DNA from: Giardia intestinalis
Lineage: Eukaryota
DNA: 64,000 nucleotides
Strand: one strand, 5' to 3'
Assembly (NCBI GenBank): GCA_000002435.2
Contig: CM018791.1
Positions 1 through 64,000 of the stretch are shown here, one piece after another. How positions within the stretch are numbered: position 1 is the stretch's first letter; each line of letters begins with the position of its first letter. Below the pieces are notes generated by a model that did not search any database, was not told where the DNA came from, and saw only the letters and a list, made by a program, of their open reading frames with translations. The position numbers were made by a program, and so were the translations under genes.

Positions 1-111
1 GGCGCTTCAGGTTCTTCGACGGGCTCCGCGGGGTCTGCAAGGCGTGCCTCCTCGGGCTCCTCAACGGGCGCTTCAGGTTCTTCGACGGGCGCCTCTTGCT
101 GCTCGGGCTGT
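1..111. repeat. Tandem repeat with ~66-bp period. The 24-mer ggcgcttcaggttcttcgacgggc is exact at 1-24 and 67-90, and the array probably continues past the left edge. It codes acidic Pro/Glu repeats (..EEPEAPVEEPE..) at the C-terminus of the minus-strand gene.
   Basis: Direct exact 24-mer match at a 66-bp offset. The motif ctcgggct also recurs at 51-58 and 104-111. Confidence 0.7.
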
Positions 112-2603
112 TTCTTTGCAGGAAGAGAAGAGTAACTCTTACTAGCAGTAAGCTGCTGTAAACCAACAGACTCAGGTTCCTTTCTACTTCGAGATTGTAA
201 TAGCGGGGTCCCATCTGGTCGAGTAAAATCTGTTAGAGGAGTACTACATGGTTCGTCCAAGATGTCTTCGCGAATCCTAGATAAAAGGATGATATTATCA
301 CAGACGTGCTCGTCGTCAACTTCATATACTTGAAAGTGTTTGGCTGTACTAGAATCCTCATAGTCTGTAGAGTCTAGACAGGCGTATCGCCCAGTACTAC
401 TACTTCGTACTTGTGAAGTAGTGATCCTATCAAAATGACTAGAAGTGATCACCACACATGGAATGTATTCATCGTTGATATTAACTTGACTCTCAGGATG
501 CTCGTTGTGTAGTAGATCAATTTCCCTTAGCAAGGATCCACCTGTCGAAAGAATATTTCTGGGTGAAGATATAGTTACAATAGTTGCGCTCATTACATCG
601 TCTCGAGAGGCGATTTCCGTGGCAGTTGACGGCGGAAGCAACGTACACTCACTTATTTTGGGAATAAGGGCAGTAGCAGGAGAAATAATATTTAGATCTT
701 TAGCATTGGTCGAGGAGCTTGGGGGCTGCGCAGTAAACTCAGCATATGGGTCCTCTGATGGTATGTCCAAACCTCCACTACTAGCTGCAAATGAAGGACC
801 AACCACTTCTGGTTCAATAATATCTGGATCCTCATGATAACTTTGTTCATCATAGGTGCTTAAATTCTGAGTTGATGATATGGATGAGTGAGCTAGTGCT
901 TGCATCTCTAGCGACTCCTCGTCCTTTGGAGGAGAAAGATTAACTATGGGAGCATCTTCGCGTAGATCATTGCCATCCATCTCAATAGTTGGTAGATCGG
1001 CTATCACTTCAGGTTGCGATGCAATCACAGCGGGAGATATTGACCCCGATGGCTCAAGCTGCACCTCGTGCTCATCAGGTTGTGGAAGTATAATATCCAG
1101 CGACGCCTTTAATGGTGGTAGAATAGTGGGCGCGCCTGATGAACCACTTAACGGTCTACTAGAGACATGAGTTGAAAGATGCTCATTAGATGCAAAATTC
1201 GCCTGTTCAGATTGACAAGCTTCGTTAGATACAGATGCATCTAAAGAAGAACGGTGGTCATCATCGGTAGAGCGTTCAATGTGAGCAATAGCAGAAGACT
1301 GTCTATGAGGAACAACACTTTCATCATCACCATCCGTTAGACGTCGTAGCAAGACTATTTTATTTGACCCTTCATCCTCCTGCGTAAAGATCCTGTCATA
1401 AACATCCAACGTATCCGAAGCTGAGAGCGGAGGAACAGCAACAATCCCACAATCACTTTTGTTTGCCTGCCTCATAAGATCGGTTAATTGGTTAATGGTT
1501 GTTCGCTCGACTGCAAATGCTGTGAACACTTCCTCTGGAGTCAGCTCCAGACAAGGAAGAGGAGCCTTGCCCATAGATGGCCCCCGCACCTGCTCTAAGT
1601 GTTCTACCCATCGCACCCCTAAATCATCTCCCTCAAAAGCAAACGTCATTGGAGGAGCAACCCCCAGTAGAAGAGCCAAGGATGCAAAATCATTGATAGG
1701 CGAGGCTGTGTCTACACCAGGGAGCATAACACATGCAGCTGGGGTATGAATGTTGTCATTTTGGTTTGAAAATTCTTCGTCTTTGACGCTATCCCACATA
1801 CCGTAGAAGGAAGATAACAGGGCTTTATGGTCAGATAAAGCTTGACTCTTGCTATACTTTAAAACAGTAAACATAACTGCAAAATCGACTTGATTGAAAC
1901 CTCTTTTCTTCATCCTCACGATGTAGTTTGGAGACTTCTGGGAAAATCCTGTTCTGAGAGGATTAAATGAAACTGGCTTTTCACAGATTACTCGTGATGC
2001 ATTGACGACAGAAACTATGGAAATTATAGATGACCGAAGAAGGAGGAGATCGTTTGCAAGGGACTTCCTGCTCCCCTTTCCTCCTTTCAAAGCGCTTTCA
2101 ATATTGCCAAAGGCGCTCTCATATTCCTGAATGCTTGTCAGGTATGCTTCTCTGAGATCTAAAAGAGCTTTTAACTTATTTATGTAGGTGGGGATCTCAG
2201 CCCTGTTTGCATCCAGTCGCTCATAAGCAAGATTGCGCTCTTCAATGCATACATCGAGGCTGTCCCACAGTGGTATAATATCTGTAAGAATATTCTTAGC
2301 CGTCTCAGTACGTCGCAACGGTGCTGGATTGTATGTGCGCGCAGTCTTGTAAGAAACGTCTTTTCTCGGCTTGTGCATTTGTTTTCTTGAGAGATCCGCG
2401 CTCATAAGCAAAGGATTTGCTTGCAAGTAGGGACTCTTGTAGGTGAACTTAGTGCCAGTCTGGGCAGACATGGCAGATGTATTAGTGACCAGACGCCCGC
2501 CAGAGGTAGGTCCACTATCACGACGAGACGTTCTCATTGCGTCAGTTTTTGGTGTGGATGATCGTAACACTGCCTGAGGTCTTGATCGGCCTCCAGTCCT
2601 CAT
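1..2603 (-). CDS. Hypothetical protein, 3'-truncated by the window edge. It is a paralog of the plus-strand gene at 2606..4525 and is Ser/Pro/acidic-rich with a C-terminal EEPEAP repeat.
   Basis: ATG is the reverse complement of 2601-2603. An open frame (MRTGGRSRPQAVLRSS...LWDSLDVCIEERNLAYERLDANRAEIPTYINKLKALLDLREAYL...) runs uninterrupted to position 1. It is absent from the ORF track because it has no in-window stop. The central ~200-aa block aligns by eye with ORF 2606..4525. Confidence 0.7.
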   Translation of the reverse strand, partial: MRTGGRSRPQAVLRSSTPKTDAMRTSRRDSGPTSGGRLVTNTSAMSAQTGTKFTYKSPYLQANPLLMSADLSRKQMHKPRKDVSYKTARTYNPAPLRRTETAKNILTDIIPLWDSLDVCIEERNLAYERLDANRAEIPTYINKLKALLDLREAYLTSIQEYESAFGNIESALKGGKGSRKSLANDLLLLRSSIISIVSVVNASRVICEKPVSFNPLRTGFSQKSPNYIVRMKKRGFNQVDFAVMFTVLKYSKSQALSDHKALLSSFYGMWDSVKDEEFSNQNDNIHTPAACVMLPGVDTASPINDFASLALLLGVAPPMTFAFEGDDLGVRWVEHLEQVRGPSMGKAPLPCLELTPEEVFTAFAVERTTINQLTDLMRQANKSDCGIVAVPPLSASDTLDVYDRIFTQEDEGSNKIVLLRRLTDGDDESVVPHRQSSAIAHIERSTDDDHRSSLDASVSNEACQSEQANFASNEHLSTHVSSRPLSGSSGAPTILPPLKASLDIILPQPDEHEVQLEPSGSISPAVIASQPEVIADLPTIEMDGNDLREDAPIVNLSPPKDEESLEMQALAHSSISSTQNLSTYDEQSYHEDPDIIEPEVVGPSFAASSGGLDIPSEDPYAEFTAQPPSSSTNAKDLNIISPATALIPKISECTLLPPSTATEIASRDDVMSATIVTISSPRNILSTGGSLLREIDLLHNEHPESQVNINDEYIPCVVITSSHFDRITTSQVRSSSTGRYACLDSTDYEDSSTAKHFQVYEVDDEHVCDNIILLSRIREDILDEPCSTPLTDFTRPDGTPLLQSRSRKEPESVGLQQLTASKSYSSLPAKKQPEQQEAPVEEPEAPVEEPEEARLADPAEPVEEPEA

Positions 2604-2605
2604 AG

Positions 2606-4525
2606 ATGAATCCGGAAACATTTGGTCCGCGATTTTTAAAATCCGGTTATAAATACGCCGACTGTCTTGGGAGCTTAAAGGAGGTCCAAAGGCTGCGTTC
2701 ACTCACATCCGTCTCTCCTGCTTCAGGCTTGAGTTCACATTCTCTGCGACAAAACATGGCTACTCCTTCTCCTATTCGTAAGCATTCACAAAAGCAGGAA
2801 GAACGCCACGCCTTTTGGCGTTCACTTCTGCTAAAGTGTCCTGTGTTTGTTCCTGTTCAAGGGTCGACACACAAACTGCAAAAGATCACCGCTTACAGTA
2901 TCTCCAAGCATGTGAATCGTACACGAGCAAACAGTCAATTAAACCCAGTTAGAACCCCTCCCCTTTCCAGGTCATTAACCAAAGCTGTCCCTGGATCACT
3001 TCAAAATACCCGAACGCCGCGTGGCTCTGCTGTCAGCTCAACCATCCGGAACACACCTCCCATAAGAAAACCCGGCCTCACCACGTCTGTTCTTTCTAAT
3101 GACTCACTACTCTCACCATCCGGCACTACATCATTTGCAGTCTTCAAGCACCTCCCTAAGGGCTCTATAAATGGAAGTCTCTCTACGAGAAAGTCAACTG
3201 CAGAGCTGACTCTCTCAGAATGGACCCATCTCGAAGAAATGCAGACAGACTTAGGGCTTTGCGAGGCGGAAATTGCGTATTCAAAAGTTACGATCAAAAA
3301 CAACCCGGCATTGGGTAAAGCATACTTCCGTAGAACAAAAAACCTTACTGAGTACAATTCTGCGTATCGAATAGCATATAAGGAGCGTGCAATCGTCTTA
3401 GCTCGTGTCCAGAAAAATATAAAAGAGCTTCGTGGTTCACGCATCGCTCTGCTACGTTCTCTTGAGCGGCTTCGCGCTCTGACTATCTACATGTGCTCAT
3501 TGATTAATGCTGCTCGCTTGATCTGTGGGAAACCAGTAGTTCTGCCAGGGCTCAATTTATACAGTGAGCAAAACTGGCTCTATGACCTACGGCGTGAGCT
3601 CTTTATGAGCAGGAAAACCACCGCGATACTGCTTACGGTGTTCAAGCTCTTTGGTAGAAAAACATATGAGGATGTGCGCTCTGTTGTTGATGCGTATTTT
3701 ACATCGTGTATTACCGATTTTCCCCCTACTCTGTCACTGTCCGAGCAAGAGCTAAGCCGAACGCTTGGCATGCCACCTAATGAAGATGCTTCACTTAAGA
3801 GCACTATGTCAGCTTCTAGCGCCCCTGCGATCAACGGTAAGACAGCTAGTGATGATGGATCGTCGCAACCTACTCTTGAGGCAGCGTACATTCCCGACGA
3901 TAGCATGAATAACATGGGCTATTTCTCCAGAATGGACGGGCTATCTATGACCGATACCATCTATGATGAAGATGCAGATCTTGACAGAGTTACTGCGGGA
4001 GACGTGGCTCTCTACCTTTTGTTGGGTGTTAGCGCAGAAGAAATCTTCGACGGAGATGATTTGGCAGTGGCATGGAATACTCATATAGATAAAATCATAA
4101 ATACATATCAACGCCTATCAAATGTGGAATTAGAGGAGGTCCCGTCATTACAGGACCTGCCAATTGTAGACATTCCCTTGTTGACAGGGCTCCAAATTGT
4201 GGAGATGGCTCGAACAGAAACTTTTATTGTGTCTGATTACATAAACCTCCTCAAGGACTTCGATAACGTTGGCTTGGACGTTGTCAGAATACCAGTTGAT
4301 CCATCCGACCCCTTTGAGACGTATAGAGTTAACTTTGATCTATCTCTACTACGCGACAGTGCAGATCTAGCAGCATTTGAGTTAGATGGAAAATGTATTG
4401 GGTGCTCTTCTCTGTCCTCGAAAACTGCTCCTAGTTGCCCCGATGAAACAGCACATAGACCCAATAATTCTTCTCGCTCATCTGTATTTTCATTAACCAA
4501 GAGCATCTCAGTGGAGGAGAATTGA
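2606..4525 (+). CDS. Hypothetical protein, paralog of the divergent minus-strand gene upstream. A shorter alternative start is at 2756 (MATPSP, with caaaacATGg context).
   Basis: 639-aa ORF. The conserved block (EEMQTDLGLCEAEIAYSKV...IALLRSLERLRALTIYMCSLINAARLICGKPVVLPGL...TAILLTVFKLFGRKTYEDVRSVVDAYF) matches the minus-strand protein (LWDSLDVCIEERNLAYERL...LANDLLLLRSSIISIVSVVNASRVICEKPVSFNPL...FAVMFTVLKYSKSQALSDHKALLSSFY). Confidence 0.65.
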   Translation: MNPETFGPRFLKSGYKYADCLGSLKEVQRLRSLTSVSPASGLSSHSLRQNMATPSPIRKHSQKQEERHAFWRSLLLKCPVFVPVQGSTHKLQKITAYSISKHVNRTRANSQLNPVRTPPLSRSLTKAVPGSLQNTRTPRGSAVSSTIRNTPPIRKPGLTTSVLSNDSLLSPSGTTSFAVFKHLPKGSINGSLSTRKSTAELTLSEWTHLEEMQTDLGLCEAEIAYSKVTIKNNPALGKAYFRRTKNLTEYNSAYRIAYKERAIVLARVQKNIKELRGSRIALLRSLERLRALTIYMCSLINAARLICGKPVVLPGLNLYSEQNWLYDLRRELFMSRKTTAILLTVFKLFGRKTYEDVRSVVDAYFTSCITDFPPTLSLSEQELSRTLGMPPNEDASLKSTMSASSAPAINGKTASDDGSSQPTLEAAYIPDDSMNNMGYFSRMDGLSMTDTIYDEDADLDRVTAGDVALYLLLGVSAEEIFDGDDLAVAWNTHIDKIINTYQRLSNVELEEVPSLQDLPIVDIPLLTGLQIVEMARTETFIVSDYINLLKDFDNVGLDVVRIPVDPSDPFETYRVNFDLSLLRDSADLAAFELDGKCIGCSSLSSKTAPSCPDETAHRPNNSSRSSVFSLTKSISVEEN

Positions 4526-4582
4526 CCCCTCTTTTCTGAGAGCCGCGGAAATTTAAAAAGCTTCGTCCTTTGCTTTTACCCC

Positions 4583-5104
4583 ATGTCGCTTTCGCCCATC
4601 AGCATGAAGACAAGCCATTGGCAATATAGGAGGCCCACAAAGCAGCACATGAGCTGGGACTACTTTGAGTTGCTGAATCTTTACCGCGCAATAACTTTCG
4701 CAGGACTGAGTTACCTCAGCGGTGACGGTTTGCCAGAGGATGACTTGGTGATTGAGCAGTTTTATACTCTGAAAAAGGACTATATAAAGAAGTTTGAGCC
4801 TCTGGCCGTTTATCAAATGTATAGGGCACAAGTTCAGCGTACTCTGTTGCTAGGGGTAAATCATGATTGGATGACCTCCTTGCTGAGCATAGTTTTCCGG
4901 CTGTTGCGCGCAGAGGCGTGTATTCCTCATGAGAAGATAATGGCAGTCATAAATAACTTAACAAACCACGTCCACGAATACATCAAGGAAAATGCAGAAC
5001 ACAGGATATCTGGCTTTCTTGAGCGGTGGTCCCTTTCTAATAATGTTTTGCCTTCTCGCTGTCCGTCGGCCCACTTCAAACGCACCACAAGGGAACGAAT
5101 TTAA
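4583..5104 (+). CDS. Hypothetical protein, 173 aa.
   Basis: ATG-initiated ORF with codon and composition like its neighbours. No family recognised. Confidence 0.45.
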   Translation: MSLSPISMKTSHWQYRRPTKQHMSWDYFELLNLYRAITFAGLSYLSGDGLPEDDLVIEQFYTLKKDYIKKFEPLAVYQMYRAQVQRTLLLGVNHDWMTSLLSIVFRLLRAEACIPHEKIMAVINNLTNHVHEYIKENAEHRISGFLERWSLSNNVLPSRCPSAHFKRTTRERI

Positions 5105-5109
5105 TAAAT

Positions 5110-6312
5110 ATGCCTTCTATTATTGACGCGAAGTCTTTTATAGAGGCACCCTCAAGGCATGGCCGTGCCTCTCCGCTCGATGCTGATCCTTGGGAAGATC
5201 TACCGACTATGAAGGTGGCCGTCGGAGCTGCACAACTGGTGTTACAAAAGTGCGGGGAGAGCAGTATGTTCTTGAACATGCACTACTCAACGAGCGTTAC
5301 TTCCCGCAAGATTGCAATCAGGACATCTCCCTTTTTAAACGAAAAGCGTGTCAGCCGAGGGGCTTTAGCTGGAGACCAAGGAATCCCTAGTCATGTCAAG
5401 CCCGCTGTTTCTGTTATATTACTTGTCTCTTCCGCGTGCGCTAAAGCAGCCTCAGAGATTAGGAAGCAGATTTATGAGAGGTTCTATTGTAAGGAGGCCC
5501 AGCATCCAATCACTGATCCCGGAGATGACTTCAATGTCGTCCTCATAATCACAAGAAAACATCTAGAAGCCATGTTTAACAAGCACACAGGCTCGTTTGT
5601 GCGCACGTACTATTACGATAAACTTACAGAACTGCGCCGTGGTACGCGGCTCATGTGCTTAATGGACATTAGATTGCAGAAAGACCCTGTTGAGGGTAAA
5701 GTAATGACAACGCTGATGCAAGCTTTCACTGCTCCGCCATATGTTTTGGACATTAACTGCAAGGATTTTACTTTTAAGGTCATCGCGGGCTGCTTGGGCC
5801 ATGATCTATGGCTCTACCCGTGGAGAGAGGCCTCTCTCAATTCTACCGAAATTTCCTTGATGAACTCCCATGCACGAACAGAGTACTTGCACATCCGTGA
5901 CTTCATCACAACCTATGACGCCCGAAAGGCACGGACAGCAGCTGTGGACTCAGATGGTAACTGCTATCTCTTAGAAAGTAGGAAAGTCCTTCCATCTGAG
6001 TTTTCCATAACCATGCTGCATTTGAGTGGCGGGAAAGTGGAGAATTGTTTCGTTGGATCCACAAAAGAGCCACCCGATATGATAGCAAAGCGCATTTTCC
6101 TAGTTGGGAAAGTCCTTAGACTGGCATGTCCTGATCTTACGGTCTCTGCTTTTACTGTAGGGGGGATTTCTGCTCCACAAGTGCCTCTCTCGCAAGAGGG
6201 GCTGGGGTCATTGAGAACCTCCACTTTAGAGCTACCTAAATTGGATGGGCGGACGCACCCTATGAGTTCTAGAGATACCAAGCACAACAAAAGAAGTAAA
6301 GTGAAACTTTGA
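5110..6312 (+). CDS. Hypothetical protein, 400 aa.
   Basis: ATG at 5110 preceded by AT-rich aatttaataaat, only 5 nt after the upstream stop. No family recognised. Confidence 0.5.
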   Translation: MPSIIDAKSFIEAPSRHGRASPLDADPWEDLPTMKVAVGAAQLVLQKCGESSMFLNMHYSTSVTSRKIAIRTSPFLNEKRVSRGALAGDQGIPSHVKPAVSVILLVSSACAKAASEIRKQIYERFYCKEAQHPITDPGDDFNVVLIITRKHLEAMFNKHTGSFVRTYYYDKLTELRRGTRLMCLMDIRLQKDPVEGKVMTTLMQAFTAPPYVLDINCKDFTFKVIAGCLGHDLWLYPWREASLNSTEISLMNSHARTEYLHIRDFITTYDARKARTAAVDSDGNCYLLESRKVLPSEFSITMLHLSGGKVENCFVGSTKEPPDMIAKRIFLVGKVLRLACPDLTVSAFTVGGISAPQVPLSQEGLGSLRTSTLELPKLDGRTHPMSSRDTKHNKRSKVKL

Positions 6313-6477
6313 ATGTGTTTGTGCATTTTATGCGTAACGACTCGACCTGGTACTGAGGTGGAATACAGAGTCGAATTCTCGGATACACAACTTTGTTCTA
6401 GTTATGTTCTGGTTGCCTTGGTATCTCTACAGCTGGTAAGACACATACAGATTGATTTTAAAAAGTCCAAAATTCCG

Positions 6478-8907
6478 ATGGATCTTTCTGTTAAGCAACG
6501 CCTGAAGCTCTGCAAGGCAGAATTCGATGCTTGCTTTAGGCAGCTGCAATATGATAAGGCGTTACGCGCCATATGTCATGCAATAGAGATTACTCCAGAT
6601 GATGTAAGCTTATATCTTAATAGAGCACAGTGTTACACCCAAATGGGCTTAACCCAAAAGGCCACCGAAGATGCACTCTATGTAATTGCAGCAGAACCAA
6701 ACGATCACAGAGGATACCGCAGTAGAGCAGACGCACTCCTTTATCAGGGTGAATTTGAATTTTCACTCATTGACTATTATCATTGTATTGAAATGCGGCC
6801 TGATCTGGTAGACCACGAGACGGGCGTCAAGCGTTGCGAAGATGCAGTGAAAAAGGCAATTTTATATGATGACAAAGATATAGAACTCATTCTAGAACTG
6901 TTGGAGCTTGGGGTAATTGTTGAGGGCACCGTCTCTCATTCTTCGACTAAGGGGTTTTCCTTATGGACCCCGCCAGAACTTCCTGAAGAAGAGGATGTCG
7001 AGGGTTCACAATCTCTTGGCAATTTTCTGGCTCCATTAACCGACGAGAACCTTTCGAAAGATCTGCGGATACAGCAAAAACGCAAACCCGTAGACAACAT
7101 TATAGTGCAAAGGCCTAAAACAACTCGACCGAAGAGCAGCCGTCTGCCCTTCTTTGATTTAGGAGCAGATAAGGACTTTCTTCGCGAATTACAATCGTTT
7201 CCGTTAGTCAAGGATCTTGCCGCGATGGGTACTGAATACATTGACCAACGAGAGCAATACTGGGGTCAATTGGCCAAGAAGGGGTATAGCTCCGATCACA
7301 ACTCGCGCCGGCCTAACTCTGTCAAAGCACGGCCAAAGAAGGAATCAATTCCAACCTCATCTGAGCGCTCTCACTCAGCAAAAGTGCCTGATACACTTTC
7401 ATACAATCGGCGAAGACTCTTGGAAGCGACAAAGTCCGGATCTAACATCAAGAAATTAGTCCCCTACACCTCTAAAGCGGTCGAAATGGCGCATGGTTCC
7501 CCTGCTGCTTCTCCAAAGCGATCACGTAGTCCAGTGGCGAGTCAGGCACCTGAGTCATCATCAGGGGCGTCAGGATTACATTCACAGATTGCTGCAGCTG
7601 TTGCCATGAGTGCACGACTCCAAATGCTCCAGAATGCTCAGGGCCTTTCATTGGAAGAAGCGCCTCCCACAGATACCCGTGTCTCAGACTCTATTTCAAA
7701 CACAGATACCGATCAGTGTTTGTTTGACGAGCATATCGTACGAGCAGGAGCACACATTAAGCAGCGGAGTTCGTCTGAATCTACAAGGTCGACTTTAGAC
7801 ACAAAACCCCCCATCGATCCATATCTTCAGGTGACAAAGAAGGTTAACAAAAACACTCACCTCATGCATAATACGCCCAACCACAGACCTTCTACCTCTA
7901 AGGCCGCATCTGTAACGAAAAAGCCTTCGTCTGCATCGCGTCCACCCAAAACACGGAATAGAACAATAGAGCTGTCTGTTACCGACAAGCGTGATTACAT
8001 TGGAGGAGTCGCTGGATTGGCTGCAGAAACACGGTCTAGCAGCATCCGGTCCCAGGCCTTTTCAAGGTACATCCTCAACACCGTGACTGCCGAGGCCCTT
8101 GCCAGCAAGCGCTCAAAGGTCAACCCGGTGACCTTGGCCCAGGAGGCCCGTACCTTAGAGACTTGGATAGACGGAAAGCAGAGAGATGTCCTTGATGCGG
8201 TTCAAAACGGGCTTCTCTGCGACTCTATCAAGCTCTGTAAAGAGGTTTTGGAGCGTATATGCAAGGGAGACCGGGTGTCGAAGGCTCTTCAAGATCTTCC
8301 ACGTCGAAAAGCACAGTTTTACCTTTATATCGGGTGTACCTATTTTCTCTTAGACCAACGTCAGACTGACCACTCGCGGTCATGCCTTGCGAGTTTAAAG
8401 AACGCAGTCGACTATGCCAATCTGACGAAGGATTCGGTTCTGATACTGCAGTCTGTTCGTGAGCTTTCCAAGGCCATGCTTAATATGGGACAGGCCTTCA
8501 AGGCGATCGTGCCTCTTAAGAGCATTCTGCGACATTTTGAAGACATTCCACTGCTGGAGGCAGATACACTACTGTGCATTGGGAGGGCATACCATGACGG
8601 GGGTGACTATCTGAATGGGCTCACATACACCCACGAAGCTCTCGCTATCTATCAACGCCTCTACGTTAATGAAGACGAGCTCCCGATAGATTTTCCTGGC
8701 AAGCGGTGCAAGTATACTGTCTTCACAGAGCTGTCTCCGCGTCACAACTACTGCTTCTGCCTCTGTCTCATCGGCCGGTGCCACTTAGCCCAAAATGACA
8801 AAGCCCTAGCAAAGCAGTATCTTGAGCATTGCAAGAGCCTCGGAAAATTATGGAAAGACAGCACGGCATGGCACACGGCCACGGAGCTGCTCAGATTCAT
8901 TTATTAG
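6478..8907 (+). CDS. TPR-repeat protein with N-terminal TPRs, a Ser/Pro-rich disordered middle and a C-terminal TPR-like region. The ORF is open from 6313, but the likely start is ATG 6478 (MDLSVK).
   Basis: TPR signature KAEFDACFRQLQYDKALRAICHAIEITPDDVSLYLNRAQCYTQMGLTQKATEDALYVIAAEPNDHRGYRSRADALLYQGEF. AT-rich initiator attgattttaaaaagtccaaaattccgATG lies just upstream of 6478. Confidence 0.65.
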   Translation: MDLSVKQRLKLCKAEFDACFRQLQYDKALRAICHAIEITPDDVSLYLNRAQCYTQMGLTQKATEDALYVIAAEPNDHRGYRSRADALLYQGEFEFSLIDYYHCIEMRPDLVDHETGVKRCEDAVKKAILYDDKDIELILELLELGVIVEGTVSHSSTKGFSLWTPPELPEEEDVEGSQSLGNFLAPLTDENLSKDLRIQQKRKPVDNIIVQRPKTTRPKSSRLPFFDLGADKDFLRELQSFPLVKDLAAMGTEYIDQREQYWGQLAKKGYSSDHNSRRPNSVKARPKKESIPTSSERSHSAKVPDTLSYNRRRLLEATKSGSNIKKLVPYTSKAVEMAHGSPAASPKRSRSPVASQAPESSSGASGLHSQIAAAVAMSARLQMLQNAQGLSLEEAPPTDTRVSDSISNTDTDQCLFDEHIVRAGAHIKQRSSSESTRSTLDTKPPIDPYLQVTKKVNKNTHLMHNTPNHRPSTSKAASVTKKPSSASRPPKTRNRTIELSVTDKRDYIGGVAGLAAETRSSSIRSQAFSRYILNTVTAEALASKRSKVNPVTLAQEARTLETWIDGKQRDVLDAVQNGLLCDSIKLCKEVLERICKGDRVSKALQDLPRRKAQFYLYIGCTYFLLDQRQTDHSRSCLASLKNAVDYANLTKDSVLILQSVRELSKAMLNMGQAFKAIVPLKSILRHFEDIPLLEADTLLCIGRAYHDGGDYLNGLTYTHEALAIYQRLYVNEDELPIDFPGKRCKYTVFTELSPRHNYCFCLCLIGRCHLAQNDKALAKQYLEHCKSLGKLWKDSTAWHTATELLRFIY

Positions 8908-9045
8908 TTAAACTTCCTCTGCCTGTAAGATATACCAATTACCAAAGGCCACTTAAATTCCTATCTTAATATCTGTAGTTATAAAATTTTAACAGACTTC
9001 TGTAAGATTTAGCACGTTGCATGAACAGAAATCCCAAAAAAGTAA

Positions 9046-12000
9046 ATGAAGCGAGACAAGCTTCTTTTAAATGGCAAGTATAGCATCAATGTTAAAACTA
9101 ACGGGGAGCGGACGTACAAAGCGCTATGTAATATTGATGGCATAGTACCTGCAATAAAGATTTACCGGCTTTCGGACGTCTCGAAGAGCTCAGTCGACTT
9201 TGACCAAAAGGAGATAGACACTGCTGCACGGAGCCTCCTACAACCAAACTTAGTTAAATATATCGAAGCATTTGCGGACAAGGAGTATTTCTACGTTGTT
9301 ATGGAATTTGTGCCTAACAGCTTAGACCAGATTATTGCTCACCAGCGAAGTACAGAACATCTTGCTGCGCTCTATGTGACCCAGATTGTCAAGGGCTTAA
9401 TTTTCATTCACTATAACGGCTATACTCATAAGCGAATCACACCAGAACATATATTAATCACAAATGACGGATTTGTCAAAATTAGTGACTTTGTCCTCCA
9501 AAACGCATACTTTGCAGATGGTGACAAGGATGTTCGTGACATGGCACCAGAGGAAATACTGCTTCTAGGCAGGACAACGGCCGTTGACATCTGGAACCTT
9601 GGACTCCTCCTGTTCAACTGTCTAGCACGGGAACACTTTTTCAAGAATATGGCAGATCAAGAAATAATAAGATTGTTCCAGTCTACTAATGCACAGAACA
9701 CGATCAATGAGCTTGTCACTTTTCGCCTTGCCGAATGCAATTTAAACGTGTCCCAAGCGTGCAAAGAATTCATACTTGCTTGCTTATCCATAGATTACAC
9801 CTTCAGACCATCTGCACAGAGCCTTCTGCAGGCTTCATTCTTAAAGCAAACTAACACTGAGATTGTGTGTGGGAAAACAGGTGCGTCTACGTTGAATCAA
9901 AACCAAATAGATGAGATACAAGCTCTTAATGACGTGAGTGCAGGACTAACAACGTTGACAAGCCAGATTCCAGACAAAGGACACGCAGCCACTAACATCC
10001 AATCCACACTGAATCATGTAGTCACTAAATCAGCAAAGCAATTAACCACTATACCTCCCCCTACTCCTCCATATTCTAATTTTTCGCGGGCTCAAGAGAC
10101 TGAGGGGGACTCGAAGACGATTAGCAGTGGCTTTAATAAACAAGACCAAGAGATTCTTCGTCGTGCCATCCTAAATATCCCATCTGCTTCAGAAGAGTGT
10201 AGAAATTCCTATGCCATCTCTGCAGGAGACGCCGCCACACTTGCAGCTATGCGAAGTCCTGAAAAGGCCATCAATACGTTTACCTGCATTCCTGCAACTG
10301 CAAACTTCCCCATGCCTGATGATGCTCCGAATAATAAGCAAAAGTTAAGAGCAAAAAGCATCGAGGCAGGAGCTAAGCAAGGGAAGAAGCTGAAACACCG
10401 TGTGGAAAATAAGCTGGAGTGTGTAGACAATCAGCTGGACGATTCATCATTTGATCTTCAGGACGTGAAGATCATAGGAAAATTAGAAGTCAAAAGATAT
10501 GAGGACAGCACCACCGGCGACAACTTTAGTGACGTGATTGAAAATGATCCCGCTGTCGATAAAGGGCACCACCTGGGAGGTTCTGTTGCTGATCATATTC
10601 AGAGCAAACCCCGCCTCATTCAAACAAATTCAGCAGTATCTTCATCTAACTTAAACCCACAAAAGAAAAATCAGACAAAAACTCAACGAACAGCATCAAA
10701 GCCGGCAAGAAACCATGCGCTCAGTGCAGGGGATGACTTAATTTATGATGCAGCGGCAGCAGATAAGCATTCTGAGAAAATACATCCTAAAACTCGGAAG
10801 ACGCAGCGCGCCATGTCTACCGTAACAACTAGAGCAATAGCAAAGCAGCCGACATACCAGAATGCATATTCGCGAAATGCAGGAGCAGCCGCCGGTACTG
10901 CTCGACAAGATCCCTGTTACACCACCCTTGCCACTGGATGGGCAAAGAGAGAGATGAATACCAAATCCAAGAGGAACTTCCCTGAGCAGAGTTTGTTGAC
11001 CACTACAAAGGATCCCGTGTTCCCCATAGCTCAGACAGCTCTCAAAAGAACTACCTGTCCGCTATCACTAGATACACTAGACGATCACTGGAACTCTAAC
11101 TCCTATTCTTCCGACGACAACATTTTGAAAAATAGTTCGCTTAAGCACACAAATTGCCCCTATCGAGCTCCAGATGGGAACAACTCCTGTTCAGAAATAA
11201 GTTGTACCGACATGGTTAATCCTCTTTCTTCGAAGTCTCACCATAAGTCCATCTTTGGTGACGAACGTTCAAAGGATCATTCAGATAAGCTCATAGCTAG
11301 CTTAAGTATTGAGAATAATGCACAAGGACCTGAAAATCTGGATATGTTTGTAGATAAATCCCAGAAATCTGGCACTAAAAAGGTTTCACTAACTCGGTCG
11401 GATTTTCCTAAGGACTCTCTTCATACCGCACCTATTTCTCCAGAGTCCCCTCAAGAAATAAAGACCTATGTGGACAATGATATTAATGAAGCGTACACTT
11501 TCTCCACTGTGTCTGCAGAACCCGTCCAGCCATTTGTCTTGCACTTTGGAGGCTCTCCAGCTGCTACATCTAGATTATGTACTGTGACTAATCTCGACAA
11601 AAGGTCCTCGAGGCAGGAGAATTGCCAAAACGATGACCCTTCTATCAACCTTGATACCATTGCACTTCCACAGGATCAGGATATTATGTCATTGATGCAT
11701 AAGCGCCAGCTTATGTTGCAGCAGATGGATCCTCACATGGACGATACTAGCAGCGCATTTAGTAGTGGAACTAGCATGGCAAATTTAGAGAAGAAGGCTG
11801 CTGTCATAGAATCTGGCAAAGACACGCCTAAATCTGGTGCAGCATCGCCGTCCCGTCTAGTGTATCAGCAAAAGAATTCCTCAGCCGACAATATCGCCAA
11901 TAATCATCTCGGTTTGGCTAAGGATGTACTTGCAAATCAGCAGAAGCGTCAGTGCACGGACCCCTCCAGCCTATCTGCTAGCACTGATATGCTTACCCAG

Positions 12001-14172
12001 AAATCGCACAATGGCTTCTACGAAGAAAACTCTGCACTGAACAGGTTTGAAGAGAAGATGACGGACACCAGCTCCACATATGATGAGTACGACGACTATG
12101 AAGGGCTGGAAAACCATGAGGCCGCGCTCTTCATCATGACAACCGACAAGACAGATGTGGAAGAGCTACGTGAGATCCTGACAAACTACAAGATCAACAA
12201 TAAGATATCTGTCTCTTCAGTTGAACAGGTTAGAAAGTTGATTTGTTCTTCTAAGCGGTGCTTGGCGTACGTCAGGGACAACTTTTCCGTTAACTTTTGG
12301 TTTGTCAAGTTTAAGCAGTTAGTGGACACGGGAAAGGAGGAAGCCATTTTGGTCCTTATCCTCATCTCCACTATTGCCAGGCTTGACTTTCCATTCTGTA
12401 GAGATATCTTTTTGATGGGCCTCATTCCACTTGCTAATAGATTGTACAGTACGTATAGCACAATCAATGAGTTCCTAGATAGATGGATACTCCCGCTTTT
12501 AGTGAAGCTTATCTCAGAATATGAAGAGGACAGTGCTATTCTTCAACAGCGCGCTAATCACAAAACTGACATGCCAACTGACATGGCTCCTTTAACTGGC
12601 AAGCAGCAAACCTGTGGCTCACAGCCTTCTGAAGTAAAAAGTAAAGAAGCAGGGAGAAGGAGCACAACCACCAAAGGAAACAGCTATGCTGTGATGCGGA
12701 TTTTTGAATCCATGATCGTCACCCACACTATGTCGTTCATTTTACGATTTTTATTTTCTCCTATTCAGACTGGACACCAGAGCAAGAATTCTTTCATTCC
12801 TACTTCTACAGCATGTGACTCTCTCTCGCTAATAATGGGCAAAATATCTGACCCTTCACATAAGGCCATCGAGCCGCATGAGCTTGCATACAATATTCTT
12901 CTCATTCTGTTTCAGAGCAAAACCATTTTCAAGTCGGAAATCCTCTGTGAGATAACTAGTCCGGACTCTCCTTTATTACATACCTTGATGGAGCACGTTG
13001 ACAAGTCCATTGTGTATGTTTTTCTGCTACAAGACCTTCTATTCATAGAAGCAATGCGAGAGACCGTCTTAGCGCTTCTTCCGAGACTATTTAAGAAGCT
13101 CCAAAAGATGATGGATGCATATGAACTCATGTACACCGCCGCTTCACATGACGAGGATGACTACGATCTATCTGCATCCTTGCATATTGACTTCTCGACC
13201 TTTGCTGCTGGGATACGTACGCATAACACCAATGTTGCCAACATCATAGCTATCGGGTCTATCACAACATTAGAACCCGATAGCCTGCGCTACAATCTTA
13301 CCATTCTGTTGACCGCGATCACCAACTTGCTAATTAGTCTTAGCAAGCTTGTAGCCGAGCCCTACTTTTCAGAACCTTTTAAGGATCACATAGACGTATT
13401 TGTTCAGGTCCTTAGCAAGAGTTCAGACTATGGAAATGCTGTTCCTTATGCCCTTTCATCTTTGCACTCGCTTTTCCGGCTCAATCTGGACTATATCGTC
13501 AACTTTCCAAGAATAAAGCACATCATGACCAACATAGGAACAATCCTCAACTGTAAAGAAGCAGCAAATATATATTCACTTCAGTTTGCAATACCATTGG
13601 CATTAACAATCACTAGAACAATCAACCCAAATAAATTCGCAGACAAGGAAATTAAGCATGTTTTAATAAAGGAGATCAAGGAAAACTTCTTGCTAGCATT
13701 TCTAGACTTGATTGAGAATAGCTCCGTGTGGAGAAAGCAGTGCCTAGATGCCCTGGCCCACATTTTATCCTACACAAATGAACTAGAGTCCACAATATGC
13801 CGCGATTTCAGACTCTCGTTAAGCAGTTCTGATTATAAGGAGACCCTTCCTTCAATCCTGACCTCCCTTCTATCGCTAAGCGAGAATAGCTCCACGATTC
13901 GCTCTTACCTGGCTAATCATAAAGAACTCGCAGCAGGGGTCACCTATGTACTCAAGCATACTTCTAAGGATAACGTGAACTCCAAGGTTGTTGCACTCAA
14001 GCTCTGCCTAAAGTTCAGCTTAAATTGCAAGGAGTACTTCGTAAATACCTACAAGAGCGTTCTCTCCATGCTGCCACAGTTCTGCGACATGAACACAGAT
14101 CAGTTCGTTATCGGAGCCAGCATCAGTAAGCAGATTCTGGATGCTCTAAAGCTAAACAGCAGTAACAATTAG
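9046..14172 (+). CDS. 1708-aa protein with an N-terminal protein-kinase-like domain that is predicted catalytically dead, a long low-complexity middle and a C-terminal helical (ARM/HEAT-like) region.
   Basis: Kinase fold landmarks: AIKIY (beta3 Lys), HKRITPEHILI in place of HRDLKPENIL (catalytic Asp lost), ISDFVL in place of DFG, and APEEILL (APE). The C-terminal ~600 aa are helical and hydrophobic-periodic. AT-rich context aaaaaagtaaATG. Confidence 0.6.
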   Translation: MKRDKLLLNGKYSINVKTNGERTYKALCNIDGIVPAIKIYRLSDVSKSSVDFDQKEIDTAARSLLQPNLVKYIEAFADKEYFYVVMEFVPNSLDQIIAHQRSTEHLAALYVTQIVKGLIFIHYNGYTHKRITPEHILITNDGFVKISDFVLQNAYFADGDKDVRDMAPEEILLLGRTTAVDIWNLGLLLFNCLAREHFFKNMADQEIIRLFQSTNAQNTINELVTFRLAECNLNVSQACKEFILACLSIDYTFRPSAQSLLQASFLKQTNTEIVCGKTGASTLNQNQIDEIQALNDVSAGLTTLTSQIPDKGHAATNIQSTLNHVVTKSAKQLTTIPPPTPPYSNFSRAQETEGDSKTISSGFNKQDQEILRRAILNIPSASEECRNSYAISAGDAATLAAMRSPEKAINTFTCIPATANFPMPDDAPNNKQKLRAKSIEAGAKQGKKLKHRVENKLECVDNQLDDSSFDLQDVKIIGKLEVKRYEDSTTGDNFSDVIENDPAVDKGHHLGGSVADHIQSKPRLIQTNSAVSSSNLNPQKKNQTKTQRTASKPARNHALSAGDDLIYDAAAADKHSEKIHPKTRKTQRAMSTVTTRAIAKQPTYQNAYSRNAGAAAGTARQDPCYTTLATGWAKREMNTKSKRNFPEQSLLTTTKDPVFPIAQTALKRTTCPLSLDTLDDHWNSNSYSSDDNILKNSSLKHTNCPYRAPDGNNSCSEISCTDMVNPLSSKSHHKSIFGDERSKDHSDKLIASLSIENNAQGPENLDMFVDKSQKSGTKKVSLTRSDFPKDSLHTAPISPESPQEIKTYVDNDINEAYTFSTVSAEPVQPFVLHFGGSPAATSRLCTVTNLDKRSSRQENCQNDDPSINLDTIALPQDQDIMSLMHKRQLMLQQMDPHMDDTSSAFSSGTSMANLEKKAAVIESGKDTPKSGAASPSRLVYQQKNSSADNIANNHLGLAKDVLANQQKRQCTDPSSLSASTDMLTQKSHNGFYEENSALNRFEEKMTDTSSTYDEYDDYEGLENHEAALFIMTTDKTDVEELREILTNYKINNKISVSSVEQVRKLICSSKRCLAYVRDNFSVNFWFVKFKQLVDTGKEEAILVLILISTIARLDFPFCRDIFLMGLIPLANRLYSTYSTINEFLDRWILPLLVKLISEYEEDSAILQQRANHKTDMPTDMAPLTGKQQTCGSQPSEVKSKEAGRRSTTTKGNSYAVMRIFESMIVTHTMSFILRFLFSPIQTGHQSKNSFIPTSTACDSLSLIMGKISDPSHKAIEPHELAYNILLILFQSKTIFKSEILCEITSPDSPLLHTLMEHVDKSIVYVFLLQDLLFIEAMRETVLALLPRLFKKLQKMMDAYELMYTAASHDEDDYDLSASLHIDFSTFAAGIRTHNTNVANIIAIGSITTLEPDSLRYNLTILLTAITNLLISLSKLVAEPYFSEPFKDHIDVFVQVLSKSSDYGNAVPYALSSLHSLFRLNLDYIVNFPRIKHIMTNIGTILNCKEAANIYSLQFAIPLALTITRTINPNKFADKEIKHVLIKEIKENFLLAFLDLIENSSVWRKQCLDALAHILSYTNELESTICRDFRLSLSSSDYKETLPSILTSLLSLSENSSTIRSYLANHKELAAGVTYVLKHTSKDNVNSKVVALKLCLKFSLNCKEYFVNTYKSVLSMLPQFCDMNTDQFVIGASISKQILDALKLNSSNN

Positions 14173-14297
14173 TTTATTGTTCGCTCGGCATTGGAGTCTT
14201 GAAGGAATACGGGGCTTACCACCGAAAGCCGAGACTAGAGAGATTAAAATGTCCAGAGGGCTTTTAGGTGAGTAGCGTGATCATAGAGCGTAGACAC

Positions 14298-15461
14298 TTA
14301 TCTTTTCCCAGCTGAAGGCATAATCCTAAACCAGAAATCTGCATGGAGCTCTGCTTCCTCTGGCAGATCAGTAACAAAGACACAGTTATTGATAGCATCT
14401 GTACCATACACGGCACGAACGCTCTCTGGAGCAAGATATGTGGCAATCTTAGGTTCAAACGGTCCTGCAAACGCACGAAGCGTCTCCACCATGTTGACTT
14501 CTTCTGGGGGTCTATGGGTAGCTACCTCGAGCGCAATGCAGGGGCCTGTACTGAATACGTCTATGTACTCGCTCCATCGCGGTATAACCCCTTGGTATGC
14601 TGCCATCACCTCGGCAAGATCGTTTGCTGTAGGGATGCACGTGTTGATGCCGGTAATATAAATGTCCGGCGATATCTTGCTGATGTAATTAACCAAGCCA
14701 ACAAGGATATGACCAACATAGTCCTTGAACTTGGGTTGGATTAGCATGACCGAGTTATTTCTGCAGCCAATTGCGGCGACAGGACATAGCCTGAATACAA
14801 TGCCTAGCTCTCTGTCTGCGTCTCCCTTGCTTGCACTCCCGTGGAACGCGTTGCTGGTAACGTCAACACCATATTTTGCGCGCAAGTGCTTCGATGGATC
14901 GCACTTGGATGGATCCGTGGGCCCTATTATATCTCTCCAGGCCAATATAGCGTTTGGGCCTATCAGCTCAATCACACATGCAGGTCCCGCCATGACCATC
15001 GCAGCTAAGTTAGGGAAAAAGGCCTTTCCTATATGTTCTTCGTAAAACGCGTTCACATCGTTCTCCGAGAAGCGTACCATACGTATTCTGCTGATCCTGA
15101 GATTGCGTTGCATTGCTGAGATGATCGCGTCAGCAATAATGATCGGGCTCTCAGCCACCGCGTGAGGCTTCACGATCGCACACGTGGCTTCCTTTTCTGC
15201 GGAGAGGGCATTGCACGTAAAGTCATTTGCATAGCCCACAATCTTGAGCTGGCGTGAGTAGATGGTAACCGTACCACCTACGTGACAGTCTGCGAAGTTG
15301 AACTCCGGATACTGACATTTCTTAAGAAACACCCTCTTGGTAGCGACCTCGTACATGTCTATCTCCCTCGTGTCTGGGTAGTATGAGAGGATATAAGGCC
15401 TGTCTTGGTCAGCAATACGGTCGTACCATAGCACGTTGAAGCTGTAACGAGTGGTATCCAT
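14298..15461 (-). CDS. NME7-like nucleoside diphosphate kinase with an N-terminal DM10 domain and tandem NDK domains. The first track codon is TTG; the real start is the second codon, ATG (MDTTRY).
   Basis: NDK motifs CAIVKPHAV and NAFHGSASKGDADRELGIVF (compare NDK IHGSDSVESAEREIxLWF). The N-terminal ~90 aa are DM10-like. AT-rich cctaaaatttgATG. Confidence 0.7.
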   Translation of the reverse strand: MDTTRYSFNVLWYDRIADQDRPYILSYYPDTREIDMYEVATKRVFLKKCQYPEFNFADCHVGGTVTIYSRQLKIVGYANDFTCNALSAEKEATCAIVKPHAVAESPIIIADAIISAMQRNLRISRIRMVRFSENDVNAFYEEHIGKAFFPNLAAMVMAGPACVIELIGPNAILAWRDIIGPTDPSKCDPSKHLRAKYGVDVTSNAFHGSASKGDADRELGIVFRLCPVAAIGCRNNSVMLIQPKFKDYVGHILVGLVNYISKISPDIYITGINTCIPTANDLAEVMAAYQGVIPRWSEYIDVFSTGPCIALEVATHRPPEEVNMVETLRAFAGPFEPKIATYLAPESVRAVYGTDAINNCVFVTDLPEEAELHADFWFRIMPSAGKR

Positions 15462-17789
15462 CAAATTTTAGGATAAATTTATTAACACAAAATGTCACCA
15501 TTACCTATGGCCTCCGCGATTGCCAGCCCGATAGACTGTTATATAAAACTGAGGTAGTACATCCTTGTGCTTATATTTTAAAAGGTGAGGAGGCCGTTGA
15601 TGCTGCAGCTGAGTGTTTAGATACCACTGAAGCGAAAACAGATCTATCACCTAGGGTCCACTGGCCCATGTGCACACTCCTTGGGCTGGGGACCCAAGGC
15701 TTTGTTGCTTGCTTTGCTCTGTGGGCATTTTTGAGTGCCTGGTTAACTTTATGGTACTCTGCGGAGGATCGCATTTCAGTTATCGTATCGAGATCTGAAA
15801 GGTGAAGAAGGTTTAATGGATAGGAGATGTTTGGCAGAGCCTTTTGACGAATGGTAGCAGAGGAATCCATTAGTGGTCCACAGAGATAATTTTATGCACG
15901 AATCTCGTCCTACCACCTTTATCTCCTTTCAATAATGTACTAATCGTGTCATTGTTTAGACGCTGCTAAGACGCTACACAGATAAATTCGGTAACGGAAT
16001 ATCTCCGTAAGGAAAGCGTGTAAGAGTGTGTTTAATTTAAAGCTGAATAGCAACGATTGCACTATGCCCATGTAGGTATTAAGAGGCTTATAATTACAAT
16101 TCGGTCTCTGTCTTTTGTGGTATACTTGTGATGGTCAAGGATTTAAATCCTTGGCTGTTAGCAAAGTAGACCAATGATAAAGTTGAGGATTGTCTGAGAG
16201 GAGGCAGTAAGTATGTATTTTGTGGAATAATCATAGCAACACTGCTCTTACGATAATCAGCTGGGGTATGCAAGATCCTGTAGAAGGGAATGTGAGGAAA
16301 ACTAAGAAATGGTACAATACTATGCTTAGCAAGACATTCTTTGGTTAATGAAAAAATATAGGTTGTTGATGGCCAATGCACCCTAGCAGTAGATTGCTAA
16401 GAAGCCTTGTGTATGATTAGGCACAAGGTATCCGTGTCTACGATTAGCTGCAGCATCCATGGTTGCATGCACCACAACGAGGTTGCTCCACCAAACCGAG
16501 TGCAAGACACCACCACACAGGCCGATCTGGTATAGACGATGCCATGCTACCGGGTGTGGAGCGGTACTTCCGAACAGTACGCGGTGTCTGTTGTGCATAT
16601 TTAGAGGACCTGGTTTGGTGTATATCGGTGACACACCACAGTTATGCTGAATAACGCCGAGATATCGATGAGTGGACGCACAAGTATTGAAGGCGATGAG
16701 CCACAGGGGCTTCTATGAACTGCTCACGGTGAGTGGAAGTACCGTAGATACCTTCACTACCAGGCACGCTTAACCCAATCTAGAATTAGTATAAAGCATA
16801 GAGTTGGACGGACCTAGACTGCGTCTAGTAAAGCGCAGGACACTTCTAAGAGCTCAACTTAAGGATGGCGAGGCGGCCCTGTAACCCTGCATAGCTGGCC
16901 TTGCATCCAATAAAGACTAGGGGCTGAGTGGCACATATGTTCGTCATCCAGGGTAGCAAATAGCCCGTGAAGCGGCAAGATTAATCTCTCCTGGACGAGC
17001 AACACGTAGTGAGTGTTCGACCAGTACCAATGGGCAAGAGTCAGTTCTCGCCATAACTGGCGCCCGGACGGCGGAAGCCAATAGGAAAGACAGCTCTTAC
17101 CGGAGCGGTACTGGGATGCTCTGCAAGTCAAAGCCAGAAGGGCCTGGTAGCCACACCGGTGTCTGCTGTCGTCAGGCAACCCTGTTAAAGAAGCAGCGGC
17201 TCCTCGAGCGGGGCAGCTTAGAGACCCACTACGTTCTCCTATTCTGCAGCGCATATTGTCTACTGGCAGGGAGCTGATGTCTTTCGTGGTTGCATGGTCC
17301 TGCTCACACCAGAGGCAGAGCCAGACGACGGAGAGTAGGAGACTGACTCCCAGCTGAGATCTGCTTATTCCAGGCCCAACCACACCGCAGTATGCATCCA
17401 CATCGATCTACGGTAGGTGGGCGGGCAGCTGGCTTGCGAGAGGGGAGCGGTGGCTGTGGCCAATCCACTACTAAACAGAATAAATTCATTAATAGAGCCC
17501 CCGAAAATCGCACAATGAAATCTTAGTAATATATAACAGAACGCTTAGCAGTGTTTACAGATGCACGACTACAAGAACTCACTCTTAGATATTCTCATGA
17601 AGATACGTCTTGTCTTGCCTAACAGAACCATTAGTACCCTATCATATTGCACTGCCGTTGCCCTTTCTTCTTCCACTTATGAATTGGATGCATCCATGAT
17701 GAACCATTTACACGTAGATTTACACGTAGAAAGAATCTAGGCAGTGTTTAAGTTTTCCTTAACAGTCATCAATACCCAAAGTCCTGAAA

Positions 17790-19856
17790 TTAGTCTAGCT
17801 TCCCGATGAAGTCCATTACATTGATGAAAATTCCCTCCACGCATATTAGACCGAATAAAGCTATAACGCTCCATGCGAGCATATGACGACGAGGAGTCAT
17901 TTTCGCACGCTCCAGGTCTGGATCAATGGTCCCGCAGATATTTCCTATTTCCATTATGCGTGTCATAGGAACTGCTGGAAGGACATTTGTAACGTCTTCT
18001 GTAATGCACGTTGTCTGCTCTGTAGATTCTGTAGAGTCTATCTTATTAGCCTCAGAGATTCGAATGCTGTTCTGGGTTAGACTGAGCGTTTCAGACTGCT
18101 GGTTGACGCCTTCTTTCTTTGAGAGTGCACGCGTCAGGGTGGGTCTGCTATTAAAAATGGATGTTGTGCGTGGCCGCGAATATTCCACATTAACTGTGAA
18201 TGGTGGTGGCTTGGATGCTTTAGAAATTGGCGACGCCGACGATGTTTGTGATGCAGAAAAGCTGGGGACTGCGGTAGAAAACGACCTTCCACGTATGACT
18301 CCAATAACGGACCGGATGCTCAGCACGGGGTCCTCCATGGATTTGCCGCGGACTTTAGCGGAAGTTACGTTGATAGGATCGGTGTTACTTAGTGCCCTGG
18401 CTCTAGAAAGAACCTCGTTAGCACTGCCGGGGAGCATTAGTGCCAGCACAGAGGTCCCAATAGCCTCTGTGCGTACAACTCCTAGATGATCTGCAGCCTC
18501 CTTGAATTCTTCATTGATGTCATGCGGATACTCGGCTCGGAGAAATGGTAGCTTATAGTGTACCCAAATTGGGACTCCAAAGTAGATCACCCCACCGCAC
18601 AGTGACCCCACAAGTCCAAAAATGGCAGCTATGTTTTCGTAGACAAGGGCTATACCTACACCAGGAATCAAAAACACAAAGCTAAACGCTACAAAGAGCC
18701 CGTACCACCGTCGTGGATTGTTCTCACAATCTACCTTTGTATACGCAATTAAGGAAAGCTTAAGCGGAAACAGAGCAATGGGATACGTAACACAAACAAC
18801 CAGGCCATACATTGCTTTTATCGATGTGATCCAGTAGTCCACACAGATATCGAACGACGATAATAGATTAGGAAGGATTGACTTGCCAAACAAGAGGGCG
18901 CCAAATATGCCTGTTAACACGTATAACATTGTGCAGAAAATGAACGCAATTGTAATTGATATCTTAAGAATACGCATTCGAAGATACATGGGACCACTGA
19001 TGAGTTCGAGCATCGCCGGGACGGCCAACTGAGAGGTATAGTTTCCTTGAAGCAAGGGTATGTAGCTGAAGAAGAACAGGAACCCCATGGGCAGGGACCC
19101 GAGCCCCAACCCCTTGCTCGGGGACGGCCACCAGGGGATCGCAGGGCGGAAGAAGCCCCCTGCCGTGCTGCCGTTGGTCGGCTTTGCTGAAGGAAAGCGA
19201 GGGCAGACCTGCCCGTTGCGTCCGAGGGAGATGAAGTAGTATACAGGGATGGTGACGGCCATGCCCATCGCAAAGAAGATGGAGACAGACGCTATGGCAG
19301 AAAGCACCTTCGTGGACTTGAGGAGAGAAAGAGGAAGGATGATGAGGAAGGAGACGCCGGCTTTTATCACGTATGGTATCCACTTGTGTGAGTCGAACGA
19401 AGGAAGGAATGACTGTAGAATCCCAATAACTGATTGGCTAGCAATGATGATGTAGCTCGTAAGAAAGCCAAAGTAGAGAACTATAAGCATTGCGTCCATG
19501 ACGTATGCAAACTTTGGCCCAATGACCTTTTGGGCTAATGCCCGATACGAGTAAGACCGCGTAAGGTAACAACCTTCAATAACGGGGAAAATAAGAACCA
19601 GCGCTATGGCGAAGGATAATGGTAAAACAAAGAACATTAAACCTAAGCCAACTCGTGAGAAAATGTATGCAATGGATAACAAAGCAGATCCCACGATTTG
19701 GGAAATAAGCATAAAGGAAGCAGAGACTGATGAGACATTCCCCCTAGGGAAGCCTTCGTTTTGTTTGTTATTGAGGTGCTTCTCGCCGAACAAACCGTCC
19801 TTTCCACTCATTTGAATTTTAGTGTTACAGGTGCTTGCTTTCACGTCTATCAACAT
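17790..19856 (-). CDS. Amino acid transporter of the Aa_trans/AAAP family (SLC38-like), with about 11 TM segments and a long hydrophilic C-terminal tail. The track start is TTG; the first ATG is at 19856 and an alternative is at 19811.
   Basis: N-terminal motif ASFMLISQIVGSALLSIAYIFSRVGLGLMFFVLPLSFAIALVLIFPVIEGC followed by repeated hydrophobic helices, typical of Aa_trans permeases. Confidence 0.6.
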   Translation of the reverse strand: MLIDVKASTCNTKIQMSGKDGLFGEKHLNNKQNEGFPRGNVSSVSASFMLISQIVGSALLSIAYIFSRVGLGLMFFVLPLSFAIALVLIFPVIEGCYLTRSYSYRALAQKVIGPKFAYVMDAMLIVLYFGFLTSYIIIASQSVIGILQSFLPSFDSHKWIPYVIKAGVSFLIILPLSLLKSTKVLSAIASVSIFFAMGMAVTIPVYYFISLGRNGQVCPRFPSAKPTNGSTAGGFFRPAIPWWPSPSKGLGLGSLPMGFLFFFSYIPLLQGNYTSQLAVPAMLELISGPMYLRMRILKISITIAFIFCTMLYVLTGIFGALLFGKSILPNLLSSFDICVDYWITSIKAMYGLVVCVTYPIALFPLKLSLIAYTKVDCENNPRRWYGLFVAFSFVFLIPGVGIALVYENIAAIFGLVGSLCGGVIYFGVPIWVHYKLPFLRAEYPHDINEEFKEAADHLGVVRTEAIGTSVLALMLPGSANEVLSRARALSNTDPINVTSAKVRGKSMEDPVLSIRSVIGVIRGRSFSTAVPSFSASQTSSASPISKASKPPPFTVNVEYSRPRTTSIFNSRPTLTRALSKKEGVNQQSETLSLTQNSIRISEANKIDSTESTEQTTCITEDVTNVLPAVPMTRIMEIGNICGTIDPDLERAKMTPRRHMLAWSVIALFGLICVEGIFINVMDFIGKLD

Positions 19857-20067
19857 GTATTTATGAAGATAATCGCATGCTTCTTTGGTGTTACATATGT
19901 CACTTAAACTAGCATTTTGCTTTTCTTTTGTTGTTTTTAAGCCCGCAACATAATGCTTAAAACACGACAAGAATCATATCTTTGTTGAGTAGTACATCTT
20001 TCTAGTCTTAAGTAAAGGGAGGCAAAGGTAGAATCCACTGGGAAATGCATCCAAATAAAAAGCCATT

Positions 20068-20859
20068 ATGACCCGAGACGAGGAGATGATGTTTACGCTT
20101 CGCACCGGGGCAATTCCCCAGCTTCCCAGTCCAGAAGTTGTTCCATCCACCACTGGGGCCGAGGAGTTACATCAGATGATCATCCTGAAGGAGTGGAAGC
20201 GGGTCTGGTATCTTGGCGGTCATGGGGGCGTGCTCATTGAGATAGCTACACCATACGACGACGTTCGCAGAGGTAAGATGAACTGTCTACACTATGCGGC
20301 TCTAACGGGATCTACTGAGGCTGTGCGCTTACTCATGCAATCTGCGGGTAGGAAGGCGGCAAAGATCTTTATTATCAATGGCCCCAAGTACCATAATCCA
20401 TCTGCCTTGATGTTGGCTGCAGCTGGGGGACACACAGAGGTTGTGCAGCTCCTTATGAACGCGGAAGCACGCATGACAGAGGATTGGGGTGGCAAGACTG
20501 CGCTCATGATTGCCGCTTGGAATGGACATTGCGATGCTGTGCTCCTTTTGGCCGATGCTGAAGCCCGAATGCAGGATAACGCTGGGATGACTGCTCTGAT
20601 GCTTTCGGTGTGGACGGAGATGCCGGGGTGCACCTCTGTCCTGGCTCCTCTAGAGGCCGGTCTGATGGATGCATCTGGTCATACTGCGCTGTGCCACGCG
20701 TGCATGCACGGCTCGGTTGACTGTGCTAGACTTCTTGCTCCTCACGAAGCGGGTCTCCGCCTTCCCAGTGGGCAAACAGTTGCAGAGGCTGCCCTCTCCA
20801 AGACTCCTAGCCAGTACAAAGATGCTGTTGCTAACGTTCTAGCATCGTTCTTGCAGTAG
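20068..20859 (+). CDS. Ankyrin-repeat protein of the Giardia 'protein 21.1' type.
   Basis: Tandem ANK repeats CLHYAALTGSTEAVRLLMQ / SALMLAAAGGHTEVVQLLMNAEARMTEDWGGKTALMIAAWNGHCDAVLLLADAEARMQDNAGMTALM. AT-rich initiator ccaaataaaaagccattATG. Confidence 0.8.
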   Translation: MTRDEEMMFTLRTGAIPQLPSPEVVPSTTGAEELHQMIILKEWKRVWYLGGHGGVLIEIATPYDDVRRGKMNCLHYAALTGSTEAVRLLMQSAGRKAAKIFIINGPKYHNPSALMLAAAGGHTEVVQLLMNAEARMTEDWGGKTALMIAAWNGHCDAVLLLADAEARMQDNAGMTALMLSVWTEMPGCTSVLAPLEAGLMDASGHTALCHACMHGSVDCARLLAPHEAGLRLPSGQTVAEAALSKTPSQYKDAVANVLASFLQ

Positions 20860-20912
20860 AGAACAATTGTTCCCTTCGTAGTGTGAATGCTTGCGCGCAA
20901 GCGCAGTAGATT

Positions 20913-21554
20913 ATGATTAATACTTTAGACATATTCCGCGGAAGTCAGTTTTCAAAAATAATGAGAGTCATTTGCATCGACGGGTGTCACGGCGTTGGCA
21001 AGACGGCTATCATTTCAGACATTGCGAAGCGAGGGTACCATGTGCTTGATGAGCTCTTCTTCGAGATGCCGAAGTTTCTAGTCCCTTCCCAGTCTCTCAC
21101 TGTAGAGTTTATTTGGATCTCAAACTGGTTCAAGCGCATTCTCGACATGCAGAAGTCCGGCATGGCGGATGACGCGGTCGTCTTTGCCGATAGATCACCC
21201 TTCTCTGCCGTTTTCTACTCGCGGGCATCTCCCGAGGACCGGCTGGCTCTAGAGCAGGTTATCCGCGGCATGATTGCAGAACTCTCCAAATACAACATTA
21301 CCATCCACACCGTAGGGCTGTTGGTCGAGCGCGAGGAGCTATGGAAGCGTGTCCAGCGGCGACTGGAGGCTGAGCCCTTCAGGCGGGAGTTCAACGAGGA
21401 TAAGCGCTGGTGGCTTGACCAAACTGCAGACTGGTACGAGAGTTTTAGATGGGATACTGTGATAGACAACAGCTCCCAGCGATCGTCCGTGACTGGCCTC
21501 TCGGCGTTGATCAGCCCGTTCATACGAGACGTATGCGGCATCAACTGGGACTAG
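20913..21554 (+). CDS. Deoxynucleoside kinase family P-loop kinase (dCK/dGK/TK2-like).
   Basis: N-terminal P-loop ICIDGCHGVGKT, DRS (ERS-type) motif FADRSPFSAVFY, and Arg-rich LID RVQRRLEAEPFRREF. Confidence 0.6.
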   Translation: MINTLDIFRGSQFSKIMRVICIDGCHGVGKTAIISDIAKRGYHVLDELFFEMPKFLVPSQSLTVEFIWISNWFKRILDMQKSGMADDAVVFADRSPFSAVFYSRASPEDRLALEQVIRGMIAELSKYNITIHTVGLLVEREELWKRVQRRLEAEPFRREFNEDKRWWLDQTADWYESFRWDTVIDNSSQRSSVTGLSALISPFIRDVCGINWD

Positions 21555-21595
21555 TTCCCCCAAGTGAATCCAGATCTCTGCCTTGTTGCTGGAGT

Positions 21596-22663
21596 TTACA
21601 CGTCAATGTAGTGGTTCCAGTTGAATCTGTCTGGGATCACCCCGTACTGTATGCCCTGGACAGTTTCATATAGTAGCTTGGTAACTTCGCCAACCTGATC
21701 GTCAGATTGCAGGAAGTCGATAACAGTGGAACCGCGGGTGATGGAAGCAATGGGCGTCACAACGACGGCCGTGCCTGTGGCTCCGCATTCTTGGAATGTC
21801 TTAACCTCTGTGAACGGGACCTCGCGCACATCAACCTTCCAGCCGAAGTACTGGGAAATAAGCTCGCGGAGAGTCTTGTTCGTGATCGAGGGCAAAATAG
21901 AAGGAGACTTAGGAGTAACGTAAGTGCACGAAACGATCTTGCCCGCCCCATCTCTCTGGATGTCCTTAATCCCAAAGAAGTTGCTGGTGGAGAACTCCTC
22001 AACAAACGTGTGCGTAGCAGCGTCGAGGTACAGCTGAATGGGGAAGCTCTTTTTCAGAGCAACGCTCTGGGCCTTAAGAGATGCGGCGTAGTTTCCGGCA
22101 CACTTCTTGCTGCCGACGCCATAGGGTGCTGCCCTGTCGAATTCGTCCATAACGATTGCGTTCACGCTCTTGAGGCCTCCCCGGTAATAAGGACCAACAG
22201 GCGCGACCATCATGAGGAACATGTATTCGGACGACGGTGCAACTCCAAGCTGGGCTCCGGTACCGATAACCAGGGGACGGACATAGAGGGAGCCCCCTGT
22301 ACCATATGGCGGGATATAGTCAACGTTATCCCTGACAACCATCGCAAGAGCATTGAGGAAGAGCTGCTCTGACGGGGACTCCATGCAGAGACCGTCGCAC
22401 GAGCTGATGAGCCTGCGGGCATTCTCAACTGGTCTGAAGGCAGCGACTCTGCCGTCAACAGTGCGGAAGACCTTGAGACCCTCGAAGACTGCCTGGCCGT
22501 AGTGAAGCGCAGAGGCCGCAATCGAAATATTGAATGTCGGCTCGTTTACCAGCTCAAGAGGGCTCCACTCGCCGTTTCTCCAGACACTGCGAACGTGGGA
22601 GCGCGTTTGCAGCCACGAAAACTTCAGCGCAGACCAGTCTATCGTGGAGGGATCGACAGCCAT
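21596..22663 (-). CDS. Branched-chain amino acid aminotransferase (class IV PLP fold).
   Basis: ALHYGQAVFEGLKVFR, SLYVRPLVIGTGAQLGV, GVGSKKCAGNYAASL and TGTAVVVTPI are characteristic BCAT blocks. Confidence 0.85.
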   Translation of the reverse strand: MAVDPSTIDWSALKFSWLQTRSHVRSVWRNGEWSPLELVNEPTFNISIAASALHYGQAVFEGLKVFRTVDGRVAAFRPVENARRLISSCDGLCMESPSEQLFLNALAMVVRDNVDYIPPYGTGGSLYVRPLVIGTGAQLGVAPSSEYMFLMMVAPVGPYYRGGLKSVNAIVMDEFDRAAPYGVGSKKCAGNYAASLKAQSVALKKSFPIQLYLDAATHTFVEEFSTSNFFGIKDIQRDGAGKIVSCTYVTPKSPSILPSITNKTLRELISQYFGWKVDVREVPFTEVKTFQECGATGTAVVVTPIASITRGSTVIDFLQSDDQVGEVTKLLYETVQGIQYGVIPDRFNWNHYIDV

Positions 22664-22970
22664 TTTTCATTCTCCTTTGCTTAAGAAAAATGCTGACCAT
22701 TTTAACGGACGGCCCCCAAGATTGCTACGTTAAAAGAATGGAGCCCCGGGCGTAGCCACAAAACTCATAGAATTTACAAAGCTGTAGGCCAAAAGAAGCT
22801 TGAAACCAAGTAACAAATGTAATTATTACCTACTAAAAGCAAGTTGCCACACATACTGTTATGTGCGCACCTATAGTCGCGAAACCTGCACCGCATTTTC
22901 GTGCCTCTGTGTCCTGAAACGTACGTAGCTCATAGCTCACGATAACTTTTAAATCCATAAGCTGCAAAAT

Positions 22971-25900
22971 ATGACAGTGCTACTGCCTCCGATCATCCTC
23001 ATTCCTGGGGTTGGTGGATCAAAATTGGACGCAGTAAATAAGAAGAATGACAAAGTAGAGCGGGTCTGGATCTCGAAAGATGTCCTGCCTGTGCCTCAGC
23101 TGGGGAAAAAATTTGTGCATTATCTGTGGGGCCGGCCGGATCCCGAGACGCAACTATACACCAGTTATACTGAAGAGTATGCCGAAACGCGAATAGTTGA
23201 TGGCCTAGAGGGATGCTGGAGGCTTCTCGACCATTGGGTTATAAACACAGTCGAGCAACTTTTTAAGAACACAACTCTTGGGAAGTACTTCGTCACAATT
23301 ATTGGACGACTTATGCAGGACTATGGGTACCAACCGAACAAGAATCTTTTCGGCTTTTCCTACGACTGGCGCCAGCCTTTGTATGCGGAGTGTATCAAAG
23401 GAGAGCTGCACAAACTGATTATTCGTGTACGTGAGCTTAACAATGGCATGCCTGTTAACATCATTGCCCATTCCCTTGGAGGACTGGTCGGCCGAACTTA
23501 CTGCCAACTAACGCCGGATTGGATGACACACATCAGGCGCTTTATTACCATCGCGACCCCTTTTGATGGCAGTAGTAGCATGACGCTGAACAGCTTCATC
23601 AATGGGTATGCGCTCGACGTCCCAGGCATGAAGCTTGTGGCAGCTAGAGGAATTCAGGCATCCTCTTCCGTGACCATTTACCTATCGAACTTGCCCCCTC
23701 AGTATGAAGGAAATGATGTATCTCATAATAGGCGTAAACCTTTGGCCTACCTTTCCAATGGCTTGCCATACTGTACTTATTACTACAACAGCTGCATATA
23801 TCTCAAGAAAGTACACAAAGGCCTTAAACGGGCTAAACCCACCCACTACCGCCAAAGAACCTATCTTGAGAAACCGCCGGGATACCCTATTGACGGCCAC
23901 GAGCCCCTACACTCGCTCCTCTTTAACCCCCTACCGGCTTCCCTTAATGAGGAAGGGCAGTACAAGTCGTCTCAGTTTGATACGGATACCTTAGTTCACG
24001 ACGCAGAGAAAGACTCCAGACTACCCTGTAGTCTCAGGTCGCATTCTACTTCTCCGATCTCGACTAAGAGAAGCTCTAAGGTACTCAGCTCGTATCGCCC
24101 CTCGTCCTCCGTAACCAAAGCAGGAATCCAGCACAGGCGAATGCACTCTGACACCGTAGAGAAGCTCAAGATCACCCACCAAGAATTGACGCCCAAGCGC
24201 TACTCTGAGATCGTGCAATCAGGATTCGATGACACTGAGGATAAATCCTATCAAGCCAAGCTCTCTATAGGGCGAGCAATCCACTCTCGGAATGGATCTT
24301 TTATCACGCTAAAACAAAACCTTGATGTTCCAGAGCAGACCCCGAGCCACAGAAGGTCAGGCTCTTCAGCGTCGTCCGTTAGCCCAGGACCTAGTCACAT
24401 TGTGAATTATCACGAGCACAGCCATCGAGCAGTATCGCAAAGACAGTCGCGGATGCTTAATTTATCAAATATCTATATCACATTGGACTTTTCCAGATAT
24501 GGAAACAACGTCCCTGATATAGGTGCCATTCTATTGGGTCGATTCTTGAGCGACCCTACTCTTATTGCCAACGATAAGAAAAAGGAAGTGTATCAGCTCC
24601 TTATGAAGAACATAGAACGCAAGGTAATTGTCAAGACAGTAGGCATTAAGAAGCCGCGTGCAAGTGGGAAGAGTCTAGACACCCTGCTTGTACCGAACTA
24701 TAAGAGCAAGAAGTCGATGGCCGCTATTGAGGAGATTGTGAACACGAAGGGTACATGGAGATGGGAAGCCTACTCAATGTGGCCGCACCTAGGACGGACA
24801 AATGCGACGAGCATGGCCGCACATCCTTATTTTACGTTTAACAGCGTTGGATTCCCAGTGTTGAGGGAGGATTGCCCCTACCGCAATGAAGTCATCTCTG
24901 GAGTCATGCCCCACGGAAGCTCTTTCTCGCAGAACAGGGACCTGTATCTGATCGCGTCTGCCCAGGCCATATACATATCCACGAGGCACCTGACCGAGCC
25001 TCTGTACAGGATGGTCCTCGTTGGAGACGAGGAAAAGATGGTTAAAGGAAAGCAGTTAAACCTAGAATATGTCCCTCCGGACGATCTACATCTAATCACT
25101 GACACGACCATCTACAAGGCAGATGCCAGCGGTGTGTATAGCGCGCAAAACAAGGTCGCCGACAAGACAGACTCAAGTAACCGCGAAAAGACTTTGAAGA
25201 AAGGCATCAAGAAGCACTCCCATGGCAAGAAGATGCGCACTGTTGTGTGCCAAACCCCTGCTCCGTGGGTTTTTCTGCTGGACATTCTTGAGCAACCCTT
25301 GTACAATTTGCTGCGGCAGGTAACCAAGGTGGGAACCCTAGAGGCATATCTCTTTCAGCCATTCAAAGAATACTGGAAGTCAGTTGCTCGGGCCAGAGTG
25401 AAGGCGCTTGAGTACAATCTCCAAGAAGACATCGGATCATCTCAGATAATGACCAGGAGCGAGTCCGTCTTTCCTATGTTCACCAGTGTCTCCCTCCAGG
25501 ACCATAGTGCTCTCGAGCGATCACTGACAGCCAGCATACCCAGCAATGCCCTCACGGGGGATGCAGCCTATAAGTTGGACCTTGTACCAGAGGCGCCAAA
25601 CGGGGGCCTCACCAATGCACCAAGTCCCGAATCAACCACTCTGAGTATTCCTAGAAGGCCTAAGCAAGCTTCTCCAGTTCGGCCAGAAAAGTATCTCCGG
25701 AAAAGAAACGGCGACCCTCGGTGCATCCCCAAGGAGCTCATCGCCCAGTACCCCATCCTGTCCTCGATGAAGCCATGCACAACGGACGACTTTAGATTTA
25801 TCAGCATAAATGGGGGAAATGTGCCTACACCCATACACACGATCTATCCCAAGCCGATAAGCACATACGACGAGCTCCAGAGCCAGCTTCCTGTCTTCAT

Positions 25901-26147
25901 AATGGGCAGAGGAGACGGGACGGTCCTTCTCTCGGGAGCGCTGAGCGACAACTTTGACGACGCGCTCGTCCACGACAGAGTGGTGATCCCGGATGCCACG
26001 CACGGCGGGCTGCTCCACGACGAGGCCGTCTTCTACCTGATCTACATGGGGCTCGGGCTCCCCCTGCAGCTCCCGCACACCCACGGCGAGCCGGAGCCGG
26101 AAGAGCGGGGCGCCGGGCCGGCGAACGGCCGAGCAGAGGTTGAGTGA
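22971..26147 (+). CDS. LCAT/PDAT-family phospholipid acyltransferase or phospholipase, with a very large internal or C-terminal extension.
   Basis: IILIPGVGGSKLDA, FGFSYDWRQ, and nucleophile elbow AHSLGG. The Asp/His triad motifs MGRGDGTVLL and ATHGGLLHDE sit ~800 aa downstream, near the C-terminus. Confidence 0.8.
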   Translation: MTVLLPPIILIPGVGGSKLDAVNKKNDKVERVWISKDVLPVPQLGKKFVHYLWGRPDPETQLYTSYTEEYAETRIVDGLEGCWRLLDHWVINTVEQLFKNTTLGKYFVTIIGRLMQDYGYQPNKNLFGFSYDWRQPLYAECIKGELHKLIIRVRELNNGMPVNIIAHSLGGLVGRTYCQLTPDWMTHIRRFITIATPFDGSSSMTLNSFINGYALDVPGMKLVAARGIQASSSVTIYLSNLPPQYEGNDVSHNRRKPLAYLSNGLPYCTYYYNSCIYLKKVHKGLKRAKPTHYRQRTYLEKPPGYPIDGHEPLHSLLFNPLPASLNEEGQYKSSQFDTDTLVHDAEKDSRLPCSLRSHSTSPISTKRSSKVLSSYRPSSSVTKAGIQHRRMHSDTVEKLKITHQELTPKRYSEIVQSGFDDTEDKSYQAKLSIGRAIHSRNGSFITLKQNLDVPEQTPSHRRSGSSASSVSPGPSHIVNYHEHSHRAVSQRQSRMLNLSNIYITLDFSRYGNNVPDIGAILLGRFLSDPTLIANDKKKEVYQLLMKNIERKVIVKTVGIKKPRASGKSLDTLLVPNYKSKKSMAAIEEIVNTKGTWRWEAYSMWPHLGRTNATSMAAHPYFTFNSVGFPVLREDCPYRNEVISGVMPHGSSFSQNRDLYLIASAQAIYISTRHLTEPLYRMVLVGDEEKMVKGKQLNLEYVPPDDLHLITDTTIYKADASGVYSAQNKVADKTDSSNREKTLKKGIKKHSHGKKMRTVVCQTPAPWVFLLDILEQPLYNLLRQVTKVGTLEAYLFQPFKEYWKSVARARVKALEYNLQEDIGSSQIMTRSESVFPMFTSVSLQDHSALERSLTASIPSNALTGDAAYKLDLVPEAPNGGLTNAPSPESTTLSIPRRPKQASPVRPEKYLRKRNGDPRCIPKELIAQYPILSSMKPCTTDDFRFISINGGNVPTPIHTIYPKPISTYDELQSQLPVFIMGRGDGTVLLSGALSDNFDDALVHDRVVIPDATHGGLLHDEAVFYLIYMGLGLPLQLPHTHGEPEPEERGAGPANGRAEVE

Positions 26148-26291
26148 AGGGATCCTACGTGATGGCTTCGTCGTCATGACCGCCTCCGCCAGGACAGCTA
26201 TTCGTCATCGGGTTGGGGTTCTTTTTCTCGGGGGATCAAAATTCAAATTAAAATACATTTAATGTGATTTATTCTGGATGCTAAGAAGAGA

Positions 26292-27854
26292 CTAAGAAGA
26301 AGAGGTGCTGGATATATCGATCGCGTCCTCGCCAAGGTCCTCCTCAAAGTCGACCTCGTTCATGTTCACTGAGTGAAAGCTATAGTCATTTGGTGTGGAA
26401 GACGCCCGCGTAACTATCAGAGCTTCTAATTGTGCGGCCCAGTCCTGGGCTGCGGTGTCACTCTTGGCATCGTACCACTCCTTACACTTTTCTCTAGTGT
26501 GCATTGAAGTAAAGTCGACCTCGACAAGAAAGCTGAGGATGCTCCCGCTGTGGTTGCGGAGGAGGTAGAAGTAAGCCAGTTCGAAGGATGATCTAATGTA
26601 CTTGTATCTAGTCACCCCGCCCGCGCAGTCGCTGGTTGGATCATGAGAGTTCAATATGCTTAGAAAGGGGGCGGACCCCCCTTTAATGCTCTGGTGATAG
26701 TAGCCGGACGTCCTCCGAGATGAAACAAAGGACTCGTTCCCCCGAGGATTGGTGTATATGGTCAAGTCTTCTGCGTTGTAAATAGTCCCAAACAGCTCGA
26801 AAAACTCTATGAGAGACGCGGCGTGGAACCTATTGGTCAGAAGTTCGAACTCCATGGATGTCTGGCCTTGATCCTTCTTCCTTACATGCGTCCGCTTCTC
26901 TCTAATTAGCAAGTTTGAGTTGGATTCGTCCATGCTACTTATGGCGGGCTGATCGGGGTCTACTTCACCTGACTCCAGTAGAGCGAGGTTTTCGCCGGTT
27001 ATGGAATATGGGAACACGTTGTGTCTCTCTGAGATATACACGACTATAAGCTGCAAGAGAATATAGGAGCTCATTCCACCAGTATAGGGTTGATTTAAGC
27101 CTCGCTTCTTAAGGAATGACTTGACCACCATGATAAGGATGCGCGCCAAGGGGTGCTTTTCTATATATCCTAGTATAGTTTCCCTATGGGCCGCGCCATG
27201 AGGGGAGTTAAACGATATGTCATACTCCAAAGACAGCTCACTGTGGACACCCTTAATTATAGGCACCCGTGCATGACTTCTCACATCAACATAGTTGGTT
27301 GAGATGGAGCGCCGCAAGAGAGTTGCGATGTCATGCATATGGCACTGCATCATAGCAGCACTATTCACAGGCACGTTAACACAGATGTCCAAGTCGGAAG
27401 AATAGCTGGACATACCCGTCGAGTAACTTCCGAACACATCGACGGTGGCATCTGGAAGTACAAGCTGAATTATATCTCTCAGCTGGCCAAGGACATACTC
27501 CCTTGCAGCCTTTTCTGCCTCTGTCAGTGTGCAGTATGCAACGTACTGGAGAATCTCCAGGTTGAGCCTGGTCAAGTAGGGAAGATTGGCCAGCTTCAGC
27601 AACTGCTCTTGAGGAAGCCATGGAACATCAACCCCATCAACCCCGTCCTTGAGCTTAGCGACAGACGGGGCGGTCTTCTTTTGCCCCCGTGGGAGGGACC
27701 GCAAGTTTATCTGTTGTATGTGCTGTTTCTTAAGCCCTGGCTCTGCATGCTCTGAAGCCTCGAATATGATATCCTCAAACTCTATGTTTGCCGCGGCACG
27801 CTCTTCCGGGGCCTTTCCGCGGGCTTCACTGATGACTTTAAGCAGATCATTCAT
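26292..27854 (-). CDS. Non-canonical poly(A) polymerase or terminal uridylyltransferase (Cid1/Trf4/Gld2-type nucleotidyltransferase with PAP-associated domain).
   Basis: Pol-beta NTase motif VFGSYSTGMSSYSSDLDICV, with a downstream PAP/25A-associated-like GGMSSYILLQLIVVYI. Confidence 0.75.
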   Translation of the reverse strand: MNDLLKVISEARGKAPEERAAANIEFEDIIFEASEHAEPGLKKQHIQQINLRSLPRGQKKTAPSVAKLKDGVDGVDVPWLPQEQLLKLANLPYLTRLNLEILQYVAYCTLTEAEKAAREYVLGQLRDIIQLVLPDATVDVFGSYSTGMSSYSSDLDICVNVPVNSAAMMQCHMHDIATLLRRSISTNYVDVRSHARVPIIKGVHSELSLEYDISFNSPHGAAHRETILGYIEKHPLARILIMVVKSFLKKRGLNQPYTGGMSSYILLQLIVVYISERHNVFPYSITGENLALLESGEVDPDQPAISSMDESNSNLLIREKRTHVRKKDQGQTSMEFELLTNRFHAASLIEFFELFGTIYNAEDLTIYTNPRGNESFVSSRRTSGYYHQSIKGGSAPFLSILNSHDPTSDCAGGVTRYKYIRSSFELAYFYLLRNHSGSILSFLVEVDFTSMHTREKCKEWYDAKSDTAAQDWAAQLEALIVTRASSTPNDYSFHSVNMNEVDFEEDLGEDAIDISSTSSS

Positions 27855-27974
27855 CCGGGATTTCGCCTTGCCAGACGTGCAAATAAATCACTTGGAATTT
27901 AATATATTTTGTCCATTTTGCAGTTACCTATACGCAAAATAGTACACTAAACGCTTTTAAAAGGCTGTAGGCGC

Positions 27975-29927
27975 ATGGGCGGAGAAACCTTCGAAGATCA
28001 GTTTGAACCCATAGAGTTATTGGGCAGTGGTTCTTTTGGGAAGGTGCACAAGGTCCGCTCGCGCAAGGATGGACGTATCTACGCCTGCAAGGAGATAGAG
28101 TACACCAAGATGAGCTCCAAGGAGGTATCCCTTCTCCAGTCCGAGGTTATTAATCTTCGACGCATGAGCCACCCACACATTATCGCCTATTACTCCACGA
28201 TTCACGATCAGGATGCGTCCGTGGTCTTCATCATCAATGAGTACTGTGGGAAAGGCGATCTGACAAAATACATTCGGACTTATCGCCAGAAGAAGGAGAA
28301 CATTCCTGAGGCCACTATATGGAGTATGTTCCATCAGATGGCCCTTGCCTTGGAGTATTGCCACTCTCCGAACAAACCTGGTTTCAAGCCAGGGGAGATT
28401 GTCATTCACAGGGACATCAAGCCTGCAAACGTCCTCATCACAGATGACGACCAGCTGAAGCTGGCAGACTTTGGTTTTTGCCGCACGATTGGGCTTGACA
28501 CCATGGCACAGACCAAGGCAGGTTCTCCTGTTTACTGTGCGCCGGAGGTACTGCGCGAGGAGGACTACAACGAGAAGGCAGACATATGGTCTCTCGGCTG
28601 TGTCATCTATGAGCTCTGCTGCGTCGAATACGCGTACAGCAGCATCAATGAGAAGTTTCTATTGATATCTATGATGCAGCAGAAGCGAAAACCCATTCCT
28701 TCTTGCTACAGCCGTGACTTGGCGGAGGTGATTGAGCGGATGCTGCAGGTTGATTTCAAGAAGCGTCCGAGTGCCACAGAGCTCCTAGCCCATCCCAAAT
28801 TCAAAGAGTATAACCTTACCCGAGCCAGTAACAAGAGTCCTGCCCTTGCTGCTGCTCGCATCTCTGGGCCTTCTAGCAAGCCCCCGGCCTCTGGCAACAC
28901 TCCTTCCCAGACACCTCAACCGGGTACTGCTGCTGCCAAGAATGCTGCGTCCCTCGGTCGTGTTTCTGGCTCACCGGAGCGGGCACTCCCAGCGTCAACA
29001 GGACAGTATGGCTCCAATCTAGTTGCACCGCCCTCGCGCGGAGCTATCGCTACCACACCTACCGTTCCTACCAATGCCAGCAAGGGCGCCCCTAAGGATT
29101 CTGGACAGCTTCATGACGTGATTGTGAGACAGAAGAAGGAGATTGATGAGCTAAAAGCGAGAGTGTCGTCAGGGTCGACGTCCCATGGTATTTCCGAGAA
29201 CGCCAGGAACACAATAGTCAAGGCAAGTGATGAGATTAAGAAGAAGGACGACGAGATTATTCGCTTGTCCGACACTGTCTTTAATAAGGAGGAGGAGAAT
29301 GCCGCTCTGCGCCGCGAAATAGCTGCCTACGAGAAGTTCACAACTACCGTTCTGATGCCCAGACCGGGCGAGAACCCACTCGCCGATGGTGTGACAAGGC
29401 TTATGCTTGCTGCGCAGAAGGGCCTTACTGCGGTTGTACAGCACCTTCTTTCTCAGGAAATTGGGCTTCGAAGTGCCTCTGGGAAGACTGCCCTCATGTA
29501 TGCTGCTGAGAATGGACAGAACGCGTGTGTCCGTCTGCTAATGGACAAAGAAGGAGGGATGCAAGACAACAAGGGGACCACTGCCCTTATGCGTGCAAGC
29601 ATTGGCGGACGCTTTGAGACGTGCAAGATTCTCTTCGCTAGGGAGTCCGGCATGCAGTCTCAGGAAGGCGATACGGCGCTGACCTACGCCACGATACGTG
29701 GGAACACAGAGATTATACGACTGCTTGCTCCGCGCGAGGCAGGCCTCCAGTTGAAGGACGGAAAGACAGCCCTTATGAGTGCAGCGTCTCGTGGCTTCCT
29801 GGAGGCGGTCAAGATACTCTACGATCGGGAAGGGAAACTCGTTGATAAGAATGGGCGCGACGCTCTCTACTACGCCCAGCAGAAAAATCTAGGAGATATA
29901 ATCGCCTTCTTGCAGTCTAAGAGGTAG
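27975..29927 (+). CDS. NEK-family Ser/Thr kinase, predicted active, with coiled-coil and C-terminal ankyrin repeats.
   Basis: LGSGSFGKV, YACKEI, HRDIKPANVL, DFG, CAPEV and DIWSLGCVIYEL. The C-terminal repeats TALMYAAENGQNACVRLLMDKEGGMQDNKGTTALMRAS are 21.1-type ANK. Confidence 0.9.
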   Translation: MGGETFEDQFEPIELLGSGSFGKVHKVRSRKDGRIYACKEIEYTKMSSKEVSLLQSEVINLRRMSHPHIIAYYSTIHDQDASVVFIINEYCGKGDLTKYIRTYRQKKENIPEATIWSMFHQMALALEYCHSPNKPGFKPGEIVIHRDIKPANVLITDDDQLKLADFGFCRTIGLDTMAQTKAGSPVYCAPEVLREEDYNEKADIWSLGCVIYELCCVEYAYSSINEKFLLISMMQQKRKPIPSCYSRDLAEVIERMLQVDFKKRPSATELLAHPKFKEYNLTRASNKSPALAAARISGPSSKPPASGNTPSQTPQPGTAAAKNAASLGRVSGSPERALPASTGQYGSNLVAPPSRGAIATTPTVPTNASKGAPKDSGQLHDVIVRQKKEIDELKARVSSGSTSHGISENARNTIVKASDEIKKKDDEIIRLSDTVFNKEEENAALRREIAAYEKFTTTVLMPRPGENPLADGVTRLMLAAQKGLTAVVQHLLSQEIGLRSASGKTALMYAAENGQNACVRLLMDKEGGMQDNKGTTALMRASIGGRFETCKILFARESGMQSQEGDTALTYATIRGNTEIIRLLAPREAGLQLKDGKTALMSAASRGFLEAVKILYDREGKLVDKNGRDALYYAQQKNLGDIIAFLQSKR

Positions 29928-29943
29928 CTGGAGAGATGGTCTG

Positions 29944-29950
29944 AGTAAAT
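29944..29950 (+). promoter_or_regulatory. Giardia-type polyadenylation signal AGTAAAT (AGTRAAY), 17 nt after the NEK stop.
   Basis: Exact AGTAAAT at 29944-29950. The stop TAG is at 29925-29927. Confidence 0.55.
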
Positions 29951-30147
29951 ACTTGACTTCATTTGGGGTCTTTGCGTATAGTTTGGACTCGATTTTAGCC
30001 GGTCTTAGACATAGAGTTTGTCCAGACTCACGGGGCATCATTTCCGGTGTCCCAATGAGCAAAATGGGTCCATTAGAGGACCGTCTGTTACACGCCGTTG
30101 AAACCGAAATTCTCTCGGCTTTCAAAAAATTATAGACTAAAGGTAAC

Positions 30148-30648
30148 ATGAGTCTAATAGAGGTTATGCGAAAGAAGCGGATGTCAGAAGCAGTGGCCAA
30201 GTACTTGACCACACTTGTTAAGGATAAGAGGATTCAAGACAAACTCGCGAAGTTTTTTGTCGTCATCTTTAGACGTCTCAAGGTTGATCCGCACGTCGTA
30301 GCCTATGCTCTGTGCCTCCTGGCACGAATACAATACAACAAGACCAATTCCCTCTCGTCACAGAATGTAAAGCGGTACTTTTTCACCGCAATGCTTCTCG
30401 CTTATAATATGCTAACAGATACTCCATATGACCTCCCGTCGTGGAGCATAATCGTCGAGGAATCGTATTCTGTAGATGAAATACAGCTTATGGAGACAAC
30501 CTATCTGGACATAATACAATGGAATACGCACGTTTACAATGTCGATGTTTCGAGAATGCTTTACACGTTGATTGGCCTCTACAATCAAGACATACAATTG
30601 GGTGATCAGGTTCCCGTTCCAGCTGAGGTCACGCAGGCTTTGCAATAG
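30148..30648 (+). CDS. Cyclin-like protein (Pho80/PCL/P-type cyclin fold).
   Basis: The 166-aa size and KRIQDKLAKFFVVIFRRLKVDPHVVAYALCLLARIQYNK resemble a Pho80-like cyclin box. AT-rich caaaaaattatagactaaaggtaacATG. Confidence 0.45.
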   Translation: MSLIEVMRKKRMSEAVAKYLTTLVKDKRIQDKLAKFFVVIFRRLKVDPHVVAYALCLLARIQYNKTNSLSSQNVKRYFFTAMLLAYNMLTDTPYDLPSWSIIVEESYSVDEIQLMETTYLDIIQWNTHVYNVDVSRMLYTLIGLYNQDIQLGDQVPVPAEVTQALQ

Positions 30649-30843
30649 TACAGGACACACCAGCGAAGGATGCTTAGCCTAGAACTGAAGAGTTACATAG
30701 CTTACCGGATGATCACGTGAACGTCCTCTGGAGCATGCGTCTCCACAAGGAGTGAGAAGAGTAAACATCTCTGCTGAGTGCCACTGGCCGGCCTCGAGGG
30801 TGCTATGGCATGGAGTGGGGGATAGGCAAGAAAGACAGACCCC

Positions 30844-32187
30844 TCATGTGTACAGGTCTCCAACCTCCTGGATCTTCTTGTACAGAACTTTATCGCGGGC
30901 CTTTCTGAAGTCACTCATGCACACGCGGATGCGTCGGTCTCGAAGTGCAAGAAGTCCTGCTTCCAAAGTGATAGCCTTGATGTCTGCACCAGAAAGGTCG
31001 TCTTTACAATTAAGGATCTCATCTTCAACGATGTCCTTATCCAGCATCATCCTGCGTGTGTGTATTTTAAAGATCTGCCTGCGTGCAGTGAGGTCTGGGA
31101 GCCCGACATAAATCTTACGATCGATACGGCCCGCGCGTATAAGCGCCGAGTCCAGGCTCTCAATAAGATTGGTGGCCATGATGACCTTGACACCTTCCGT
31201 TCTGTCAAACCCATCGAGCTGATTCAAAAGCTCAAGCATTGTACGCTGTATCTCTCTAGCACCTCCTGAATCTGCATCATACCTCTTTCTTCCTACGGCA
31301 TCAACCTCGTCGATGAAGATGATGGTCGGTTGGTTGGCCTTTGCAGCCTTGAAAAGTTCTCGTACAAGGCGGGGGCCTTCTCCAGAGTACTTTTGGATAA
31401 GCTCTGACCCAGCCATTTTCATGTAGCACGCGCTCGTCTCATTAGCGCATGCCCGGGCAAGGAGAGACTTGCCCGTTCCGGACGGGCCGTGGAGAATGCA
31501 GCTGCGTGGGGGCTCAATCCCCAGGTCCACAAAATACTCAGGGTTCGTTAGGGGCAGCTGTATCGTCTCCTGTAGCTCCTTGATGGCCTCGTCCTGGCCT
31601 CCAATATCCGCGTAGGTGTCTTTCGGCCTTTCAATCACTTTCATCATCGTCACGTTAGGGTCTTCGTCGTGAGAAAGAACGCCAACTACAATATCTCTGT
31701 GTGCATCTTCCATTAAATGCACGAGGGCGTTAGGCTGCAAAAGCTCTCGGTCGACAAAAGAAAGTGCCTTTGTATAAATGCTCGAATATTCTGTCTTCTT
31801 TACAACCAGAAACTCTTCGTCAATGATTTCCTGAACAACAGCTATCGTTTGTGTCGTCCCCCGAAGCTTCGCTATTGTCTGCTCCTGCTCCTTGTTGACT
31901 TGCTTGTAAAAGGTCGACTGAGAAAAATTGGAAATGAAGTCGTTTTCAACGGCCAAGAGGGCATTGATACGCTGTTGCTTCAAGAGCTTAAGGTAGCATG
32001 GCAATATCGGCGCCATGTTCGTGGGTATACGGAAAAGGACTTGATTTTGAGCAGGCATCCTATGGATGGCGCCTGTTTTGCGTGGCCTGTTTCTCAGTGC
32101 ACCTTGTGGAGGGCCCCTTTGATTTCCAGGCTGCTGGGAGGCTTGAGAGGACATCCCGCCCCAAGAGTCACTGAAGGCATTCCCCAT
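30844..32187 (-). CDS. RPT2: 26S proteasome regulatory subunit 4 (Rpt2/PSMC1), a AAA-ATPase.
   Basis: N-myristoylation-type start MGNAFSD; Walker A GPSGTGKS; GGAREIQRTMLELLNQLDGFD; KDDLSGADIKAITLEAGLLALRDRR; C-terminal LYKK. These are near-identical to Rpt2 blocks. Confidence 0.9.
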   Translation of the reverse strand: MGNAFSDSWGGMSSQASQQPGNQRGPPQGALRNRPRKTGAIHRMPAQNQVLFRIPTNMAPILPCYLKLLKQQRINALLAVENDFISNFSQSTFYKQVNKEQEQTIAKLRGTTQTIAVVQEIIDEEFLVVKKTEYSSIYTKALSFVDRELLQPNALVHLMEDAHRDIVVGVLSHDEDPNVTMMKVIERPKDTYADIGGQDEAIKELQETIQLPLTNPEYFVDLGIEPPRSCILHGPSGTGKSLLARACANETSACYMKMAGSELIQKYSGEGPRLVRELFKAAKANQPTIIFIDEVDAVGRKRYDADSGGAREIQRTMLELLNQLDGFDRTEGVKVIMATNLIESLDSALIRAGRIDRKIYVGLPDLTARRQIFKIHTRRMMLDKDIVEDEILNCKDDLSGADIKAITLEAGLLALRDRRIRVCMSDFRKARDKVLYKKIQEVGDLYT

Positions 32188-32315
32188 CTTTTTTTGCTAT
32201 AAAGAGTAGACGGGCAAGATGTAGTAGGGTAAAAAAGAAAATGGGTAGGTGCAATAAGTAGTTGAGTAGGGAAAGACGCTTGTATTATCACGACCTTCTC
32301 TGTTATGGTTAGAGG

Positions 32316-33458
32316 ATGACAGTAAAAATTATGCCTGCGGAAAAGCACAAGAAGTCTAAGGGAGAACGCAAGCCTGTCGATGATGTGGAGGCCTCTAACA
32401 GTTGCTCCGAGGACAGCAGTGCAGAATTGTTCGAAGTTTTAGACCTCCTTGAGAGCAAGCAGCCCAAGGCCCGAGCAGCTGGCCTGGAGAGGTTCACACG
32501 ACTCCTTATCGCCGATACAACAGTTGATTGGCTAAAGGACGACGCAGCCACTGCATGTGCAGCCATTCTGAAAGGACAGAAATATGCGCAGGGCGAGGAA
32601 TATGTACGCTACCTGTCTATCCTTGTTAGGCTTGTACTGACCGATACAAGTGGATCGGTTGCTGATACTGTGTGTACTTCTCTTCCAGGCAACTTTATAA
32701 GGACCTCAATTCTATCATGTCAGCCCGGTACTACAGCTGATAGCATAGTGGCGGTGACTGCTTTTTTGCTGTTTGGCTCATTTGAGGAATCATGTGTCTC
32801 TGAAGGCATAGATACACTGGCTCTGGCTGCGCTGGAGCTCCCATTATCTGGAAACGAGCGGGCTCTGTCCAACGTGTACTGCTGTCTCGCTGCCCTTGTT
32901 AGCTTAGAACCTGCGATGATTAGAGCTACCTGGCAGCTGGAGCGTTATACAAAGCGGCTCAGGGCACTCTTGGACTCCTGCAACGTTAGTGTTTCTGACG
33001 CCGTGGGTCAATTCATTCTCGTACTGGCCGAAGAGGATGGTTTTTATCGGTCCTTTTTGCCTCTCTTCAAGGAGTTGAAAGACCTACATGGAAAGGATAT
33101 AAGCAGAGACGTCTCAAAGGATATCCGTGCAATGTTTTCTGAGTACGCTGACGAACTAGCTTCAAGGTCTTTTGAACACAGAACCATTAAACTAAGGAAG
33201 TACGATGCATTAGAGATAAATAGCAGACAGCTCCAGGCGCGCTATGCCTTTATCCTTCTGGCCTTGGCAGGCTTTGATGACGTAGACCATATAATTTCTG
33301 GCAACGACACTGTCAGGGCCTTCCTGGGCCTCCCCAATGCCGAACTTAAGAACGTGAAGCAGAAGGGTAAGTACCTTGATGTAGTGTCTGATGAGGAACT
33401 ACGTAAGCAGCGTGCAATACGACAGCGTGAAAAAACTGAGCGGAAACAACGAAAATAG
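32316..33458 (+). CDS. Hypothetical protein, 380 aa, with a basic C-terminus. An alternative start at 32331 (MPAEKHKK) has a better AT-rich context.
   Basis: ATG ORF divergent from RPT2 (128-bp spacer). No family recognised. Confidence 0.5.
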   Translation: MTVKIMPAEKHKKSKGERKPVDDVEASNSCSEDSSAELFEVLDLLESKQPKARAAGLERFTRLLIADTTVDWLKDDAATACAAILKGQKYAQGEEYVRYLSILVRLVLTDTSGSVADTVCTSLPGNFIRTSILSCQPGTTADSIVAVTAFLLFGSFEESCVSEGIDTLALAALELPLSGNERALSNVYCCLAALVSLEPAMIRATWQLERYTKRLRALLDSCNVSVSDAVGQFILVLAEEDGFYRSFLPLFKELKDLHGKDISRDVSKDIRAMFSEYADELASRSFEHRTIKLRKYDALEINSRQLQARYAFILLALAGFDDVDHIISGNDTVRAFLGLPNAELKNVKQKGKYLDVVSDEELRKQRAIRQREKTERKQRK

Positions 33459-33499
33459 GAATTGTGTAAATAACGAAAATAATATTTAAAAGAACCATA

Positions 33500-34789
33500 A
33501 TGTATACTTTGTTGGTGTTCATACTGTCGAATCCTCTGCATATCCTATTAAAAGCACGCTCTTACACAGGAACCTTTTCGGCATGCACTAAGGACAATGC
33601 AGTTGTTCGTAGATTGCAATCTAACGATCTGTTTCTGCTGTTGGCTAATCCAATTAAAGTGGCCGCAGAGGACAACCTACCACAATCTGTTGACTTAAGG
33701 GAGTACGGCCTTATGACTCCTGTCAGAAACCAGGGTAAGTGCGGCTCGTGCTGGGCGTTTGCAACCGTTGCAGCCTTCGAGGCGTGTGCCCTGTATGATG
33801 GCGTCCTTTACCCTTACGGAAGTCCACTTGGCAGACACACAGACCTCCTGCACATCTCTGAGGAGTTTGAAATCTTGAGCTCCACGTCCAATAACCTCTG
33901 CTCAAGTGGCAACGTGGTGCGATTGATTAATGACCACCTGACGGGAGTAATTCCCACTGTAGAATTGGAGGAAAACTTTCCTTACAGTTTGAGTGACAAT
34001 ACTGAAAGCGAGCCCCCCGCACACCCCCTGCAGCCTGCGATTCCACCCGAGGAGTATGTGCTTCCAATTTATTCTGAGACAAAGCTAGGGCATAAAGCAG
34101 GGGTCATAGTGCTTTACAACAGAGACAATCCCTATAATGACTCAATTGCACAGCTGGTGAAAACGTATCTGTCACTGGGGGTTCCTGTGATGGCTACGAT
34201 TAACACGTGGGCTAATGGAAGGAAAGGTCACCGGTTAATTAAGCGTTATCGCGGTGGCATTTTGAGCGCACCGTGCCGTAATACAAGCCTGGATCACGAG
34301 GTGCTCATTGTTGGATATGGACGGTATCGAGGTACTGCCGTTTGGATAGTTCGCAATTCTTGGGGAGCTGACTGGGGAGTCTATGGGTATGCATATGTGG
34401 CCCAGGGCGGTGACAGCTACTGCTTGGAGCACAGTGCCATTGCTGTTCTTCCCCGGACACTCGATCCGACCGCCAAGTACGCATCCTTCTCTACGCATCC
34501 ACCTCCGTCTCCGCTCCTCCGGCCGATATATGAGGGCACTATTGTACGCTGTGAAAACGGGCTCGATGCTGATCCACCGGAGGGTTGCAGCCCATTCACT
34601 AGGGGCAGCTCGCCCGCGCTCGGGGCCAGCATCGCCCTCATACTCACAACCATAGCAGCTATAGGGAAATTTACTCACCAGCCCAGCCCCTTAATCAACC
34701 TTCGTCGTCATGATCGCGTCGAAAATGCGAGTGTCAGGAACAAGGTCACTGAAGCAATAATCACCGAAGTGCTCGGAATTATCGGATAA
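33500..34789 (+). CDS. Papain-family (C1A) cysteine protease with a signal peptide, a short pro-region and a C-terminal extension ending in a hydrophobic anchor-like segment.
   Basis: Catalytic Cys block QGKCGSCWAF, His block LDHEVLIVGYG, Asn/Trp block VRNSWGADWG, N-terminal hydrophobic MYTLLVFILSNPLHILL, and C-terminal LGASIALILTTIAAIGKF. Confidence 0.8.
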   Translation: MYTLLVFILSNPLHILLKARSYTGTFSACTKDNAVVRRLQSNDLFLLLANPIKVAAEDNLPQSVDLREYGLMTPVRNQGKCGSCWAFATVAAFEACALYDGVLYPYGSPLGRHTDLLHISEEFEILSSTSNNLCSSGNVVRLINDHLTGVIPTVELEENFPYSLSDNTESEPPAHPLQPAIPPEEYVLPIYSETKLGHKAGVIVLYNRDNPYNDSIAQLVKTYLSLGVPVMATINTWANGRKGHRLIKRYRGGILSAPCRNTSLDHEVLIVGYGRYRGTAVWIVRNSWGADWGVYGYAYVAQGGDSYCLEHSAIAVLPRTLDPTAKYASFSTHPPPSPLLRPIYEGTIVRCENGLDADPPEGCSPFTRGSSPALGASIALILTTIAAIGKFTHQPSPLINLRRHDRVENASVRNKVTEAIITEVLGIIG

Positions 34790-35626
34790 GACAGTCATTA
34801 TCTCGGCGAGATTCTTCTGCATCATCATCTGGTTGAAGCGGCGCTCCTCCGAATTCTTCTTGAGGATGGGGAGATACTTCGCCACGCTCTCTGCGAAGGA
34901 CTTGATCTTCTCGTTCATGCCACTGATGACGTGCTTCTTCTGAAGCTTTATGTTTCTCTCGGATGCGTCGAAGGACTCCTTGAAATTGCTGACCTCCTGG
35001 TTAAGCCTGTTGGCAGCTTGGGCGAACTCCCTCTCTATGATTGCCTCGAGCGAATTAATCTCCGTCTGGAGCCCGTGGCGAAGGGCGTCGAGCTTTGACT
35101 GGCCCGCGCGGATCCTGGAGTGGACCTCAGAGCGGAACGTGGACTTATACTGCTTTGTCTTGCCCACAAAGTCTGCATTCTCCGCGTCGAACGCCTTGAG
35201 CCTCTGCTCCATCGAGAAGACCTCGTCGATGAGGGGGCGGAGGGATGCGTTCAGGTGGGACACCAGCTCGGCGCGGCGGGCAGCGAACTGCTTGGCGACT
35301 TCGGACCTCAAGTCGGTAGACTCCAGCTCGCGGATGTTCTTTGTGGACAGAATGTCATTCTTGAGGTTGTTGAGGGTGATCATTATCTCGGAGGAGTCAG
35401 CGTGGCTGAACTTCGGCCTGAAGTCGTTCACCATGTGGTCCTGGAACATCTTAGAATTGAACATAAGGTCGTCAACCTTGTTCTCGGATATTAGGGATAG
35501 AGTCATGTACCCAGGGTCTTCCACCGCATTGGTGAGCCTCAGCGAGTCGCGGATGGTCGTAGGAGCGTCTTTAACTGCGAACTTGTGGTCCGAATAGGAG
35601 CTGACGGTCGAGAACGATGACTTCAT
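34691..35626 (-). CDS. Coiled-coil cytoskeletal protein, probably of the SF-assemblin/giardin family (beta-/delta-giardin/SALP-1-like).
   Basis: 311 aa, almost entirely heptad-periodic helix (EVAKQFAARRAELVSHLNASLRPLIDEVFSMEQRLKAFDAENADFV...). The size and composition match giardins. No motif-level proof. Confidence 0.4.
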   Translation of the reverse strand: MKSSFSTVSSYSDHKFAVKDAPTTIRDSLRLTNAVEDPGYMTLSLISENKVDDLMFNSKMFQDHMVNDFRPKFSHADSSEIMITLNNLKNDILSTKNIRELESTDLRSEVAKQFAARRAELVSHLNASLRPLIDEVFSMEQRLKAFDAENADFVGKTKQYKSTFRSEVHSRIRAGQSKLDALRHGLQTEINSLEAIIEREFAQAANRLNQEVSNFKESFDASERNIKLQKKHVISGMNEKIKSFAESVAKYLPILKKNSEERRFNQMMMQKNLAEIMTVLSDNSEHFGDYCFSDLVPDTRIFDAIMTTKVD

Positions 35627-35867
35627 TTTCTTGTTTTAGGGTTAGTTTTTTAGAAAAGGCGCAAAATTCCGCGCGGAAACCGCACGAAGACCACAGGCGC
35701 ACACGTCGTGTAACGACAAAGTTCGTTGCGCATTCGCCTCTGAACACACTCTCCAGTTCTTATTGTAGCAGAGGCCACTTCGCCGTTCCACCCCAACAAA
35801 TTCACGGATTTCTTATTCACAAACACAGGAATCTGAGTAAAGCCACGGATCGTCATTCACAAACAGG

Positions 35868-38800
35868 TCAGACATACGCTCGAAGGCATTTGATCACCTC
35901 CTGATTACCGGTCTGGCTGGCGATATCCATCACGCTTGTTCCGTCCGGAAGAGAAACACCAATTTCATGATCTGCCAGGATCTTGACGCAGTCCACAAGG
36001 CCTCTACAAACGGCGATCATCAGAGCTGTCTCCCCATTTTGACGCTGGATACACTTTTCCGTCTCGACAAGAAGACGCACGCACTCTGTGTGTCCCCTCT
36101 CGGTCGCATACATGAGAGCTGTTGTGCCATCGTTTTTACGCATGCGTGACTCGCGATTCATAAGAGACCCAACGATGTCAGCGTATCCTGCGTCAGCAGC
36201 ACACATTAGGGCAGTCTTTCCGTCTGGCCTGCGGGAGCCGCCCTCTGAATCTATAAGCACTTTCACAACATCATAGGCCCCCAGAGCAGCAGCTTTCATC
36301 ATTGCCGTCTCCTCATGAAGGTCGCGCATGCATGCCTCGTCCTTTAAGAGGGTGTTGGCTATGTCTGGCCTGTTGTTCGCCGCCGCAATCATCAGAGCAG
36401 TGAGTCCTGCTTTGGTCTGGAACTTGCACTCACGCTCCAGTAGCAGATTTGTAATCTGTGCAAAACCCATTTTGGCGGATATCATTAGCGCAGTCCACTC
36501 ATCGTTATTCTTCAATCCTGCCTCGTACTCCAGGAGCTCCTGTACTACAGAAGCACGGCCTGCCTTGCACGCATAGATGAGCGCCGTGTTTCCAAAATCG
36601 TCGCGCAAGCGAGCCTCACGAGGCATGAGAGTCCTCACAATGTCGACCCAACCGCACTCTGCGGCAATCATAAGCGCTGTAACTCCCTTGCCCGTGACCA
36701 TTCTGGCTTCGTGGGTGTACAGCTGCACTACAGAGTTGGTGTTGCCCTTGTGCGCCGCATACATCAGGGCAGTCATCCCAGCGGAGTCTTGTGTCTTGGA
36801 TTCTTTGTCCAAAAGTAGCTGTATGGCGTCGAAATTGTCAAAGTATGCGGCTAGCATGAGGGCCGTGACGCCCCTGTCGTTGGCAATACGACACTGCGTT
36901 GGCAAGTACTTCTGGACGAGTCGCATATCGTCACGAATCACTGCTTTCATAAGGGGTGTCGTACCATCTGGATCGGTAATATGCATGTTTTCATCTTCTG
37001 GGGTTATCCTGGAATCATATGCAGCACGAAATTGAGCTATCTGACCTGGAAAATTAGGGAAGTATGTAGAATTGAGTATCTTGGACGATGTTATACCCTC
37101 AGCTTGACCTGGATATAACGTGGATTGAATACCCTGTCCTATGTTTATCATCTTTGCCGTACGGGTCTGCACGGGCACCCCCGGGAATCGGCCCTGCTCA
37201 TTCTTCTGAGCTATAACATGGTCGAGCTGCTCGACTGTCGAATCTATCTGATCAGAGCGAAACAGACTATTGTCCCTGTTATTGGCTCTAAAACTGGAAT
37301 CCTTGCCGTCATATGCTTCGGTGTCTCCAACGACTTTCGATAAACTGGATCGGTTTCCTGAAGTATTACCACCAGACTGTCTGCGGCGATATGCCAATTC
37401 GTCGCGGTACATCCCGGTTATATCGGTGTCTGCTGCGCCTTGCGCGTCGTTCGTAGCACGCACACTACCATCGTTCTGATTGTAAATTGGGGACGTGTCA
37501 TCGATGGAATTGTCATAATTATGCGAGGCGGAGTTCATTTCCAGAAGGTTTCTAAAACTTGGAGAGAGGCCATTATTAATCGACGTGTTTCCAGGAAGCT
37601 CTGCTCCTGTACGCATGCTATCCACACGGCTACTTATGATCCGGGTTGCCTCACGACTATATGTAGGTGCAGCATATAACGTGGTGGCAACCGCAGCCCC
37701 GGGTGTGAGACTGCTTCTAGTGACGGGTTCATTTCGCACGCCCGGGACATTGCTGTGTGAACTTATAAGATCGTCAACGCTGAGACTATACATGCCAACA
37801 TTATCGGTCATGTAAGCAGCCCGCTCGCGGTTGTCAGCGGAGTTGGCATCTAAGTTTTGCTGAATGCGCATACTCATCTGGCTTGCATTCATCCCAGTCC
37901 CAGTATCCTCTGCAGCATTCTTAAACTTCCTCTCTGTGGGGCCCACTTGACTAGCTCGGAAAGATTCACGCCACTTCTGCGCAAATGACCCCGAGTCCTC
38001 CTGGTACCTGTCACGATTCTCAGGTGCCATTTGTTTGTATCCAAATTCAGTCATAATGTTGACCACAGGTTCTAGTCCGCAGATATAAGTAACAGACGCC
38101 CTGGAGCGTGGATCAATACAGAGCATTCTTCTAATGAGATCAGCAAACTCGCGGCTATATCCTGGCAATCGCAGATTGGGAAGCACTGCCTGTACTTGAG
38201 TCCGCGCATCCTCCGCTGTAGGGTTTTTGACAAAAGCCTGAAGGGTTGCTAATTCGTACGTGATGCAGCCAAGCGACCAGATATCAGATCTCTCCGATGG
38301 GTTGGCGCCCTCAAATACCTCTGGAGCCGTATACACGGACTTTGCTGACGCCTTCGCCATATACCCAGGATCCAAAATGTGTTCAATCCTACTAGTGTCA
38401 ATCTTATAAACGCCATCCTTGGTCACTAAAACACTAGCCGGTGTAAGAGTGCGGTAGTGATTTGGAGTCGAGGGGAGCATCCCCGGGCGCACTCCAGTGT
38501 GGTAGTACTTCAGGGCCTCTGCGAGCTCCCCAATGATCCGGATGATGGTTCCTTCGCCTATTTGCTCGCGGGACTTCCAATACGCATCAATCATGTAGCG
38601 CAGATTGTTATGGGAGTTAAGCTCCGTAACGACGTAAACCTTCTGCACTTCCTGGTCATAGATGATCTCCATGACACGCAGCATATATGGATGAACAATA
38701 GAAAGAAGCTCCTTGATAGAGGCGTGGTCAAATCCGTTGTAGCCGCTGTCAAGGTGCCTAACTGAATACTCGCGGCAGGAGAATGGTAGTCCGTCATTTT

Positions 38801-38888
38801 TACGCTCTACAGAGTACCACGTGCTCTCACTACCCTCCTCAATGGCGTGTCGAACCGTGTAGCGATTGGCGAAGGCAATGCGCAACAT
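35868..38888 (-). CDS. NEK-like pseudokinase with a C-terminal ankyrin-repeat array (21.1-type).
   Basis: Kinase fold with degenerate catalytic motifs: no Gly loop (IEEGSESTWYSV); FSCREY (Lys to Arg); HYRTLTPASVLV in place of HRDxKPxN; KIDTSR in place of DFG. APEVF and DIWSLGCITYEL are retained. More than 9 ANK repeats (TALMLAAYFDNFDAIQLLLDKESKTQDSAGMTALMYAAHKGN...). Confidence 0.8.
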   Translation of the reverse strand: MLRIAFANRYTVRHAIEEGSESTWYSVERKNDGLPFSCREYSVRHLDSGYNGFDHASIKELLSIVHPYMLRVMEIIYDQEVQKVYVVTELNSHNNLRYMIDAYWKSREQIGEGTIIRIIGELAEALKYYHTGVRPGMLPSTPNHYRTLTPASVLVTKDGVYKIDTSRIEHILDPGYMAKASAKSVYTAPEVFEGANPSERSDIWSLGCITYELATLQAFVKNPTAEDARTQVQAVLPNLRLPGYSREFADLIRRMLCIDPRSRASVTYICGLEPVVNIMTEFGYKQMAPENRDRYQEDSGSFAQKWRESFRASQVGPTERKFKNAAEDTGTGMNASQMSMRIQQNLDANSADNRERAAYMTDNVGMYSLSVDDLISSHSNVPGVRNEPVTRSSLTPGAAVATTLYAAPTYSREATRIISSRVDSMRTGAELPGNTSINNGLSPSFRNLLEMNSASHNYDNSIDDTSPIYNQNDGSVRATNDAQGAADTDITGMYRDELAYRRRQSGGNTSGNRSSLSKVVGDTEAYDGKDSSFRANNRDNSLFRSDQIDSTVEQLDHVIAQKNEQGRFPGVPVQTRTAKMINIGQGIQSTLYPGQAEGITSSKILNSTYFPNFPGQIAQFRAAYDSRITPEDENMHITDPDGTTPLMKAVIRDDMRLVQKYLPTQCRIANDRGVTALMLAAYFDNFDAIQLLLDKESKTQDSAGMTALMYAAHKGNTNSVVQLYTHEARMVTGKGVTALMIAAECGWVDIVRTLMPREARLRDDFGNTALIYACKAGRASVVQELLEYEAGLKNNDEWTALMISAKMGFAQITNLLLERECKFQTKAGLTALMIAAANNRPDIANTLLKDEACMRDLHEETAMMKAAALGAYDVVKVLIDSEGGSRRPDGKTALMCAADAGYADIVGSLMNRESRMRKNDGTTALMYATERGHTECVRLLVETEKCIQRQNGETALMIAVCRGLVDCVKILADHEIGVSLPDGTSVMDIASQTGNQEVIKCLRAYV

Positions 38889-38972
38889 TTTTCTTTACGA
38901 CATTAATTGCGTGTAAAGATGTCTAAAGGTGTAAAGCGTGATGGATCTTCTGCCGGTAACCCATTAGATGGT

Positions 38973-41426
38973 CTATGCACTTATGGTAAGGTCGTTATCG
39001 TGATGCTCTAGGGTAACTTGTAAATGATTGGCTTCGGCTGCATCGCACGCCTGAAGAAGCGATGTGAAACGACAAGTATGTTGTGCAGTAGAAGAAGGGG
39101 CTTCGAAAAACGTAGCTAGAGCTGAAGAGTATCCCTCAGTAAGCCGCGCCCTAAGGGTTTTTGTACAAGTCTTGCGCACTTCCTCCAACTGTTTTGCCGT
39201 ACTATTTCCCCGACCAACGCCGTGTTCCTTTACCATACACCCATCATCTTGCTGTAAGCATTTAAGAATCTCTGGTACCATGTACATTATAGCAAGGGCG
39301 TCTGAAACAAGGGAGTGTTGTGCCTGAGTGGTTGTCTCAGGAAGATCACTGCTAATGCTATCAAGAAATGTGACGCTTTGGCTATCTTCGTGTTCTTCTT
39401 TATTGGTAACTATCGTGGAAGAAGATCCTGTCTCAGTTACACTAGTAACAGACAGTACAGATGAAGCACCGCTCCTGATACCAGTCTGCTTGGCCTCTGG
39501 CTCTCTTTCTGCAAAGCCAGTTGCTGATTTCTCTAAGGATACCGCGCTAAGCCTACGATCTTCCTGACCACGTGCATAACTAACTGCCTGGTCATATACT
39601 GCCTGTAATGATGTTAGAAGAATTTGTACACATGTGCTGTCCTTCTCAGCTGACTTAGCCACTCTTTCTGCGCTAGTGGATTGCTGATTAACTATTGTGT
39701 CCGCCTTAAACATCAGAGGCTCAACGAAGGTTCTATTGTTCATGTATAAATGTGCGTAGCGCCTCTGTATCTTGTCTACACAAACAAGCTCTATAGATAT
39801 CAGCTCAAAGCTATTGCAAATAGATGCAAGAAGTCCTTGCTCCTCAGCTGTGTGTTGCAAAGGATCCCTAGCTAATTTAAAGAGTATGGTAAATGCAAAC
39901 TGAGCATAGATTGTTGGAAGACTTATATCCTTTGCGAGCATGTTGGTCGAAAGGATAGCATCTTTGATCGCAGCTTCAGAAAGGCCCTTGCAGCGAATAT
40001 TAGCTAGGACCGTTTGATTCTGTTGGTCACCCATGGCGAAGCATTCTTCGCTTTCCTCTAGATCGATGTCGAGTAGGCTTCTGACAATGTCTTTAAGGAC
40101 ATTTAGGAAAGAAGGATCATTACTTTCGATACTATGAGCCCTTGGTGATGAGTGCAAACTTCCTTCCAGAGAGATGTGATTGTGATAATAACGCAAGTAA
40201 GCTATCAGTGAATGGAAGCTGTAGGATCCTGCAGGTGGTTGCATTACTGAGCGAAGAGAGGCCAGACTGGCGACAATACTTTCAATAGAATGACCATTTG
40301 AATACAGCTCCCTACAGTGCTTCTGGAGATCGATAATACATGGCATAATTCGTTTGCACAATAAAGAAGCAGCATGATTGGTGACAGCTTCAATCTCGCT
40401 ATTTATTGACGTATTAATGCATTCAGCAATCTTTGTATAATCATGTTCGCTTTTCGATATGCGGTATTTTTCTGTTACAATATCAATTGATTTGGCCCCT
40501 ATGTGGTAGAAACTTCCAGAGAGTAGATTGTATCTATTCAGATGGCAATACCGCAGTGGCGGACTGTCAAGACACTTCCGCTGCAGTGGAAGAGTCAGTA
40601 AGTAGAAATTTCGATCCTCCTGTCGCACGTTGAGAAGGTTTCCCTTCCTGCTTTGTCTATGCGGAGAGCCGGGCATAAGAAGCGTGAACGTCTCCCCGTC
40701 GCGAGGAGGCGTCTCGTCGTGCTCGTGCCCTATGTACACAAAGTCTATGCGCTCTTCCGGGGCATGCGTATGATTCCACTGGTCGACGAATGAAAGGCTG
40801 ATCTTGTCTCTTCCAACCTGGTCTGAATAGTCTTGGTGAAGAACCAGGAAGGTGTATCGTGCATGCCTGCGTCCTCCTTTAGCGCCTCTCCCCACCGCTT
40901 CGTCCTCCAGAGCTGAGCGAGCGGCCGGGGCAAAGGAAATCTCGGGTGCCACATCTCTCTGCCACGCTTTGTGGTAATCCAGTCCGTACACGACGAGCTC
41001 TACGCCGCCAACTACCTGGCAGAGAGGATGGAGCGTAAGGCTTTTGCCGGCCTGAGTGTGCCCCAAGAGGCTCACCGCCCCGGCCGCCTCCAGGAGGCCC
41101 AAAATCTTATCGTTGTTGTCGTGGTTGCCGTAGATGAGGGCCATGGGTATCGAGTCGCCGTCGCTGTGGTCTGCAAAGGACGAGACCCCGTATCGTCTCA
41201 GTGCACAGATTGCCTTGATGACCTTCTTGCTGGACAGCCTGTTCTGGTTGAAGAAGTCTCCGGCGTGCAGGATAGCATGCGCGCCCAGCTTGCGGGCCAG
41301 ACAGAGGCACTCCTCAAGAAGCAGGTAGTTTTCGTGGGCATTGCAGGGGCGTGCAGACGGGGCAGTGAACCCGAGGTGTGTATCCGTGAATAGCGCGATC
41401 CTTGCGCCCGAGCTGTCTGCAGACAT
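38973..41426 (-). CDS. MRE11: Mre11 DNA double-strand-break repair nuclease. The track ORF begins with GTG at 41480; the real ATG is at 41426 (MSADSS).
   Basis: Calcineurin-like phosphoesterase motifs IALFTDTHLG, HAGDFFNQN, IYGNHD and GHEHD, in the Mre11 order. Confidence 0.85.
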   Translation of the reverse strand: MSADSSGARIALFTDTHLGFTAPSARPCNAHENYLLLEECLCLARKLGAHAILHAGDFFNQNRLSSKKVIKAICALRRYGVSSFADHSDGDSIPMALIYGNHDNNDKILGLLEAAGAVSLLGHTQAGKSLTLHPLCQVVGGVELVVYGLDYHKAWQRDVAPEISFAPAARSALEDEAVGRGAKGGRRHARYTFLVLHQDYSDQVGRDKISLSFVDQWNHTHAPEERIDFVYIGHEHDETPPRDGETFTLLMPGSPHRQSRKGNLLNVRQEDRNFYLLTLPLQRKCLDSPPLRYCHLNRYNLLSGSFYHIGAKSIDIVTEKYRISKSEHDYTKIAECINTSINSEIEAVTNHAASLLCKRIMPCIIDLQKHCRELYSNGHSIESIVASLASLRSVMQPPAGSYSFHSLIAYLRYYHNHISLEGSLHSSPRAHSIESNDPSFLNVLKDIVRSLLDIDLEESEECFAMGDQQNQTVLANIRCKGLSEAAIKDAILSTNMLAKDISLPTIYAQFAFTILFKLARDPLQHTAEEQGLLASICNSFELISIELVCVDKIQRRYAHLYMNNRTFVEPLMFKADTIVNQQSTSAERVAKSAEKDSTCVQILLTSLQAVYDQAVSYARGQEDRRLSAVSLEKSATGFAEREPEAKQTGIRSGASSVLSVTSVTETGSSSTIVTNKEEHEDSQSVTFLDSISSDLPETTTQAQHSLVSDALAIMYMVPEILKCLQQDDGCMVKEHGVGRGNSTAKQLEEVRKTCTKTLRARLTEGYSSALATFFEAPSSTAQHTCRFTSLLQACDAAEANHLQVTLEHHDNDLTISA

Positions 41427-41509
41427 CTTCCAGAACACCAGGATGCAATCAGAAAAAGATAGTGATTTTACAATGCACACGGAGGCCTCCCACAGGGGTC
41501 TACGCGTGG

Positions 41510-42631
41510 CTAGACAAGAAACATGTTTGTGTCGGACATGGAGCGCCTGTAGGTATCTACGTTCACCTCTTGTGACCTGGGAAAGCCGTAGAAGATGTAG
41601 TTGTCGGAGACGTAGCTCAAGTAGCTACCGTTGTTTGTGCACATCAGGTGCAGCTCTGCAAGATCGAGGCTGCTGTTCTTCTCTATCACCATGCACCTCT
41701 CCCAACTGAGGGTCTTTGCAAATTCCCTGGCCTCCTCGTCAGACTCGAACCTCTTGGAAATCGGCAGCGATGGGCTGCTGCCTTTCCTCCTGCGCGATGA
41801 GCCGCCATCCTTCTGGCCACTTTCGTCGCTTTCTGACTTCCTGTTCTTCTTGTTACCTCTCCTGCCATCCGACGGAGTAGCAAATTCCACGGTGACGGAT
41901 CCTTTGCCTGGGGAAGCCTGAGGAGTCTTCTTCTTCTTGACACTGCTCTTCTCAGATAGAGTATTCCCCGCAGGAGACCCGCTAGCTGCTCCGTGCTCGC
42001 CTGTTTGTCTGGACTTGGCGTTAGACTTGGGCTTTGACTGCTGGGCCTTGATATCTTTCATAGCGAAGCAGTGATAGCAGTAGACAGGAGCGCGTTTGCA
42101 GATGTCACTCCACGTAACATCGCACGTGTCCGACACGGTCGGCGCGTCAGGGAATTCAGTCACAAGTTCCACGTACCGGCCGGCAAAGACTGTGGAGATA
42201 TCTTCGTAGATGCACTCGGCGGGTCGGTCTGACCCGGCTGACAGCTCGGAGCCGTAAAGCTCATAGAATCGATTGTACACTGAATGGATATCTATGGGGC
42301 CTATACCTATCTTTTTTAACTTGTCCCGAAGCGCACCGCAATCTTTTTCAGCAACATAAATTGGAATAAATCTCCCGTCTGAATTCTTGAAAAGGGCATC
42401 AGAAAGGGTAGCTGGCACGATATTATCACCTACAGCGATCAGAAACAGCTTGTTACCTTGCAAAAGCTGTAAAACGATGCCTTTGTCTGATGAAGAAGAC
42501 ACCCTAAGAAATTTAAAATTTATATCAGTAGGTGCTTCGTCCTTAGGGAACTCATCCAGCAGATATGTGTATATGGTAACATGCTCCCAAGGGCTAGATC
42601 CGTAACGAAACGTCTTGCCCACCTCGTACAT
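41510..42631 (-). CDS. Hypothetical protein, 373 aa, with a basic Ser/Lys/Arg-rich middle.
   Basis: ATG with AT-rich context taaattaaaaggggtaaatttaaaagtgtATG. No family recognised. Confidence 0.5.
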   Translation of the reverse strand: MYEVGKTFRYGSSPWEHVTIYTYLLDEFPKDEAPTDINFKFLRVSSSSDKGIVLQLLQGNKLFLIAVGDNIVPATLSDALFKNSDGRFIPIYVAEKDCGALRDKLKKIGIGPIDIHSVYNRFYELYGSELSAGSDRPAECIYEDISTVFAGRYVELVTEFPDAPTVSDTCDVTWSDICKRAPVYCYHCFAMKDIKAQQSKPKSNAKSRQTGEHGAASGSPAGNTLSEKSSVKKKKTPQASPGKGSVTVEFATPSDGRRGNKKNRKSESDESGQKDGGSSRRRKGSSPSLPISKRFESDEEAREFAKTLSWERCMVIEKNSSLDLAELHLMCTNNGSYLSYVSDNYIFYGFPRSQEVNVDTYRRSMSDTNMFLV

Positions 42632-42775
42632 ACACTTTTAAATTTACCCCTTTTAATTTAGATTTATCTAGGTTCATTAGTCCGAGTCAAACTTACAACA
42701 ATGTTGCATACTGCCTGATTTGACTCTAGGTAGTGATTCTAGGTGGGTGCCCACGCACACATGCATACCACCTCG

Positions 42776-44824
42776 CTAAGCAATGCGTCTGCCCTGAACA
42801 TTACTTCTCTCACGGAACTGGGCGGCAGCCTGAGCACGCCGCTCACTGGAGAAAGCTTCTCCAAGCATCTTCTTTTGTGCCCGCCTTTCCCGCTTTATTT
42901 GCTTCGTGAGAGCCTTACGTTCTGCCCGTTCCGTACTGGTCTCATTGCTTCGTGTAGAAGGAAGAACATGGGGTCTGTACTGCTCGTCACTGCTGTGAGA
43001 ATCCACCTGAGACGGCGCTTGATTGTCGGATGCTCCTCTGCACTCCTCGTTCTCCTCGTGAACCACAGGAAGTGGATGAGAGCCTTTAGTTAGAGAGGTG
43101 ATGGGGATCCCACGCTTAGATAGAACGATCCTGACTGGCGCTTTGTCGGCTTCCATCTGCATGCTCTTGTCATCTGCCTTCCCAATATAATGAAGATTTC
43201 CCGCATCGTCTTCGATGGTGGGCTTCCGCTGTGCCTCAAGCTTCTGCCTTCCATAGCCCAGCTTATTCCAACTACAACGAATATATGCACGCGCGACCTG
43301 GCCAGACATAATGCAATCCACTAAGCCATTAACGATCTCCTCGTTGTCCATCATGTTCGTTCCCAAATACTTATCTAAGCCGCGATTGACATCATCTTCC
43401 ATGTTGCGGAGATTCTCTAACGACGCTTGCTGTATCGACTCTTCGGTAAGAAGAGCCAATTTTTGTGCATTAGTTACACACGGTTCTATTTGATCAACCT
43501 GTGAGCTACGCCCTTCTTGCATGTGAACAATTTTTTCGTTTGCAACGGTCATCATACGATTAAGCTCAGTATCCATAGAGTCTCCAGAAGTAAAGTGCCT
43601 TTGATTCATGTGTCTCCCCCTTCTCATCTGCACCGAGCTACCGACCGATTTAGCGGACAGCTTGGACAGATCTGTATATCCCCCTACGCTTGATAACCTG
43701 GAAAGCCTTGTGCGTCGAGAGATGGTTGATTTGCCGTCATCGAGACTATCAATATCCACTTCATCACCATAAACTATGCGATCTTCCTCTTCCTTAGTTG
43801 GAAGGCACGCCAGTCCACGGATACTATCCAGTGTAGCTCTATTCAGAGCAGCGGAGTTGCTCGTGATGTTAGCATTGAAGAAGTCGAGTGCCTCCTTAGC
43901 TTCATTTTCGTCTTCCTCTAGCCCAAGCGCGAGGCCAAAACCTTTGGTATGATCACTTTCTTCATTGTCGTGAGTATTTTTTAGAGCTCTGTCTTCTTCG
44001 GTGAACTCAAATCCCTCTAGGTCTGCATTTGTGAGGGTGGATTCGTCGGGAAACAGTGACTCCACAAGGACTCTTTTGACTGCTTCACTGGCTGCAACCA
44101 CGCGTGTTGTACCAATCATGTATGTTTTGCTTACAAATTCCTTTTGGTCATCCTGGGGTCTGGTCAGATCAAGAACAGTCTCGTGCTTGTTTGTATAGCT
44201 ACTCCAGTTGCTTAGATCGTCTCCTCTCAGTGTCTTCTCTGCTGAGATGAGCTCTGCTGCGGTGCCTGCCTCCTTGAACGAGTCAAACTCTGTGTTCATG
44301 ATTGCCTCCAGTTCTTCATCTAATTGATCCAACTCGCCTGCACTGATATCGTCTACCAGGCGCTTGCTTTGTTCATTCATCGCTTCATCACTCTCAGTGT
44401 GTTCTTCTACGGATTCAAGTAAATGCTCCACATCTTCTTCGCTCATGCACTCTTCTTCGACTATCAGTGATTCATCTTTTGGGTCAAGCTCTTTCGGTAC
44501 AACGTGATGCTGATGTGTTGTGCGCTTTGACGGAGTCTTGTCCACCACAAGAATACCGTCGTAATTTATCAGCGTTTCATCTGTAGAATCTCCATCCATT
44601 AGCTCCCCAGAGTATGGCATATCATTAGATGGTACCACAGGGGCAGACTCTGCCTCTCCAAGTATGAACATGTCATTGTGCCTTCGCTCCTCAAGGCCAT
44701 TTATGTACAGTTTCTCTCCGCCATGGTTGTGATTTTCTACTTCCTTGAGTGCGACCATCATTCTACCATCCTCTGAGATGATGTTCATGACATTGAAGAC
44801 GCGCTTCGCCTTCTTTGACTGCAT
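42776..44824 (-). CDS. Hypothetical acidic protein, 682 aa, Glu/Asp-rich with a basic C-terminal tail.
   Basis: ATG with AT-rich initiator. Low-complexity acidic stretches. No family recognised. Confidence 0.5.
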   Translation of the reverse strand: MQSKKAKRVFNVMNIISEDGRMMVALKEVENHNHGGEKLYINGLEERRHNDMFILGEAESAPVVPSNDMPYSGELMDGDSTDETLINYDGILVVDKTPSKRTTHQHHVVPKELDPKDESLIVEEECMSEEDVEHLLESVEEHTESDEAMNEQSKRLVDDISAGELDQLDEELEAIMNTEFDSFKEAGTAAELISAEKTLRGDDLSNWSSYTNKHETVLDLTRPQDDQKEFVSKTYMIGTTRVVAASEAVKRVLVESLFPDESTLTNADLEGFEFTEEDRALKNTHDNEESDHTKGFGLALGLEEDENEAKEALDFFNANITSNSAALNRATLDSIRGLACLPTKEEEDRIVYGDEVDIDSLDDGKSTISRRTRLSRLSSVGGYTDLSKLSAKSVGSSVQMRRGRHMNQRHFTSGDSMDTELNRMMTVANEKIVHMQEGRSSQVDQIEPCVTNAQKLALLTEESIQQASLENLRNMEDDVNRGLDKYLGTNMMDNEEIVNGLVDCIMSGQVARAYIRCSWNKLGYGRQKLEAQRKPTIEDDAGNLHYIGKADDKSMQMEADKAPVRIVLSKRGIPITSLTKGSHPLPVVHEENEECRGASDNQAPSQVDSHSSDEQYRPHVLPSTRSNETSTERAERKALTKQIKRERRAQKKMLGEAFSSERRAQAAAQFRERSNVQGRRIA

Positions 44825-45277
44825 TTATTTAATCTCTTGAATTTTAGCATATCATCATACGCAGCAGTGGAGCTGGCCAGCAACGAGTACACAAGAGAAT
44901 ACCTGACTCCTCACTGTAAAACTTCTTTATCATTACCAGTACGATTAATAAATTGCTGGATTGCTTCGTACAGTTCGCTCATTCTTTCGTAAGTTAGCAA
45001 GCGTAAACTAGTAAATCTCGCAGCATGTCTTTCCTTCAATTAAAAATACCTGAGATTGACAAAGGGGGTTAATTATATTTTCAACGTACAACGACATGAA
45101 GCCACAAGGACCGCGACTCATGGTATAAGCAGATCTGTTAGGATGTTATTCTTAACCTTGTTGTTAATTCTTCGTTAAGCCCCTTCTCTTGAGCTCACCT
45201 TTCAACAACAGTGCAGACATTTCACGTGTTTTTGTGAAAATTTCAATTAGAAAAGCTCTTATTAGATTTAATTGCTC

Positions 45278-47446
45278 ATGTCTGTTGATCTCCCGCAGCA
45301 CGTCCTGGATGCATTAGACAAAGCTGAAAAATACCTATGTGGCATGGCGTCAACGTCTGTGGAGCGCACGGAAGGTGCTAACACCGTGTTCACCATTGCT
45401 CGAGGGCACACTATTCCTTTGGCAGAGCATACATTTGGGGCGCGGATGCTGGAGGAAGCTTTGCAAGTGGGCACACGTGATCAGATTTCTGCCGTCTTCA
45501 CTGAGCTATACCCCTCTATTATGACGGTAATGCGCTCAGAGTCTGGAAGCCACGTTTGTCAAACGTTGCTGGCACTCATTTCCAGAATCTACAGAGATGA
45601 TTGCAGCAGCCTTTCTATGGAATCCCTGGGCGTAGTATCTGCAATCAATAAGGCAGATGGCAGCCTAGCAGAACTCTACTCCGCACTTGTTCTCCAGAAA
45701 ATAATCCCGGAAATCCCCAGCCTTATTACGCACAAGTTTACTAACCATGTTCTCCGCACACTCCTTCGTGTAGAAGGCGGTAGTCCGCCTGAGGACGAAG
45801 ACCGCGGACGCCGCAAGCACGCCAATGAATCGACGTTCTGCACGATGTACGGGCCCACAGACCCTTTTGCAGGCGTCTGCAGCAACTTGTTTATACCGTT
45901 TAGCCAGGCACTTTATAAGACTCTTCAAGGTCAGAGTACAATCTATCAATCTTGCTTCGACACATATAAGTCTGTCCTTCTGCAGACCTACTGCAAAATC
46001 ATCGCCCGCTGCAAGGAATCCATCGATATTCCTACAGTGCAACAGCCTCTAGGGGTTCTCCTCCAACTCCTAAATCTTCCAACAACTATTATAGATAAGG
46101 TAACGCGAAAAAAGCTTAAGGACTTTACCCTCAAGTTCAGCACTTTTAAGGATCTATGCAAGAACACTTCTGCATGCTTTGCTCTGGAGTCTGTTTTTGA
46201 GTCTGTGAGCGTTTCCCAACCTGAAGCCTGTGGCGCGTTAGCTAACTTTGTCATTTCCGGGACAACCTTGTCGCGCACTTATAACGAGTTCAAGGACCTC
46301 TCAGTAATAGCAGGATCTAAGACAGCGTCTCATGTTTTCTCTGTAATAATAGGCTTTTGCGATGATCCACGGCTCTTGACCGATCTCCTTGGCGTTTACA
46401 CTGCTTCCTGTTCTGTTATCTTTGAGCACGACTACTCTAAGCTTATACAAAGCCTCTTTAGGGGTCTTTGTAGGGCAGCCACATTCGTTTCAAAAACCTT
46501 AAAAGAAAGTAGCGAAGAAGAAAATGTCGCGCAAAACGATAATCAGAATAAGAACGCTATGGATGTTATTTCACCAGAGCTTGTGGCATCGTTCGAAAAG
46601 GCACAAAGAACTTTTATCGACGCAATAATAGAGCTAACAGAAGCCGATAAGCGTTTTATTAGAGCTCTTCTCCTTCCAGGCCAACCACTAACGGGCCCCT
46701 TTTCCCTTGAGTTTTCGTTCTCCACCAACAGCAAGTACATGTTCAAGGCACTGGCCACCACCTTCGCCGACAAGTCACATGTGACACCTGAATTTAAGCA
46801 GCAGCGCCGCGAAGAGCATCAGCGCAGAGAGAAGCTTGCTAAGGAACAGTTTTTCGGGACAAAATACAAGAAGAAGGAGGCAGGCACGATCACCCATGCA
46901 GGTGTTTGGCAAACCGGGAAAGGGATAGTGATTTCCTGGTTCAATATGGGAAATCCTGACATCGTCAATATGGCCGCTGAATCCCTTATTGACTATTCGT
47001 TCCCAGACCCTGGAGATGCGTTTAAACTGATCATGCATCCAGCAGGCTGCGATGTTTATCAAGCGTGCCTAGGAAGCGTGTATGTAGCCCCTTGGTACAA
47101 GATAAAGCTCATTAATAACTTAAAGCCCGTGATTGACAAGCTGGCTCGGAATAAGCTCGGATGTTTGGTTCTCACTGCGCTGTTCGACGCAACCTTGTCT
47201 GACACCGGTGACATCCCGGCGGACGTGATAGAGGCCAGTCGAATAGTCCTTGCTAGTGAAATTGACGTTCGTGCTGCTAGTGCATCCTTCCATGGACGTC
47301 AGCTATGTGCCTATATGAAGCTGGACGAATTTCAACGTTCTGGAGAAGACTGGAGTAGAACCTTGCAGAGACGAACGGAAGTCAGGAAAGAGATCATGTC
47401 GATCTTCGATGATGCTGCAGAGCCTAGAAGGCGCAGAAAGGCCTAG
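45278..47446 (+). CDS. Pumilio/PUF-repeat-like RNA-binding protein (Puf-A/Nop9-type architecture). The track start is TTG at 45272; the real ATG is at 45278.
   Basis: Repeated helical units resemble PUM repeats: HTFGARMLEEALQVGTRDQISAVFTELYPSIMTVMRSESGSHVCQTLLA (compare DQHGSRFIQQKLE...DVFGNYVIQKFFE). Confidence 0.4.
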   Translation: MSVDLPQHVLDALDKAEKYLCGMASTSVERTEGANTVFTIARGHTIPLAEHTFGARMLEEALQVGTRDQISAVFTELYPSIMTVMRSESGSHVCQTLLALISRIYRDDCSSLSMESLGVVSAINKADGSLAELYSALVLQKIIPEIPSLITHKFTNHVLRTLLRVEGGSPPEDEDRGRRKHANESTFCTMYGPTDPFAGVCSNLFIPFSQALYKTLQGQSTIYQSCFDTYKSVLLQTYCKIIARCKESIDIPTVQQPLGVLLQLLNLPTTIIDKVTRKKLKDFTLKFSTFKDLCKNTSACFALESVFESVSVSQPEACGALANFVISGTTLSRTYNEFKDLSVIAGSKTASHVFSVIIGFCDDPRLLTDLLGVYTASCSVIFEHDYSKLIQSLFRGLCRAATFVSKTLKESSEEENVAQNDNQNKNAMDVISPELVASFEKAQRTFIDAIIELTEADKRFIRALLLPGQPLTGPFSLEFSFSTNSKYMFKALATTFADKSHVTPEFKQQRREEHQRREKLAKEQFFGTKYKKKEAGTITHAGVWQTGKGIVISWFNMGNPDIVNMAAESLIDYSFPDPGDAFKLIMHPAGCDVYQACLGSVYVAPWYKIKLINNLKPVIDKLARNKLGCLVLTALFDATLSDTGDIPADVIEASRIVLASEIDVRAASASFHGRQLCAYMKLDEFQRSGEDWSRTLQRRTEVRKEIMSIFDDAAEPRRRRKA

Positions 47447-47466
47447 GCAAACGTTGCAAAGAGGAG

Positions 47467-50400
47467 CTACCATCCGTCCTCGATACTATCATCAGATTCC
47501 AGATCTGAAAGATTTAACAGGCCCTTGGTGCTTCTTCGAGACGTTTTTCCTGTGGTTCTTCTACTTGGCATTCTACGGGACGCTTTGACACAAGACAGTG
47601 TAGATACGTCATCTGGAAGTAGAGAAGAGATCTGAGAATTAGGGCCAGCCCACTCCATGAGCTGGCTGGCCACAGAACGAAACTCGGCTACGATGTTAGG
47701 GCTGGCCTTGCTAATTACCTTAGAGTGTAGGTAGGTAACGCAGTACAGGATACGCTTTATGACCAGTTCATTAGTGTGATATTTGTCAGCAAAGTGTATA
47801 ATATTCTTCGTAAGTGCAATTACAATACTAGCGTCCACAGCCATATCTATGAGGTACTTGATCATGAACTCGTACTCCTCCTCTGTAGCAGACTCCATGC
47901 TTGTCAATAAGGATGATATGAGTTCAGAAATGTGGCTACGGAGGGGGTTGGGCTGCTTTTTGGCGATGGTATCAAAAAGAATACCTGCTATGGAAGACAC
48001 GTTATCATTATCATTGCTTAGTAACTTAAGTGCGCATAGTATGTGTGTCTCTGGTTTCAGATAATCGGCCGAAATTAGCTGCGTAAGATGTAGTAGCCCC
48101 GTGGCTTGAAATTCTGGCCAGTCGTTCTGCAGTAATGGGTAGAAGAGCTGCTCCAGTGCAAACTTTGTGGTAAAAACAGATGAGTTAGTCATCACGCATG
48201 AAATCAGAGACTTGTATGCTGCAAACTGTGCCGGATTTGACTGGTTGGTGTGCTCTCGCGGCAACTTCATAGCCTTAACAAAAAGAAGAAGCGCTGCTTC
48301 TATGAAGTACCGACGGTTTCCTGTCTTTGGATCTTTTATTTTGAAGTTTAATGGTAGCGTCGCGCAGAATTTCCCTATATTCAGTATAAGACTATAAAAC
48401 ACAGCTCCACTAGCCACCTCTATCTCTCCAGTGTCATAAGAGTCGCACATGGTAGATAGCGCGTTAAGAGCTACGTCAGCTGCCACATATAGCTCTGAGA
48501 ACTCTTCCATGATATCGTCGCAGCTATGTGGAACGTTAGGGCCTGTCATAAATATTGACCCGCTATTGAGTAGAGTGTTCTTTGCAGTCTCGTTCCCAAG
48601 CATATGAATGTACTCATTAAAGAGAAGACCAGACAGCTCTGCGTAGAGGGACGTGTATCCAATGAGGTGGGCCACAGTGTTTGTCGCCATTAACATGCCA
48701 GAGAGATTGTCAATGTACACTTTTCCTCCAAGACCCAAGATTCCAACAAATTCCGAAAAGCATAAGAAGGGGTTGTTTCCTATATAGTTGTGCACAGATT
48801 GCAGCAGATGAAGAAACGAATTCTTCATGTTTTCTCCGTGACTCTGCACTGTCACGAGGATTGGTTCTAAAATATTGCCAGAAAAGGCCGCAGAGAGGAG
48901 AGTATAACAGAGGATGCCCATTTCCTTTAGAAATAATGTGTTTTTGGATGAAAGCAGTGCTCCGACAAAGATCGTCATTATGCGGATCACTGTCTCCGAT
49001 GAAATCACTAAAAAACGGTTGTAAATTGATGTGAACATGTTCAAAAGGCGCACCGAAACATATTTAACAATGTCCACCTCGCTTAGCACCCCGGTTAGGA
49101 GCTTCTCAATCATGTTGCGCCTTGTGATTGTCACACGTGAGAAATCCAATAAGTCCTGAAGAGCTGAGGGGACAGTCAGCTTAGCTGTATTTTTGGCAAT
49201 GGCACCAAGAAGCACTGTGATAGTTCGGTCGAGCTGGTCGTGTCGTAAATGAGCCTCAGCAGGGTATGTATTTGCGATAGTACTATAGAAAAAGATGATG
49301 CGGTTGACAAATTCATTGACGAATGATTGGTCGGAGCCCTCTAGAGGCTTGGTTGTATTACCCTCTATATCCTCAGACTTGTATATCCCGTTTTCAAAGA
49401 GAACTCTAAAGACAGATGTTAATACGCGGCTATCTAAGGCTTCGGTCGAGGTTCCTGACGCAGATGCTAATGCTATGAGATCACAACACGCCTCTAGAGA
49501 CCCATAAACTTTGAATTCAAGACATGCTTCTATGAGTATAAAGACTTCAGAGTCAGAGAGTTGCGTAGAAACCAAATGGGATCGGATGAGGCGAAGGCAC
49601 TCCTCATAGATTTGGGCGAAGCGCAGCGCAGATACAACGATATCTACTTGCTTGCGCGCGTTGTTACGATCTGTCACTTCCGTATTTTCTGATTCGTTGA
49701 GCACGCTTATTGCAAGACTGACGGCAAGATCAATCTTGTCTTCATAGGAGAAGGAGAGATGTCTATCATACTTCTTGCATACAATATTATAGAGAATCTT
49801 CAGCTCATGAGAATTAATGCTTGGACCCCAAGGATTGTGCTGTAGGAGAGACACCAGCCCCTTGCAGGCGGCCTTTCTCACTAGTGTTGTATTATCCATA
49901 AGCATGCAAGCCAGCGTTCGGGCTGCCTTGACATACCAGTTGTGTGGGGTGCGTACCTTCTTATGGCCAGAGCTTTGAAGTGCGGATACTGCTAAGGTGG
50001 AGTGCTCCGCAGTATCATCTGTAATTATCTTTAGGGCACCCAGCGTCATGCATTCACAGGCTGCCGACCTTACGCCGTTGCTGACATCACACACCCTTTC
50101 TGCAGACATGACAAGAAGAGCCACAGGAGAGAAGAACAAACCACGCAATGCACCGGCACGCACCTTGTAGGAAGCGTGGAATGTCAGTTCTGAAAGAACA
50201 GCTTCGGTGGTGGAGTTGAAGTAGCTAGCCTCTTGGCGATCGAGTGCCTCGAGTAGCGATGCCAGGCCACCTTCTAGCAGCTCGTTTTGTTGGCTACCCA
50301 CGATATCAATGATCGCCTGGAGTAAGGCGTTGAATTCGGCTACAGGAAGCACGATAAGACAATCACAAACATAACTTCCACGGCTAGGCGAAAGATAAGG

Positions 50401-51045
50401 GCTCGCTTCTCTTGTGATGGTACTCAGAGTGGCTTCTGCGAGTAGATGGTATAACTGAGCAACATACTCGTTGGACGTGCTCCGCTGAAGAGACGTGTGT
50501 AGAGCCTCCACCACTAGATCCCCGCCTGTCTGCCGAATAAACTTATCTTGATGCTTCATGCCAGATCTGCATGCATCTGCCATTCCCATACGGAACAAGG
50601 ATGCAACAAAGTTGGGTGGATAGGATAGGTGCCCATCAAATCTGTCGAGAGCCCTCAAGAGATCAAGGGCCGTCTCTGACAAGTCAAAATGATGGGCGAT
50701 GGTACAACACAAACATGAGATGGTGTTGATGGTTATCGCCGTTGCCTGTTCGTGTGACAGACTGGTAGTCGTGACCATAGAGTCTACTATGTCTGCTGAA
50801 AGCAGAGCAAATACTGTAGCGAGTAGCGACTGAGCAAATGGCTGGTGAAGATGTGCAAAGCTAAGGACCATAGATGAAAAGCTTCGGTTTTCAAGGAGCA
50901 AGAATCCAAGAGGTGCTTTTTCAAGGTCATGAAGAAGTGTGGTTGCCGCATCCTCTAGCAACGTGCTCCTTCCATTATATATTACTTTACCATCCTCAAT
51001 CGTGAGGACGGGTCCATTTGGCAGAAGGTCTGCGAGGCTCTGCAT
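47467..51045 (-). CDS. Hypothetical large (1192 aa) alpha-helical repeat (HEAT/ARM-like) protein.
   Basis: Long ORF. Its ATG is 32 bp from the divergent gene at 51078. Helical-repeat composition with no specific motif. Confidence 0.55.
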   Translation of the reverse strand: MQSLADLLPNGPVLTIEDGKVIYNGRSTLLEDAATTLLHDLEKAPLGFLLLENRSFSSMVLSFAHLHQPFAQSLLATVFALLSADIVDSMVTTTSLSHEQATAITINTISCLCCTIAHHFDLSETALDLLRALDRFDGHLSYPPNFVASLFRMGMADACRSGMKHQDKFIRQTGGDLVVEALHTSLQRSTSNEYVAQLYHLLAEATLSTITREASPYLSPSRGSYVCDCLIVLPVAEFNALLQAIIDIVGSQQNELLEGGLASLLEALDRQEASYFNSTTEAVLSELTFHASYKVRAGALRGLFFSPVALLVMSAERVCDVSNGVRSAACECMTLGALKIITDDTAEHSTLAVSALQSSGHKKVRTPHNWYVKAARTLACMLMDNTTLVRKAACKGLVSLLQHNPWGPSINSHELKILYNIVCKKYDRHLSFSYEDKIDLAVSLAISVLNESENTEVTDRNNARKQVDIVVSALRFAQIYEECLRLIRSHLVSTQLSDSEVFILIEACLEFKVYGSLEACCDLIALASASGTSTEALDSRVLTSVFRVLFENGIYKSEDIEGNTTKPLEGSDQSFVNEFVNRIIFFYSTIANTYPAEAHLRHDQLDRTITVLLGAIAKNTAKLTVPSALQDLLDFSRVTITRRNMIEKLLTGVLSEVDIVKYVSVRLLNMFTSIYNRFLVISSETVIRIMTIFVGALLSSKNTLFLKEMGILCYTLLSAAFSGNILEPILVTVQSHGENMKNSFLHLLQSVHNYIGNNPFLCFSEFVGILGLGGKVYIDNLSGMLMATNTVAHLIGYTSLYAELSGLLFNEYIHMLGNETAKNTLLNSGSIFMTGPNVPHSCDDIMEEFSELYVAADVALNALSTMCDSYDTGEIEVASGAVFYSLILNIGKFCATLPLNFKIKDPKTGNRRYFIEAALLLFVKAMKLPREHTNQSNPAQFAAYKSLISCVMTNSSVFTTKFALEQLFYPLLQNDWPEFQATGLLHLTQLISADYLKPETHILCALKLLSNDNDNVSSIAGILFDTIAKKQPNPLRSHISELISSLLTSMESATEEEYEFMIKYLIDMAVDASIVIALTKNIIHFADKYHTNELVIKRILYCVTYLHSKVISKASPNIVAEFRSVASQLMEWAGPNSQISSLLPDDVSTLSCVKASRRMPSRRTTGKTSRRSTKGLLNLSDLESDDSIEDGW

Positions 51046-51077
51046 GACAAGTAGAAAAAAGCCTCGAAAATTTAAGC
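51046..51077. promoter_or_regulatory. 32-bp AT-rich bidirectional intergenic/initiator region between the divergent genes at 51045 (-) and 51078 (+).
   Basis: gacaagtagaaaaaagcctcgaaaatttaagc sits between two opposed ATGs. Confidence 0.5.
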
Positions 51078-52370
51078 ATGGAGGAAACCCTGCCTCTCAC
51101 CTTCACAGTCGATGAAACGATACCGCCAGAGACGTTTCCCTTGGACGCATTCTATCGCTTTAATCACAAACTTCCATATAAATGGTTTACTTGTACCGAG
51201 CCGGAGATAGAGTCATGCAAGTACATAACAGCCCCTCCGAATTACAGACCCCAGGACACTGACGATCCCGGGTATCAGCTATATAAGCAGTATTTCAATC
51301 TGTCATTTGTTCTTCAAGAATTTCATAAGCTTGTTACCGAGGCGCGGCTGGGGAAAAGTTATCAGTATTCAGACGGCAAGCAAATGGTTCAAGCCTTCCC
51401 CAGTTCTGCTAGTATAGAGGGATATGAGCTGCTACTAGATGGTGCAACAGCTATGAATGGGAAGTTGGTGACAATTGGCGCTTGCCTCGCTAGATGTAGG
51501 CAGGCGAAGAAGGCAGTAGAAGAGCGCCAGAGACAGATTGATGCTCACGTTGACATGATAGCCAGGTATGGACGGGTGGCCCCTCTGGTTCTTGAACCGC
51601 GCTTCCTCCAACTGGCGCTATCAACAGACGAGATCTTGATGCTCTCCGAAGATCTAGGAAAGTATCTGCGTTGCAAACGCTCTGCTGTTAGGGTGTGTCT
51701 CCCCAACACAACTCTACCATTGACGAGGTTCCTGGCATGTTCAAAGTGTGGGAGCTGCGCGTCCATCAAAGCATATCTACGCTCATGTAATGTTGCGGCC
51801 ACGTTCGTTTATCTGCAACGTTACTATATGCACATCAATTCCCTAGCAAATATGCTGGATTTAGGTGAGATCATAATTGGCCCTAGCCCGGGGCAAACAA
51901 TATGCTGCAAAGTGAAGCTGTTCACCGAGAAAGCAAGTACAGAACATAATGAAAAGAACGATGAGAATAGGTCCAAACTGAATAGCACCGGTTACAGATA
52001 CGTGCCATCAGACTTTGACCTATCCATTAGTGAAGAGAGTGACGCTACAGATGTAGCTGCTGAAGAGCATGACGTGCTGCCAGATATGACGTTCATGCAG
52101 TCAGTGGCGAGATTAGACATTTCACTTCCACTGAATACCTTAAGTCCTAGATTGATCAGTGGCGTGCTCAAGTTGGCCCACGTGAGAGAAGAAAATCCAA
52201 TACACTTGGTCCAGGACCTTCTCAATGTACACACCTGTTGCGTGCAAAGGCTGAAACTAGGAGATCGAATATTGTTAGAAGCATCGTTCCCTCACCGCAT
52301 GACATTAATAAATGATCATAAAACACACACTATTTCGTCTAAGGATGGAGTGCTGTGTGGACATATGTGA
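51078..52370 (+). CDS. Hypothetical protein, 430 aa.
   Basis: ATG ORF. No family recognised. Confidence 0.5.
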   Translation: MEETLPLTFTVDETIPPETFPLDAFYRFNHKLPYKWFTCTEPEIESCKYITAPPNYRPQDTDDPGYQLYKQYFNLSFVLQEFHKLVTEARLGKSYQYSDGKQMVQAFPSSASIEGYELLLDGATAMNGKLVTIGACLARCRQAKKAVEERQRQIDAHVDMIARYGRVAPLVLEPRFLQLALSTDEILMLSEDLGKYLRCKRSAVRVCLPNTTLPLTRFLACSKCGSCASIKAYLRSCNVAATFVYLQRYYMHINSLANMLDLGEIIIGPSPGQTICCKVKLFTEKASTEHNEKNDENRSKLNSTGYRYVPSDFDLSISEESDATDVAAEEHDVLPDMTFMQSVARLDISLPLNTLSPRLISGVLKLAHVREENPIHLVQDLLNVHTCCVQRLKLGDRILLEASFPHRMTLINDHKTHTISSKDGVLCGHM

Positions 52371-52377
52371 AGCATCA

Positions 52378-55065
52378 TTATAGTAGTTTCACAAATTCTA
52401 TGAGAAAGTATAGTCTCCCGTTACTGCCAAGGATTCCGCGACCCTTACGGGTCATCTGTTCCCTATTGGAGCACTTACTAGCATAAAAGACGTGTTTTAG
52501 TAACTTGTTCATATTACTTAATAAGCTATGCTCTTCTTCTTCGGTAATGGGTGTACTAAAGTTCTGGTCATCAAACACCAGTATCATCCTCAACTTATTA
52601 TCAAACACCAAGGTATCGACATGCTCCTTTAATTTGGCCACTATGATTTTGAAGCTCTCTGTGTCGGTGCTCAACTTTGTCATCATGTCTATGGACAGCC
52701 TGTGCTCTTTGAGAATAAAAGGTTGCCTTGCCATGATCGTGTCCTTGAAGAACTGAATCCGGTAGAAGCACTGCTGCTCGACGCGCACTTGAAAGTTTGA
52801 AATGGCAAGCATCATTGAGGTTTCTGCTTTCTGTGTGTGCCTTCCTATTGATGACGGCCGTGCAGAAAGTGGGGGAGTGCTCAATTTGAGGTTGGGTGAA
52901 CAAGAATCCAGTTCGATCTTGAGCTCTGCTAGTAGACGCTCCACAAGTGTGTAAATAGCGTACCGCATGACACACAAATCTAGGTCACTCAGGGCTTGTG
53001 ATACACACGGATTTGGGGCTGAAGTTAGAGAAGCAATTGTAGAGGCAGCTGCACTTGAGTGGTTCGTGTTAGGACCTAGTGTGTAACCATCAAATGTACA
53101 ATCCTCTGGAAGTATCCACCCGTGCATGCTGTATGCGCCTGTATGTAGTATATAGCTCAAACCCTTCAGTAGTGTTTGTGCAGCAGGGCCTTCCATGTCT
53201 ACGAGCGTCTGAGAAAGACTTATCCGCTCACTGGCTTGGATATAGCTGGTTGAATTTCCCAGCTGCCGATAAATAAACTTCTTTGCTGGAGAGGCAGATT
53301 GCTTGTTCAGTGGAGGAGATAATTTTGATTTCGCTATATTGGTAGATGTCTTAGCCCTTCTCGGAGAGGGTTCGCGCAGAGTAGATGGAGGCCTTCCTGT
53401 TGGCGTCAAAGGAGAGTTTGTTAGCTGCAGAATGGACGTGAACGAGCCTGTGTTAGAAAGAGATGCTGGCTGATTGAACAAGACCACTTTCGGAGTTATA
53501 GGGAGGACTGCATCCAGCGTTCTATGTATTCTTTTATGCACTTCTTCATCTCGGTCTTTTAGAAAACTCATGGCATCATACAATTCAGAAACACAGAAAC
53601 ATTGGTTCTTGATGAAGTTTAGATTGTATTTAAGAGACGAAAGAGAAGTCACAGGCTCAGTGGCTTCAATACGGTCAACTGAGTAAAGAATGGGGAAGCC
53701 GGCAGTGTACAACAAGCTAGATGCCCGGGGGAAGAGCCTACAATACCAGTGCAGTGGGATGTTGACATAGTCAGAGCCATAAAACCGTGTTGCCGTGACA
53801 TATTTTATTGTATCGACTACATACCAGACACCTTCAATGGCCACAAGATTGCCAATAAGTGTTTCAGAAAGCTGAATGCGAAAAGCCGGAACACCTGCCT
53901 TGTTAAGAAGAAGCTGGAAAAGGTCTGGGATGATCGATGGAGACCCTATTGTATTGGTCATTACGGAATAGATATCTTTTGGGGAGTTGGTGTAGATGGC
54001 GCGAGTGTACGATGCATTGGTGCATGAGAATATTGGAAGAAGATTACTCATCACAATTGCCAGGCTAGCGTCGCCCACCAGGATACGGCGGATTATATCA
54101 AATACTAAAAGTTCTATCACGAAGGAATAGTCTACTTTGTACCTTTTCACACTGTGGACGGCTTCTCCTGCCGACACGGTCTTCACACGCAGCTTCCGTT
54201 GATAGTCTGCGAGAAACTGCTGCATATGCTGGCACAAATGATCCTGTGTGCGTAGCTTGCGGCACCAAATCGAAGCAGGGGATGACCAGGGGCTCGGATA
54301 TGCGTTGAAACAGATAGTTGTCACGACTGGATCCATACTGCGTGATGGCTCGCCAGCACCTGCCAGCCTAAGAAGCACAGGATAGAGGGTACTGTACTCT
54401 GGATAATCCCAATACAGACACGTCAAAATTAACCGAACATAAGACAGTGTGGTGATTATCTCGGGAACTAGGTTCAATAGACTGATTATAAACCTTCCTG
54501 ATTGAAGAGAATATGATAGAAGCTCATAGAGAAGTAGTAGTGAGCTACTGTACCTTGGGGAGCCCTCTGCTAGCAAAAGACGAGCGTACCGGGCACGGCC
54601 ATGATAGACTATAGCGGCTAATCTAGAGAGTTGATCACTGGAAAGATGTAAGTGGGCCAAGTCTGTGTTGGTGATAGAGGACGGCGCGAACTTGATCTCG
54701 CCTCCATTTGTGAGCTCAAGAAGGTCTTCAGCGTCTGGAATGGACGCTATATTATGTACCTTATGCCTTCGGGTACGCACAGGGGGCATGACTGGAGCTG
54801 TTGGAGCAGAGGGAGGGTGTGGCGGAGCCAATTTGGGTGCTATGTCAACACCGCAGGATTTGGGCCGTTTAGAGTCCCGTGATAAATGTGTGGAAGAACC
54901 AGATGTGTCCTTGTCTGGATCGCGCTGAGAGTCTGAGGCGCTTGACGTCTCTGTCACCTCTTGTGAAGTTCCCATTTGGAGCAGGCTTGTCTCGTCATCT
55001 GTAACAGCTTCCAAATGAGGGGTCACTATGGTGCTATAGCAGCCTGCACTAATCCCAGAACCCAT
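52378..55065 (-). CDS. Hypothetical protein of about 895 aa. The track start is TTG at 55092; the first ATG (55065) gives MGSGISAGC, a possible N-myristoylation/palmitoylation start.
   Basis: Long ORF. The MGxxxS consensus with Cys at +9. No family recognised. Confidence 0.5.
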   Translation of the reverse strand: MGSGISAGCYSTIVTPHLEAVTDDETSLLQMGTSQEVTETSSASDSQRDPDKDTSGSSTHLSRDSKRPKSCGVDIAPKLAPPHPPSAPTAPVMPPVRTRRHKVHNIASIPDAEDLLELTNGGEIKFAPSSITNTDLAHLHLSSDQLSRLAAIVYHGRARYARLLLAEGSPRYSSSLLLLYELLSYSLQSGRFIISLLNLVPEIITTLSYVRLILTCLYWDYPEYSTLYPVLLRLAGAGEPSRSMDPVVTTICFNAYPSPWSSPASIWCRKLRTQDHLCQHMQQFLADYQRKLRVKTVSAGEAVHSVKRYKVDYSFVIELLVFDIIRRILVGDASLAIVMSNLLPIFSCTNASYTRAIYTNSPKDIYSVMTNTIGSPSIIPDLFQLLLNKAGVPAFRIQLSETLIGNLVAIEGVWYVVDTIKYVTATRFYGSDYVNIPLHWYCRLFPRASSLLYTAGFPILYSVDRIEATEPVTSLSSLKYNLNFIKNQCFCVSELYDAMSFLKDRDEEVHKRIHRTLDAVLPITPKVVLFNQPASLSNTGSFTSILQLTNSPLTPTGRPPSTLREPSPRRAKTSTNIAKSKLSPPLNKQSASPAKKFIYRQLGNSTSYIQASERISLSQTLVDMEGPAAQTLLKGLSYILHTGAYSMHGWILPEDCTFDGYTLGPNTNHSSAAASTIASLTSAPNPCVSQALSDLDLCVMRYAIYTLVERLLAELKIELDSCSPNLKLSTPPLSARPSSIGRHTQKAETSMMLAISNFQVRVEQQCFYRIQFFKDTIMARQPFILKEHRLSIDMMTKLSTDTESFKIIVAKLKEHVDTLVFDNKLRMILVFDDQNFSTPITEEEEHSLLSNMNKLLKHVFYASKCSNREQMTRKGRGILGSNGRLYFLIEFVKLL

Positions 55066-55097
55066 CGCGGGAGGGATACCTCTCTGAGCCAAAATTT

Positions 55098-55904
55098 ATG
55101 TCTGTCTCACACTTAGCCCCGGAGTCGGCCAACCCGCAATGTGTGGATGACGTGTGTCTTAATTTGGTAGCATGCAAGAGCACACCGCATGATCGTGATA
55201 TTATGGAGCCGCAACTAAAGCATTTTACCGGTATCACAGACCCCTCTGCCTCACAGAAAACATTCTCGCTGTCCAAGCTTTGCGGGGAGCAGATTACAGG
55301 TACGCAAAAGGAAACTAAAGAAGATGAGGTGGCATCGACGCAGCAGACCCTGGTAATGTCCTGGAGATATGACAGCGATCCTCCGAAAATAACACGTAAG
55401 GAGATAGAGGACGCATTTAAAGCGCTCTCTATCGACACTTCTGTGACGGGGACAAGGGAATTCCAACATAAAATTTACATAGACTGCCTAACAAGGGTGA
55501 CCAAGCCACAGTTTGGGCCGATATGTCGCTACTTTGAGAGTTTGCACAAAAACACCCAGTTCTTCATGAGATATGATAAAGTGAACGACGAGGAGCAGGC
55601 GACTGTGTTCTTGGGAAACGTTCTTGGCCTCACTGCAAACGATCTGGCTAAATCCATCGAGCAAAGGCTTGGATTCATCCCCAAAGCTATTCGAATACCT
55701 ATTAACAAGCACACTGAAAAGCCTAAGCCAGTCGCATACGTGGTCTGTGATTCACGCGATCAAGCCAAAGAGCTGGCAGAAAACCTACGGGGCGAAAAGC
55801 TCGGTCTGTCCAGTGGCATCCGCACCGATCTGCTGGTTCACGAGGGCGAGTCCCGTGTAACTCTCAAGCCTAGGAAGCAACACAGTAAGTCTAAGACATC
55901 TTAG
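55098..55904 (+). CDS. Hypothetical protein with a C-terminal RRM-like domain.
   Basis: ATVFLGNVLGLTANDLAKSIEQRLGFIPKAIRIPINKHTEKPKPVAYVVCDSRDQAKELAENLRGEKL fits RNP2/alpha/beta/RNP1 RRM topology. AT-rich gccaaaatttATG. Confidence 0.4.
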   Translation: MSVSHLAPESANPQCVDDVCLNLVACKSTPHDRDIMEPQLKHFTGITDPSASQKTFSLSKLCGEQITGTQKETKEDEVASTQQTLVMSWRYDSDPPKITRKEIEDAFKALSIDTSVTGTREFQHKIYIDCLTRVTKPQFGPICRYFESLHKNTQFFMRYDKVNDEEQATVFLGNVLGLTANDLAKSIEQRLGFIPKAIRIPINKHTEKPKPVAYVVCDSRDQAKELAENLRGEKLGLSSGIRTDLLVHEGESRVTLKPRKQHSKSKTS

Positions 55905-56193
55905 ATTCAGATTCTAACTTGTTGCACACCTGTGCAAAAAAGTCGTCGGTGAACTGCTGACTCTGAGACATAAGCAAGCCCTCGATGGTAGGATACCCTA
56001 TCTGCGTTGCATGCTCTGGGGGACTGAGCACCTTGAACCCGGCTTCAGATAAATGAATGGTGAGAAGGACCCCGTGGAGCTTCAAAGTAAATGTAGCCGC
56101 AGTGGAGCTATGATCTAAGACGTTGACAAGCTCAAAGTCTCCAGCCGCAGAGCGTGATCGTATATACTCTAATTCCTCCTTGACCATAAGCAT
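55891..56193 (-). CDS. Small hypothetical protein (100 aa). Its 3' end overlaps the convergent gene by 14 nt.
   Basis: ATG ORF with a balanced, non-repetitive composition. No family recognised. Confidence 0.3.
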   Translation of the reverse strand: MLMVKEELEYIRSRSAAGDFELVNVLDHSSTAATFTLKLHGVLLTIHLSEAGFKVLSPPEHATQIGYPTIEGLLMSQSQQFTDDFFAQVCNKLESESKMS

Positions 56194-56250
56194 TTTTGGT
56201 TTCTCAATTTCGACGCTTGTGCACTACTTCCGGAAGCGTTAATGTACATA

Positions 56251-59200
56251 CTAATATGTGGGGCTATTGAAGTCTTCATTGCTTCCCAGCATCGTACTCT
56301 TGGCTCTGCTGCTCTGCTGCTTTCCCTTACGATGCTGACTCCGTATCATGAGATTCAAGGCCTTGACATCTTTATTTAACCGGACCCACAGAACGAGTGC
56401 CATAGTGTTCAGCGCCACAGCAAAGGCCGCGGCAACGGAGAAGGTGATAATGTACGTGGTGTTGTAGTCCTGGGATTGGATTGTGATGCTGGGGATGAAC
56501 CCCGAGTGTATACTAGTGTTAGTGACGCCGTCTATGGTGAGGCCCACGAGGGCTGTCTTCTTTTTGTTCCACAATTCGGCAAGGACTCTCTGGCAGCTCA
56601 TTCCAGCGTACTCCGTGCCAAAACCAGGCACCCAGTCTGTTTCGCATGAGAACCTGAGCACGTCTGTATCTCTGCTGAAGGTGCCTTGCTTTGCGAGCTT
56701 CCCCATTGAAAGGAGCATGGAGGAGTTGGTGTATATCTCGGCAGTGATCATATAGACGAGGGCGCCGGCCTCATTCAGACGGGTACTTGACACGTTGACA
56801 AGGTCGACTCCCTGCCAGATGGCGGCCTGCTCCAGGGTAGGGATGCTGCAATCCTTGGCCCCAGACTCTTGGAGGCGCAGGCTGAGGACTGTGGGTTCCA
56901 CTATGACTACGGTTCCGTTATAGCACCCAAGGTTGTATGTTACGTAATAGAAAGTAGACCGAATCATCCCGTTTCCAGAGGTGTCCATACTATCGTAAAA
57001 GGTGATGCGCACGTACCCATTCAACTTCTTCACAGTGCTAGTTGATACATTAGCAAAGAAACTGCGGCAACTGTCGGGGTGCACTGTCTTGTGATACCCT
57101 GTTCCACACAAAAACGGGATTGAAGCTGTCGACGTATAGGAAAAAGATGGAAAGGGTCTTTCTAAGACTATGGAATCGCTCGTTCTTTCATCCCTGACAA
57201 CCGCTGTTAACACAATTTGCTTAGTGGTGGGAGGAATAGAGCACAAGTGACTATTGATAGTATCATATCCTTTCATTACTGTGAAGACACTAATAGGTGA
57301 AATGACAACGCTGAACTCCTGTATGCAGTCCTCCATGTAGGTTGTTCGCAGGCTTGATAGTTCCACATCTACGTTTGCCTCCACTTCATCAATAATAAGC
57401 TGCAAAGACAATGTACCAGTCAACCAACTGACAGTAAAGTAGCTGTTGATACGACTAGCTAAGGCTGTATCGCGTTCATCGAGGGAGGCGCAATATGTTA
57501 ACTTTGAACTGGATATGGCTTCCACGGGTAGAGAGTATCTGTCATCTCGAGAAGTTAGATTATCGTTAAAATGAACAATAAGGGTGGATTGCACAATCTG
57601 GTTAGTAGATAAATAGGGGCATGCTTGGTTCCATGATAACCGAGCACATAACTGCGTGGTAGTTTCTTCCAGGGATTTGATATACTGAATACTGGAACCT
57701 TTGCTTATAAAGCAAGTATCATAGTCATACTTATCAAGAAGTATGTCACTTATAATAGTTGGCATGATATGCGTCGCTGACTCTATGGAAACAGAAGCGG
57801 ACGTGCTTGTTATCATCGCCAGCTTGCAGCTCTGCAAGGAGCTGGGATTACATGCGAGCCTTATCATGTTTGTATTTGAGAAACTAAAGTCGGATAGAGT
57901 CTGCACTATGGTGTCTTCGTAATCTGATAGGTTGAGTCGGACAATGGCCGTCGTGGAAAACGCTGCCCTGCACTCGGCAGTGTTTCTGGGACGCACGTTT
58001 AAAGTGAATGATAGGTTTTCATAGTTTGCTTGCAAGCTGATGTCCTCGCACCAGCATCCTTTTATCTCTGCCAAAACGGGGGCGTCCGCTCGCCGCACGC
58101 ATCTGTGGGTCTCCTGGTCGCACACGCTCAGTAGCGGGCAGTCGCTGTCGATGATGCAGCCAGCTTTGCACAGGTTGCCGCCGGCACAGGTCATAGAGAT
58201 CTGGTTCAGGGGAGATGTGGCTTGGGCAGCCAGCTGCTGAGTATTGTAATTGGCGTTACTCTCGAAAACACTGGGGTCCAAGGGCTTATTGTTTGTGCCT
58301 GTCCTCATTGGATCGCAGGGACTGTCGCTGTTTTTGGAGTCACATGTCAGATAGCAGAATCCGTCATCCAGGCCCTTGGTGTAACCATCTTGGCACGTCT
58401 CGGTCTTGAAGCGACACACCCCATCCAGTGCACACAGGGAAGGGTGTGGGCAGGCAACGCTCTTGCATTGGTAGTTGCAGGTTCCCTCGAAGGAGCACAG
58501 CCGGCCGCCCGTGCAATCCACGTCGCTGACGCAGACAGCCATGCAGTGGAGGCCTATGCAGGACAGTTTTGGGGTTTCTGTGCAGTCAGTATCACTACTA
58601 CACTTCTTAAAGCAAGAGCCGTAGAGGCATTCTTCCTTGTCCTGGCACTTGCTGCATTGATTGCGGCAGATACCGTCAGCCCCGCAAACCTGATCTGCAG
58701 AGCAATCGGTGCTACACTTCCAGACACAGGTGCCCGTGCTTGACGAGGTGGAGATGTTGCAGGTTTGTGAGGAAGAACAGTCAGCGTCATCCTTGCACCC
58801 GTCTTTGCAGTGCCCATTAAGACACGCCTCTCCAGTGATAACGCTGCAGTCCGCATTGAAGTAGCAGACCTTTTCGCAGTCTCCTGCGAGCGAGCACATG
58901 TAGCCACTGGGGCAGTCGGTGGCCTGGGCGCACTTCTGCCTGCAGACGCCGTTCCAGCAGTGAAGCCTCCCCTCTGATAAGCACTCCTTGGATTCCGTGC
59001 ATGTCCTGAAGCAAGACTCGTCTCTACAGACGGAGCCAGTGGGACAGTCGGTGTCACTAGCACATGTCTGGCGACAGATGCCGTCTATTCCGCAAGAGGT
59101 TTGGCCTGCACAAGACCCTGTGCAGCTCCAGCCACAAACTCCTTCAGCAGAACCAGAGGTGATGCAGCGCTGATTGTTTCCGCATCCCTGATCATTAGTA

Positions 59201-59463
59201 CATCTCATGGAACAGTGCCCATTGGTGCACTTCTGGCCTGCAGGGTAAATGCACGTGCCCTGGTGAGAGCATTTTTGCTGACATTTATTACTTGAACAAG
59301 CGACTATACCTGATGGTAGTGCTAAACTGGTTGAACATTCAGCATCATTGGAACACGATATTTGCTTTATATCTTCAACAACAGAGATAGCAGTATGTAG
59401 GTCACATAGTGCTGTGGTAATTGTAGTTAATAAGACAAGCAATCCGTAGATCACTGCATGCAT
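56251..59463 (-). CDS. High-cysteine membrane protein (HCMP-type; not a VSP because it lacks the CRGKA tail). It has a signal peptide, a ~470-aa CxxC-rich N-terminal half, a ~500-aa Cys-poor Ser/Thr-rich region, one TM segment and a ~45-aa cytoplasmic tail.
   Basis: Signal MHAVIYGLLVLLTTITTALC. More than 10 repeats of the C..DC..G..C....C type (CASDTDCPTGSVCRDESCFRTCTESKEC...). TM YIITFSVAAAFAVALNTMALVLWV. The C-terminus ...NEDFNSPTY is not CRGKA. Confidence 0.8.
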   Translation of the reverse strand: MHAVIYGLLVLLTTITTALCDLHTAISVVEDIKQISCSNDAECSTSLALPSGIVACSSNKCQQKCSHQGTCIYPAGQKCTNGHCSMRCTNDQGCGNNQRCITSGSAEGVCGWSCTGSCAGQTSCGIDGICRQTCASDTDCPTGSVCRDESCFRTCTESKECLSEGRLHCWNGVCRQKCAQATDCPSGYMCSLAGDCEKVCYFNADCSVITGEACLNGHCKDGCKDDADCSSSQTCNISTSSSTGTCVWKCSTDCSADQVCGADGICRNQCSKCQDKEECLYGSCFKKCSSDTDCTETPKLSCIGLHCMAVCVSDVDCTGGRLCSFEGTCNYQCKSVACPHPSLCALDGVCRFKTETCQDGYTKGLDDGFCYLTCDSKNSDSPCDPMRTGTNNKPLDPSVFESNANYNTQQLAAQATSPLNQISMTCAGGNLCKAGCIIDSDCPLLSVCDQETHRCVRRADAPVLAEIKGCWCEDISLQANYENLSFTLNVRPRNTAECRAAFSTTAIVRLNLSDYEDTIVQTLSDFSFSNTNMIRLACNPSSLQSCKLAMITSTSASVSIESATHIMPTIISDILLDKYDYDTCFISKGSSIQYIKSLEETTTQLCARLSWNQACPYLSTNQIVQSTLIVHFNDNLTSRDDRYSLPVEAISSSKLTYCASLDERDTALASRINSYFTVSWLTGTLSLQLIIDEVEANVDVELSSLRTTYMEDCIQEFSVVISPISVFTVMKGYDTINSHLCSIPPTTKQIVLTAVVRDERTSDSIVLERPFPSFSYTSTASIPFLCGTGYHKTVHPDSCRSFFANVSTSTVKKLNGYVRITFYDSMDTSGNGMIRSTFYYVTYNLGCYNGTVVIVEPTVLSLRLQESGAKDCSIPTLEQAAIWQGVDLVNVSSTRLNEAGALVYMITAEIYTNSSMLLSMGKLAKQGTFSRDTDVLRFSCETDWVPGFGTEYAGMSCQRVLAELWNKKKTALVGLTIDGVTNTSIHSGFIPSITIQSQDYNTTYIITFSVAAAFAVALNTMALVLWVRLNKDVKALNLMIRSQHRKGKQQSSRAKSTMLGSNEDFNSPTY

Positions 59464-59612
59464 AGTTTCGTTATGGCAACTTGCAAAAACACTGTCTCAG
59501 TTGTTATAAGTAAAAATATACTTGTGAGAGCCAAAGCTTTCAATTTTTTGATCTCATTTCAGTCCCTAGGTCCTGCACATCATAAGGTAGCCCGTCAGGC
59601 AATTGTGGCAGT

Positions 59613-62120
59613 ATGATTGCTTCGGCCTTCCTCCTCCTTTTCTATGCCAACACTCTTGCCCAGAATATCGGGCAAGATTTTTCTATCCTGGTAACTGCCA
59701 ATACTCCCACAGATGTTTCGCTAACCTTTAAAGAGGCCCTTCCAAACCTTGTTCCTATTCACAACAGCATCAGCATCGCATCTACTGTCCCTGTATCGGT
59801 TGTAATTCTTATGCTGGATTCCAATGACGAAAGCATTTACACTAAGACTGTTGAAGGAACAGCGATCTTTGAGTACAACATTTATCTGGAGCAGACAGGT
59901 GCATACAATCTTCGGCTGACCTCAAATGTCACGACCACACTTAAGGTGCTTGTTGAGCCCTTGCATCAGGAGTACCTTGGAGCAATTAATATTAGATCAA
60001 ACGAGCGTGTAGTTTACATCAAGGAGTTCTTGACGCTGGAGTCTGCAACCATCCTCTTAACGCATATACCCTCGGGGGTGACTGTGCACTACACTGTCTG
60101 CAACGGGGCTCCATCGAACCCTGTCCTGAGTCCCGGAGTGTGCAGCTCCTCTGCAAAGGTTGTTGCAAGTGACGGACAGGCGCTATTCTTCTTCCACGCA
60201 AAGACCGTGTTTCCAATCAGTGAACAGGTCGGCTCCAATATATGGTTATACACTTTCGAGTTTGATTTACCCAACCCCCTGACGGAAGCTGCTGCAGGCT
60301 CCATCACCTTCCTTAGTGTGAGAAAGCTAGACAGCGATACTGTGACCAACATCACATACCCTCTGCAGCTCGATGGTGAGTTCGTTTCCATTTCAGCCTT
60401 CGACTCCATCTCTGTTGTGTATAAAAATGATGTTCTTGTCACCCCGCAGCTTCTCCTTGAAGTATCTCTGCCATCTGAGTTTGTTATTACCAATATTTGT
60501 GTAAGCCATATCTCACCCTTTAACAACTGCGCGCCCGTGAAGACTGACTCTGCGTCTGTAAAGTTATCCATACCACTACCTGATTTTAAGCCAAGTACCC
60601 TCTACTACTTAGCCGTCTTTTGTGTGCTGACAAGTGACCAGCGCGAAAGCACCGTGGGGATCACCTCAGTGAAGCTAACAATGGCTACAGAAATAGAGCC
60701 AACGCCCATTGACTCCACATCTCCGGCTGCGTATAAGATGCTATGGTATGATGACACCGTCTATGATAAGCTTTTCTCTCCTTCACGACAAATTCACTTA
60801 AAACTCACAATCCCGAACACAGGGCTTCTTTTCGAGGGAGCTGATATCTATGTTGACTATCATCCTGCTACTCCCACAGAGATAGACGCTGACGGCCTTT
60901 GTCGGTATTCCACGAGGATAACGTCTGCTGATACTCAGACCATTTACTACTATGACATTCTTCACAATATGCACATGTATAAGGCTAGACCGGGAACATA
61001 CTACATTATCCTACATCCACACCTGATGTGCCTGAATACAGGGAAGATGTCGGTTCTGGAAGCCACCGTCTTCATCAAGATGTTCTCGACTAAAACGACT
61101 TTCAATCAAACGCAGTTAATAGAACGACATCAGCTCACAGTTGGGCTACTCTTTAGCCCTGCAGCCAGGCCCCTTGACCAAGTTGCAGACCCCTTGAAAC
61201 TAAACTTGTCACCGTTCCTGATACCATTCTCGGCAATAGCGGCAACAGAGGAGCTGACCCTATTCTACAACAGAGAATACGCAGATGACAACACCATTTG
61301 CTTCGAGCTGGCTCTGGGATCCCATGTCGATTTGCTTATCTCTGAAGTGACCAGGTACACTACCTTTGCTACCAACCAATCTGTGTACATTAAAAGCCTA
61401 AGCATAAAACCCAACTGTTTCAGCGTCTCAAAGAGCGCCACTAACACGCTGAGTGATAGTGCCCTGAGTACCGTTTTGAAACTCCAGATACACTCCACTA
61501 ATACGCTAAGCACTACAGCGCCTAGCGCCACCCTCTTCTGTGTCTACTCCTTACCAGCTGTCATTAAGGAATATATAATAATGCCAGCTAATCCTGCCTT
61601 TAGTGTCGTTTTCCCGGATAAATCCAAAATGGTGATGAGTTTTAGAGCCCTTTCGTCGCTTGTCTCTAACGTTAAAATAAAATACAGCATATTTATCATT
61701 CCAGTGGGAAGAGAAAATATCAATCCGGTGCCAACAACCTTTTGTGGCGTTCTTACAGCCATCACGCATGCATTAAATCCGGCCTGGAGGCAGCCTATTT
61801 TCAATTTGACTAGCAGTGTTGAGAAGCAAGACTATATTATTGCAAACATTCCTCTTTCACAGTTCCCCATAGGGACAAACCCCCTTACTCAGGAGTACAA
61901 CGCCTTTGTAATTGTAGAGGATGTTCTGGCAGGGACAACCGGTCTTTATATCAGCAGCAGGATCAAGTATGCTAAGATTAAGTTAACCAAACCAATTGTC
62001 ATTCAGTTGGGTATATCCTGTTCTATTATTATTCTCTCTGTGATAGGAATTATTATTACGGCCATCTTTTGCGGGCGCATGCTTAACGTGCATTACAGAC
62101 AAAAGCGCGTATTAGTGTGA
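59613..62120 (+). CDS. Novel type I membrane protein (835 aa) with a signal peptide, a Ser/Thr/N-glycosylation-site-rich ectodomain, one C-terminal TM segment and a short basic tail.
   Basis: Signal MIASAFLLLFYANTLAQ. TM IVIQLGISCSIIILSVIGIIITAIFC followed by GRMLNVHYRQKRVLV. Divergent from the HCMP, with a 149-bp spacer. Confidence 0.6.
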   Translation: MIASAFLLLFYANTLAQNIGQDFSILVTANTPTDVSLTFKEALPNLVPIHNSISIASTVPVSVVILMLDSNDESIYTKTVEGTAIFEYNIYLEQTGAYNLRLTSNVTTTLKVLVEPLHQEYLGAINIRSNERVVYIKEFLTLESATILLTHIPSGVTVHYTVCNGAPSNPVLSPGVCSSSAKVVASDGQALFFFHAKTVFPISEQVGSNIWLYTFEFDLPNPLTEAAAGSITFLSVRKLDSDTVTNITYPLQLDGEFVSISAFDSISVVYKNDVLVTPQLLLEVSLPSEFVITNICVSHISPFNNCAPVKTDSASVKLSIPLPDFKPSTLYYLAVFCVLTSDQRESTVGITSVKLTMATEIEPTPIDSTSPAAYKMLWYDDTVYDKLFSPSRQIHLKLTIPNTGLLFEGADIYVDYHPATPTEIDADGLCRYSTRITSADTQTIYYYDILHNMHMYKARPGTYYIILHPHLMCLNTGKMSVLEATVFIKMFSTKTTFNQTQLIERHQLTVGLLFSPAARPLDQVADPLKLNLSPFLIPFSAIAATEELTLFYNREYADDNTICFELALGSHVDLLISEVTRYTTFATNQSVYIKSLSIKPNCFSVSKSATNTLSDSALSTVLKLQIHSTNTLSTTAPSATLFCVYSLPAVIKEYIIMPANPAFSVVFPDKSKMVMSFRALSSLVSNVKIKYSIFIIPVGRENINPVPTTFCGVLTAITHALNPAWRQPIFNLTSSVEKQDYIIANIPLSQFPIGTNPLTQEYNAFVIVEDVLAGTTGLYISSRIKYAKIKLTKPIVIQLGISCSIIILSVIGIIITAIFCGRMLNVHYRQKRVLV

Positions 62121-62130
62121 CTGGCCCAGG

Positions 62131-62137
62131 AGTAAAT
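62131..62137 (+). promoter_or_regulatory. Polyadenylation signal AGTAAAT, 11 nt after the stop of 59613..62120.
   Basis: Exact AGTAAAT. The stop TGA is at 62118-62120. Confidence 0.55.
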
Positions 62138-62172
62138 GTCTCTACATCGTATGAGTGAGTTTAAAATTTGAA

Positions 62173-63582
62173 ATGAGCGATGAGCAGCCAGTTCAGCTCG
62201 GACAGTATGAGGTTTCGGAGCTGTTAGGGTCAGGGGCTTTTGCAAAGGTGCGCTTGGCAACCAGGAAGGATACGGGGAAGAAGTATGCAGTGAAGATCAT
62301 CAAGAAAGTGGGGCTATCTCAAAGAGCTGCCGACCGCCTAAACCTTGAGATTGCTGTCACAAAGGGCATTTCACACCCAAACGTCATAAAGATGCACGAA
62401 GTCATCGGGACGTCTTCAAAGTTCTGGCTGGTGATGGACTACCATGCCAACGGGGAGCTTCTAAAACACATGAAGACAAAATTGTCAGACGATCAGGCAT
62501 TTGACTACTTTATCCAGATAGCGTGCGCTCTTCGGTACTGTCACAGATTCGGGATTTGTCACCGAGACCTAAAGTTTGAAAATGTCCTGGTGGCGAATGA
62601 TGGGCATCTCGTGATAACTGACTTCGGTCTGGGAGCTATTTCTTACAACCCTGACAAGACCTTTTACTCACAGGCAACCTTCTGCGGCTCAACCCATTAC
62701 ATTGCTCCAGAGGTATCCTCTGGAAGCAGGTACGATGGGCGCAAATCGGATATCTGGTCCTTGGGAATCATGCTCTATGCCATGCTGATCGGCAAGCTGC
62801 CTTTCCCATCAGATAACTACGAGGTCCTTGTGGAGTCCATGCTTAATCGTCGCTATGACCCTATCCCTTCCTTTGTTAACGACCAGGCCAAGAACTTGCT
62901 GGAGGCGCTGCTGGAACCAGATCCTCGGACGAGACCCGACTGGAGGGAAATATTCAATTACCCGTGGATTGCATCGCGAGTCGCACTAGTGGATGAAGCT
63001 GGGCATACGGTGGACAAGTTCCCTAGTGAGATTACTGATACGGGTGTGCTCTGCAGAGTCATGCGAAAGAAGAAGGTGCATATGGAGATACCCCTTCATC
63101 CAAACAAGAAGTCGTACTCTGTCCTCTCCAACATACATGCTGCCTTAATGCAAACAAACAGCGCCCCAAGTACGGCTCAGCCTGTTTCTGATGAGGGATT
63201 CACCTGCCCCAGCTGTGGAAACATTGTGGTACCCCCTAAAACCGCCGATATAGCCAGCTACTCTGTCAAGAAGGCCATCATGATTTCAGACATAAGCATA
63301 TCAGATGCGCTGATTCTAGCTGCGTACGGTGTCAGAAAGGTGACGAAGAAACCGGTTGTGGTCTATCCTCACGAGTTTCGAGCAAGCTCGGACGTTCAGC
63401 TGATGGAAGCCCGCGTGTTCGGCACTCAGAAACTGGTCATCCTTATTGGTACTAACGACGCGGAGATGTACACGACGGTCAGTACTGTTCTGACAAACTT
63501 GGCAGCAGATAAGGCAAAGTTGTCTGCCATTACCCTAGGCCGAATTAATGACGTCTCAGTTGTTTGCGAAGATGCACGGTGA
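62173..63582 (+). CDS. CAMK-like (CAMKL/AMPK-related) Ser/Thr protein kinase, predicted active. The track start is GTG at 62155; the real ATG is at 62173 (MSDEQ).
   Basis: LGSGAFAKV, YAVKII, HRDLKFENVL, DFG, APEV and DIWSLGIMLYAML. AT-rich agtttaaaatttgaaATG. Confidence 0.8.
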   Translation: MSDEQPVQLGQYEVSELLGSGAFAKVRLATRKDTGKKYAVKIIKKVGLSQRAADRLNLEIAVTKGISHPNVIKMHEVIGTSSKFWLVMDYHANGELLKHMKTKLSDDQAFDYFIQIACALRYCHRFGICHRDLKFENVLVANDGHLVITDFGLGAISYNPDKTFYSQATFCGSTHYIAPEVSSGSRYDGRKSDIWSLGIMLYAMLIGKLPFPSDNYEVLVESMLNRRYDPIPSFVNDQAKNLLEALLEPDPRTRPDWREIFNYPWIASRVALVDEAGHTVDKFPSEITDTGVLCRVMRKKKVHMEIPLHPNKKSYSVLSNIHAALMQTNSAPSTAQPVSDEGFTCPSCGNIVVPPKTADIASYSVKKAIMISDISISDALILAAYGVRKVTKKPVVVYPHEFRASSDVQLMEARVFGTQKLVILIGTNDAEMYTTVSTVLTNLAADKAKLSAITLGRINDVSVVCEDAR

Positions 63583-63673
63583 CCTTTGTGCACTCATTGA
63601 CCCAATCCAAACATCAGCTAGCGTTTCAATGTAAACCAATTACAAAAATACCAAAAGCTAGCTCTTTTGTTTC

Positions 63674-64000
63674 ATGAGCAACAGCAGGGTACGTGCGTCC
63701 CAACTGGGGCATGAGCCGACATGCTTCGTCCTGGCCTTTGGTGGCGGCCCCAGCTTCGATCAGGCTGAGCTGGTCGCTAAAATCCATTCAATTGTGAGCA
63801 ATGCAGTTTTCATCCGGAGCACCCCTTATGGGCCAATATTCGGCCTGGAGAATGAAGTGGACCTCCTTATACTGATCCGGTCAAGCCCCATAATCCTTCG
63901 TGACGGACGGATGATAGGCTTTTGTCCTCCCGTTGAATTTGAGGGTATAGTGCAGTATGCCACACCTTACAGACAGCTTTCGGTCTACTCCGGCACAGGA
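63674..64000 (+). CDS. Hypothetical protein, 5' part only, running off the right edge and absent from the ORF track.
   Basis: ATG at 63674 with the AT-rich initiator ccaattacaaaaataccaaaagctagctcttttgtttcATG. The open frame MSNSRVRASQLGHEPTCFVLAFGGGPSFDQAELVAKIHSIVSNAVFIRSTPYGPIFGLENEVDLLILIRSSPIILRDGRMIGF... continues to the window end, while the other frames stop quickly. Confidence 0.5.
   Translation, partial: MSNSRVRASQLGHEPTCFVLAFGGGPSFDQAELVAKIHSIVSNAVFIRSTPYGPIFGLENEVDLLILIRSSPIILRDGRMIGFCPPVEFEGIVQYATPYRQLSVYSGTG

What the first reader, a model, noticed from the sequence alone, without database searches (positions are those of the whole stretch)
22971..26147. LCAT-family enzyme whose catalytic triad is split by a ~800-aa insertion/extension
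The N-terminal 200 aa carry the LCAT/PDAT hallmarks (IPGVGGSKLDA, YDWR, nucleophile elbow AHSLGG). The Asp and His triad motifs (GRGDGTVLL; ATHGGLLHDE) appear only at residues ~990-1030 of 1058. The intervening region is Ser-rich, low-complexity in parts and has no recognisable domain. Either an exceptionally large cap/insert domain is tolerated inside the alpha/beta-hydrolase fold, or the distal motifs are fortuitous and the enzyme is a Ser-only pseudo-lipase. Giardia secretes or uses LCAT-like phospholipases, so a membrane- or lipid-scavenging role is plausible.
Basis: seen in the sequence. Interest (0 to 1): 0.5.

Follow-up and report, generated by a model that had tools for sequence, protein, structure and literature searches.

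The report
Giardia LCAT-like lipase, giant cap insert
This is an already annotated Giardia lipid enzyme (GiLCAT3) whose three catalytic residues are real but lie 814 and 29 residues apart, because the enzyme's cap has gained floppy loops and an extra folded domain of unknown function that relatives of Giardia also carry.

Summary
Window 22971-26147 (+) is one 1058-aa ORF with IPGVGGSKLDA (11-21), YDWR (131-134), AHSLGG (166-171, Ser168), GRGDGTVLL (979-987, Asp982) and ATHGGLLHDE (1009-1018, His1011).

The distal motifs are not fortuitous:
- Ser168, Asp982 and His1011 are invariant in 55 aligned family members.
- The C-terminal block alone matches canonical LCAT-family proteins (hhalign E 1.7e-26).

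The "insert" is not one featureless block. It has three predicted disordered stretches (about 291-497, 710-751, 820-913). These evolve fast between Giardia assemblages, and the first and third are largely absent from relatives. It also has a confident ~200-aa folded domain (498-705) with no detectable homolog, and cap helices (755-820).

Ser-to-Asp spacings of about 400 to 930 aa, against about 180-250 in canonical-spacing family members found here (162 in LPLA2), occur across Giardia, Spironucleus, Hexamita, Dysnectes, Chilomastix, Kipferlia and Blattamonas.

The gene appears to be GiLCAT3 (identical 3177-nt length), published in 2017 and assigned to Lands-cycle phospholipid remodelling. It has no signal peptide, so the "precursor" label and a secreted role are unsupported. 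It is a real but modest architectural variant of a known enzyme family.

The parts
22971..26147 (+). Whole gene: a 1058-aa LCAT/LPLA2-family protein that appears to be GiLCAT3 of Giardia duodenalis, including the stop codon
   Evidence: ORF. A 99% match (Logan assembly) and a 77% match named Giardia duodenalis (assembly GCA_000498735.1, a different lineage). Same 3177-nt length as GiLCAT3, XP_001706263.1, chr3 471497-474673 (PMC5573378). Exact protein found in many independent assemblies.
22971..23720 (+). aa 1-250: N-terminal part of the alpha/beta-hydrolase core, the region corresponding to the membrane-binding domain, and the first cap elements. It contains PGVGGS (beta1/oxyanion region), YDWR and the nucleophile elbow.
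   Evidence: Pfam LCAT PF02450 over aa 105-238, E 2.6e-16, 60.3 bits against a cutoff of 21. Profile match to LPLA2 100-237. pLDDT mostly above 90. pN 0.035 against the assemblage-B ortholog.
23466..23483 (+). AHSLGG nucleophile elbow; Ser168 codon at 23472-23474
   Evidence: H167, S168 and G170 are invariant in 55 sequences. Aligned to AHSMG of LPLA2. Follows predicted strand 162-167.
23721..24461 (+). aa 251-497: variable, mostly disordered insert 1. It is Ser/Lys/Arg-rich and holds a short conserved beta-hairpin (aa 270-290, CIYLKK, K279 invariant in the 7-sequence alignment).
   Evidence: pLDDT below 50 for 291-497 but 96 for 271-280. Only 56-68% identity and pN 0.214 between assemblages. 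Mostly absent from G. muris, Hexamita and others.
24462..25085 (+). aa 498-705: 'M1', a conserved folded mixed alpha/beta domain nested in the cap. Conserved motifs are YG..VPD and W.WE.(Y/F)S.W. It has no detectable homolog outside these LCAT-like proteins.
   Evidence: pLDDT 86-97 for aa 501-690. 82-94% identity and pN 0.071 between assemblages. Sub-HMM hits in about 20 Fornicata-type proteins. No Pfam or PDB sequence match. No hhalign match to canonical LCAT-family proteins (E 0.6).
25086..25232 (+). aa 706-754: variable disordered loop
   Evidence: pLDDT below 50 for 710-751. pN 0.227.
25233..25430 (+). aa 755-820: 'M2', helical segment (PW...G(T/S)L...W) that probably corresponds to the C-terminal helices of the canonical cap domain
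   Evidence: pLDDT 83-97. Canonical proteins' cap residues align here in MAFFT, with occupancy about 1.0 at 781-810. hhalign match is weak but in the right position (E 0.073). pN 0.075.
25431..25709 (+). aa 821-913: Giardia-specific disordered loop (insert 3)
   Evidence: pLDDT below 50 for 820-913. 40% identity at aa 851-900 and pN 0.223 for aa 821-934 between assemblages. Absent from Hexamita, P0004 and P0006.
25710..26075 (+). aa 914-1035: C-terminal part of the hydrolase core. It holds the acid (GRGDGTVLL, Asp982 codon 25914-25916) and the base (ATHGG, His1011 codon 26001-26003).
26076..26144 (+). aa 1036-1058: short, variable, acidic and proline-rich C-terminal tail
   Evidence: Low pLDDT. 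pN 0.424. Not conserved in A1.

Best explanation
The gene encodes a catalytically competent Ser-Asp-His lipid hydrolase or acyltransferase of the LCAT/LPLA2/PDAT family. It appears to be Giardia duodenalis GiLCAT3.

The polypeptide leaves the alpha/beta-hydrolase core after strand beta6 and the first cap elements (about aa 250). It then makes a long excursion and re-enters the core at about aa 935. There it supplies strands beta7 and beta8, which carry Asp982 and His1011.

The excursion is a hypertrophied cap region made of:
(a) three fast-evolving, intrinsically disordered, Ser/Lys/Arg-rich loops; two of them (about 291-497 and 820-913) are largely Giardia-specific, while the third (710-751) is partly occupied in relatives;
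(b) a ~200-aa folded domain, M1 (498-705), conserved across Fornicata and without detectable homologs;
(c) cap helices, M2 (755-820), probably inherited from the canonical cap.

The enzyme has no signal peptide and no transmembrane helix. It most likely works inside the cell as a soluble or peripheral-membrane phospholipase A or transacylase. It would deacylate phospholipids in the Lands remodelling cycle that Giardia uses to tailor scavenged host lipids.

Shown here: the sequence features, their conservation, homology of both halves to the family, and the predicted single fold.
Inferred: catalytic activity, substrate, cellular location and any role of M1 or the disordered loops (for example membrane or substrate selection, or regulation by phosphorylation or proteolysis).
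For: ORF and motifs.

Family assignment: Pfam LCAT at 60.3 bits against a cutoff of 21. LPLA2 and LCAT are the only strong PDB sequence hits.

C-terminal half:
- Colinear third profile stretch onto LPLA2 312-373, covering GDGDGTV and His.
- H167, S168, G170, G981, D982 and H1011 are the only invariant columns among 55 long- and canonical-spacing sequences.
- Asp-to-His spacing is 29 in 27 of the 28 highest-scoring long-spacing proteins with a mappable C block (28 in the other), while Ser-to-Asp varies from 403 to 877.
- The C block of the long clade against independent canonical proteins gives hhalign Prob 99.7, E 1.7e-26.

Structure:
- AF2 with the 55-sequence alignment gives pLDDT 70.6 and pTM 0.74. 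The triad residues sit at the canonical topological positions.

Selection: pN is 0.035-0.075 in the core, M1, M2 and C blocks, against 0.21-0.23 in the disordered loops. pS is about 0.6-0.75 throughout.

Taxonomy of the long-spacing form.

No signal peptide or transmembrane segment.

Literature:
- GiLCAT1-4 are placed in the Lands cycle. GiLCAT3 has RNA-seq and SAGE evidence (PMC5573378).
- Membrane-bound and soluble PLA activities have been measured in Giardia, with no gene assigned (PMC10513453).
Against: - No biochemical, localisation or proteomic data exist for this protein. The 2017 survey lists RNA-seq and SAGE evidence but no mass-spectrometry evidence.
- The structural evidence is a prediction. 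I could not inspect coordinates or PAE, so the geometry of the triad and the packing of M1 are not directly verified.
- Homology of M2 to the canonical cap is statistically weak (E 0.073).
- Synonymous sites between the two assemblages are saturated, so formal dN/dS values are unreliable.
- Substrate and reaction type (PLA1, PLA2, lysophospholipase or acyltransferase) cannot be inferred from sequence.
Confidence: 0.8

Rival explanations
1. The distal GDGTV and His motifs are fortuitous. The protein is a Ser-only pseudo-lipase, or a non-catalytic lipid-binding scaffold with an unrelated C-terminus.
For: hmmscan against Pfam reports only aa 105-238 as LCAT. Single-sequence phmmer gives the C-terminal stretch a non-significant score (0.8 bits).
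Against: - D982 and H1011 are invariant in 55 sequences.
- The Asp-to-His spacing is fixed.
- hhalign gives E 1.7e-26 for the C block alone against canonical proteins.
- The profile aligns it to LPLA2 312-373, colinear with the N-terminal match.
- pN is 0.054 in this block.
Confidence: 0.03
2. Gene-model or assembly artefact: two genes fused, unrecognised introns, or inserted foreign DNA make the triad look split. The real protein would be much shorter.
For: The disordered stretches evolve fast and are missing from relatives. Giardia proteins are generally compact (general knowledge).
Against: - The reading frame stays open for 3177 nt.
- The exact protein is indexed in 149 blocks of independent assemblies. 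All four displayed places have the same neighbours.
- The ortholog in a different Giardia lineage (77% identical, 1061 aa) is collinear and syntenic.
- pN is below pS in every segment, including the disordered ones (0.21-0.23 against 0.6-0.75).
- Long Ser-to-Asp spacing is seen in many genera, including transcriptome-derived sequences of Dysnectes, Chilomastix and Barthelona.
- Introns are very rare in Giardia (general knowledge).
Confidence: 0.04
3. The protein is made as one chain but matures by proteolysis inside a disordered loop. The result would be two fragments that stay associated, each carrying part of the triad, as reported for Toxoplasma LCAT. Cleavage would act as an activation switch.
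For: - TgLCAT has catalytic Ser332. It is processed into products whose sizes fit cleavage near aa 594 (PMC5830472).
- From memory, the 2016 JBC paper (not held) reported that the two fragments share the triad residues and must reassemble for activity.
- The window protein has about 376 predicted disordered residues between Ser and Asp, which would be exposed to proteases.
Against: Nothing in the sequence demonstrates a cleavage site, and no proteomic data were available. This refines the main explanation rather than excluding it.
Confidence: 0.12

Closest known systems
Lysosomal phospholipase A2 (LPLA2, PLA2G15; PDB 4x90) and human LCAT (PDB 4xwg, 5txf, 6mvd)
   Same: - Same Pfam family (PF02450).
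- Same Ser-Asp-His triad in the same order and at the same topological positions.
- Same N-terminal PGxxG(S/N) and YDWR motifs.
- The predicted fold superposes on 345 of 376 LPLA2 residues, covering the hydrolase core, the membrane-binding-domain region and cap elements.
- The three-domain description of LCAT and LPLA2 comes from PMC6277198.
   Different: - Ser-to-Asp is 814 aa here against 162-164.
- There is an extra ~200-aa folded domain (M1) and about 376 disordered residues inside the cap region.
- There is no signal peptide, whereas LCAT is secreted and LPLA2 is lysosomal.
- Identity is only about 20%.
- There is no evidence for sterol esterification or apolipoprotein activation, so the database name 'phosphatidylcholine-sterol acyltransferase precursor' is over-specific.
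Other Fornicata/Metamonada LCAT-like proteins: GiLCAT4 and the other GiLCAT paralogs, four G. muris paralogs, and Spironucleus, Hexamita, Dysnectes, Chilomastix, Kipferlia and Blattamonas homologs
   Same: - Same architecture, with the triad split by a long excursion. Ser-to-Asp is 403-877 in the closest clade, 926 in Kipferlia and 697 in Blattamonas.
- Asp-to-His is 29 in all but one member of the closest clade (28 in one Spironucleus protein); it is 25-26 in Kipferlia and Blattamonas.
- The M1 and M2 blocks are shared within the closest clade but were not detected in Kipferlia or Blattamonas.
   Different: - The window protein (with its ortholog in the other Giardia lineage) carries two extra disordered expansions (about 291-497 and 820-913). 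These are largely absent from G. muris (755 aa) and Hexamita (638 aa).
- GiLCAT4 adds about 1050 aa after the triad.
- Some Spironucleus paralogs and Barthelona have intermediate spacing (330-350).
Toxoplasma gondii LCAT (TgLCAT, TGME49_272420)
   Same: A protist LCAT-family enzyme that is much longer than the mammalian ones. It has measured PLA2 and acyltransferase activity, and its chain is processed between the catalytic Ser332 and the C-terminal part (PMC10513453; PMC5830472). It shows that a long, even cleaved, Ser-to-Asp excursion is compatible with activity.
   Different: TgLCAT is secreted from dense granules and acts in egress. I did not align it here, so I cannot say whether its insert is related to M1. 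The Giardia protein lacks a signal peptide.
Phospholipid:diacylglycerol acyltransferases (PDAT; yeast Lro1, plant PDAT1)
   Same: Same Pfam family, and longer than LCAT. Several metamonad homologs are annotated 'LCAT/PDAT'.
   Different: PDATs are N-terminally membrane-anchored (general knowledge). No transmembrane segment is present here. No direct comparison was run.

Membership tests
LCAT/LPLA2/PDAT family (Pfam PF02450) | Significant match to the family profile above the curated threshold | tested here: met
   60.3 bits against a gathering cutoff of 21, E 2.6e-16, over aa 105-238. The family profile A1 matches LPLA2 at E 6e-20 and LCAT at E 1.5e-13.
LCAT/LPLA2/PDAT family (Pfam PF02450) | Ser-Asp-His triad: a GxSxG-type elbow (AxSxG), GDGTV-type acid and C-terminal His, collinear with LPLA2 S165, D327 and H359 | tested here: met
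   S168, D982 and H1011 are invariant in 55 sequences. They align to the AHSMG, GDGDGTV and His regions of LPLA2. The C block gives hhalign E 1.7e-26.
LCAT/LPLA2/PDAT family (Pfam PF02450) | One alpha/beta-hydrolase core plus a membrane-binding domain and a cap domain | tested here: met
LCAT/LPLA2/PDAT family (Pfam PF02450) | Phospholipase A or acyltransferase activity | not testable with these tools
   Needs an enzyme assay. Only bulk PLA activities are reported for Giardia, with no gene assigned (PMC10513453).
LCAT proper (phosphatidylcholine-sterol O-acyltransferase, a secreted plasma enzyme), as the database name implies | N-terminal signal peptide ('precursor') and secretion | tested here: not met
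   The conserved beta1 motif PIILIPG starts at residue 7 and aligns to residue 5 of the LPLA2 crystal chain 4x90_A. The maximum 19-residue Kyte-Doolittle mean is 1.45, and it falls in that strand.
LCAT proper (phosphatidylcholine-sterol O-acyltransferase, a secreted plasma enzyme), as the database name implies | Sterol esterification and apolipoprotein A-I activation through the lid | not testable with these tools
The lid and cap region is where this protein differs most from LCAT.
Fornicata long-cap LCAT-like clade (defined here) | Ser-to-Asp of at least about 400 aa, Asp-to-His of 29 aa, and presence of the M1 (YG..VPD / W.WE) and M2 (PW...G[TS]L) blocks | tested here: met
   The sub-HMMs were built from the 7-sequence alignment that includes this protein and its two near-identical orthologs, so the window's own scores (417, 315, 97 and 164 bits for N, M1, M2 and C) are partly self-matches. 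Independent support is that clade members outside that alignment (P0007-P0025) also hit M1 and M2, with the same spacing pattern.

The most novel reading that the evidence does not exclude
M1 (aa 498-705) would be a new, metamonad-specific protein fold nested in the cap of LCAT-like enzymes. It would control access to the active site, for example by selecting the membrane or lipid substrate during scavenging of host lipids. The flanking Ser-rich disordered loops would act as a phosphorylation or proteolysis switch. That would make these enzymes mechanistically distinct from LCAT and LPLA2, and a parasite-specific target. My evidence does not exclude this. M1 is conserved and strongly constrained, and it is confidently predicted to fold. 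It also has no sequence match to Pfam, PDB chains or canonical family members. I could not search its fold separately.
Probability: 0.3. Interest if true: 0.5.

Novelty: new variant of a known kind. Interest (0 to 1): 0.3.

Why it matters
Giardia makes few of its lipids de novo and remodels host lipids. The GiLCAT enzymes are the candidate deacylating step of that remodelling, and no Giardia phospholipase A gene has yet been characterised (PMC5573378; PMC10513453).

This work gives a concrete construct map for expression, mutagenesis (S168, D982, H1011) and structure work:
- the unusually long protein is a complete triad enzyme;
- about a third of it is dispensable-looking disorder;
- about 200 aa form a conserved lineage-specific domain.

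It also corrects the misleading 'sterol acyltransferase precursor' label. More generally, it is an extreme example of how much sequence the cap position of the alpha/beta-hydrolase fold can absorb. Ser-to-Asp reaches about 930 residues in relatives.

It does not change any concept. Cap insertions in this fold and long inserts in parasite proteins are both well known.

Tried and rejected
- The first AlphaFold run, with the 7-sequence alignment A1, gave mean pLDDT 37. It was undecided about the C-terminus. It was superseded by the 55-sequence run.
- Foldseek against afdb50 was not available on the machine. I therefore could not test whether any protein outside the metamonads shares M1 structurally. 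The prediction cap also prevented modelling M1 alone.
- The M1 profile (A3) gave nothing meaningful against PDB sequences (best E 0.28) or Pfam (best E 0.12).
- The word-index search with A3 returned no hit at all, not even the source proteins. It is uninformative.
- hhalign of M1 and of aa 241-300 against canonical family members gave no match. I rejected the idea that M1 is simply a stretched version of the canonical cap.
- Formal dN/dS was abandoned because pS is saturated (about 0.7). I report pN by segment instead.
- The 2016 TgLCAT paper (PMC4759155) is not held. A phrase search for its key statement found nothing. That precedent rests partly on memory and partly on PMC5830472.
- The antisense ORF at 25632-26177 (-) was considered and dismissed as a by-product of the GC-rich 3' end. 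No further evidence was sought.
Full report
**1. Observation**

Window 22971-26147 (+) is a single ATG-to-TGA ORF of 1058 codons. The codons of Ser168, Asp982 and His1011 are 23472-23474, 25914-25916 and 26001-26003. Pfam recognises only aa 105-238 as LCAT (PF02450, 60.3 bits against a cutoff of 21). That is why the distal motifs looked doubtful.

**2. Identity**

- The closest database proteins are a 99% identical sequence and a 77% identical 1061-aa protein named 'Phosphatidylcholine-sterol acyltransferase precursor [Giardia duodenalis]'. They are followed by G. muris (755 aa) and Hexamita inflata (638 aa) homologs.
- The 77% ortholog lies in assembly GCA_000498735.1. It has the same neighbours: ankyrin protein, AAA_28 kinase-like protein, class-IV aminotransferase, LCAT, MTPAP/TUTase-like protein, and kinase with ankyrin repeats.
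- A 2017 survey of Giardia glycerophospholipid genes lists GiLCAT3 (XP_001706263.1) at chromosome 3, 471497-474673 (+). That is 3177 nt, exactly the length found here. The survey gives RNA-seq and SAGE evidence and assigns GiLCAT1-4 to the Lands cycle (PMC5573378). I could not compare sequences, so the identification rests on the matching length and organism.
- That paper never mentions an insertion or the catalytic triad.
- The exact protein is indexed in 149 blocks of independent assemblies, and the four displayed places all have the same neighbours. The ORF is therefore not an assembly artefact.

**3. Are the distal Asp and His real?**

Four independent lines say yes.

(a) A profile of seven diplomonad-type homologs hits LPLA2 (4x90, E 6e-20) in three collinear stretches. 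The last covers LPLA2 312-373, with GDGDGTV and the His region in register.

(b) I aligned 55 sequences that mix long-spacing and canonical-spacing family members. The only invariant columns are H167, S168, G170, G981, D982 and H1011.

(c) Sub-profiles were mapped on the 152 best representatives of a search of 1.84 billion proteins. The 28 highest-scoring proteins with a mappable C block have Ser-to-Asp of 403-877 residues. Their Asp-to-His spacing is 29 in all but one (28). More distant family members have Ser-to-Asp of about 180-250 and Asp-to-His of 25-28.

(d) The C block of the long clade alone (24 sequences, aa 935-1035) was compared with a separately built alignment of 26 canonical-spacing proteins. 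This gives hhalign Prob 99.7, E 1.7e-26 over 90 columns at 32% identity.

The 'fortuitous motif / Ser-only pseudo-lipase' alternative is therefore rejected.

**4. One fold or two?**

- AlphaFold2 with only seven sequences was inconclusive (pLDDT 37).
- With the 55-sequence alignment the model reaches mean pLDDT 70.6 and pTM 0.74. In it, 499 residues have pLDDT of at least 90 and 376 are below 50.
- Ser168 follows strand 162-167 and precedes helix 169-180. Asp982 ends strand 975-982. His1011 lies in the loop after strand 1000-1007, before the last helices. This is the canonical nucleophile, acid and base topology of the alpha/beta-hydrolase fold (established knowledge).
- Foldseek finds LPLA2 and LCAT first, but its local alignments (about 255 columns) stop at the insert.
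- The N-terminal part supplies at most about 250 residues. So about 95 or more aligned residues must come from segments beyond the insert. In the model, the C-terminal Asp/His segment is thus part of one LPLA2-like body.
- I could not inspect coordinates or PAE. Triad geometry is therefore inferred, not measured.

**5. Anatomy of the intervening 814 residues**

It is a composite, not a single Ser-rich block.

- aa 251-497: mostly disordered (pLDDT below 50 for 291-497). It is Ser/Lys/Arg-rich, with true low complexity only at about 345-386 and 457-494. Identity between the two Giardia lineages is 56-68% and pN is 0.214. It is largely absent from G. muris and Hexamita. A short hairpin at 270-290 is conserved and confident.
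- aa 498-705 (M1): pLDDT is 86-97 for aa 501-690, with mixed alpha/beta structure. Identity between the lineages is 82-94% and pN is 0.071. It is detected in about 20 clade members. Its conserved motifs are YG..VPD and W.WE.(Y/F)S.W. It has no match in Pfam or PDB sequences and none to canonical family members (hhalign E 0.6). No stand-alone M1 protein appeared among the top 150 representatives, where the listing cutoff was about 91 bits.
- aa 706-754: disordered, pN 0.227.
- aa 755-820 (M2): confident helices. Canonical proteins' cap residues align here, and hhalign places it immediately upstream of the C block. The match is not significant (E 0.073). This segment is probably the inherited C-terminal cap helices.
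- aa 821-913: disordered, with only 40% identity between the lineages at 851-900. It is absent from Hexamita, P0004 and P0006.
- aa 914-1035: the core.

pN stays below pS (about 0.6-0.75, saturated) in every segment. So even the loops appear to be translated and mildly constrained.

**6. Distribution**

The long-spacing architecture occurs in the following:
- G. duodenalis GiLCAT4 (2125 aa, Ser-to-Asp 877);
- four G. muris paralogs;
- Spironucleus salmonicida, Hexamita inflata, Dysnectes brevis, Chilomastix cuspidata and Kipferlia bialata (Ser-to-Asp 926);
- the preaxostylan Blattamonas (Ser-to-Asp 697).

Some Spironucleus paralogs and Barthelona have intermediate spacing (330-350). It is therefore an old, lineage-wide feature of metamonad LCAT-like enzymes. 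The window gene adds two large disordered expansions that are largely specific to Giardia duodenalis.

**7. Mechanism**

*Shown:* homology of both halves, an invariant triad, a predicted single LPLA2-like fold, and strong constraint on the core, M1 and M2.

*Inferred:* the protein is an active serine hydrolase or transacylase acting on phospholipids. The insertions sit at the cap position. In LCAT and LPLA2 the cap carries the active-site lid (PMC6277198). M1 and the loops are therefore positioned to influence substrate access, membrane binding or regulation.

*Location:* the beta1 motif begins at residue 7 and aligns to residue 5 of the LPLA2 crystal chain, and no segment reaches transmembrane hydrophobicity. 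Classical secretion is therefore unlikely, and the 'precursor' label is inherited from mammalian LCAT. An intracellular Lands-cycle deacylase role fits two reports. One is the pathway reconstruction (PMC5573378). The other is the soluble and membrane-bound PLA activities measured in Giardia, which have no gene assigned (PMC10513453).

**8. Precedent and novelty**

Toxoplasma LCAT is an active PLA2 and acyltransferase. Its chain is processed between catalytic Ser332 and the C-terminal part, with a putative site near aa 594 (PMC5830472; PMC10513453). From memory, the 2016 JBC paper (not held) reported that the fragments share the triad and must reassemble. A long or even broken Ser-to-Asp connection in a protist LCAT is thus already known.

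The gene itself is annotated and named. What seems undescribed in the literature I could search is the Fornicata-wide conserved M1 domain and the composite nature of the insert. I rate it a new variant of a known kind, of modest interest (0.3).

**9. Leads that went nowhere**

These were the afdb50 search (unavailable), the word-index search with M1 (empty), the formal dN/dS (saturated), and the TgLCAT primary paper (not held).

Noticed in passing
window 22971-22991 (aa 1-7) and the database name of ortholog P0002: The public name 'Phosphatidylcholine-sterol acyltransferase precursor' implies a signal peptide and a sterol substrate. The protein starts 6 residues before the conserved beta1 motif. 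It has no signal-peptide-like or transmembrane segment.
   Followed up: yes
window 20068-29927: Gene order around the LCAT gene is fully conserved with the 77%-identical Giardia lineage. The order is ankyrin protein (20068-20859 +), AAA_28 protein (20913-21554 +), class-IV aminotransferase (21596-22663 -), LCAT, MTPAP/TUTase-like nucleotidyltransferase (26292-27854 -), and kinase with ankyrin repeats (27975-29927 +). These genes have no evident functional link to lipid metabolism.
   Followed up: partly
window 25632-26177 (-): A 181-aa antisense ORF overlaps the GC-richer 3' end of the LCAT gene (GC 0.55 against about 0.49 upstream). It is probably a spurious ORF. It was not examined further.
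   Followed up: no
window 22664-22970: The intergenic spacer upstream of the LCAT gene is about 300 bp, longer than most spacers in this very densely packed window. It ends in an A/T-rich stretch directly before the ATG (...ttttaaatccataagctgcaaaatATG).
   Followed up: no
P0013 (GiLCAT4, XP_001704693.1, 2125 aa; not in the window): The paralog GiLCAT4 has its triad at about S165, D1042 and H1071. It then continues for about 1050 more residues of unknown nature. The 2017 paper noted only its long branch.
   Followed up: no
window 1-64000: No tRNA genes were found in the whole 64-kb window. There are 27 ORFs of at least 250 aa, packed on both strands with very short spacers, as is typical of Giardia.
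   Followed up: partly

Follow-up and report, generated by a model that had tools for sequence, protein, structure and literature searches.

What keeps a protein kinase domain in place once its catalytic residues are gone? The question is raised by an open reading frame in the window, a 64,000-nucleotide stretch of Giardia intestinalis DNA (GenBank assembly GCA_000002435.2, contig CM018791.1), whose product carries a degenerate kinase domain of the NEK type ahead of a long array of ankyrin repeats.

35868..38888, minus strand: complete coding sequence of GL50803_17231, 'Kinase, NEK'; open from ATG to stop, 1006 residues plus stop codon

The initial annotation gave these exact coordinates but no strand. 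The translation matches exactly XP_001706275.1, KAE8302742.1 and A8BLD9 (G. intestinalis WB GL50803_17231, DAP17231), and the same sequence is present in Table S1 of Manning 2011 (Genome Biol 12:R66) as GL50803_17231, GK186. That entry reads 'Dead Nek - missing K72, D166', counts 12 ankyrin repeats, places the gene in Other/Nek/Nek-Unclassified and gives it 1:1:1 orthologues in WB, GS and P15. A reannotation from 2025 lists A8BLD9 (residues 1-297) among the pseudokinases carrying protein-interaction domains. GL50803_17231 is one of about 140 catalytically dead members of the Giardia NEK expansion; an initial annotation of the window had assigned it to this known and mostly inactive expansion, and Manning 2011 names the exact gene. 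Both the gene and its dead status were published in 2011 and listed again in 2025, as were the 12 ankyrin repeats and the placement at the disc edge. That the gene deserved a second look, as the initial annotation supposed, is undercut by a pseudokinase call and a subcellular location that have been in print since 2011. GL50803_17231 is not a discovery; it is a reasonable example for studying the maintenance of a pseudokinase domain.

38079..38861, minus strand: pseudokinase domain, residues 10-270 by Pfam (1-297 in the 2025 reannotation), recognised by PF00069, the NEK2 match and the AF2 model

Residues 10-270 align to positions 1-258 of the 263 positions of the Pfam profile PF00069 at 71.3 bits (E 1.1e-19; curated cut-off 31.7 bits). 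NEK2 (E 2.9e-17), NEK7 and NEK1 head the sequence matches in the PDB. The AF2 model of the domain (pLDDT 83.9, pTM 0.84) shows a complete bilobal kinase fold, for which Foldseek returned NEK2 and NEK7 as top matches (E 1e-18, TM 0.7-0.8) and at least 2000 PDB kinase chains at E≤0.001. The fold is intact, as had been proposed from the sequence. Human NEK2 and NEK7 share about 25% identity with the domain and, like it, have the insert typical of NEKs ahead of the catalytic loop and DIWSLGC in alphaF; unlike DAP17231 they are active enzymes with GxGxxG, the VAIK Lys, HRD and DFG, and carry no ankyrin repeats. A neighbor-joining tree of 63 kinase domains was saturated (distances 1.6-1.9), and even the clade joining GK186 of G. 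intestinalis with its G. muris counterpart received only 47% bootstrap; the placement among the NEKs therefore rests on the Manning classification.

The elements of the active site and of the C-lobe were located as follows, together with a live NEK of the same window that served for comparison.

38823..38840, minus strand: degenerate glycine-rich loop EEGSES, residues 17-22, aligned to GTGSYG of NEK2 and GSGSFG of the live NEK
38766..38783, minus strand: beta3 strand FSCREY, with Arg39 in place of the ATP-anchoring Lys (PKA K72), from our own and published alignments
38430..38459, minus strand: catalytic-loop remnant HYRTLTPASV, residues 144-153, from alignments to NEKs and hhalign
38382..38405, minus strand: DFG-equivalent segment KIDTSRIE, residues 162-169, from hhalign, the Manning alignment and G. 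muris
38265..38333, minus strand: C-lobe structural motifs from YTAPE (residues 186-190) to DIWSLGC (residues 202-208), from alignments
38097..38114, minus strand: conserved Arg263, partner of the APE motif, in DPRSRA, from alignments
27975..29927: live NEK with GSGSFG, YACKEI, HRDIKPAN, DFG and APE present

The glycine-rich loop reads ExGxxS. Only the middle glycine (G19) is kept and two of the three are gone; in G. intestinalis the loop also carries E17, E18 and E21, all acidic, and in the G. muris orthologue it reads IDPDLL, which contains no glycine. The claim that GxGxxG is missing was thus correct. Inspection of the catalytic positions, a check that the initial annotation had itself proposed, puts Arg39 at the catalytic Lys and Thr147 at the catalytic Asp. 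Arg39 occupies the Lys position in every alignment made, the published one included, and is invariant across all G. intestinalis lineages and G. muris. Pairwise and profile alignments agree in setting Y145-R146-T147 against H-R-D, so that the catalytic Asp (D166), already suspected to be lost, has given way to Thr147 in G. intestinalis and to Tyr in G. muris. The catalytic-loop Lys is replaced by Thr149. The catalytic-loop Asn is Ser152 in assemblage A only and is kept in assemblages B and E, in a fourth lineage (X) and in G. muris. The alphaC Glu, which the initial annotation did not mention, is also lost (Ser57) and has no conserved substitute. The alignment of the G. intestinalis and G. muris N-lobes shows no conserved alternative Lys, which makes a relocation of this residue in the manner of WNK unlikely. 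The dead motifs are invariant among six G. intestinalis sequences. By contrast with these losses, which had been set against a retained scaffold from the outset, APE is found at residues 188-190 and DIWSLGC at 202-208, and W204-S-L-G-C-I and P189-E190 are identical in the G. muris orthologue.

Given Arg39, Thr147, the missing alphaC Glu and the two lost glycines, canonical phosphotransfer by DAP17231 would not be expected. In Manning 2011 a pseudokinase lacks at least one of K72, D166 and D184; in DAP17231 K72 and D166 are both missing. The literature searched contained no knock-down, ATP-binding assay or kinase assay for DAP17231.

The DFG segment required closer attention, as its register differs between methods. 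In the curated Manning alignment and in a profile-profile alignment by hhalign, D164 stands in the column of the DFG Asp. Three gapless alignments (phmmer to NEK2, BLASTP to the live NEK, and a custom HMM built from a mixed set in which several members lack canonical motifs and one is a CAMKL kinase) place D164 one residue upstream and Thr165 in that column. This gapless register is not decisive: with the G. muris orthologue and the profile-profile alignment a one-residue gap opens that brings D164 onto the Asp. The syntenic G. muris orthologue reads DFT at this position, and the segment D-x-[ST]-R-[IL]-E is conserved to G. muris (DFTRLE) with D164 invariant. D164 probably corresponds to the DFG Asp, which would then be retained; pseudokinase status does not depend on this residue. 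The reading of DFG as changed to IDTS was right in that a canonical DFG is absent (KIDTS), but the Asp itself is probably kept. Likewise, the statement that every catalytic element is degenerate holds for the glycine-rich loop, the Lys and HRD, and goes too far for the DFG Asp and for the Asn, whose replacement by Ser152 is confined to assemblage A. Among the Lys and Asp residues that might have been overlooked by eye at catalytic positions, K72 and D166 are truly absent and the DFG Asp is probably present as D164. The probable D164 and the Asn outside assemblage A leave room for residual metal or nucleotide binding.

The remainder of the protein consists of a linker and the ankyrin array.

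36981..38063, minus strand: Ser/Ala/Asn/Arg-rich linker, residues 276-636, from composition and dN/dS
37959..38018, minus strand: conserved island in the linker, residues 291-310, NRDR..QKWRESF, from BLASTP against G. muris
37044..37100, minus strand: conserved island in the linker, residues 597-615, EGITSSKILNSTYFPNFPG, from BLASTP against G. muris
35871..36980, minus strand: ankyrin array, residues 637-1006, 12 repeats (Ank_2, 371 bits in 10 stretches)

The array is composed of 11 units of the TA[LM]M type with an exact period of 31 residues (starts at 644 to 954) and a C-terminal cap. Its 12 units bear out the long array first proposed and equal the count in Manning 2011. TALM is exact in eight of the 11 units, the other three reading TPLM, TALI and TAMM, and Glu occupies repeat position 22 in all units but one (10 of 11). 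With an N-terminal kinase domain followed by TALM repeats with the conserved Glu, DAP17231 has the features of the TALM-ankyrin NEK subclass. It is a literal member of the class of dead NEKs with TALM-type ankyrin repeats described by Manning 2011, with no categorical difference from it. Within that class it is among the members that are stable in evolution: each strain has a single orthologue, G. muris has a syntenic copy, and the gene lies outside the GL4 subfamily, whose members turn over rapidly.

Purifying selection on the gene is strong. Its dN/dS is 0.02-0.04 overall and 0.013-0.043 in the kinase domain; only values from the pair of assemblages A and E serve as estimates, comparisons with assemblage B or lineage X being saturated (dS 1.3-4.7, some undefined). 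By module, the A-E ratio is 0.043 for the kinase domain, 0.066 for the linker and 0.011 for the ankyrin array, lower than for the neighbouring cathepsin, IFRD, Metallophos and TUTase genes. The array is the most constrained module; the linker is the least constrained, and the indels between assemblages fall within it. No frameshifts or stops were found across five G. intestinalis lineages or G. muris, and G. muris possesses a syntenic full-length orthologue, 59% identical in the ankyrin array versus 32% in the kinase domain. A dN/dS estimate had been suggested as a means of telling conservation from decay, and together with this orthologue it favours conservation. Within the kinase domain, conservation as far as G. 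muris is limited to the C-lobe core and the short pseudo-activation segment. In dN the domain outpaces the neighbouring live NEK by a factor of 12-17, which, taken with the 32% identity to G. muris, indicates that constraint on the kinase domain is moderate.

The live NEK, listed as 'Active (K,D,D present)', is separated from the dead gene by 5.9 kb, in agreement with the 6 kb first noted. Identity between the two kinase domains is 29%, and a syntenic counterpart of the live gene is missing from G. muris. An origin of the pair by tandem duplication was rejected on these grounds; they are not recent duplicates, and their proximity looks incidental. A further reading frame (62173..63582), which phmmer matched as a possible third NEK, is annotated as CAMK/CAMKL and was set aside.

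The nearest paralogue clade by distance comprises GL50803_16879 (GK297) and G. muris TNJ28203.1. Like DAP17231, GK297 is a dead NEK, with about 10 ankyrin repeats, Cys-Arg-Glu in beta3, an [LI]TP catalytic loop and the motifs WSLGCI.YEL and LPGYS. It differs in that its kinase domain is only about 28% identical and its DFG region reads LLTD where DAP17231 has IDTS. The sister relationship of GK297 and GK186 received only 41% bootstrap in the saturated tree, which was dropped as proof of a dead ancestor; that the two had a common ancestor, already dead, is a suggestion only. Proteins of the Protein 21.1 family (for instance 20068..20859 of the window) carry the same TALM-type repeats of 31 residues but have no recognisable kinase domain, whereas DAP17231 keeps a complete and selectively maintained one. 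Manning 2011 proposed that NEKs and Protein 21.1 form one family, in which the latter resemble NEKs minus the kinase domain, and did not see the fusion of NEK and ankyrin repeats outside Giardia.

DAP17231 was identified in the proteome of isolated, detergent-extracted ventral discs, and its C-terminal GFP fusion was located at the 'disc edge' (Hagen 2011). The same study grouped it with the disc-associated proteins of the lateral crest and called it a likely pseudokinase, and 17231-GFP has been used elsewhere in the literature as a marker of the lateral crest. Its description is matched by DAP13981 (Hagen 2011), with NEK-ankyrin architecture, disc-edge or lateral-crest location and likely pseudokinase status; crest immunogold and the lack of recovery in FRAP are on record for DAP13981 and neither for DAP17231. 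DAP17231 becomes more abundant early in encystation, at 4 h, during dismantling of the disc, and it appears in a secretome list. The listing and the early rise hint at roles or pools beyond a static lattice.

Taking these data together, we consider DAP17231 a probable (roughly 0.6) structural or scaffolding subunit, stably built into the lateral crest, with the ankyrin array docking and the pseudokinase domain serving as a further protein-binding module. The folded NEK-like pseudokinase domain is tethered through a long, mostly low-complexity linker to a rigid 12-unit solenoid of TALM-type repeats. The solenoid, as the most conserved module, would provide the main docking surface into the lattice of the crest and disc margin. 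The pseudokinase domain may act as a second, non-enzymatic protein-binding module, putatively through the alphaF-alphaG surface of the C-lobe (WSLGCI.YELATL..F..NPT) and the fixed pseudo-activation segment D-x-S/T-R-I/L-E, a surface to which conservation alone points. By analogy with DAP13981, which did not recover in FRAP, DAP17231 may be stably incorporated at the crest. The initial annotation had taken the retention of APE and DIWSLGC as a sign of a conserved scaffold and not of decay, a view that the low dN/dS and the G. muris orthologue support. A comparable arrangement is that of integrin-linked kinase (ILK), in which ankyrin repeats and a pseudokinase serve as a non-catalytic adaptor at a cell-attachment structure. 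In ILK, unlike DAP17231, the ankyrin repeats are N-terminal, the kinase domain is TKL-like and binds ATP, and the context is actin and integrin, not a microtubule disc. The resemblance would be one of analogy, without homology beyond the kinase superfamily.

Alternatively, the dead domain could be regulatory: at the disc margin it would bind an active kinase or phosphatase (active NEK, aurora, ERK1 and PP2A being candidates) and control it allosterically or localise it, the ankyrin array acting only as an anchor; the role of the protein would then lie in disc assembly and disassembly or in opening and closing of the seal. Many pseudokinases act by regulating partners, among them STRADalpha, KSR and HER3. 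D-x-S/T-R-I/L-E and alphaF-alphaG stay conserved as far as G. muris in a domain that otherwise drifts, as expected of a partner interface, and the increase at 4 h of encystation coincides with disc dismantling. A regulatory role for NEK pseudokinases of the disc was raised by Hagen 2011 and in a 2018 preprint on disc composition. We nevertheless regard this as rather unlikely: DAP17231 has no known partner, it remains with the disc on detergent extraction as structural disc proteins do, the related DAP13981 shows no turnover at the crest, and the strongest constraint lies on the ankyrin array and not on the kinase domain.

A cryptic activity or nucleotide-dependent switch, in which a pocket of Arg39, Asn152 (in most lineages) and D164 binds nucleotide or metal for atypical catalysis or conformational stabilisation, appears improbable. 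The beta3 Arg is strictly conserved and not random, the Asn persists in B, E, lineage X and G. muris, and D164, which does not vary between G. intestinalis and G. muris, is matched to the DFG Asp by both the curated and the profile-profile alignment. Mammalian KSR carries the same Lys-to-Arg change and still binds ATP. Hagen 2011 cautions that loss of such residues need not abolish activity. On the other hand, the phosphate-binding loop is not conserved (E17, E18 and E21 in G. intestinalis; no Gly and two prolines in G. muris), the alphaC Glu is gone with nothing conserved in its stead, a rescue by another N-lobe Lys is unlikely, Thr or Tyr stands in for the catalytic base, and Asn152Ser is tolerated in assemblage A. 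The more specific proposal that Arg39, Asn152 (all lineages but A) and D164-x-S/T-R-I/L-E form a nucleotide or metal switch that alters crest packing is a long shot.

Finally, that the kinase domain is a relic without function and in the course of being lost, with only the ankyrin array of importance as in Protein 21.1, could draw on its 32% identity to G. muris against 59% for the array, on a dN more than 10-fold that of the live NEK and on the view of Protein 21.1 as NEK-like minus the kinase domain (Manning 2011), but it is already disfavoured and very improbable in the face of a kinase dN/dS far below neutrality (0.013-0.043), a reading frame free of frameshifts and stops in all five lineages and G. 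muris, a confident and complete fold in AF2, and the retention of APE, WSLGC and the APE-partner Arg across the split between G. intestinalis and G. muris.

As a stable subunit of the crest, DAP17231 would belong to a structure that forms the seal needed for attachment in the gut, and the components of the lateral crest are for this reason of practical interest. If the ligand switch were true, DAP17231 would regulate how the seal at the disc margin opens and closes, and hence Giardia attachment. DAP17231 represents a pseudokinase under strong purifying selection whose protein sequence has yet evolved more than 10-fold faster than that of a neighbouring active paralogue.

The open reading frame at 35868..38888 (-) runs from ATG to stop over 1006 codons, exactly as delimited in the initial annotation, and its translation is identical to G. 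intestinalis WB clone C6 XP_001706275.1 / KAE8302742.1 (UniProt A8BLD9, 'Kinase, NEK'). In Pfam searches PF00069 matched residues 10-270 with 71.3 bits (cut-off 31.7) and Ank_2 matched the C-terminal third in 10 stretches with 371 bits. The gene is listed in the Giardia kinome table as GL50803_17231 (kinome ID GK186; group Other, family Nek, Nek-Unclassified), with 1:1:1 orthology across strains WB/GS/P15, 12 ankyrin repeats and the remark 'Dead Nek - missing K72, D166' (Manning et al. 2011, PMC3218828), which bears out its earlier placement in the mostly inactive Giardia NEK expansion. In a 2025 reannotation, A8BLD9 (1-297) belongs to the pseudokinases that also have protein-interaction domains (PMC12538575). 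As a comparator we used the second NEK-ankyrin gene, GL50803_113553 (GK162), at 27975..29927 (+), which encodes 650 aa, matches PF00069 with 220.6 bits, also carries ankyrin repeats (5 in the Giardia kinome table) and is entered there as 'Active (K,D,D present)'.

The catalytic residues of the GL50803_17231 product, the disc-associated protein DAP17231, were read in four kinds of alignment (phmmer against human NEK2, BLASTP against GL50803_113553, L-INS-i multiple alignment, and profile-profile alignment by hhalign with 17 kinases whose GxGxxG/HRD/DFG are intact). Motif coordinates in the window were confirmed by translation. All four agree on the following residues of DAP17231:

GxGxxG position: E17-x-G19-x-x-S22
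beta3 Lys position: Arg39
alphaC Glu position: Ser57
H-R-D position: Y145-R146-T147
Catalytic-loop Lys and Asn positions: Thr149 and Ser152
Retained: APE (188-190), alphaF D202-IWSLGC and the APE-partner Arg263

The motifs named in the initial annotation are therefore correct: there is no GxGxxG, the beta3 Lys is Arg, the catalytic Asp is replaced by Thr147, and APE and DIWSLGC are kept. Its wider statement that every catalytic element is degenerate is slightly overstated in view of two positions. The first is the DFG Asp. In gapless alignments D164 stands one residue ahead of it and Thr165 occupies the Asp column; the curated family alignment of Manning has D164 in that column, as does hhalign with the G. 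muris orthologue in the query profile, where a one-residue gap follows I163. The region reads ML-DFT-RLE in G. muris and KI-DTS-RIE in G. intestinalis, a recognisable DF(G) remnant. The DFG Asp is thus probably retained as D164, in keeping with Manning's list of missing residues being K72 and D166 only. The second is codon 152 (38433..38435, -), which encodes Ser only in assemblage A (WB, DH) and Asn in assemblages B and E, in a fourth lineage (Logan run ERR3333383) and in G. muris. The pseudokinase assignment, as read from the alignments, stands unaffected by either refinement.

That the kinase fold is intact, as first proposed, is supported by an AlphaFold2 model of residues 1-297 (mean pLDDT 83.9, pTM 0.84; shallow input alignment of 16 sequences), which predicts the expected beta-rich N-lobe and helical C-lobe and whose best PDB matches in Foldseek are NEK2 (5M51, E 1.1e-18, TM 0.71/0.80) and NEK7.

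An exhaustive phmmer search with the kinase domain against 1.84 billion representatives gave 648 bits for the self-cluster and then a steep fall to 170, 131 and 123 bits. The 131-bit match is Giardia muris TNJ30291.1, a positional orthologue lying in the order Metallophos, (a methyltransferase), TNJ30291.1, gamma-giardin, Peptidase_C1, IFRD. Identity to it is 56-59% in the collinear ankyrin array and 32% in the kinase domain; for the neighbours it is 94% (gamma-giardin), 45% (cathepsin), 35% (IFRD) and 34% (Metallophos). The G. muris protein is also dead: its beta3 Lys is replaced by Arg and its catalytic Asp by Tyr, its G-loop is free of glycine (IDPDLL), and Met stands in place of the alphaF Asp. 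Inactivation is thus older than the split between G. intestinalis and G. muris. Still present in the G. muris protein are the catalytic-loop Asn, D-F-T-R-L-E, SPE with its partner Arg, and W-S-L-G-C-I. The parts preserved since the split are a short pseudo-activation segment and, in the C-lobe, the core and the alphaF-alphaG surface (WSLGCI.YELATL..F..NPT). Among paralogues, the clade nearest to DAP17231 is formed by GL50803_16879 (GK297) and its counterparts. It has the Cys-Arg-Glu signature in common with DAP17231, and GK297 is likewise listed as 'Dead Nek - missing K72, D166', with 10 repeats. Because the bootstrapped NJ tree is saturated and gives 41% support to the sister relationship, descent of the two from one ancestor that was already dead is no more than suggested.

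The ankyrin array (35871..36980, -) consists of 11 units starting T-A/P-L/M-M/I at residues 644, 675, ... 954, spaced by exactly 31 residues (canonical 33) without register slip and with Glu at repeat position 22 in 10 of 11, followed by a C-terminal capping unit; this fits the 'TALM-ankyrin' class and Manning's 12 repeats. Judged by eye, the repeats of GL50803_113553 are likewise spaced by 31 residues. Between kinase domain and array lies a Ser/Ala/Asn/Arg-rich linker of 361 residues, which contains all inter-assemblage indels. Two linker islands are kept in G. muris, NRDR..Q.WR.SF (aa 291-310; 37959..38018, -) and, directly ahead of the array, GITSSK.L..SYFPN.P (aa 597-615; 37044..37100, -); they are candidate short linear motifs or a candidate solenoid N-terminal cap.

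Orthologous loci from assemblage B, assemblage E/P15 and the fourth lineage were compared; gene order is conserved (Metallophos, GL50803_17231, a 311-aa gene, cathepsin, IFRD, AAA, cyclin, GL50803_113553, TUTase). The fourth lineage, a more divergent member of the G. intestinalis complex, is represented by a 7286-bp Logan contig (ERR3333383) with the orthologue at 2004..5036, 85-90% protein identity and a linker insertion of 4 residues. By the Nei-Gojobori method, with A-E the sole unsaturated pair (dS about 0.5-0.7), overall dN/dS of GL50803_17231 is 0.02-0.04; for A-E it is 0.043 in the kinase domain, 0.066 in the linker, the highest of the three, and 0.011 in the ankyrin array. Values for other genes are:

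gamma-giardin: 0-0.004
AAA: 0.012
cyclin: 0.045
TUTase: 0.052
IFRD: 0.10
cathepsin: 0.17
Metallophos: 0.14-0.19

The pseudokinase domain is clearly under purifying selection, and FSCREY, HYRTLTPA[S/N]V and YKIDTSRIEH are unchanged in 6 of 6 G. intestinalis sequences. The direct comparison of dead and live genes envisaged at the outset has a sharp outcome: across A, B and E the kinase domain of GL50803_17231 shows 14-22 non-synonymous differences and that of GL50803_113553 shows 0-2 (dN/dS 0.000-0.002), so that dN is 12-17-fold higher in the former, where computable. The live domain (27975..28814, +) is itself extraordinarily conserved, with 0-2 aa differences at dS 0.5-1.5.

The two kinase domains are 29% identical, and no syntenic copy of GL50803_113553 was found at its position in G. 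muris, which is occupied by a kinase/ankyrin gene of 1149 aa and an ankyrin gene of 541 aa. The Giardia genome is about 12 Mb in size. It holds 198 NEKs (Manning et al. 2011, PMC3218828), so occasional NEK neighbours are expected, and the proximity of this pair, 6 kb apart, appears incidental. Further kinase or ankyrin genes in the window are:

9046..14172 (+), STE11 kinase, 1708 aa
20068..20859 (+), small ankyrin-only 'Protein 21.1 / Ankyrin repeat protein 1', 263 aa
62173..63582 (+), CAMK/CAMKL kinase, 469 aa

NEKs are thus two of the four kinases. Gamma-giardin, a ventral-disc microribbon protein (34691..35626, -; also L005 12929..13864), lies 241 bp downstream of GL50803_17231 on the same strand; assemblages A, B and E encode one and the same gamma-giardin protein (dN = 0 at dS 0.3-0.7). 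The adjacency of two disc proteins, kept in G. muris, may be fortuitous or may point to co-regulation. The cathepsin-like Peptidase_C1 frame (33500..34789, +) converges on the gamma-giardin 3' end, overlapping by 99 nt in WB, the same in the assemblage B gene call and only 4 nt in P15 (429/472/399 aa); its extra C-terminal stretch may be artefactual, a matter of annotation or of ORF length. Upstream, Metallophos (38973..41480, -), the fastest-evolving gene of the neighbourhood, has a mechanical 835-aa frame starting at GTG; as orthologues have 817-820 aa, translation probably begins 18 codons downstream, at the ATG (MSADSSG...).

GL50803_17231 was found in the shotgun proteome of detergent-extracted ventral discs, and its C-terminal GFP fusion was scored 'disc edge' and grouped with ten proteins presumed to belong to the lateral crest, the disc rim (Hagen et al. 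2011, PMC3243723). 17231-GFP served as a lateral-crest marker in a 2017 preprint; the FRAP (no recovery) and immunogold data pertain to DAP13981, another lateral-crest NEK-ankyrin pseudokinase. DAP17231 also appears in encystation proteomics (up at 4 h) and in a secretome list. Of the 13 disc NEKs counted in a 2018 preprint on disc composition, 9 lack catalytic residues and 5 combine NEK and ankyrin domains. The literature searched held no knock-down, binding or activity data for GL50803_17231.

DAP17231 thus combines a NEK domain with a predicted kinase fold and crippled catalytic residues, a linker that is long and flexible, and a rigid solenoid of 12 repeats. All three are under purifying selection, the solenoid being the most constrained. 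We infer, with a probability of about 0.6, that DAP17231 is a lateral-crest subunit with a structural or scaffolding role: the solenoid would dock into the crest/disc-margin lattice, and the C-lobe of the pseudokinase would offer a second surface for protein binding. An unlikely alternative is a regulatory role, in which DAP17231 as a pseudokinase would recruit an active enzyme to the disc margin or control it there. Residual nucleotide or metal binding, or atypical catalysis, via R39/N152/D164 is improbable: the G-loop is acidic, glycine-poor and unconserved in G. muris, and there is no substitute Lys or alphaC Glu. A decaying relic, already disfavoured in the initial annotation, has both the dN/dS values and the conservation in G. 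muris against it and can hardly be entertained.

A scaffolding DAP17231 would have a functional likeness to ILK, an ankyrin-plus-pseudokinase adaptor, by analogy only. In all testable defining features it is an actual member of the published Giardia dead-NEK/TALM-ankyrin class. Gene, class and pseudokinase status are already known. Small additions are made here: the probable retention of the DFG Asp as D164, the restriction of Asn152Ser to assemblage A, a measured difference in selection between the dead and the live NEK, conservation to G. muris resolved by module, and the two linker islands kept there.

What the first reader, a model, noticed from the sequence alone, without database searches (positions are those of the whole stretch)
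56251..62120. Divergent surface-protein pair: an HCMP with a half-Cys-rich, half-Cys-poor ectodomain, and a novel Ser/Thr-rich type I membrane protein
The minus-strand gene is a classic high-cysteine membrane protein for its first ~470 aa, with ~40-aa CxxC repeats. It then carries a ~500-aa Cys-poor, beta-rich region with many NxS/T sites before the TM, which is unusual for HCMPs that are Cys-rich throughout. It lacks the VSP CRGKA tail and has a longer cytoplasmic tail. 149 bp away and divergent lies an 835-aa signal-peptide/TM protein with a similar Ser/Thr-rich, glycosylation-site-rich ectodomain and no recognisable domain. A shared bidirectional promoter region suggests co-regulated surface antigens or encystation/host-interaction proteins.
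Basis: partly seen in the sequence, partly recalled or inferred. Interest (0 to 1): 0.55.

Follow-up and report, generated by a model that had tools for sequence, protein, structure and literature searches.

The report
Giardia lipoprotein receptor and orphan neighbour
The cysteine-rich gene is the already characterised Giardia lipoprotein-uptake receptor GlLRP and its neighbour is an uncharacterised Giardia-only membrane protein, so the pair is mostly ordinary, apart from clear gene conversion between GlLRP and a paralog on another chromosome-scale contig.

Summary
Both ORFs exist exactly as described: 56251-59463(-), 1070 aa, and 59613-62120(+), 835 aa, with a 149-bp spacer. The window is Giardia intestinalis WB chromosome 3.

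The minus-strand gene is GL50803_113565. This is GlLRP, a published type I endocytic receptor for LDL and chylomicrons with an AP-2-binding C-terminal FNSPTY motif. It is not a classic CxxC HCMP. It has 1 CXXC but 17 CXXXC and 27 CX5C, in ~23-aa four-Cys modules. No VSP, EGF or LDL-A domain is detectable.

The Cys-poor half is shared with only one detected relative, the paralog GL50803_94510 ('tenascin-like').

The neighbour, GL50803_8195, is a signal-peptide/TM orphan. It was found only in the G. intestinalis complex and is unrelated to the Cys-poor half of GlLRP (hhalign probability 0.09%).

Sequon counts are at chance level. dN/dS is 0.11-0.14. Published RNA-seq shows only slight induction on host contact. 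Co-regulated surface antigens are therefore not supported.

One side result was not found in the papers searched. GlLRP and 94510 are 95-100% identical in DNA over two tracts (paralog dS 0.02-0.10, ortholog dS ~0.55). A 256-codon central block, the signal peptide and the tail are anciently diverged (dS>2). This is domain-selective gene conversion.

The parts
56251..59463 (-). GlLRP gene (GL50803_113565), 1070 aa type I membrane protein, stop codon included
   Evidence: ORF. Exact match to XP_001706284.1 / KAE8302752.1. Identified as GlLRP in PMC6115752 and PMC6303297.
59404..59463 (-). Signal-peptide-like N-terminus (aa 1-20, MHAVIYGLLVLLTTITTALC). It lies within the unconverted N-terminal segment (aa 1-~65).
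   Evidence: Hydropathy. Identity to the paralog is 38-48% nt, but 86-95% nt to the P15 ortholog.
58048..59355 (-). Cys-rich region (aa ~37-472). About 15 modules of ~23 aa with four Cys each (C-x5-C-x4-10-C-x3-4-C), arranged in a ~135-aa super-repeat.
   Evidence: Cys spacing and motif counts. No Pfam or PDB sequence match.
57709..59268 (-). Gene-conversion tract 1 (aa ~66-585). It is shared almost identically with the paralog GL50803_94510.
   Evidence: Paralog nt identity is 91-100% in WB and 97-100% in P15. Paralog dS is 0.098 (WB) and 0.018 (P15), against ortholog dS 0.52-0.55.
56941..57708 (-). Anciently diverged central block of the Cys-poor ectodomain (aa ~586-841). It is specific to GlLRP.
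   Evidence: Paralogs: 44% aa identity, dS >2, dN 0.38-0.45. WB-P15 orthologs: 84% aa identity, dS 0.56, dN 0.086.
56356..56940 (-). Gene-conversion tract 2 (aa ~842-1036). It covers the membrane-proximal ectodomain, the TM helix and the first ~9 tail residues.
   Evidence: Paralog dS is 0.062 (WB) and 0.039 (P15), against ortholog dS 0.57-0.62.
56383..56454 (-). Transmembrane helix (aa 1004-1027, YIITFSVAAAFAVALNTMALVLWV)
   Evidence: Hydropathy. Invariant residues across the family.
56254..56271 (-). C-terminal FNSPTY, the published 'FXNPXY-type' endocytic motif that binds the AP-2 mu2 subunit
   Evidence: Sequence. Function from PMC6115752. The motif is absent from the paralog, whose tail ends ...LGSN. 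P15 reads FNSPTC.
59464..59612 (.). 149-bp spacer between the divergent start codons
   Evidence: The spacer is 145-160 bp in four other lineages.
59510..59523 (.). Conserved spacer block GTAAAAATRTACTT, a candidate core promoter element
   Evidence: Conserved in all five lineages aligned, while the rest of the spacer diverges. Unique in the window, with 0 expected by chance. Promoter function is an inference.
59543..59551 (.). Second conserved spacer block ATTTTTTGA
   Evidence: Invariant in five lineages. The 9-mer is not rare: 2 matches in the window against 0.67 expected.
59613..62120 (+). GL50803_8195, an 835-aa type I membrane protein of unknown function, stop codon included
   Evidence: ORF. 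Exact match to XP_001706286.1. Orthologs at 67-99% identity, found only in the G. intestinalis complex.
61995..62072 (+). Transmembrane helix of GL50803_8195 (aa 795-820), followed by a 15-aa basic tail (62073-62117)
   Evidence: Hydropathy. Conservation.

Best explanation
The locus holds two conserved genes of Giardia intestinalis WB (chromosome 3) that show no detected functional link.

**Gene 1: GlLRP (GL50803_113565).** It is a type I membrane receptor. According to published experiments, it cycles between the plasma membrane and the peripheral vacuoles. It takes up host LDL, chylomicrons and (indirectly shown) lactoferrin, and is internalised through binding of its C-terminal FNSPTY motif to the AP-2 mu2 subunit.
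- The half-Cys-rich, half-Cys-poor ectodomain is the normal architecture of this receptor and of its single detected paralog, GL50803_94510.
- Shown here: the two paralogs lie on different chromosome-scale contigs and are homogenised by gene conversion over two tracts. These are the Cys-rich modules plus the first part of the Cys-poor region, and the membrane-proximal part plus the TM helix.
- The signal peptide, a 256-residue central block and the cytoplasmic tail stay anciently different.
- Inferred: the pair shares the N-terminal region that the literature calls ligand-binding, but differs in the central block and in trafficking signals.

**Gene 2: GL50803_8195.** It is a lineage-restricted type I membrane protein of the secretory or endocytic system. 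It has a large, probably all-beta ectodomain and a short basic tail. It is expressed in trophozoites and is under purifying selection. Its function is unknown, and I found no evidence linking it to GlLRP. The head-to-head arrangement is ordinary gene packing in a compact genome.
For: - **Identity.** Both proteins match WB RefSeq/GenBank entries exactly. The same sequences appear under accessions of two different series (XP_ and KAE; I take these to be the 2007 and 2020 WB assemblies).
- **GlLRP function (literature).** PMC6115752, PMC6303297 and PMC3423367 all cite Rivero et al. 2011, Mol Microbiol 79:1204.
- **Motif.** FNSPTY is at the C-terminus.
- **Architecture.** The architecture was found only in 94510 and in the orthologs of the two genes.
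- **Conversion.** nt identity and dS by segment, in WB and independently in P15.
- **Gene 2 distribution.** Only G. intestinalis-complex orthologs were found by the word-indexed search, by the profile search, and by full HMMER against 1.84 billion representatives.
- **Gene 2 fold.** The model is predicted all-beta, but confidence is low.
- **Selection.** dN/dS is 0.108 for gene 2 and 0.144 for GlLRP. Neighbouring genes give 0.03-0.12.
- **No relationship between the two ectodomains**.
- **Expression.** Changes on host contact are weak.
- **Synteny.** The whole neighbourhood is collinear in P15.
Against: - The name 'LRP' is not backed by detectable homology. No LDL-A, EGF or YWTD domain is found by Pfam or by PDB sequence and profile searches. 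The receptor mechanism therefore rests entirely on the cited experiments, which I could not read in the original (PMC3043124 is not held).
- Those experiments used antisense RNA. The two paralogs share 1764 nt in exact runs of at least 21 nt, so antisense may not distinguish GlLRP from 94510.
- The terminal Tyr of the motif is Cys in the P15 assembly.
- For gene 2 there is no positive functional evidence at all. Both structure predictions failed, with mean pLDDT 43 and 33.
- The spacer has two blocks conserved across five lineages, so shared promoter elements cannot be excluded.
Confidence: 0.8

Rival explanations
1. First reader's reading. The two genes are a co-regulated pair of surface antigens, or of encystation or host-interaction proteins, driven by one bidirectional promoter. 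The first gene is an unusual HCMP.
For: - The spacer is short (149 bp), and its length and two AT-rich blocks are conserved in five lineages.
- Both genes encode signal-peptide/TM proteins.
- Both go slightly up on Caco-2 contact.
- A preprint groups 113565 with former HCMPs as a 'CRMP'.
Against: - Induction is far below two-fold: log2FC 0.26-0.66.
- dN/dS is 0.11-0.14, like the neighbouring genes.
- Neither gene ID was found in the supplementary tables of one co-culture secretome study.
- There is only one CXXC, and no VSP-family Pfam hit.
- The gene has a published endocytic-receptor role.
- The ectodomains are unrelated.
- Collinearity extends to all neighbouring genes, so the pairing is not special.
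Confidence: 0.1
2. GlLRP is a true, divergent member of the LDL-receptor family by common descent. Its Cys-rich modules are degenerate LDL-A or EGF repeats.
For: - The literature states that it shares the N-terminal ligand-binding domain and an FXNPXY-type motif with human LRP1, and that it takes up LDL and chylomicrons.
- Acidic D-x-D-C stretches precede many modules.
- It has a single TM and a Tyr-based tail motif.
Against: - There is no Ldl_recept_a, Ldl_recept_b or EGF hit in Pfam, even at E<=10.
- No PDB chain matches by phmmer or by family profile. The best hit is E 0.39, to a WAP-type protein.
- Modules have four Cys in ~23 aa, not six in ~40 aa.
- The tail reads N-S-P-T-Y, not N-P-x-Y.
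Confidence: 0.08
3. The mosaic similarity to GL50803_94510 is an assembly artefact (collapsed or chimeric repeats), or reflects strong purifying selection. It is not gene conversion.
For: - Short-read Logan contigs and the GS_B gene model break inside tract 1, so this region is hard to assemble.
- The DH isolate's syntenic copy carries a 94510-type central block, which could be a chimeric draft assembly.
Against: - The WB sequences are identical under accessions of two different series, which I take to be two WB assemblies.
- The WB paralogs still differ at 64 positions in tract 1, so they are not collapsed.
- The same two tracts, with almost the same boundaries, are seen independently in P15.
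- Synonymous sites are homogenised too. Paralog dS is 0.02-0.10, while the same codons differ at dS ~0.55 between isolates. Selection on the protein cannot explain this.
Confidence: 0.04
4. GL50803_8195 is a dedicated partner of GlLRP, either a chaperone or escort (as RAP and MESD are for LDL-receptor-family proteins) or a co-receptor. That would explain why the head-to-head pairing is retained.
For: - The pairing and spacer are conserved in five lineages.
- Both are secretory-pathway type I proteins.
- Both are expressed in trophozoites.
Against: - There is no sequence or profile similarity to any known chaperone or to any other protein.
- Local synteny is conserved for all neighbouring genes.
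- At the paralog locus, the one upstream neighbour tested (a 792-aa ORF in P15) is unrelated to 8195.
Confidence: 0.08

Closest known systems
[quoted passage not shown] 2011, Mol Microbiol 79:1204)
   Same: It is the same gene, with an identical 1070-aa sequence. It is a type I membrane protein with FNSPTY at the C-terminus. The published role is AP-2-dependent uptake of LDL and chylomicrons.
   Different: Nothing differs. What I add is the module anatomy, the lack of detectable LDL-A or EGF domains, and the gene-conversion mosaic with 94510.
GL50803_94510, 'Tenascin-like protein' (XP_001704397.1), the WB paralog on a 1.485-Mb contig
   Same: It has the same overall architecture and a similar length (1063 aa). 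DNA identity is 95-100% over aa ~66-585 and ~842-1036.
   Different: The signal peptide differs (39% aa identity). The central 256 aa differ (44% aa identity, dS>2). The tail differs: it ends ...LGSN and has no FNSPTY. Its neighbouring genes in P15 are different, and the one upstream ORF tested is unrelated to 8195.
Mammalian LDL-receptor family (LDLR, LRP1)
   Same: It works alike according to the literature: a single-pass receptor with a Cys-rich N-terminal ligand-binding region and a Tyr-based tail motif, with adaptor-mediated endocytosis of lipoproteins.
   Different: No LDL-A, EGF or YWTD modules are detectable. Modules are ~23 aa with four Cys. The ~530-aa Cys-poor region has no detectable counterpart in Pfam or PDB. 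The motif is NSPTY rather than NPxY.
Giardia VSP / HCMP (CRMP) Cys-rich membrane proteins
   Same: It has a signal peptide, a Cys-rich ectodomain, one C-terminal TM and a non-CRGKA tail. A preprint includes it among 94 'CRMPs'.
   Different: There is one CXXC, against the CXXC majority typical of VSPs and most CRMPs. It belongs to a four-member CXXXC-rich subclass. Cys content is 7.9% overall, and half of the ectodomain is Cys-poor. There is no VSP-family Pfam hit.

Membership tests
GlLRP (GL50803_113565) identity | The amino-acid sequence is identical to the deposited WB protein | tested here: met
   The exact look-up returns XP_001706284.1 / KAE8302752.1 on the 1,973,847-bp WB contig.
LDL-receptor family (LDLR/LRP1) | LDL-receptor class A (complement-type) ligand-binding repeats: six Cys in ~40 aa with an acidic calcium cage | tested here: not met
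   No Pfam hit at E<=0.1 or E<=10. No PDB chain matched by phmmer at E<=10 or by family profile. Modules are ~23 aa with four Cys. HMMER's filters may hide very weak matches.
LDL-receptor family (LDLR/LRP1) | EGF-precursor homology region (EGF repeats plus YWTD beta-propeller) | tested here: not met
   No EGF or Ldl_recept_b Pfam hit on either half of the protein. The structure model was too poor to test by fold.
LDL-receptor family (LDLR/LRP1) | Cytoplasmic NPxY / FxNPxY endocytic motif | tested here: inconclusive
   The tail ends F-N-S-P-T-Y. The Asn is shifted by one position, so there is no canonical N-P-x-Y. The literature calls it 'FXNPXY-type' and reports mu2 binding. P15 has Cys in place of the Tyr.
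LDL-receptor family (LDLR/LRP1) | Binds and internalises lipoproteins by adaptor-dependent endocytosis | not testable with these tools
   Reported in the literature only. The antisense reagent may also hit the paralog.
Giardia VSP | Conserved C-terminal CRGKA tail and frequent CXXC motifs | tested here: not met
   The tail is 43 aa and ends FNSPTY. There is one CXXC. No VSP-family Pfam hit.
Giardia HCMP (classic definition, from my recollection of Davids et al. 2006: about 10% Cys or more and many CXXC/CXC motifs, with a C-terminal TM) | High Cys content throughout, with numerous CXXC/CXC motifs | tested here: not met
   Cys content is 7.9%, with 1 CXXC and 1 CXC. The protein does meet the looser 'CRMP' criteria of the preprint (>=4% Cys; two or more CXC/CXXC/CXXXC motifs; signal peptide; TM; non-CRGKA tail). 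The preprint lists it as an atypical CXXXC-rich case.
Giardia tenascin-like proteins (the annotation of the paralog) | EGF-like repeats; secreted without a TM; CXC-dominated Cys motifs | tested here: not met
   No EGF Pfam hit. A TM helix is present. There is one CXC. The preprint notes that 94510 is the only 'tenascin-like' gene with a TM, and moves it to the CRMPs.
Concerted evolution by gene conversion (process, not family) | Paralogs within a genome are more alike than orthologs between genomes at synonymous sites, in bounded tracts, with flanking segments showing the opposite pattern | tested here: met
   In the tracts, paralog dS is 0.02-0.10 against ortholog dS 0.52-0.62. In the central block, paralog dS is >2 against ortholog dS 0.56-0.60. 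The pattern is seen in both WB and P15.

The most novel reading that the evidence does not exclude
GlLRP and GL50803_94510 form a receptor pair kept partly identical by recurrent gene conversion between different chromosome-scale contigs.
- The tract boundaries are nearly the same in assemblages A and E. The Cys-rich region that the literature calls ligand-binding, and the membrane-proximal/TM part, are homogenised.
- A 256-residue central cassette, the signal peptide and the trafficking tail (FNSPTY versus none) are protected from conversion.
- In isolate DH the cassette itself appears to have been overwritten.

If this is true, Giardia maintains two receptors with the same Cys-rich region but different sorting. 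Published antisense and short-read expression data for 'GlLRP' would then report on both genes together.
Probability: 0.6. Interest if true: 0.45.

Novelty: already known. Interest (0 to 1): 0.3.

Why it matters
As flagged, the finding matters little. The 'unusual HCMP' is a receptor described in 2011, and the neighbour is one of many Giardia-specific hypothetical proteins.

Three points may be useful to people working on Giardia:
- **Nomenclature.** The 'LRP' and 'tenascin-like' names are not supported by detectable homology. They should be read as functional or historical labels.
- **Reagent specificity.** GlLRP shares about 2.1 kb of near-identical DNA with GL50803_94510. Antisense knock-downs, antibodies to the Cys-rich half, and short-read expression values cannot separate the two genes.
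- **Ectopic recombination.** The sharply bounded conversion tracts, seen independently in two assemblages, are a clean example of ongoing recombination between different chromosome-scale contigs in an organism whose sexual cycle is debated. They also mark the central block and the tail as the parts that selection keeps different.

Tried and rejected
- **AlphaFold2 of GL50803_8195** with its 5-sequence alignment gave mean pLDDT 43. Only aa ~20-116 were moderately confident.
- **Foldseek of that model against the PDB** gave generic multi-beta-sandwich proteins (cytokine receptors, alpha-2-macroglobulin/complement, SID1 ectodomain). TM-scores were ~0.1 and rmsd 10-60 Å. I treat this as uninformative.
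- **AlphaFold2 of whole GlLRP** with 4 sequences gave mean pLDDT 33. It was unusable, so I ran no fold search on it.
- **Pfam** at E<=0.1 and E<=10 on both proteins and on the two halves of GlLRP found nothing.
- **PDB sequence searches** with single sequences and family profiles found nothing below E 0.39.
- **Profile-profile comparison** of the GlLRP Cys-poor half with the 8195 family showed no relation.
- **Sensitive self-BLASTP** of the Cys-poor half and of 8195 found no internal repeats.
- **TRF** on the Cys-rich coding DNA found no tandem DNA repeats.
- **Searches for 8195 relatives** by profile search and by full HMMER against 1.84 billion representatives returned only the G. intestinalis complex.
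- **A metagenome contig scan** for the GlLRP Cys-poor half found nothing.
- **Literature searches** for GL50803_8195 found no main-text mention.
- **The original GlLRP paper** (PMC3043124) is not held.
- **A duplicated two-gene unit** was considered and rejected. The ORF upstream of the P15 paralog is unrelated to 8195.
- **A di-lysine ER-retrieval signal** in the 8195 tail was considered. KxKxx fits only one lineage (P0007...KIKLV) and is not conserved, so I dropped it.
Full report
**1. What is in the sequence**

- ORF A is 56251..59463 on the minus strand (1070 aa).
- ORF B is 59613..62120 on the plus strand (835 aa).
- The start codons are 149 bp apart.

ORF A has a hydrophobic N-terminus, one C-terminal TM helix (aa 1004-1027) and a 43-residue tail. 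It has 84 cysteines. Density is 8-10 per 50 residues over aa 51-350 and falls to 0-2 per 50 beyond aa ~500.

ORF B has a signal-peptide-like N-terminus, one TM helix (aa 795-820), a 15-residue basic tail and only 13 cysteines.

**2.

*The repeat type.* The Cys-rich half does not consist of CxxC repeats.
- The whole protein has one CXXC and one CXC, against 17 CXXXC and 27 CX5C.
- The unit is a ~23-residue module with four Cys (C-x5-C-x4-10-C-x3-4-C), often preceded by an acidic D-x-D stretch.
- Cys positions autocorrelate at 6, 23 and 45 residues. Residue identity peaks at ~135 residues, which indicates a super-repeat of about six modules.
- The coding DNA has no tandem repeat.

*Glycosylation sites.* The sequon counts are 10 in A and 6 in B. 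Composition alone predicts about 10.5 and 7.4 (counts; my arithmetic).

*Ser/Thr content.* It is 21.1% and 19.2%, against 16.1% pooled over the window's long ORFs. This is mildly raised and not mucin-like.

**3. Identity**

An exact-sequence look-up places the window in Giardia intestinalis WB (ATCC 50803), on the 1.97-Mb chromosome contig.
- ORF A is GL50803_113565 (XP_001706284.1 = KAE8302752.1).
- ORF B is GL50803_8195 (XP_001706286.1 = KAE8302753.1).
- Both are annotated 'hypothetical'.
- A published supplementary table lists both genes on chr3.

GL50803_113565 is not uncharacterised. [quoted passage not shown] 2011, Mol Microbiol 79:1204, cited). The literature reports the following.
- It internalises LDL and chylomicrons.
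- It carries an 'FXNPXY-type' motif that binds the mu2 subunit of AP-2. This binding is needed for its localisation, processing and function (PMC6115752).
- Antisense depletion slows growth and blocks LDL and lactoferrin uptake. Direct lactoferrin binding could not be shown (PMC6303297).

The window protein ends ...NEDFNSPTY. I could not read the 2011 paper itself.

**4. Family placement, tested**

Neither half of GlLRP, nor ORB B's product, hits any Pfam family, even at E<=10. Neither the single sequences nor the family profiles hit any PDB chain at better than E 0.39.

No LDL-A, YWTD, EGF or Giardia VSP domain is therefore detectable by sequence.
- GlLRP works like an LDL-receptor-family protein according to published experiments. 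I cannot file it as a homologous member.
- The tail motif is N-S-P-T-Y, not N-P-x-Y.
- It is also not a classic VSP or HCMP.
- A preprint from the Luján group includes it among 94 'Cys-rich membrane proteins'. [quoted passage not shown]
- That preprint says the 'tenascin-like' proteins proper are mostly secreted, lack a TM and are CXC-rich. GlLRP is none of these.

**5. The Cys-poor half**

A search of 5.8 billion clustered proteins returned only three relatives.
- The best hit is a paralog in the same WB genome. It lies on a different chromosome-scale contig (1.485 Mb): GL50803_94510, 'Tenascin-like protein'.
- The other two are that paralog's relatives in P15 and GS_B.
- The syntenic P15 ortholog of GlLRP (GLP15_1378, 1070 aa, 85% identity) was recovered from the P15 locus.

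The half-and-half architecture was therefore found only in this two-gene family and is not a common HCMP layout. The search is word-indexed, so distant relatives could be missed.

No internal repeats are detectable in the Cys-poor half. AlphaFold2 with the four available sequences gave mean pLDDT 33. Its fold remains unknown.

**6. Gene conversion between the paralogs**

I did not find this described in the papers searched.

The alignment of GlLRP with 94510 is a mosaic. The table gives codon-level results for WB and P15.

| Segment (GlLRP residues) | Paralog nt identity | Paralog dS, WB / P15 | Ortholog dS, WB-P15 |
|---|---|---|---|
| Tract 1 (~66-585) | mostly 94-100% (86-91% in the first ~55 codons) | 0.098 / 0.018 | 0.52-0.55 |
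| Central block (~586-841) | 52-69% | >2 (dN 0.38-0.45) | 0.56-0.60 (dN ~0.08) |
| Tract 2 (~842-1036) | 94-100% | 0.062 / 0.039 | 0.57-0.62 |

- The first ~65 codons and the last ~34 codons behave like the central block.
- In the tracts, sequences group by isolate. In the other segments they group by gene.
- Synonymous sites are homogenised, so purifying selection cannot be the cause.
- The WB sequences are the same under accessions of two different series (XP_ and KAE), which I take to be two WB assemblies. They still differ at 64 positions in tract 1. This argues against assembly collapse.
- The tract boundaries are nearly the same in WB and P15.

The duplication is therefore old, and gene conversion has continued since assemblages A and E split.

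In the DH (AII) draft genome, the syntenic copy keeps the GlLRP-type N-terminus and tail. Its central block is 94510-type (99.2% identical). This is either a further conversion or a chimeric draft assembly.

Short-read contigs from other lineages, and the GS_B gene model, break inside tract 1. This is expected if near-identical copies exist there too.

My inference is that the homogenised parts, which include the N-terminal region the literature calls ligand-binding, are shared. The central block and the trafficking tail are kept different; 94510 ends ...LGSN and has no FNSPTY.

There is a practical consequence. The WB paralogs share 1764 nt in exact runs of at least 21 nt, the longest being 202 nt. 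Antisense reagents and short-read expression values cannot separate them.

**7. The neighbour, GL50803_8195**

- Orthologs at 67-99% identity were found only in the G. intestinalis complex, from at least five lineages. Three searches agree: the word-indexed search, the profile search, and full HMMER against 1.84 billion representatives.
- AlphaFold2 predicts an all-beta ectodomain but with mean pLDDT 43. The Foldseek matches are generic strings of beta-sandwich domains with TM-scores near 0.1. I give them no weight.
- It is unrelated to the Cys-poor half of GlLRP. BLASTP best E is 0.2. hhalign probability is 0.09%.
- WB-P15 dN/dS is 0.108. GlLRP gives 0.144 and the flanking genes 0.03-0.12. 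This is ordinary purifying selection.
- No paper in the library mentions it in the main text.

My best guess is a lineage-specific type I membrane protein of the secretory or endocytic system. This is a weak inference.

**8. Co-regulation**

The head-to-head arrangement and a 145-160-bp spacer are conserved in WB, P15 and three further lineages.

The spacer contains two blocks conserved against a diverged background.
- GTAAAAATRTACTT (window 59510-59523) is unique in the window.
- ATTTTTTGA (59543-59551) occurs twice in the window.

These are plausible core promoter elements, possibly shared. That is an inference.

Conserved adjacency is weak evidence here, because the whole neighbourhood is collinear between isolates.

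From my own knowledge, short intergenic regions and bidirectional promoter activity are general features of Giardia.

In published RNA-seq of Caco-2 contact (1.5, 3 and 4.5 h):
- 8195 rises by log2FC 0.36, 0.55 and 0.66.
- 113565 appears only at 4.5 h, at 0.26. The stored tables were truncated, so its absence at the earlier times is not firm.
- Both are far below the strongly induced HCMPs of that study.

Neither gene ID was found in the supplementary tables of one secretome study.

**9. Verdict**

- The 'unusual HCMP' is the known receptor GlLRP.
- The neighbour is a genuine orphan with no evidence of a link to it.
- The co-regulated surface-antigen idea is not supported.
- The one result of some interest is the domain-selective gene conversion between GlLRP and GL50803_94510, with its consequences for how published GlLRP experiments are read.

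Noticed in passing
L002:4628-4636 (P15 GLP15_1378 3' end), against window 56254-56256: In the P15 (assemblage E) assembly the last codon of GlLRP is TGT (Cys) instead of TAT (Tyr). The published AP-2-binding motif therefore reads FNSPTC. This is either a real loss of the key tyrosine or a sequencing error.
   Followed up: partly
P0030 (DHA2_152495), aligned to window 56941-57708: The DH (assemblage AII) syntenic GlLRP copy has a GlLRP-type N-terminus and tail. Its central 256 residues are 99.2% identical to the paralog GL50803_94510. This is either an extra conversion event or a chimeric draft assembly.
   Followed up: partly
L003:1-399 (minus strand) and the start of P0003: A short-read contig of a B-like lineage and the GS_B partial gene model both break at the same place inside conversion tract 1 (...CGIDGICR...). 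This suggests that near-identical paralog tracts also exist in that lineage.
   Followed up: no
window 55891-55904: The RRM-protein ORF (55098-55904, +) and the 100-aa GSKIP-domain ORF (55891-56193, -) converge and overlap by 14 bp at their 3' ends. The same 14-bp overlap is present in P15 (L002:4267-4280).
   Followed up: partly
window 62155-63582 and 52378-55092: The mechanical ORF list starts the protein kinase at a GTG (475 aa) and the large upstream ORF at a TTG (904 aa). The P15 orthologs are 469 and 895 aa. This fits the first in-frame ATGs, at about 62173 and about 55065 on the minus strand. The exact 475-aa kinase sequence was accordingly not found in the protein collection.
   Followed up: partly
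window 58222-58743(+), 58554-59063(-), 60089-60571(-): ORFs of 160-173 aa lie in other frames or on the opposite strand inside the two genes. They are most likely chance ORFs and not genes.
   Followed up: no
L006 (ERR3333383) and L007 (SRR17450160): Two further Giardia lineages have 8195 orthologs only 67-69% identical to WB. Both show the same head-to-head GlLRP/8195 arrangement. I did not determine which assemblages they belong to.
   Followed up: no
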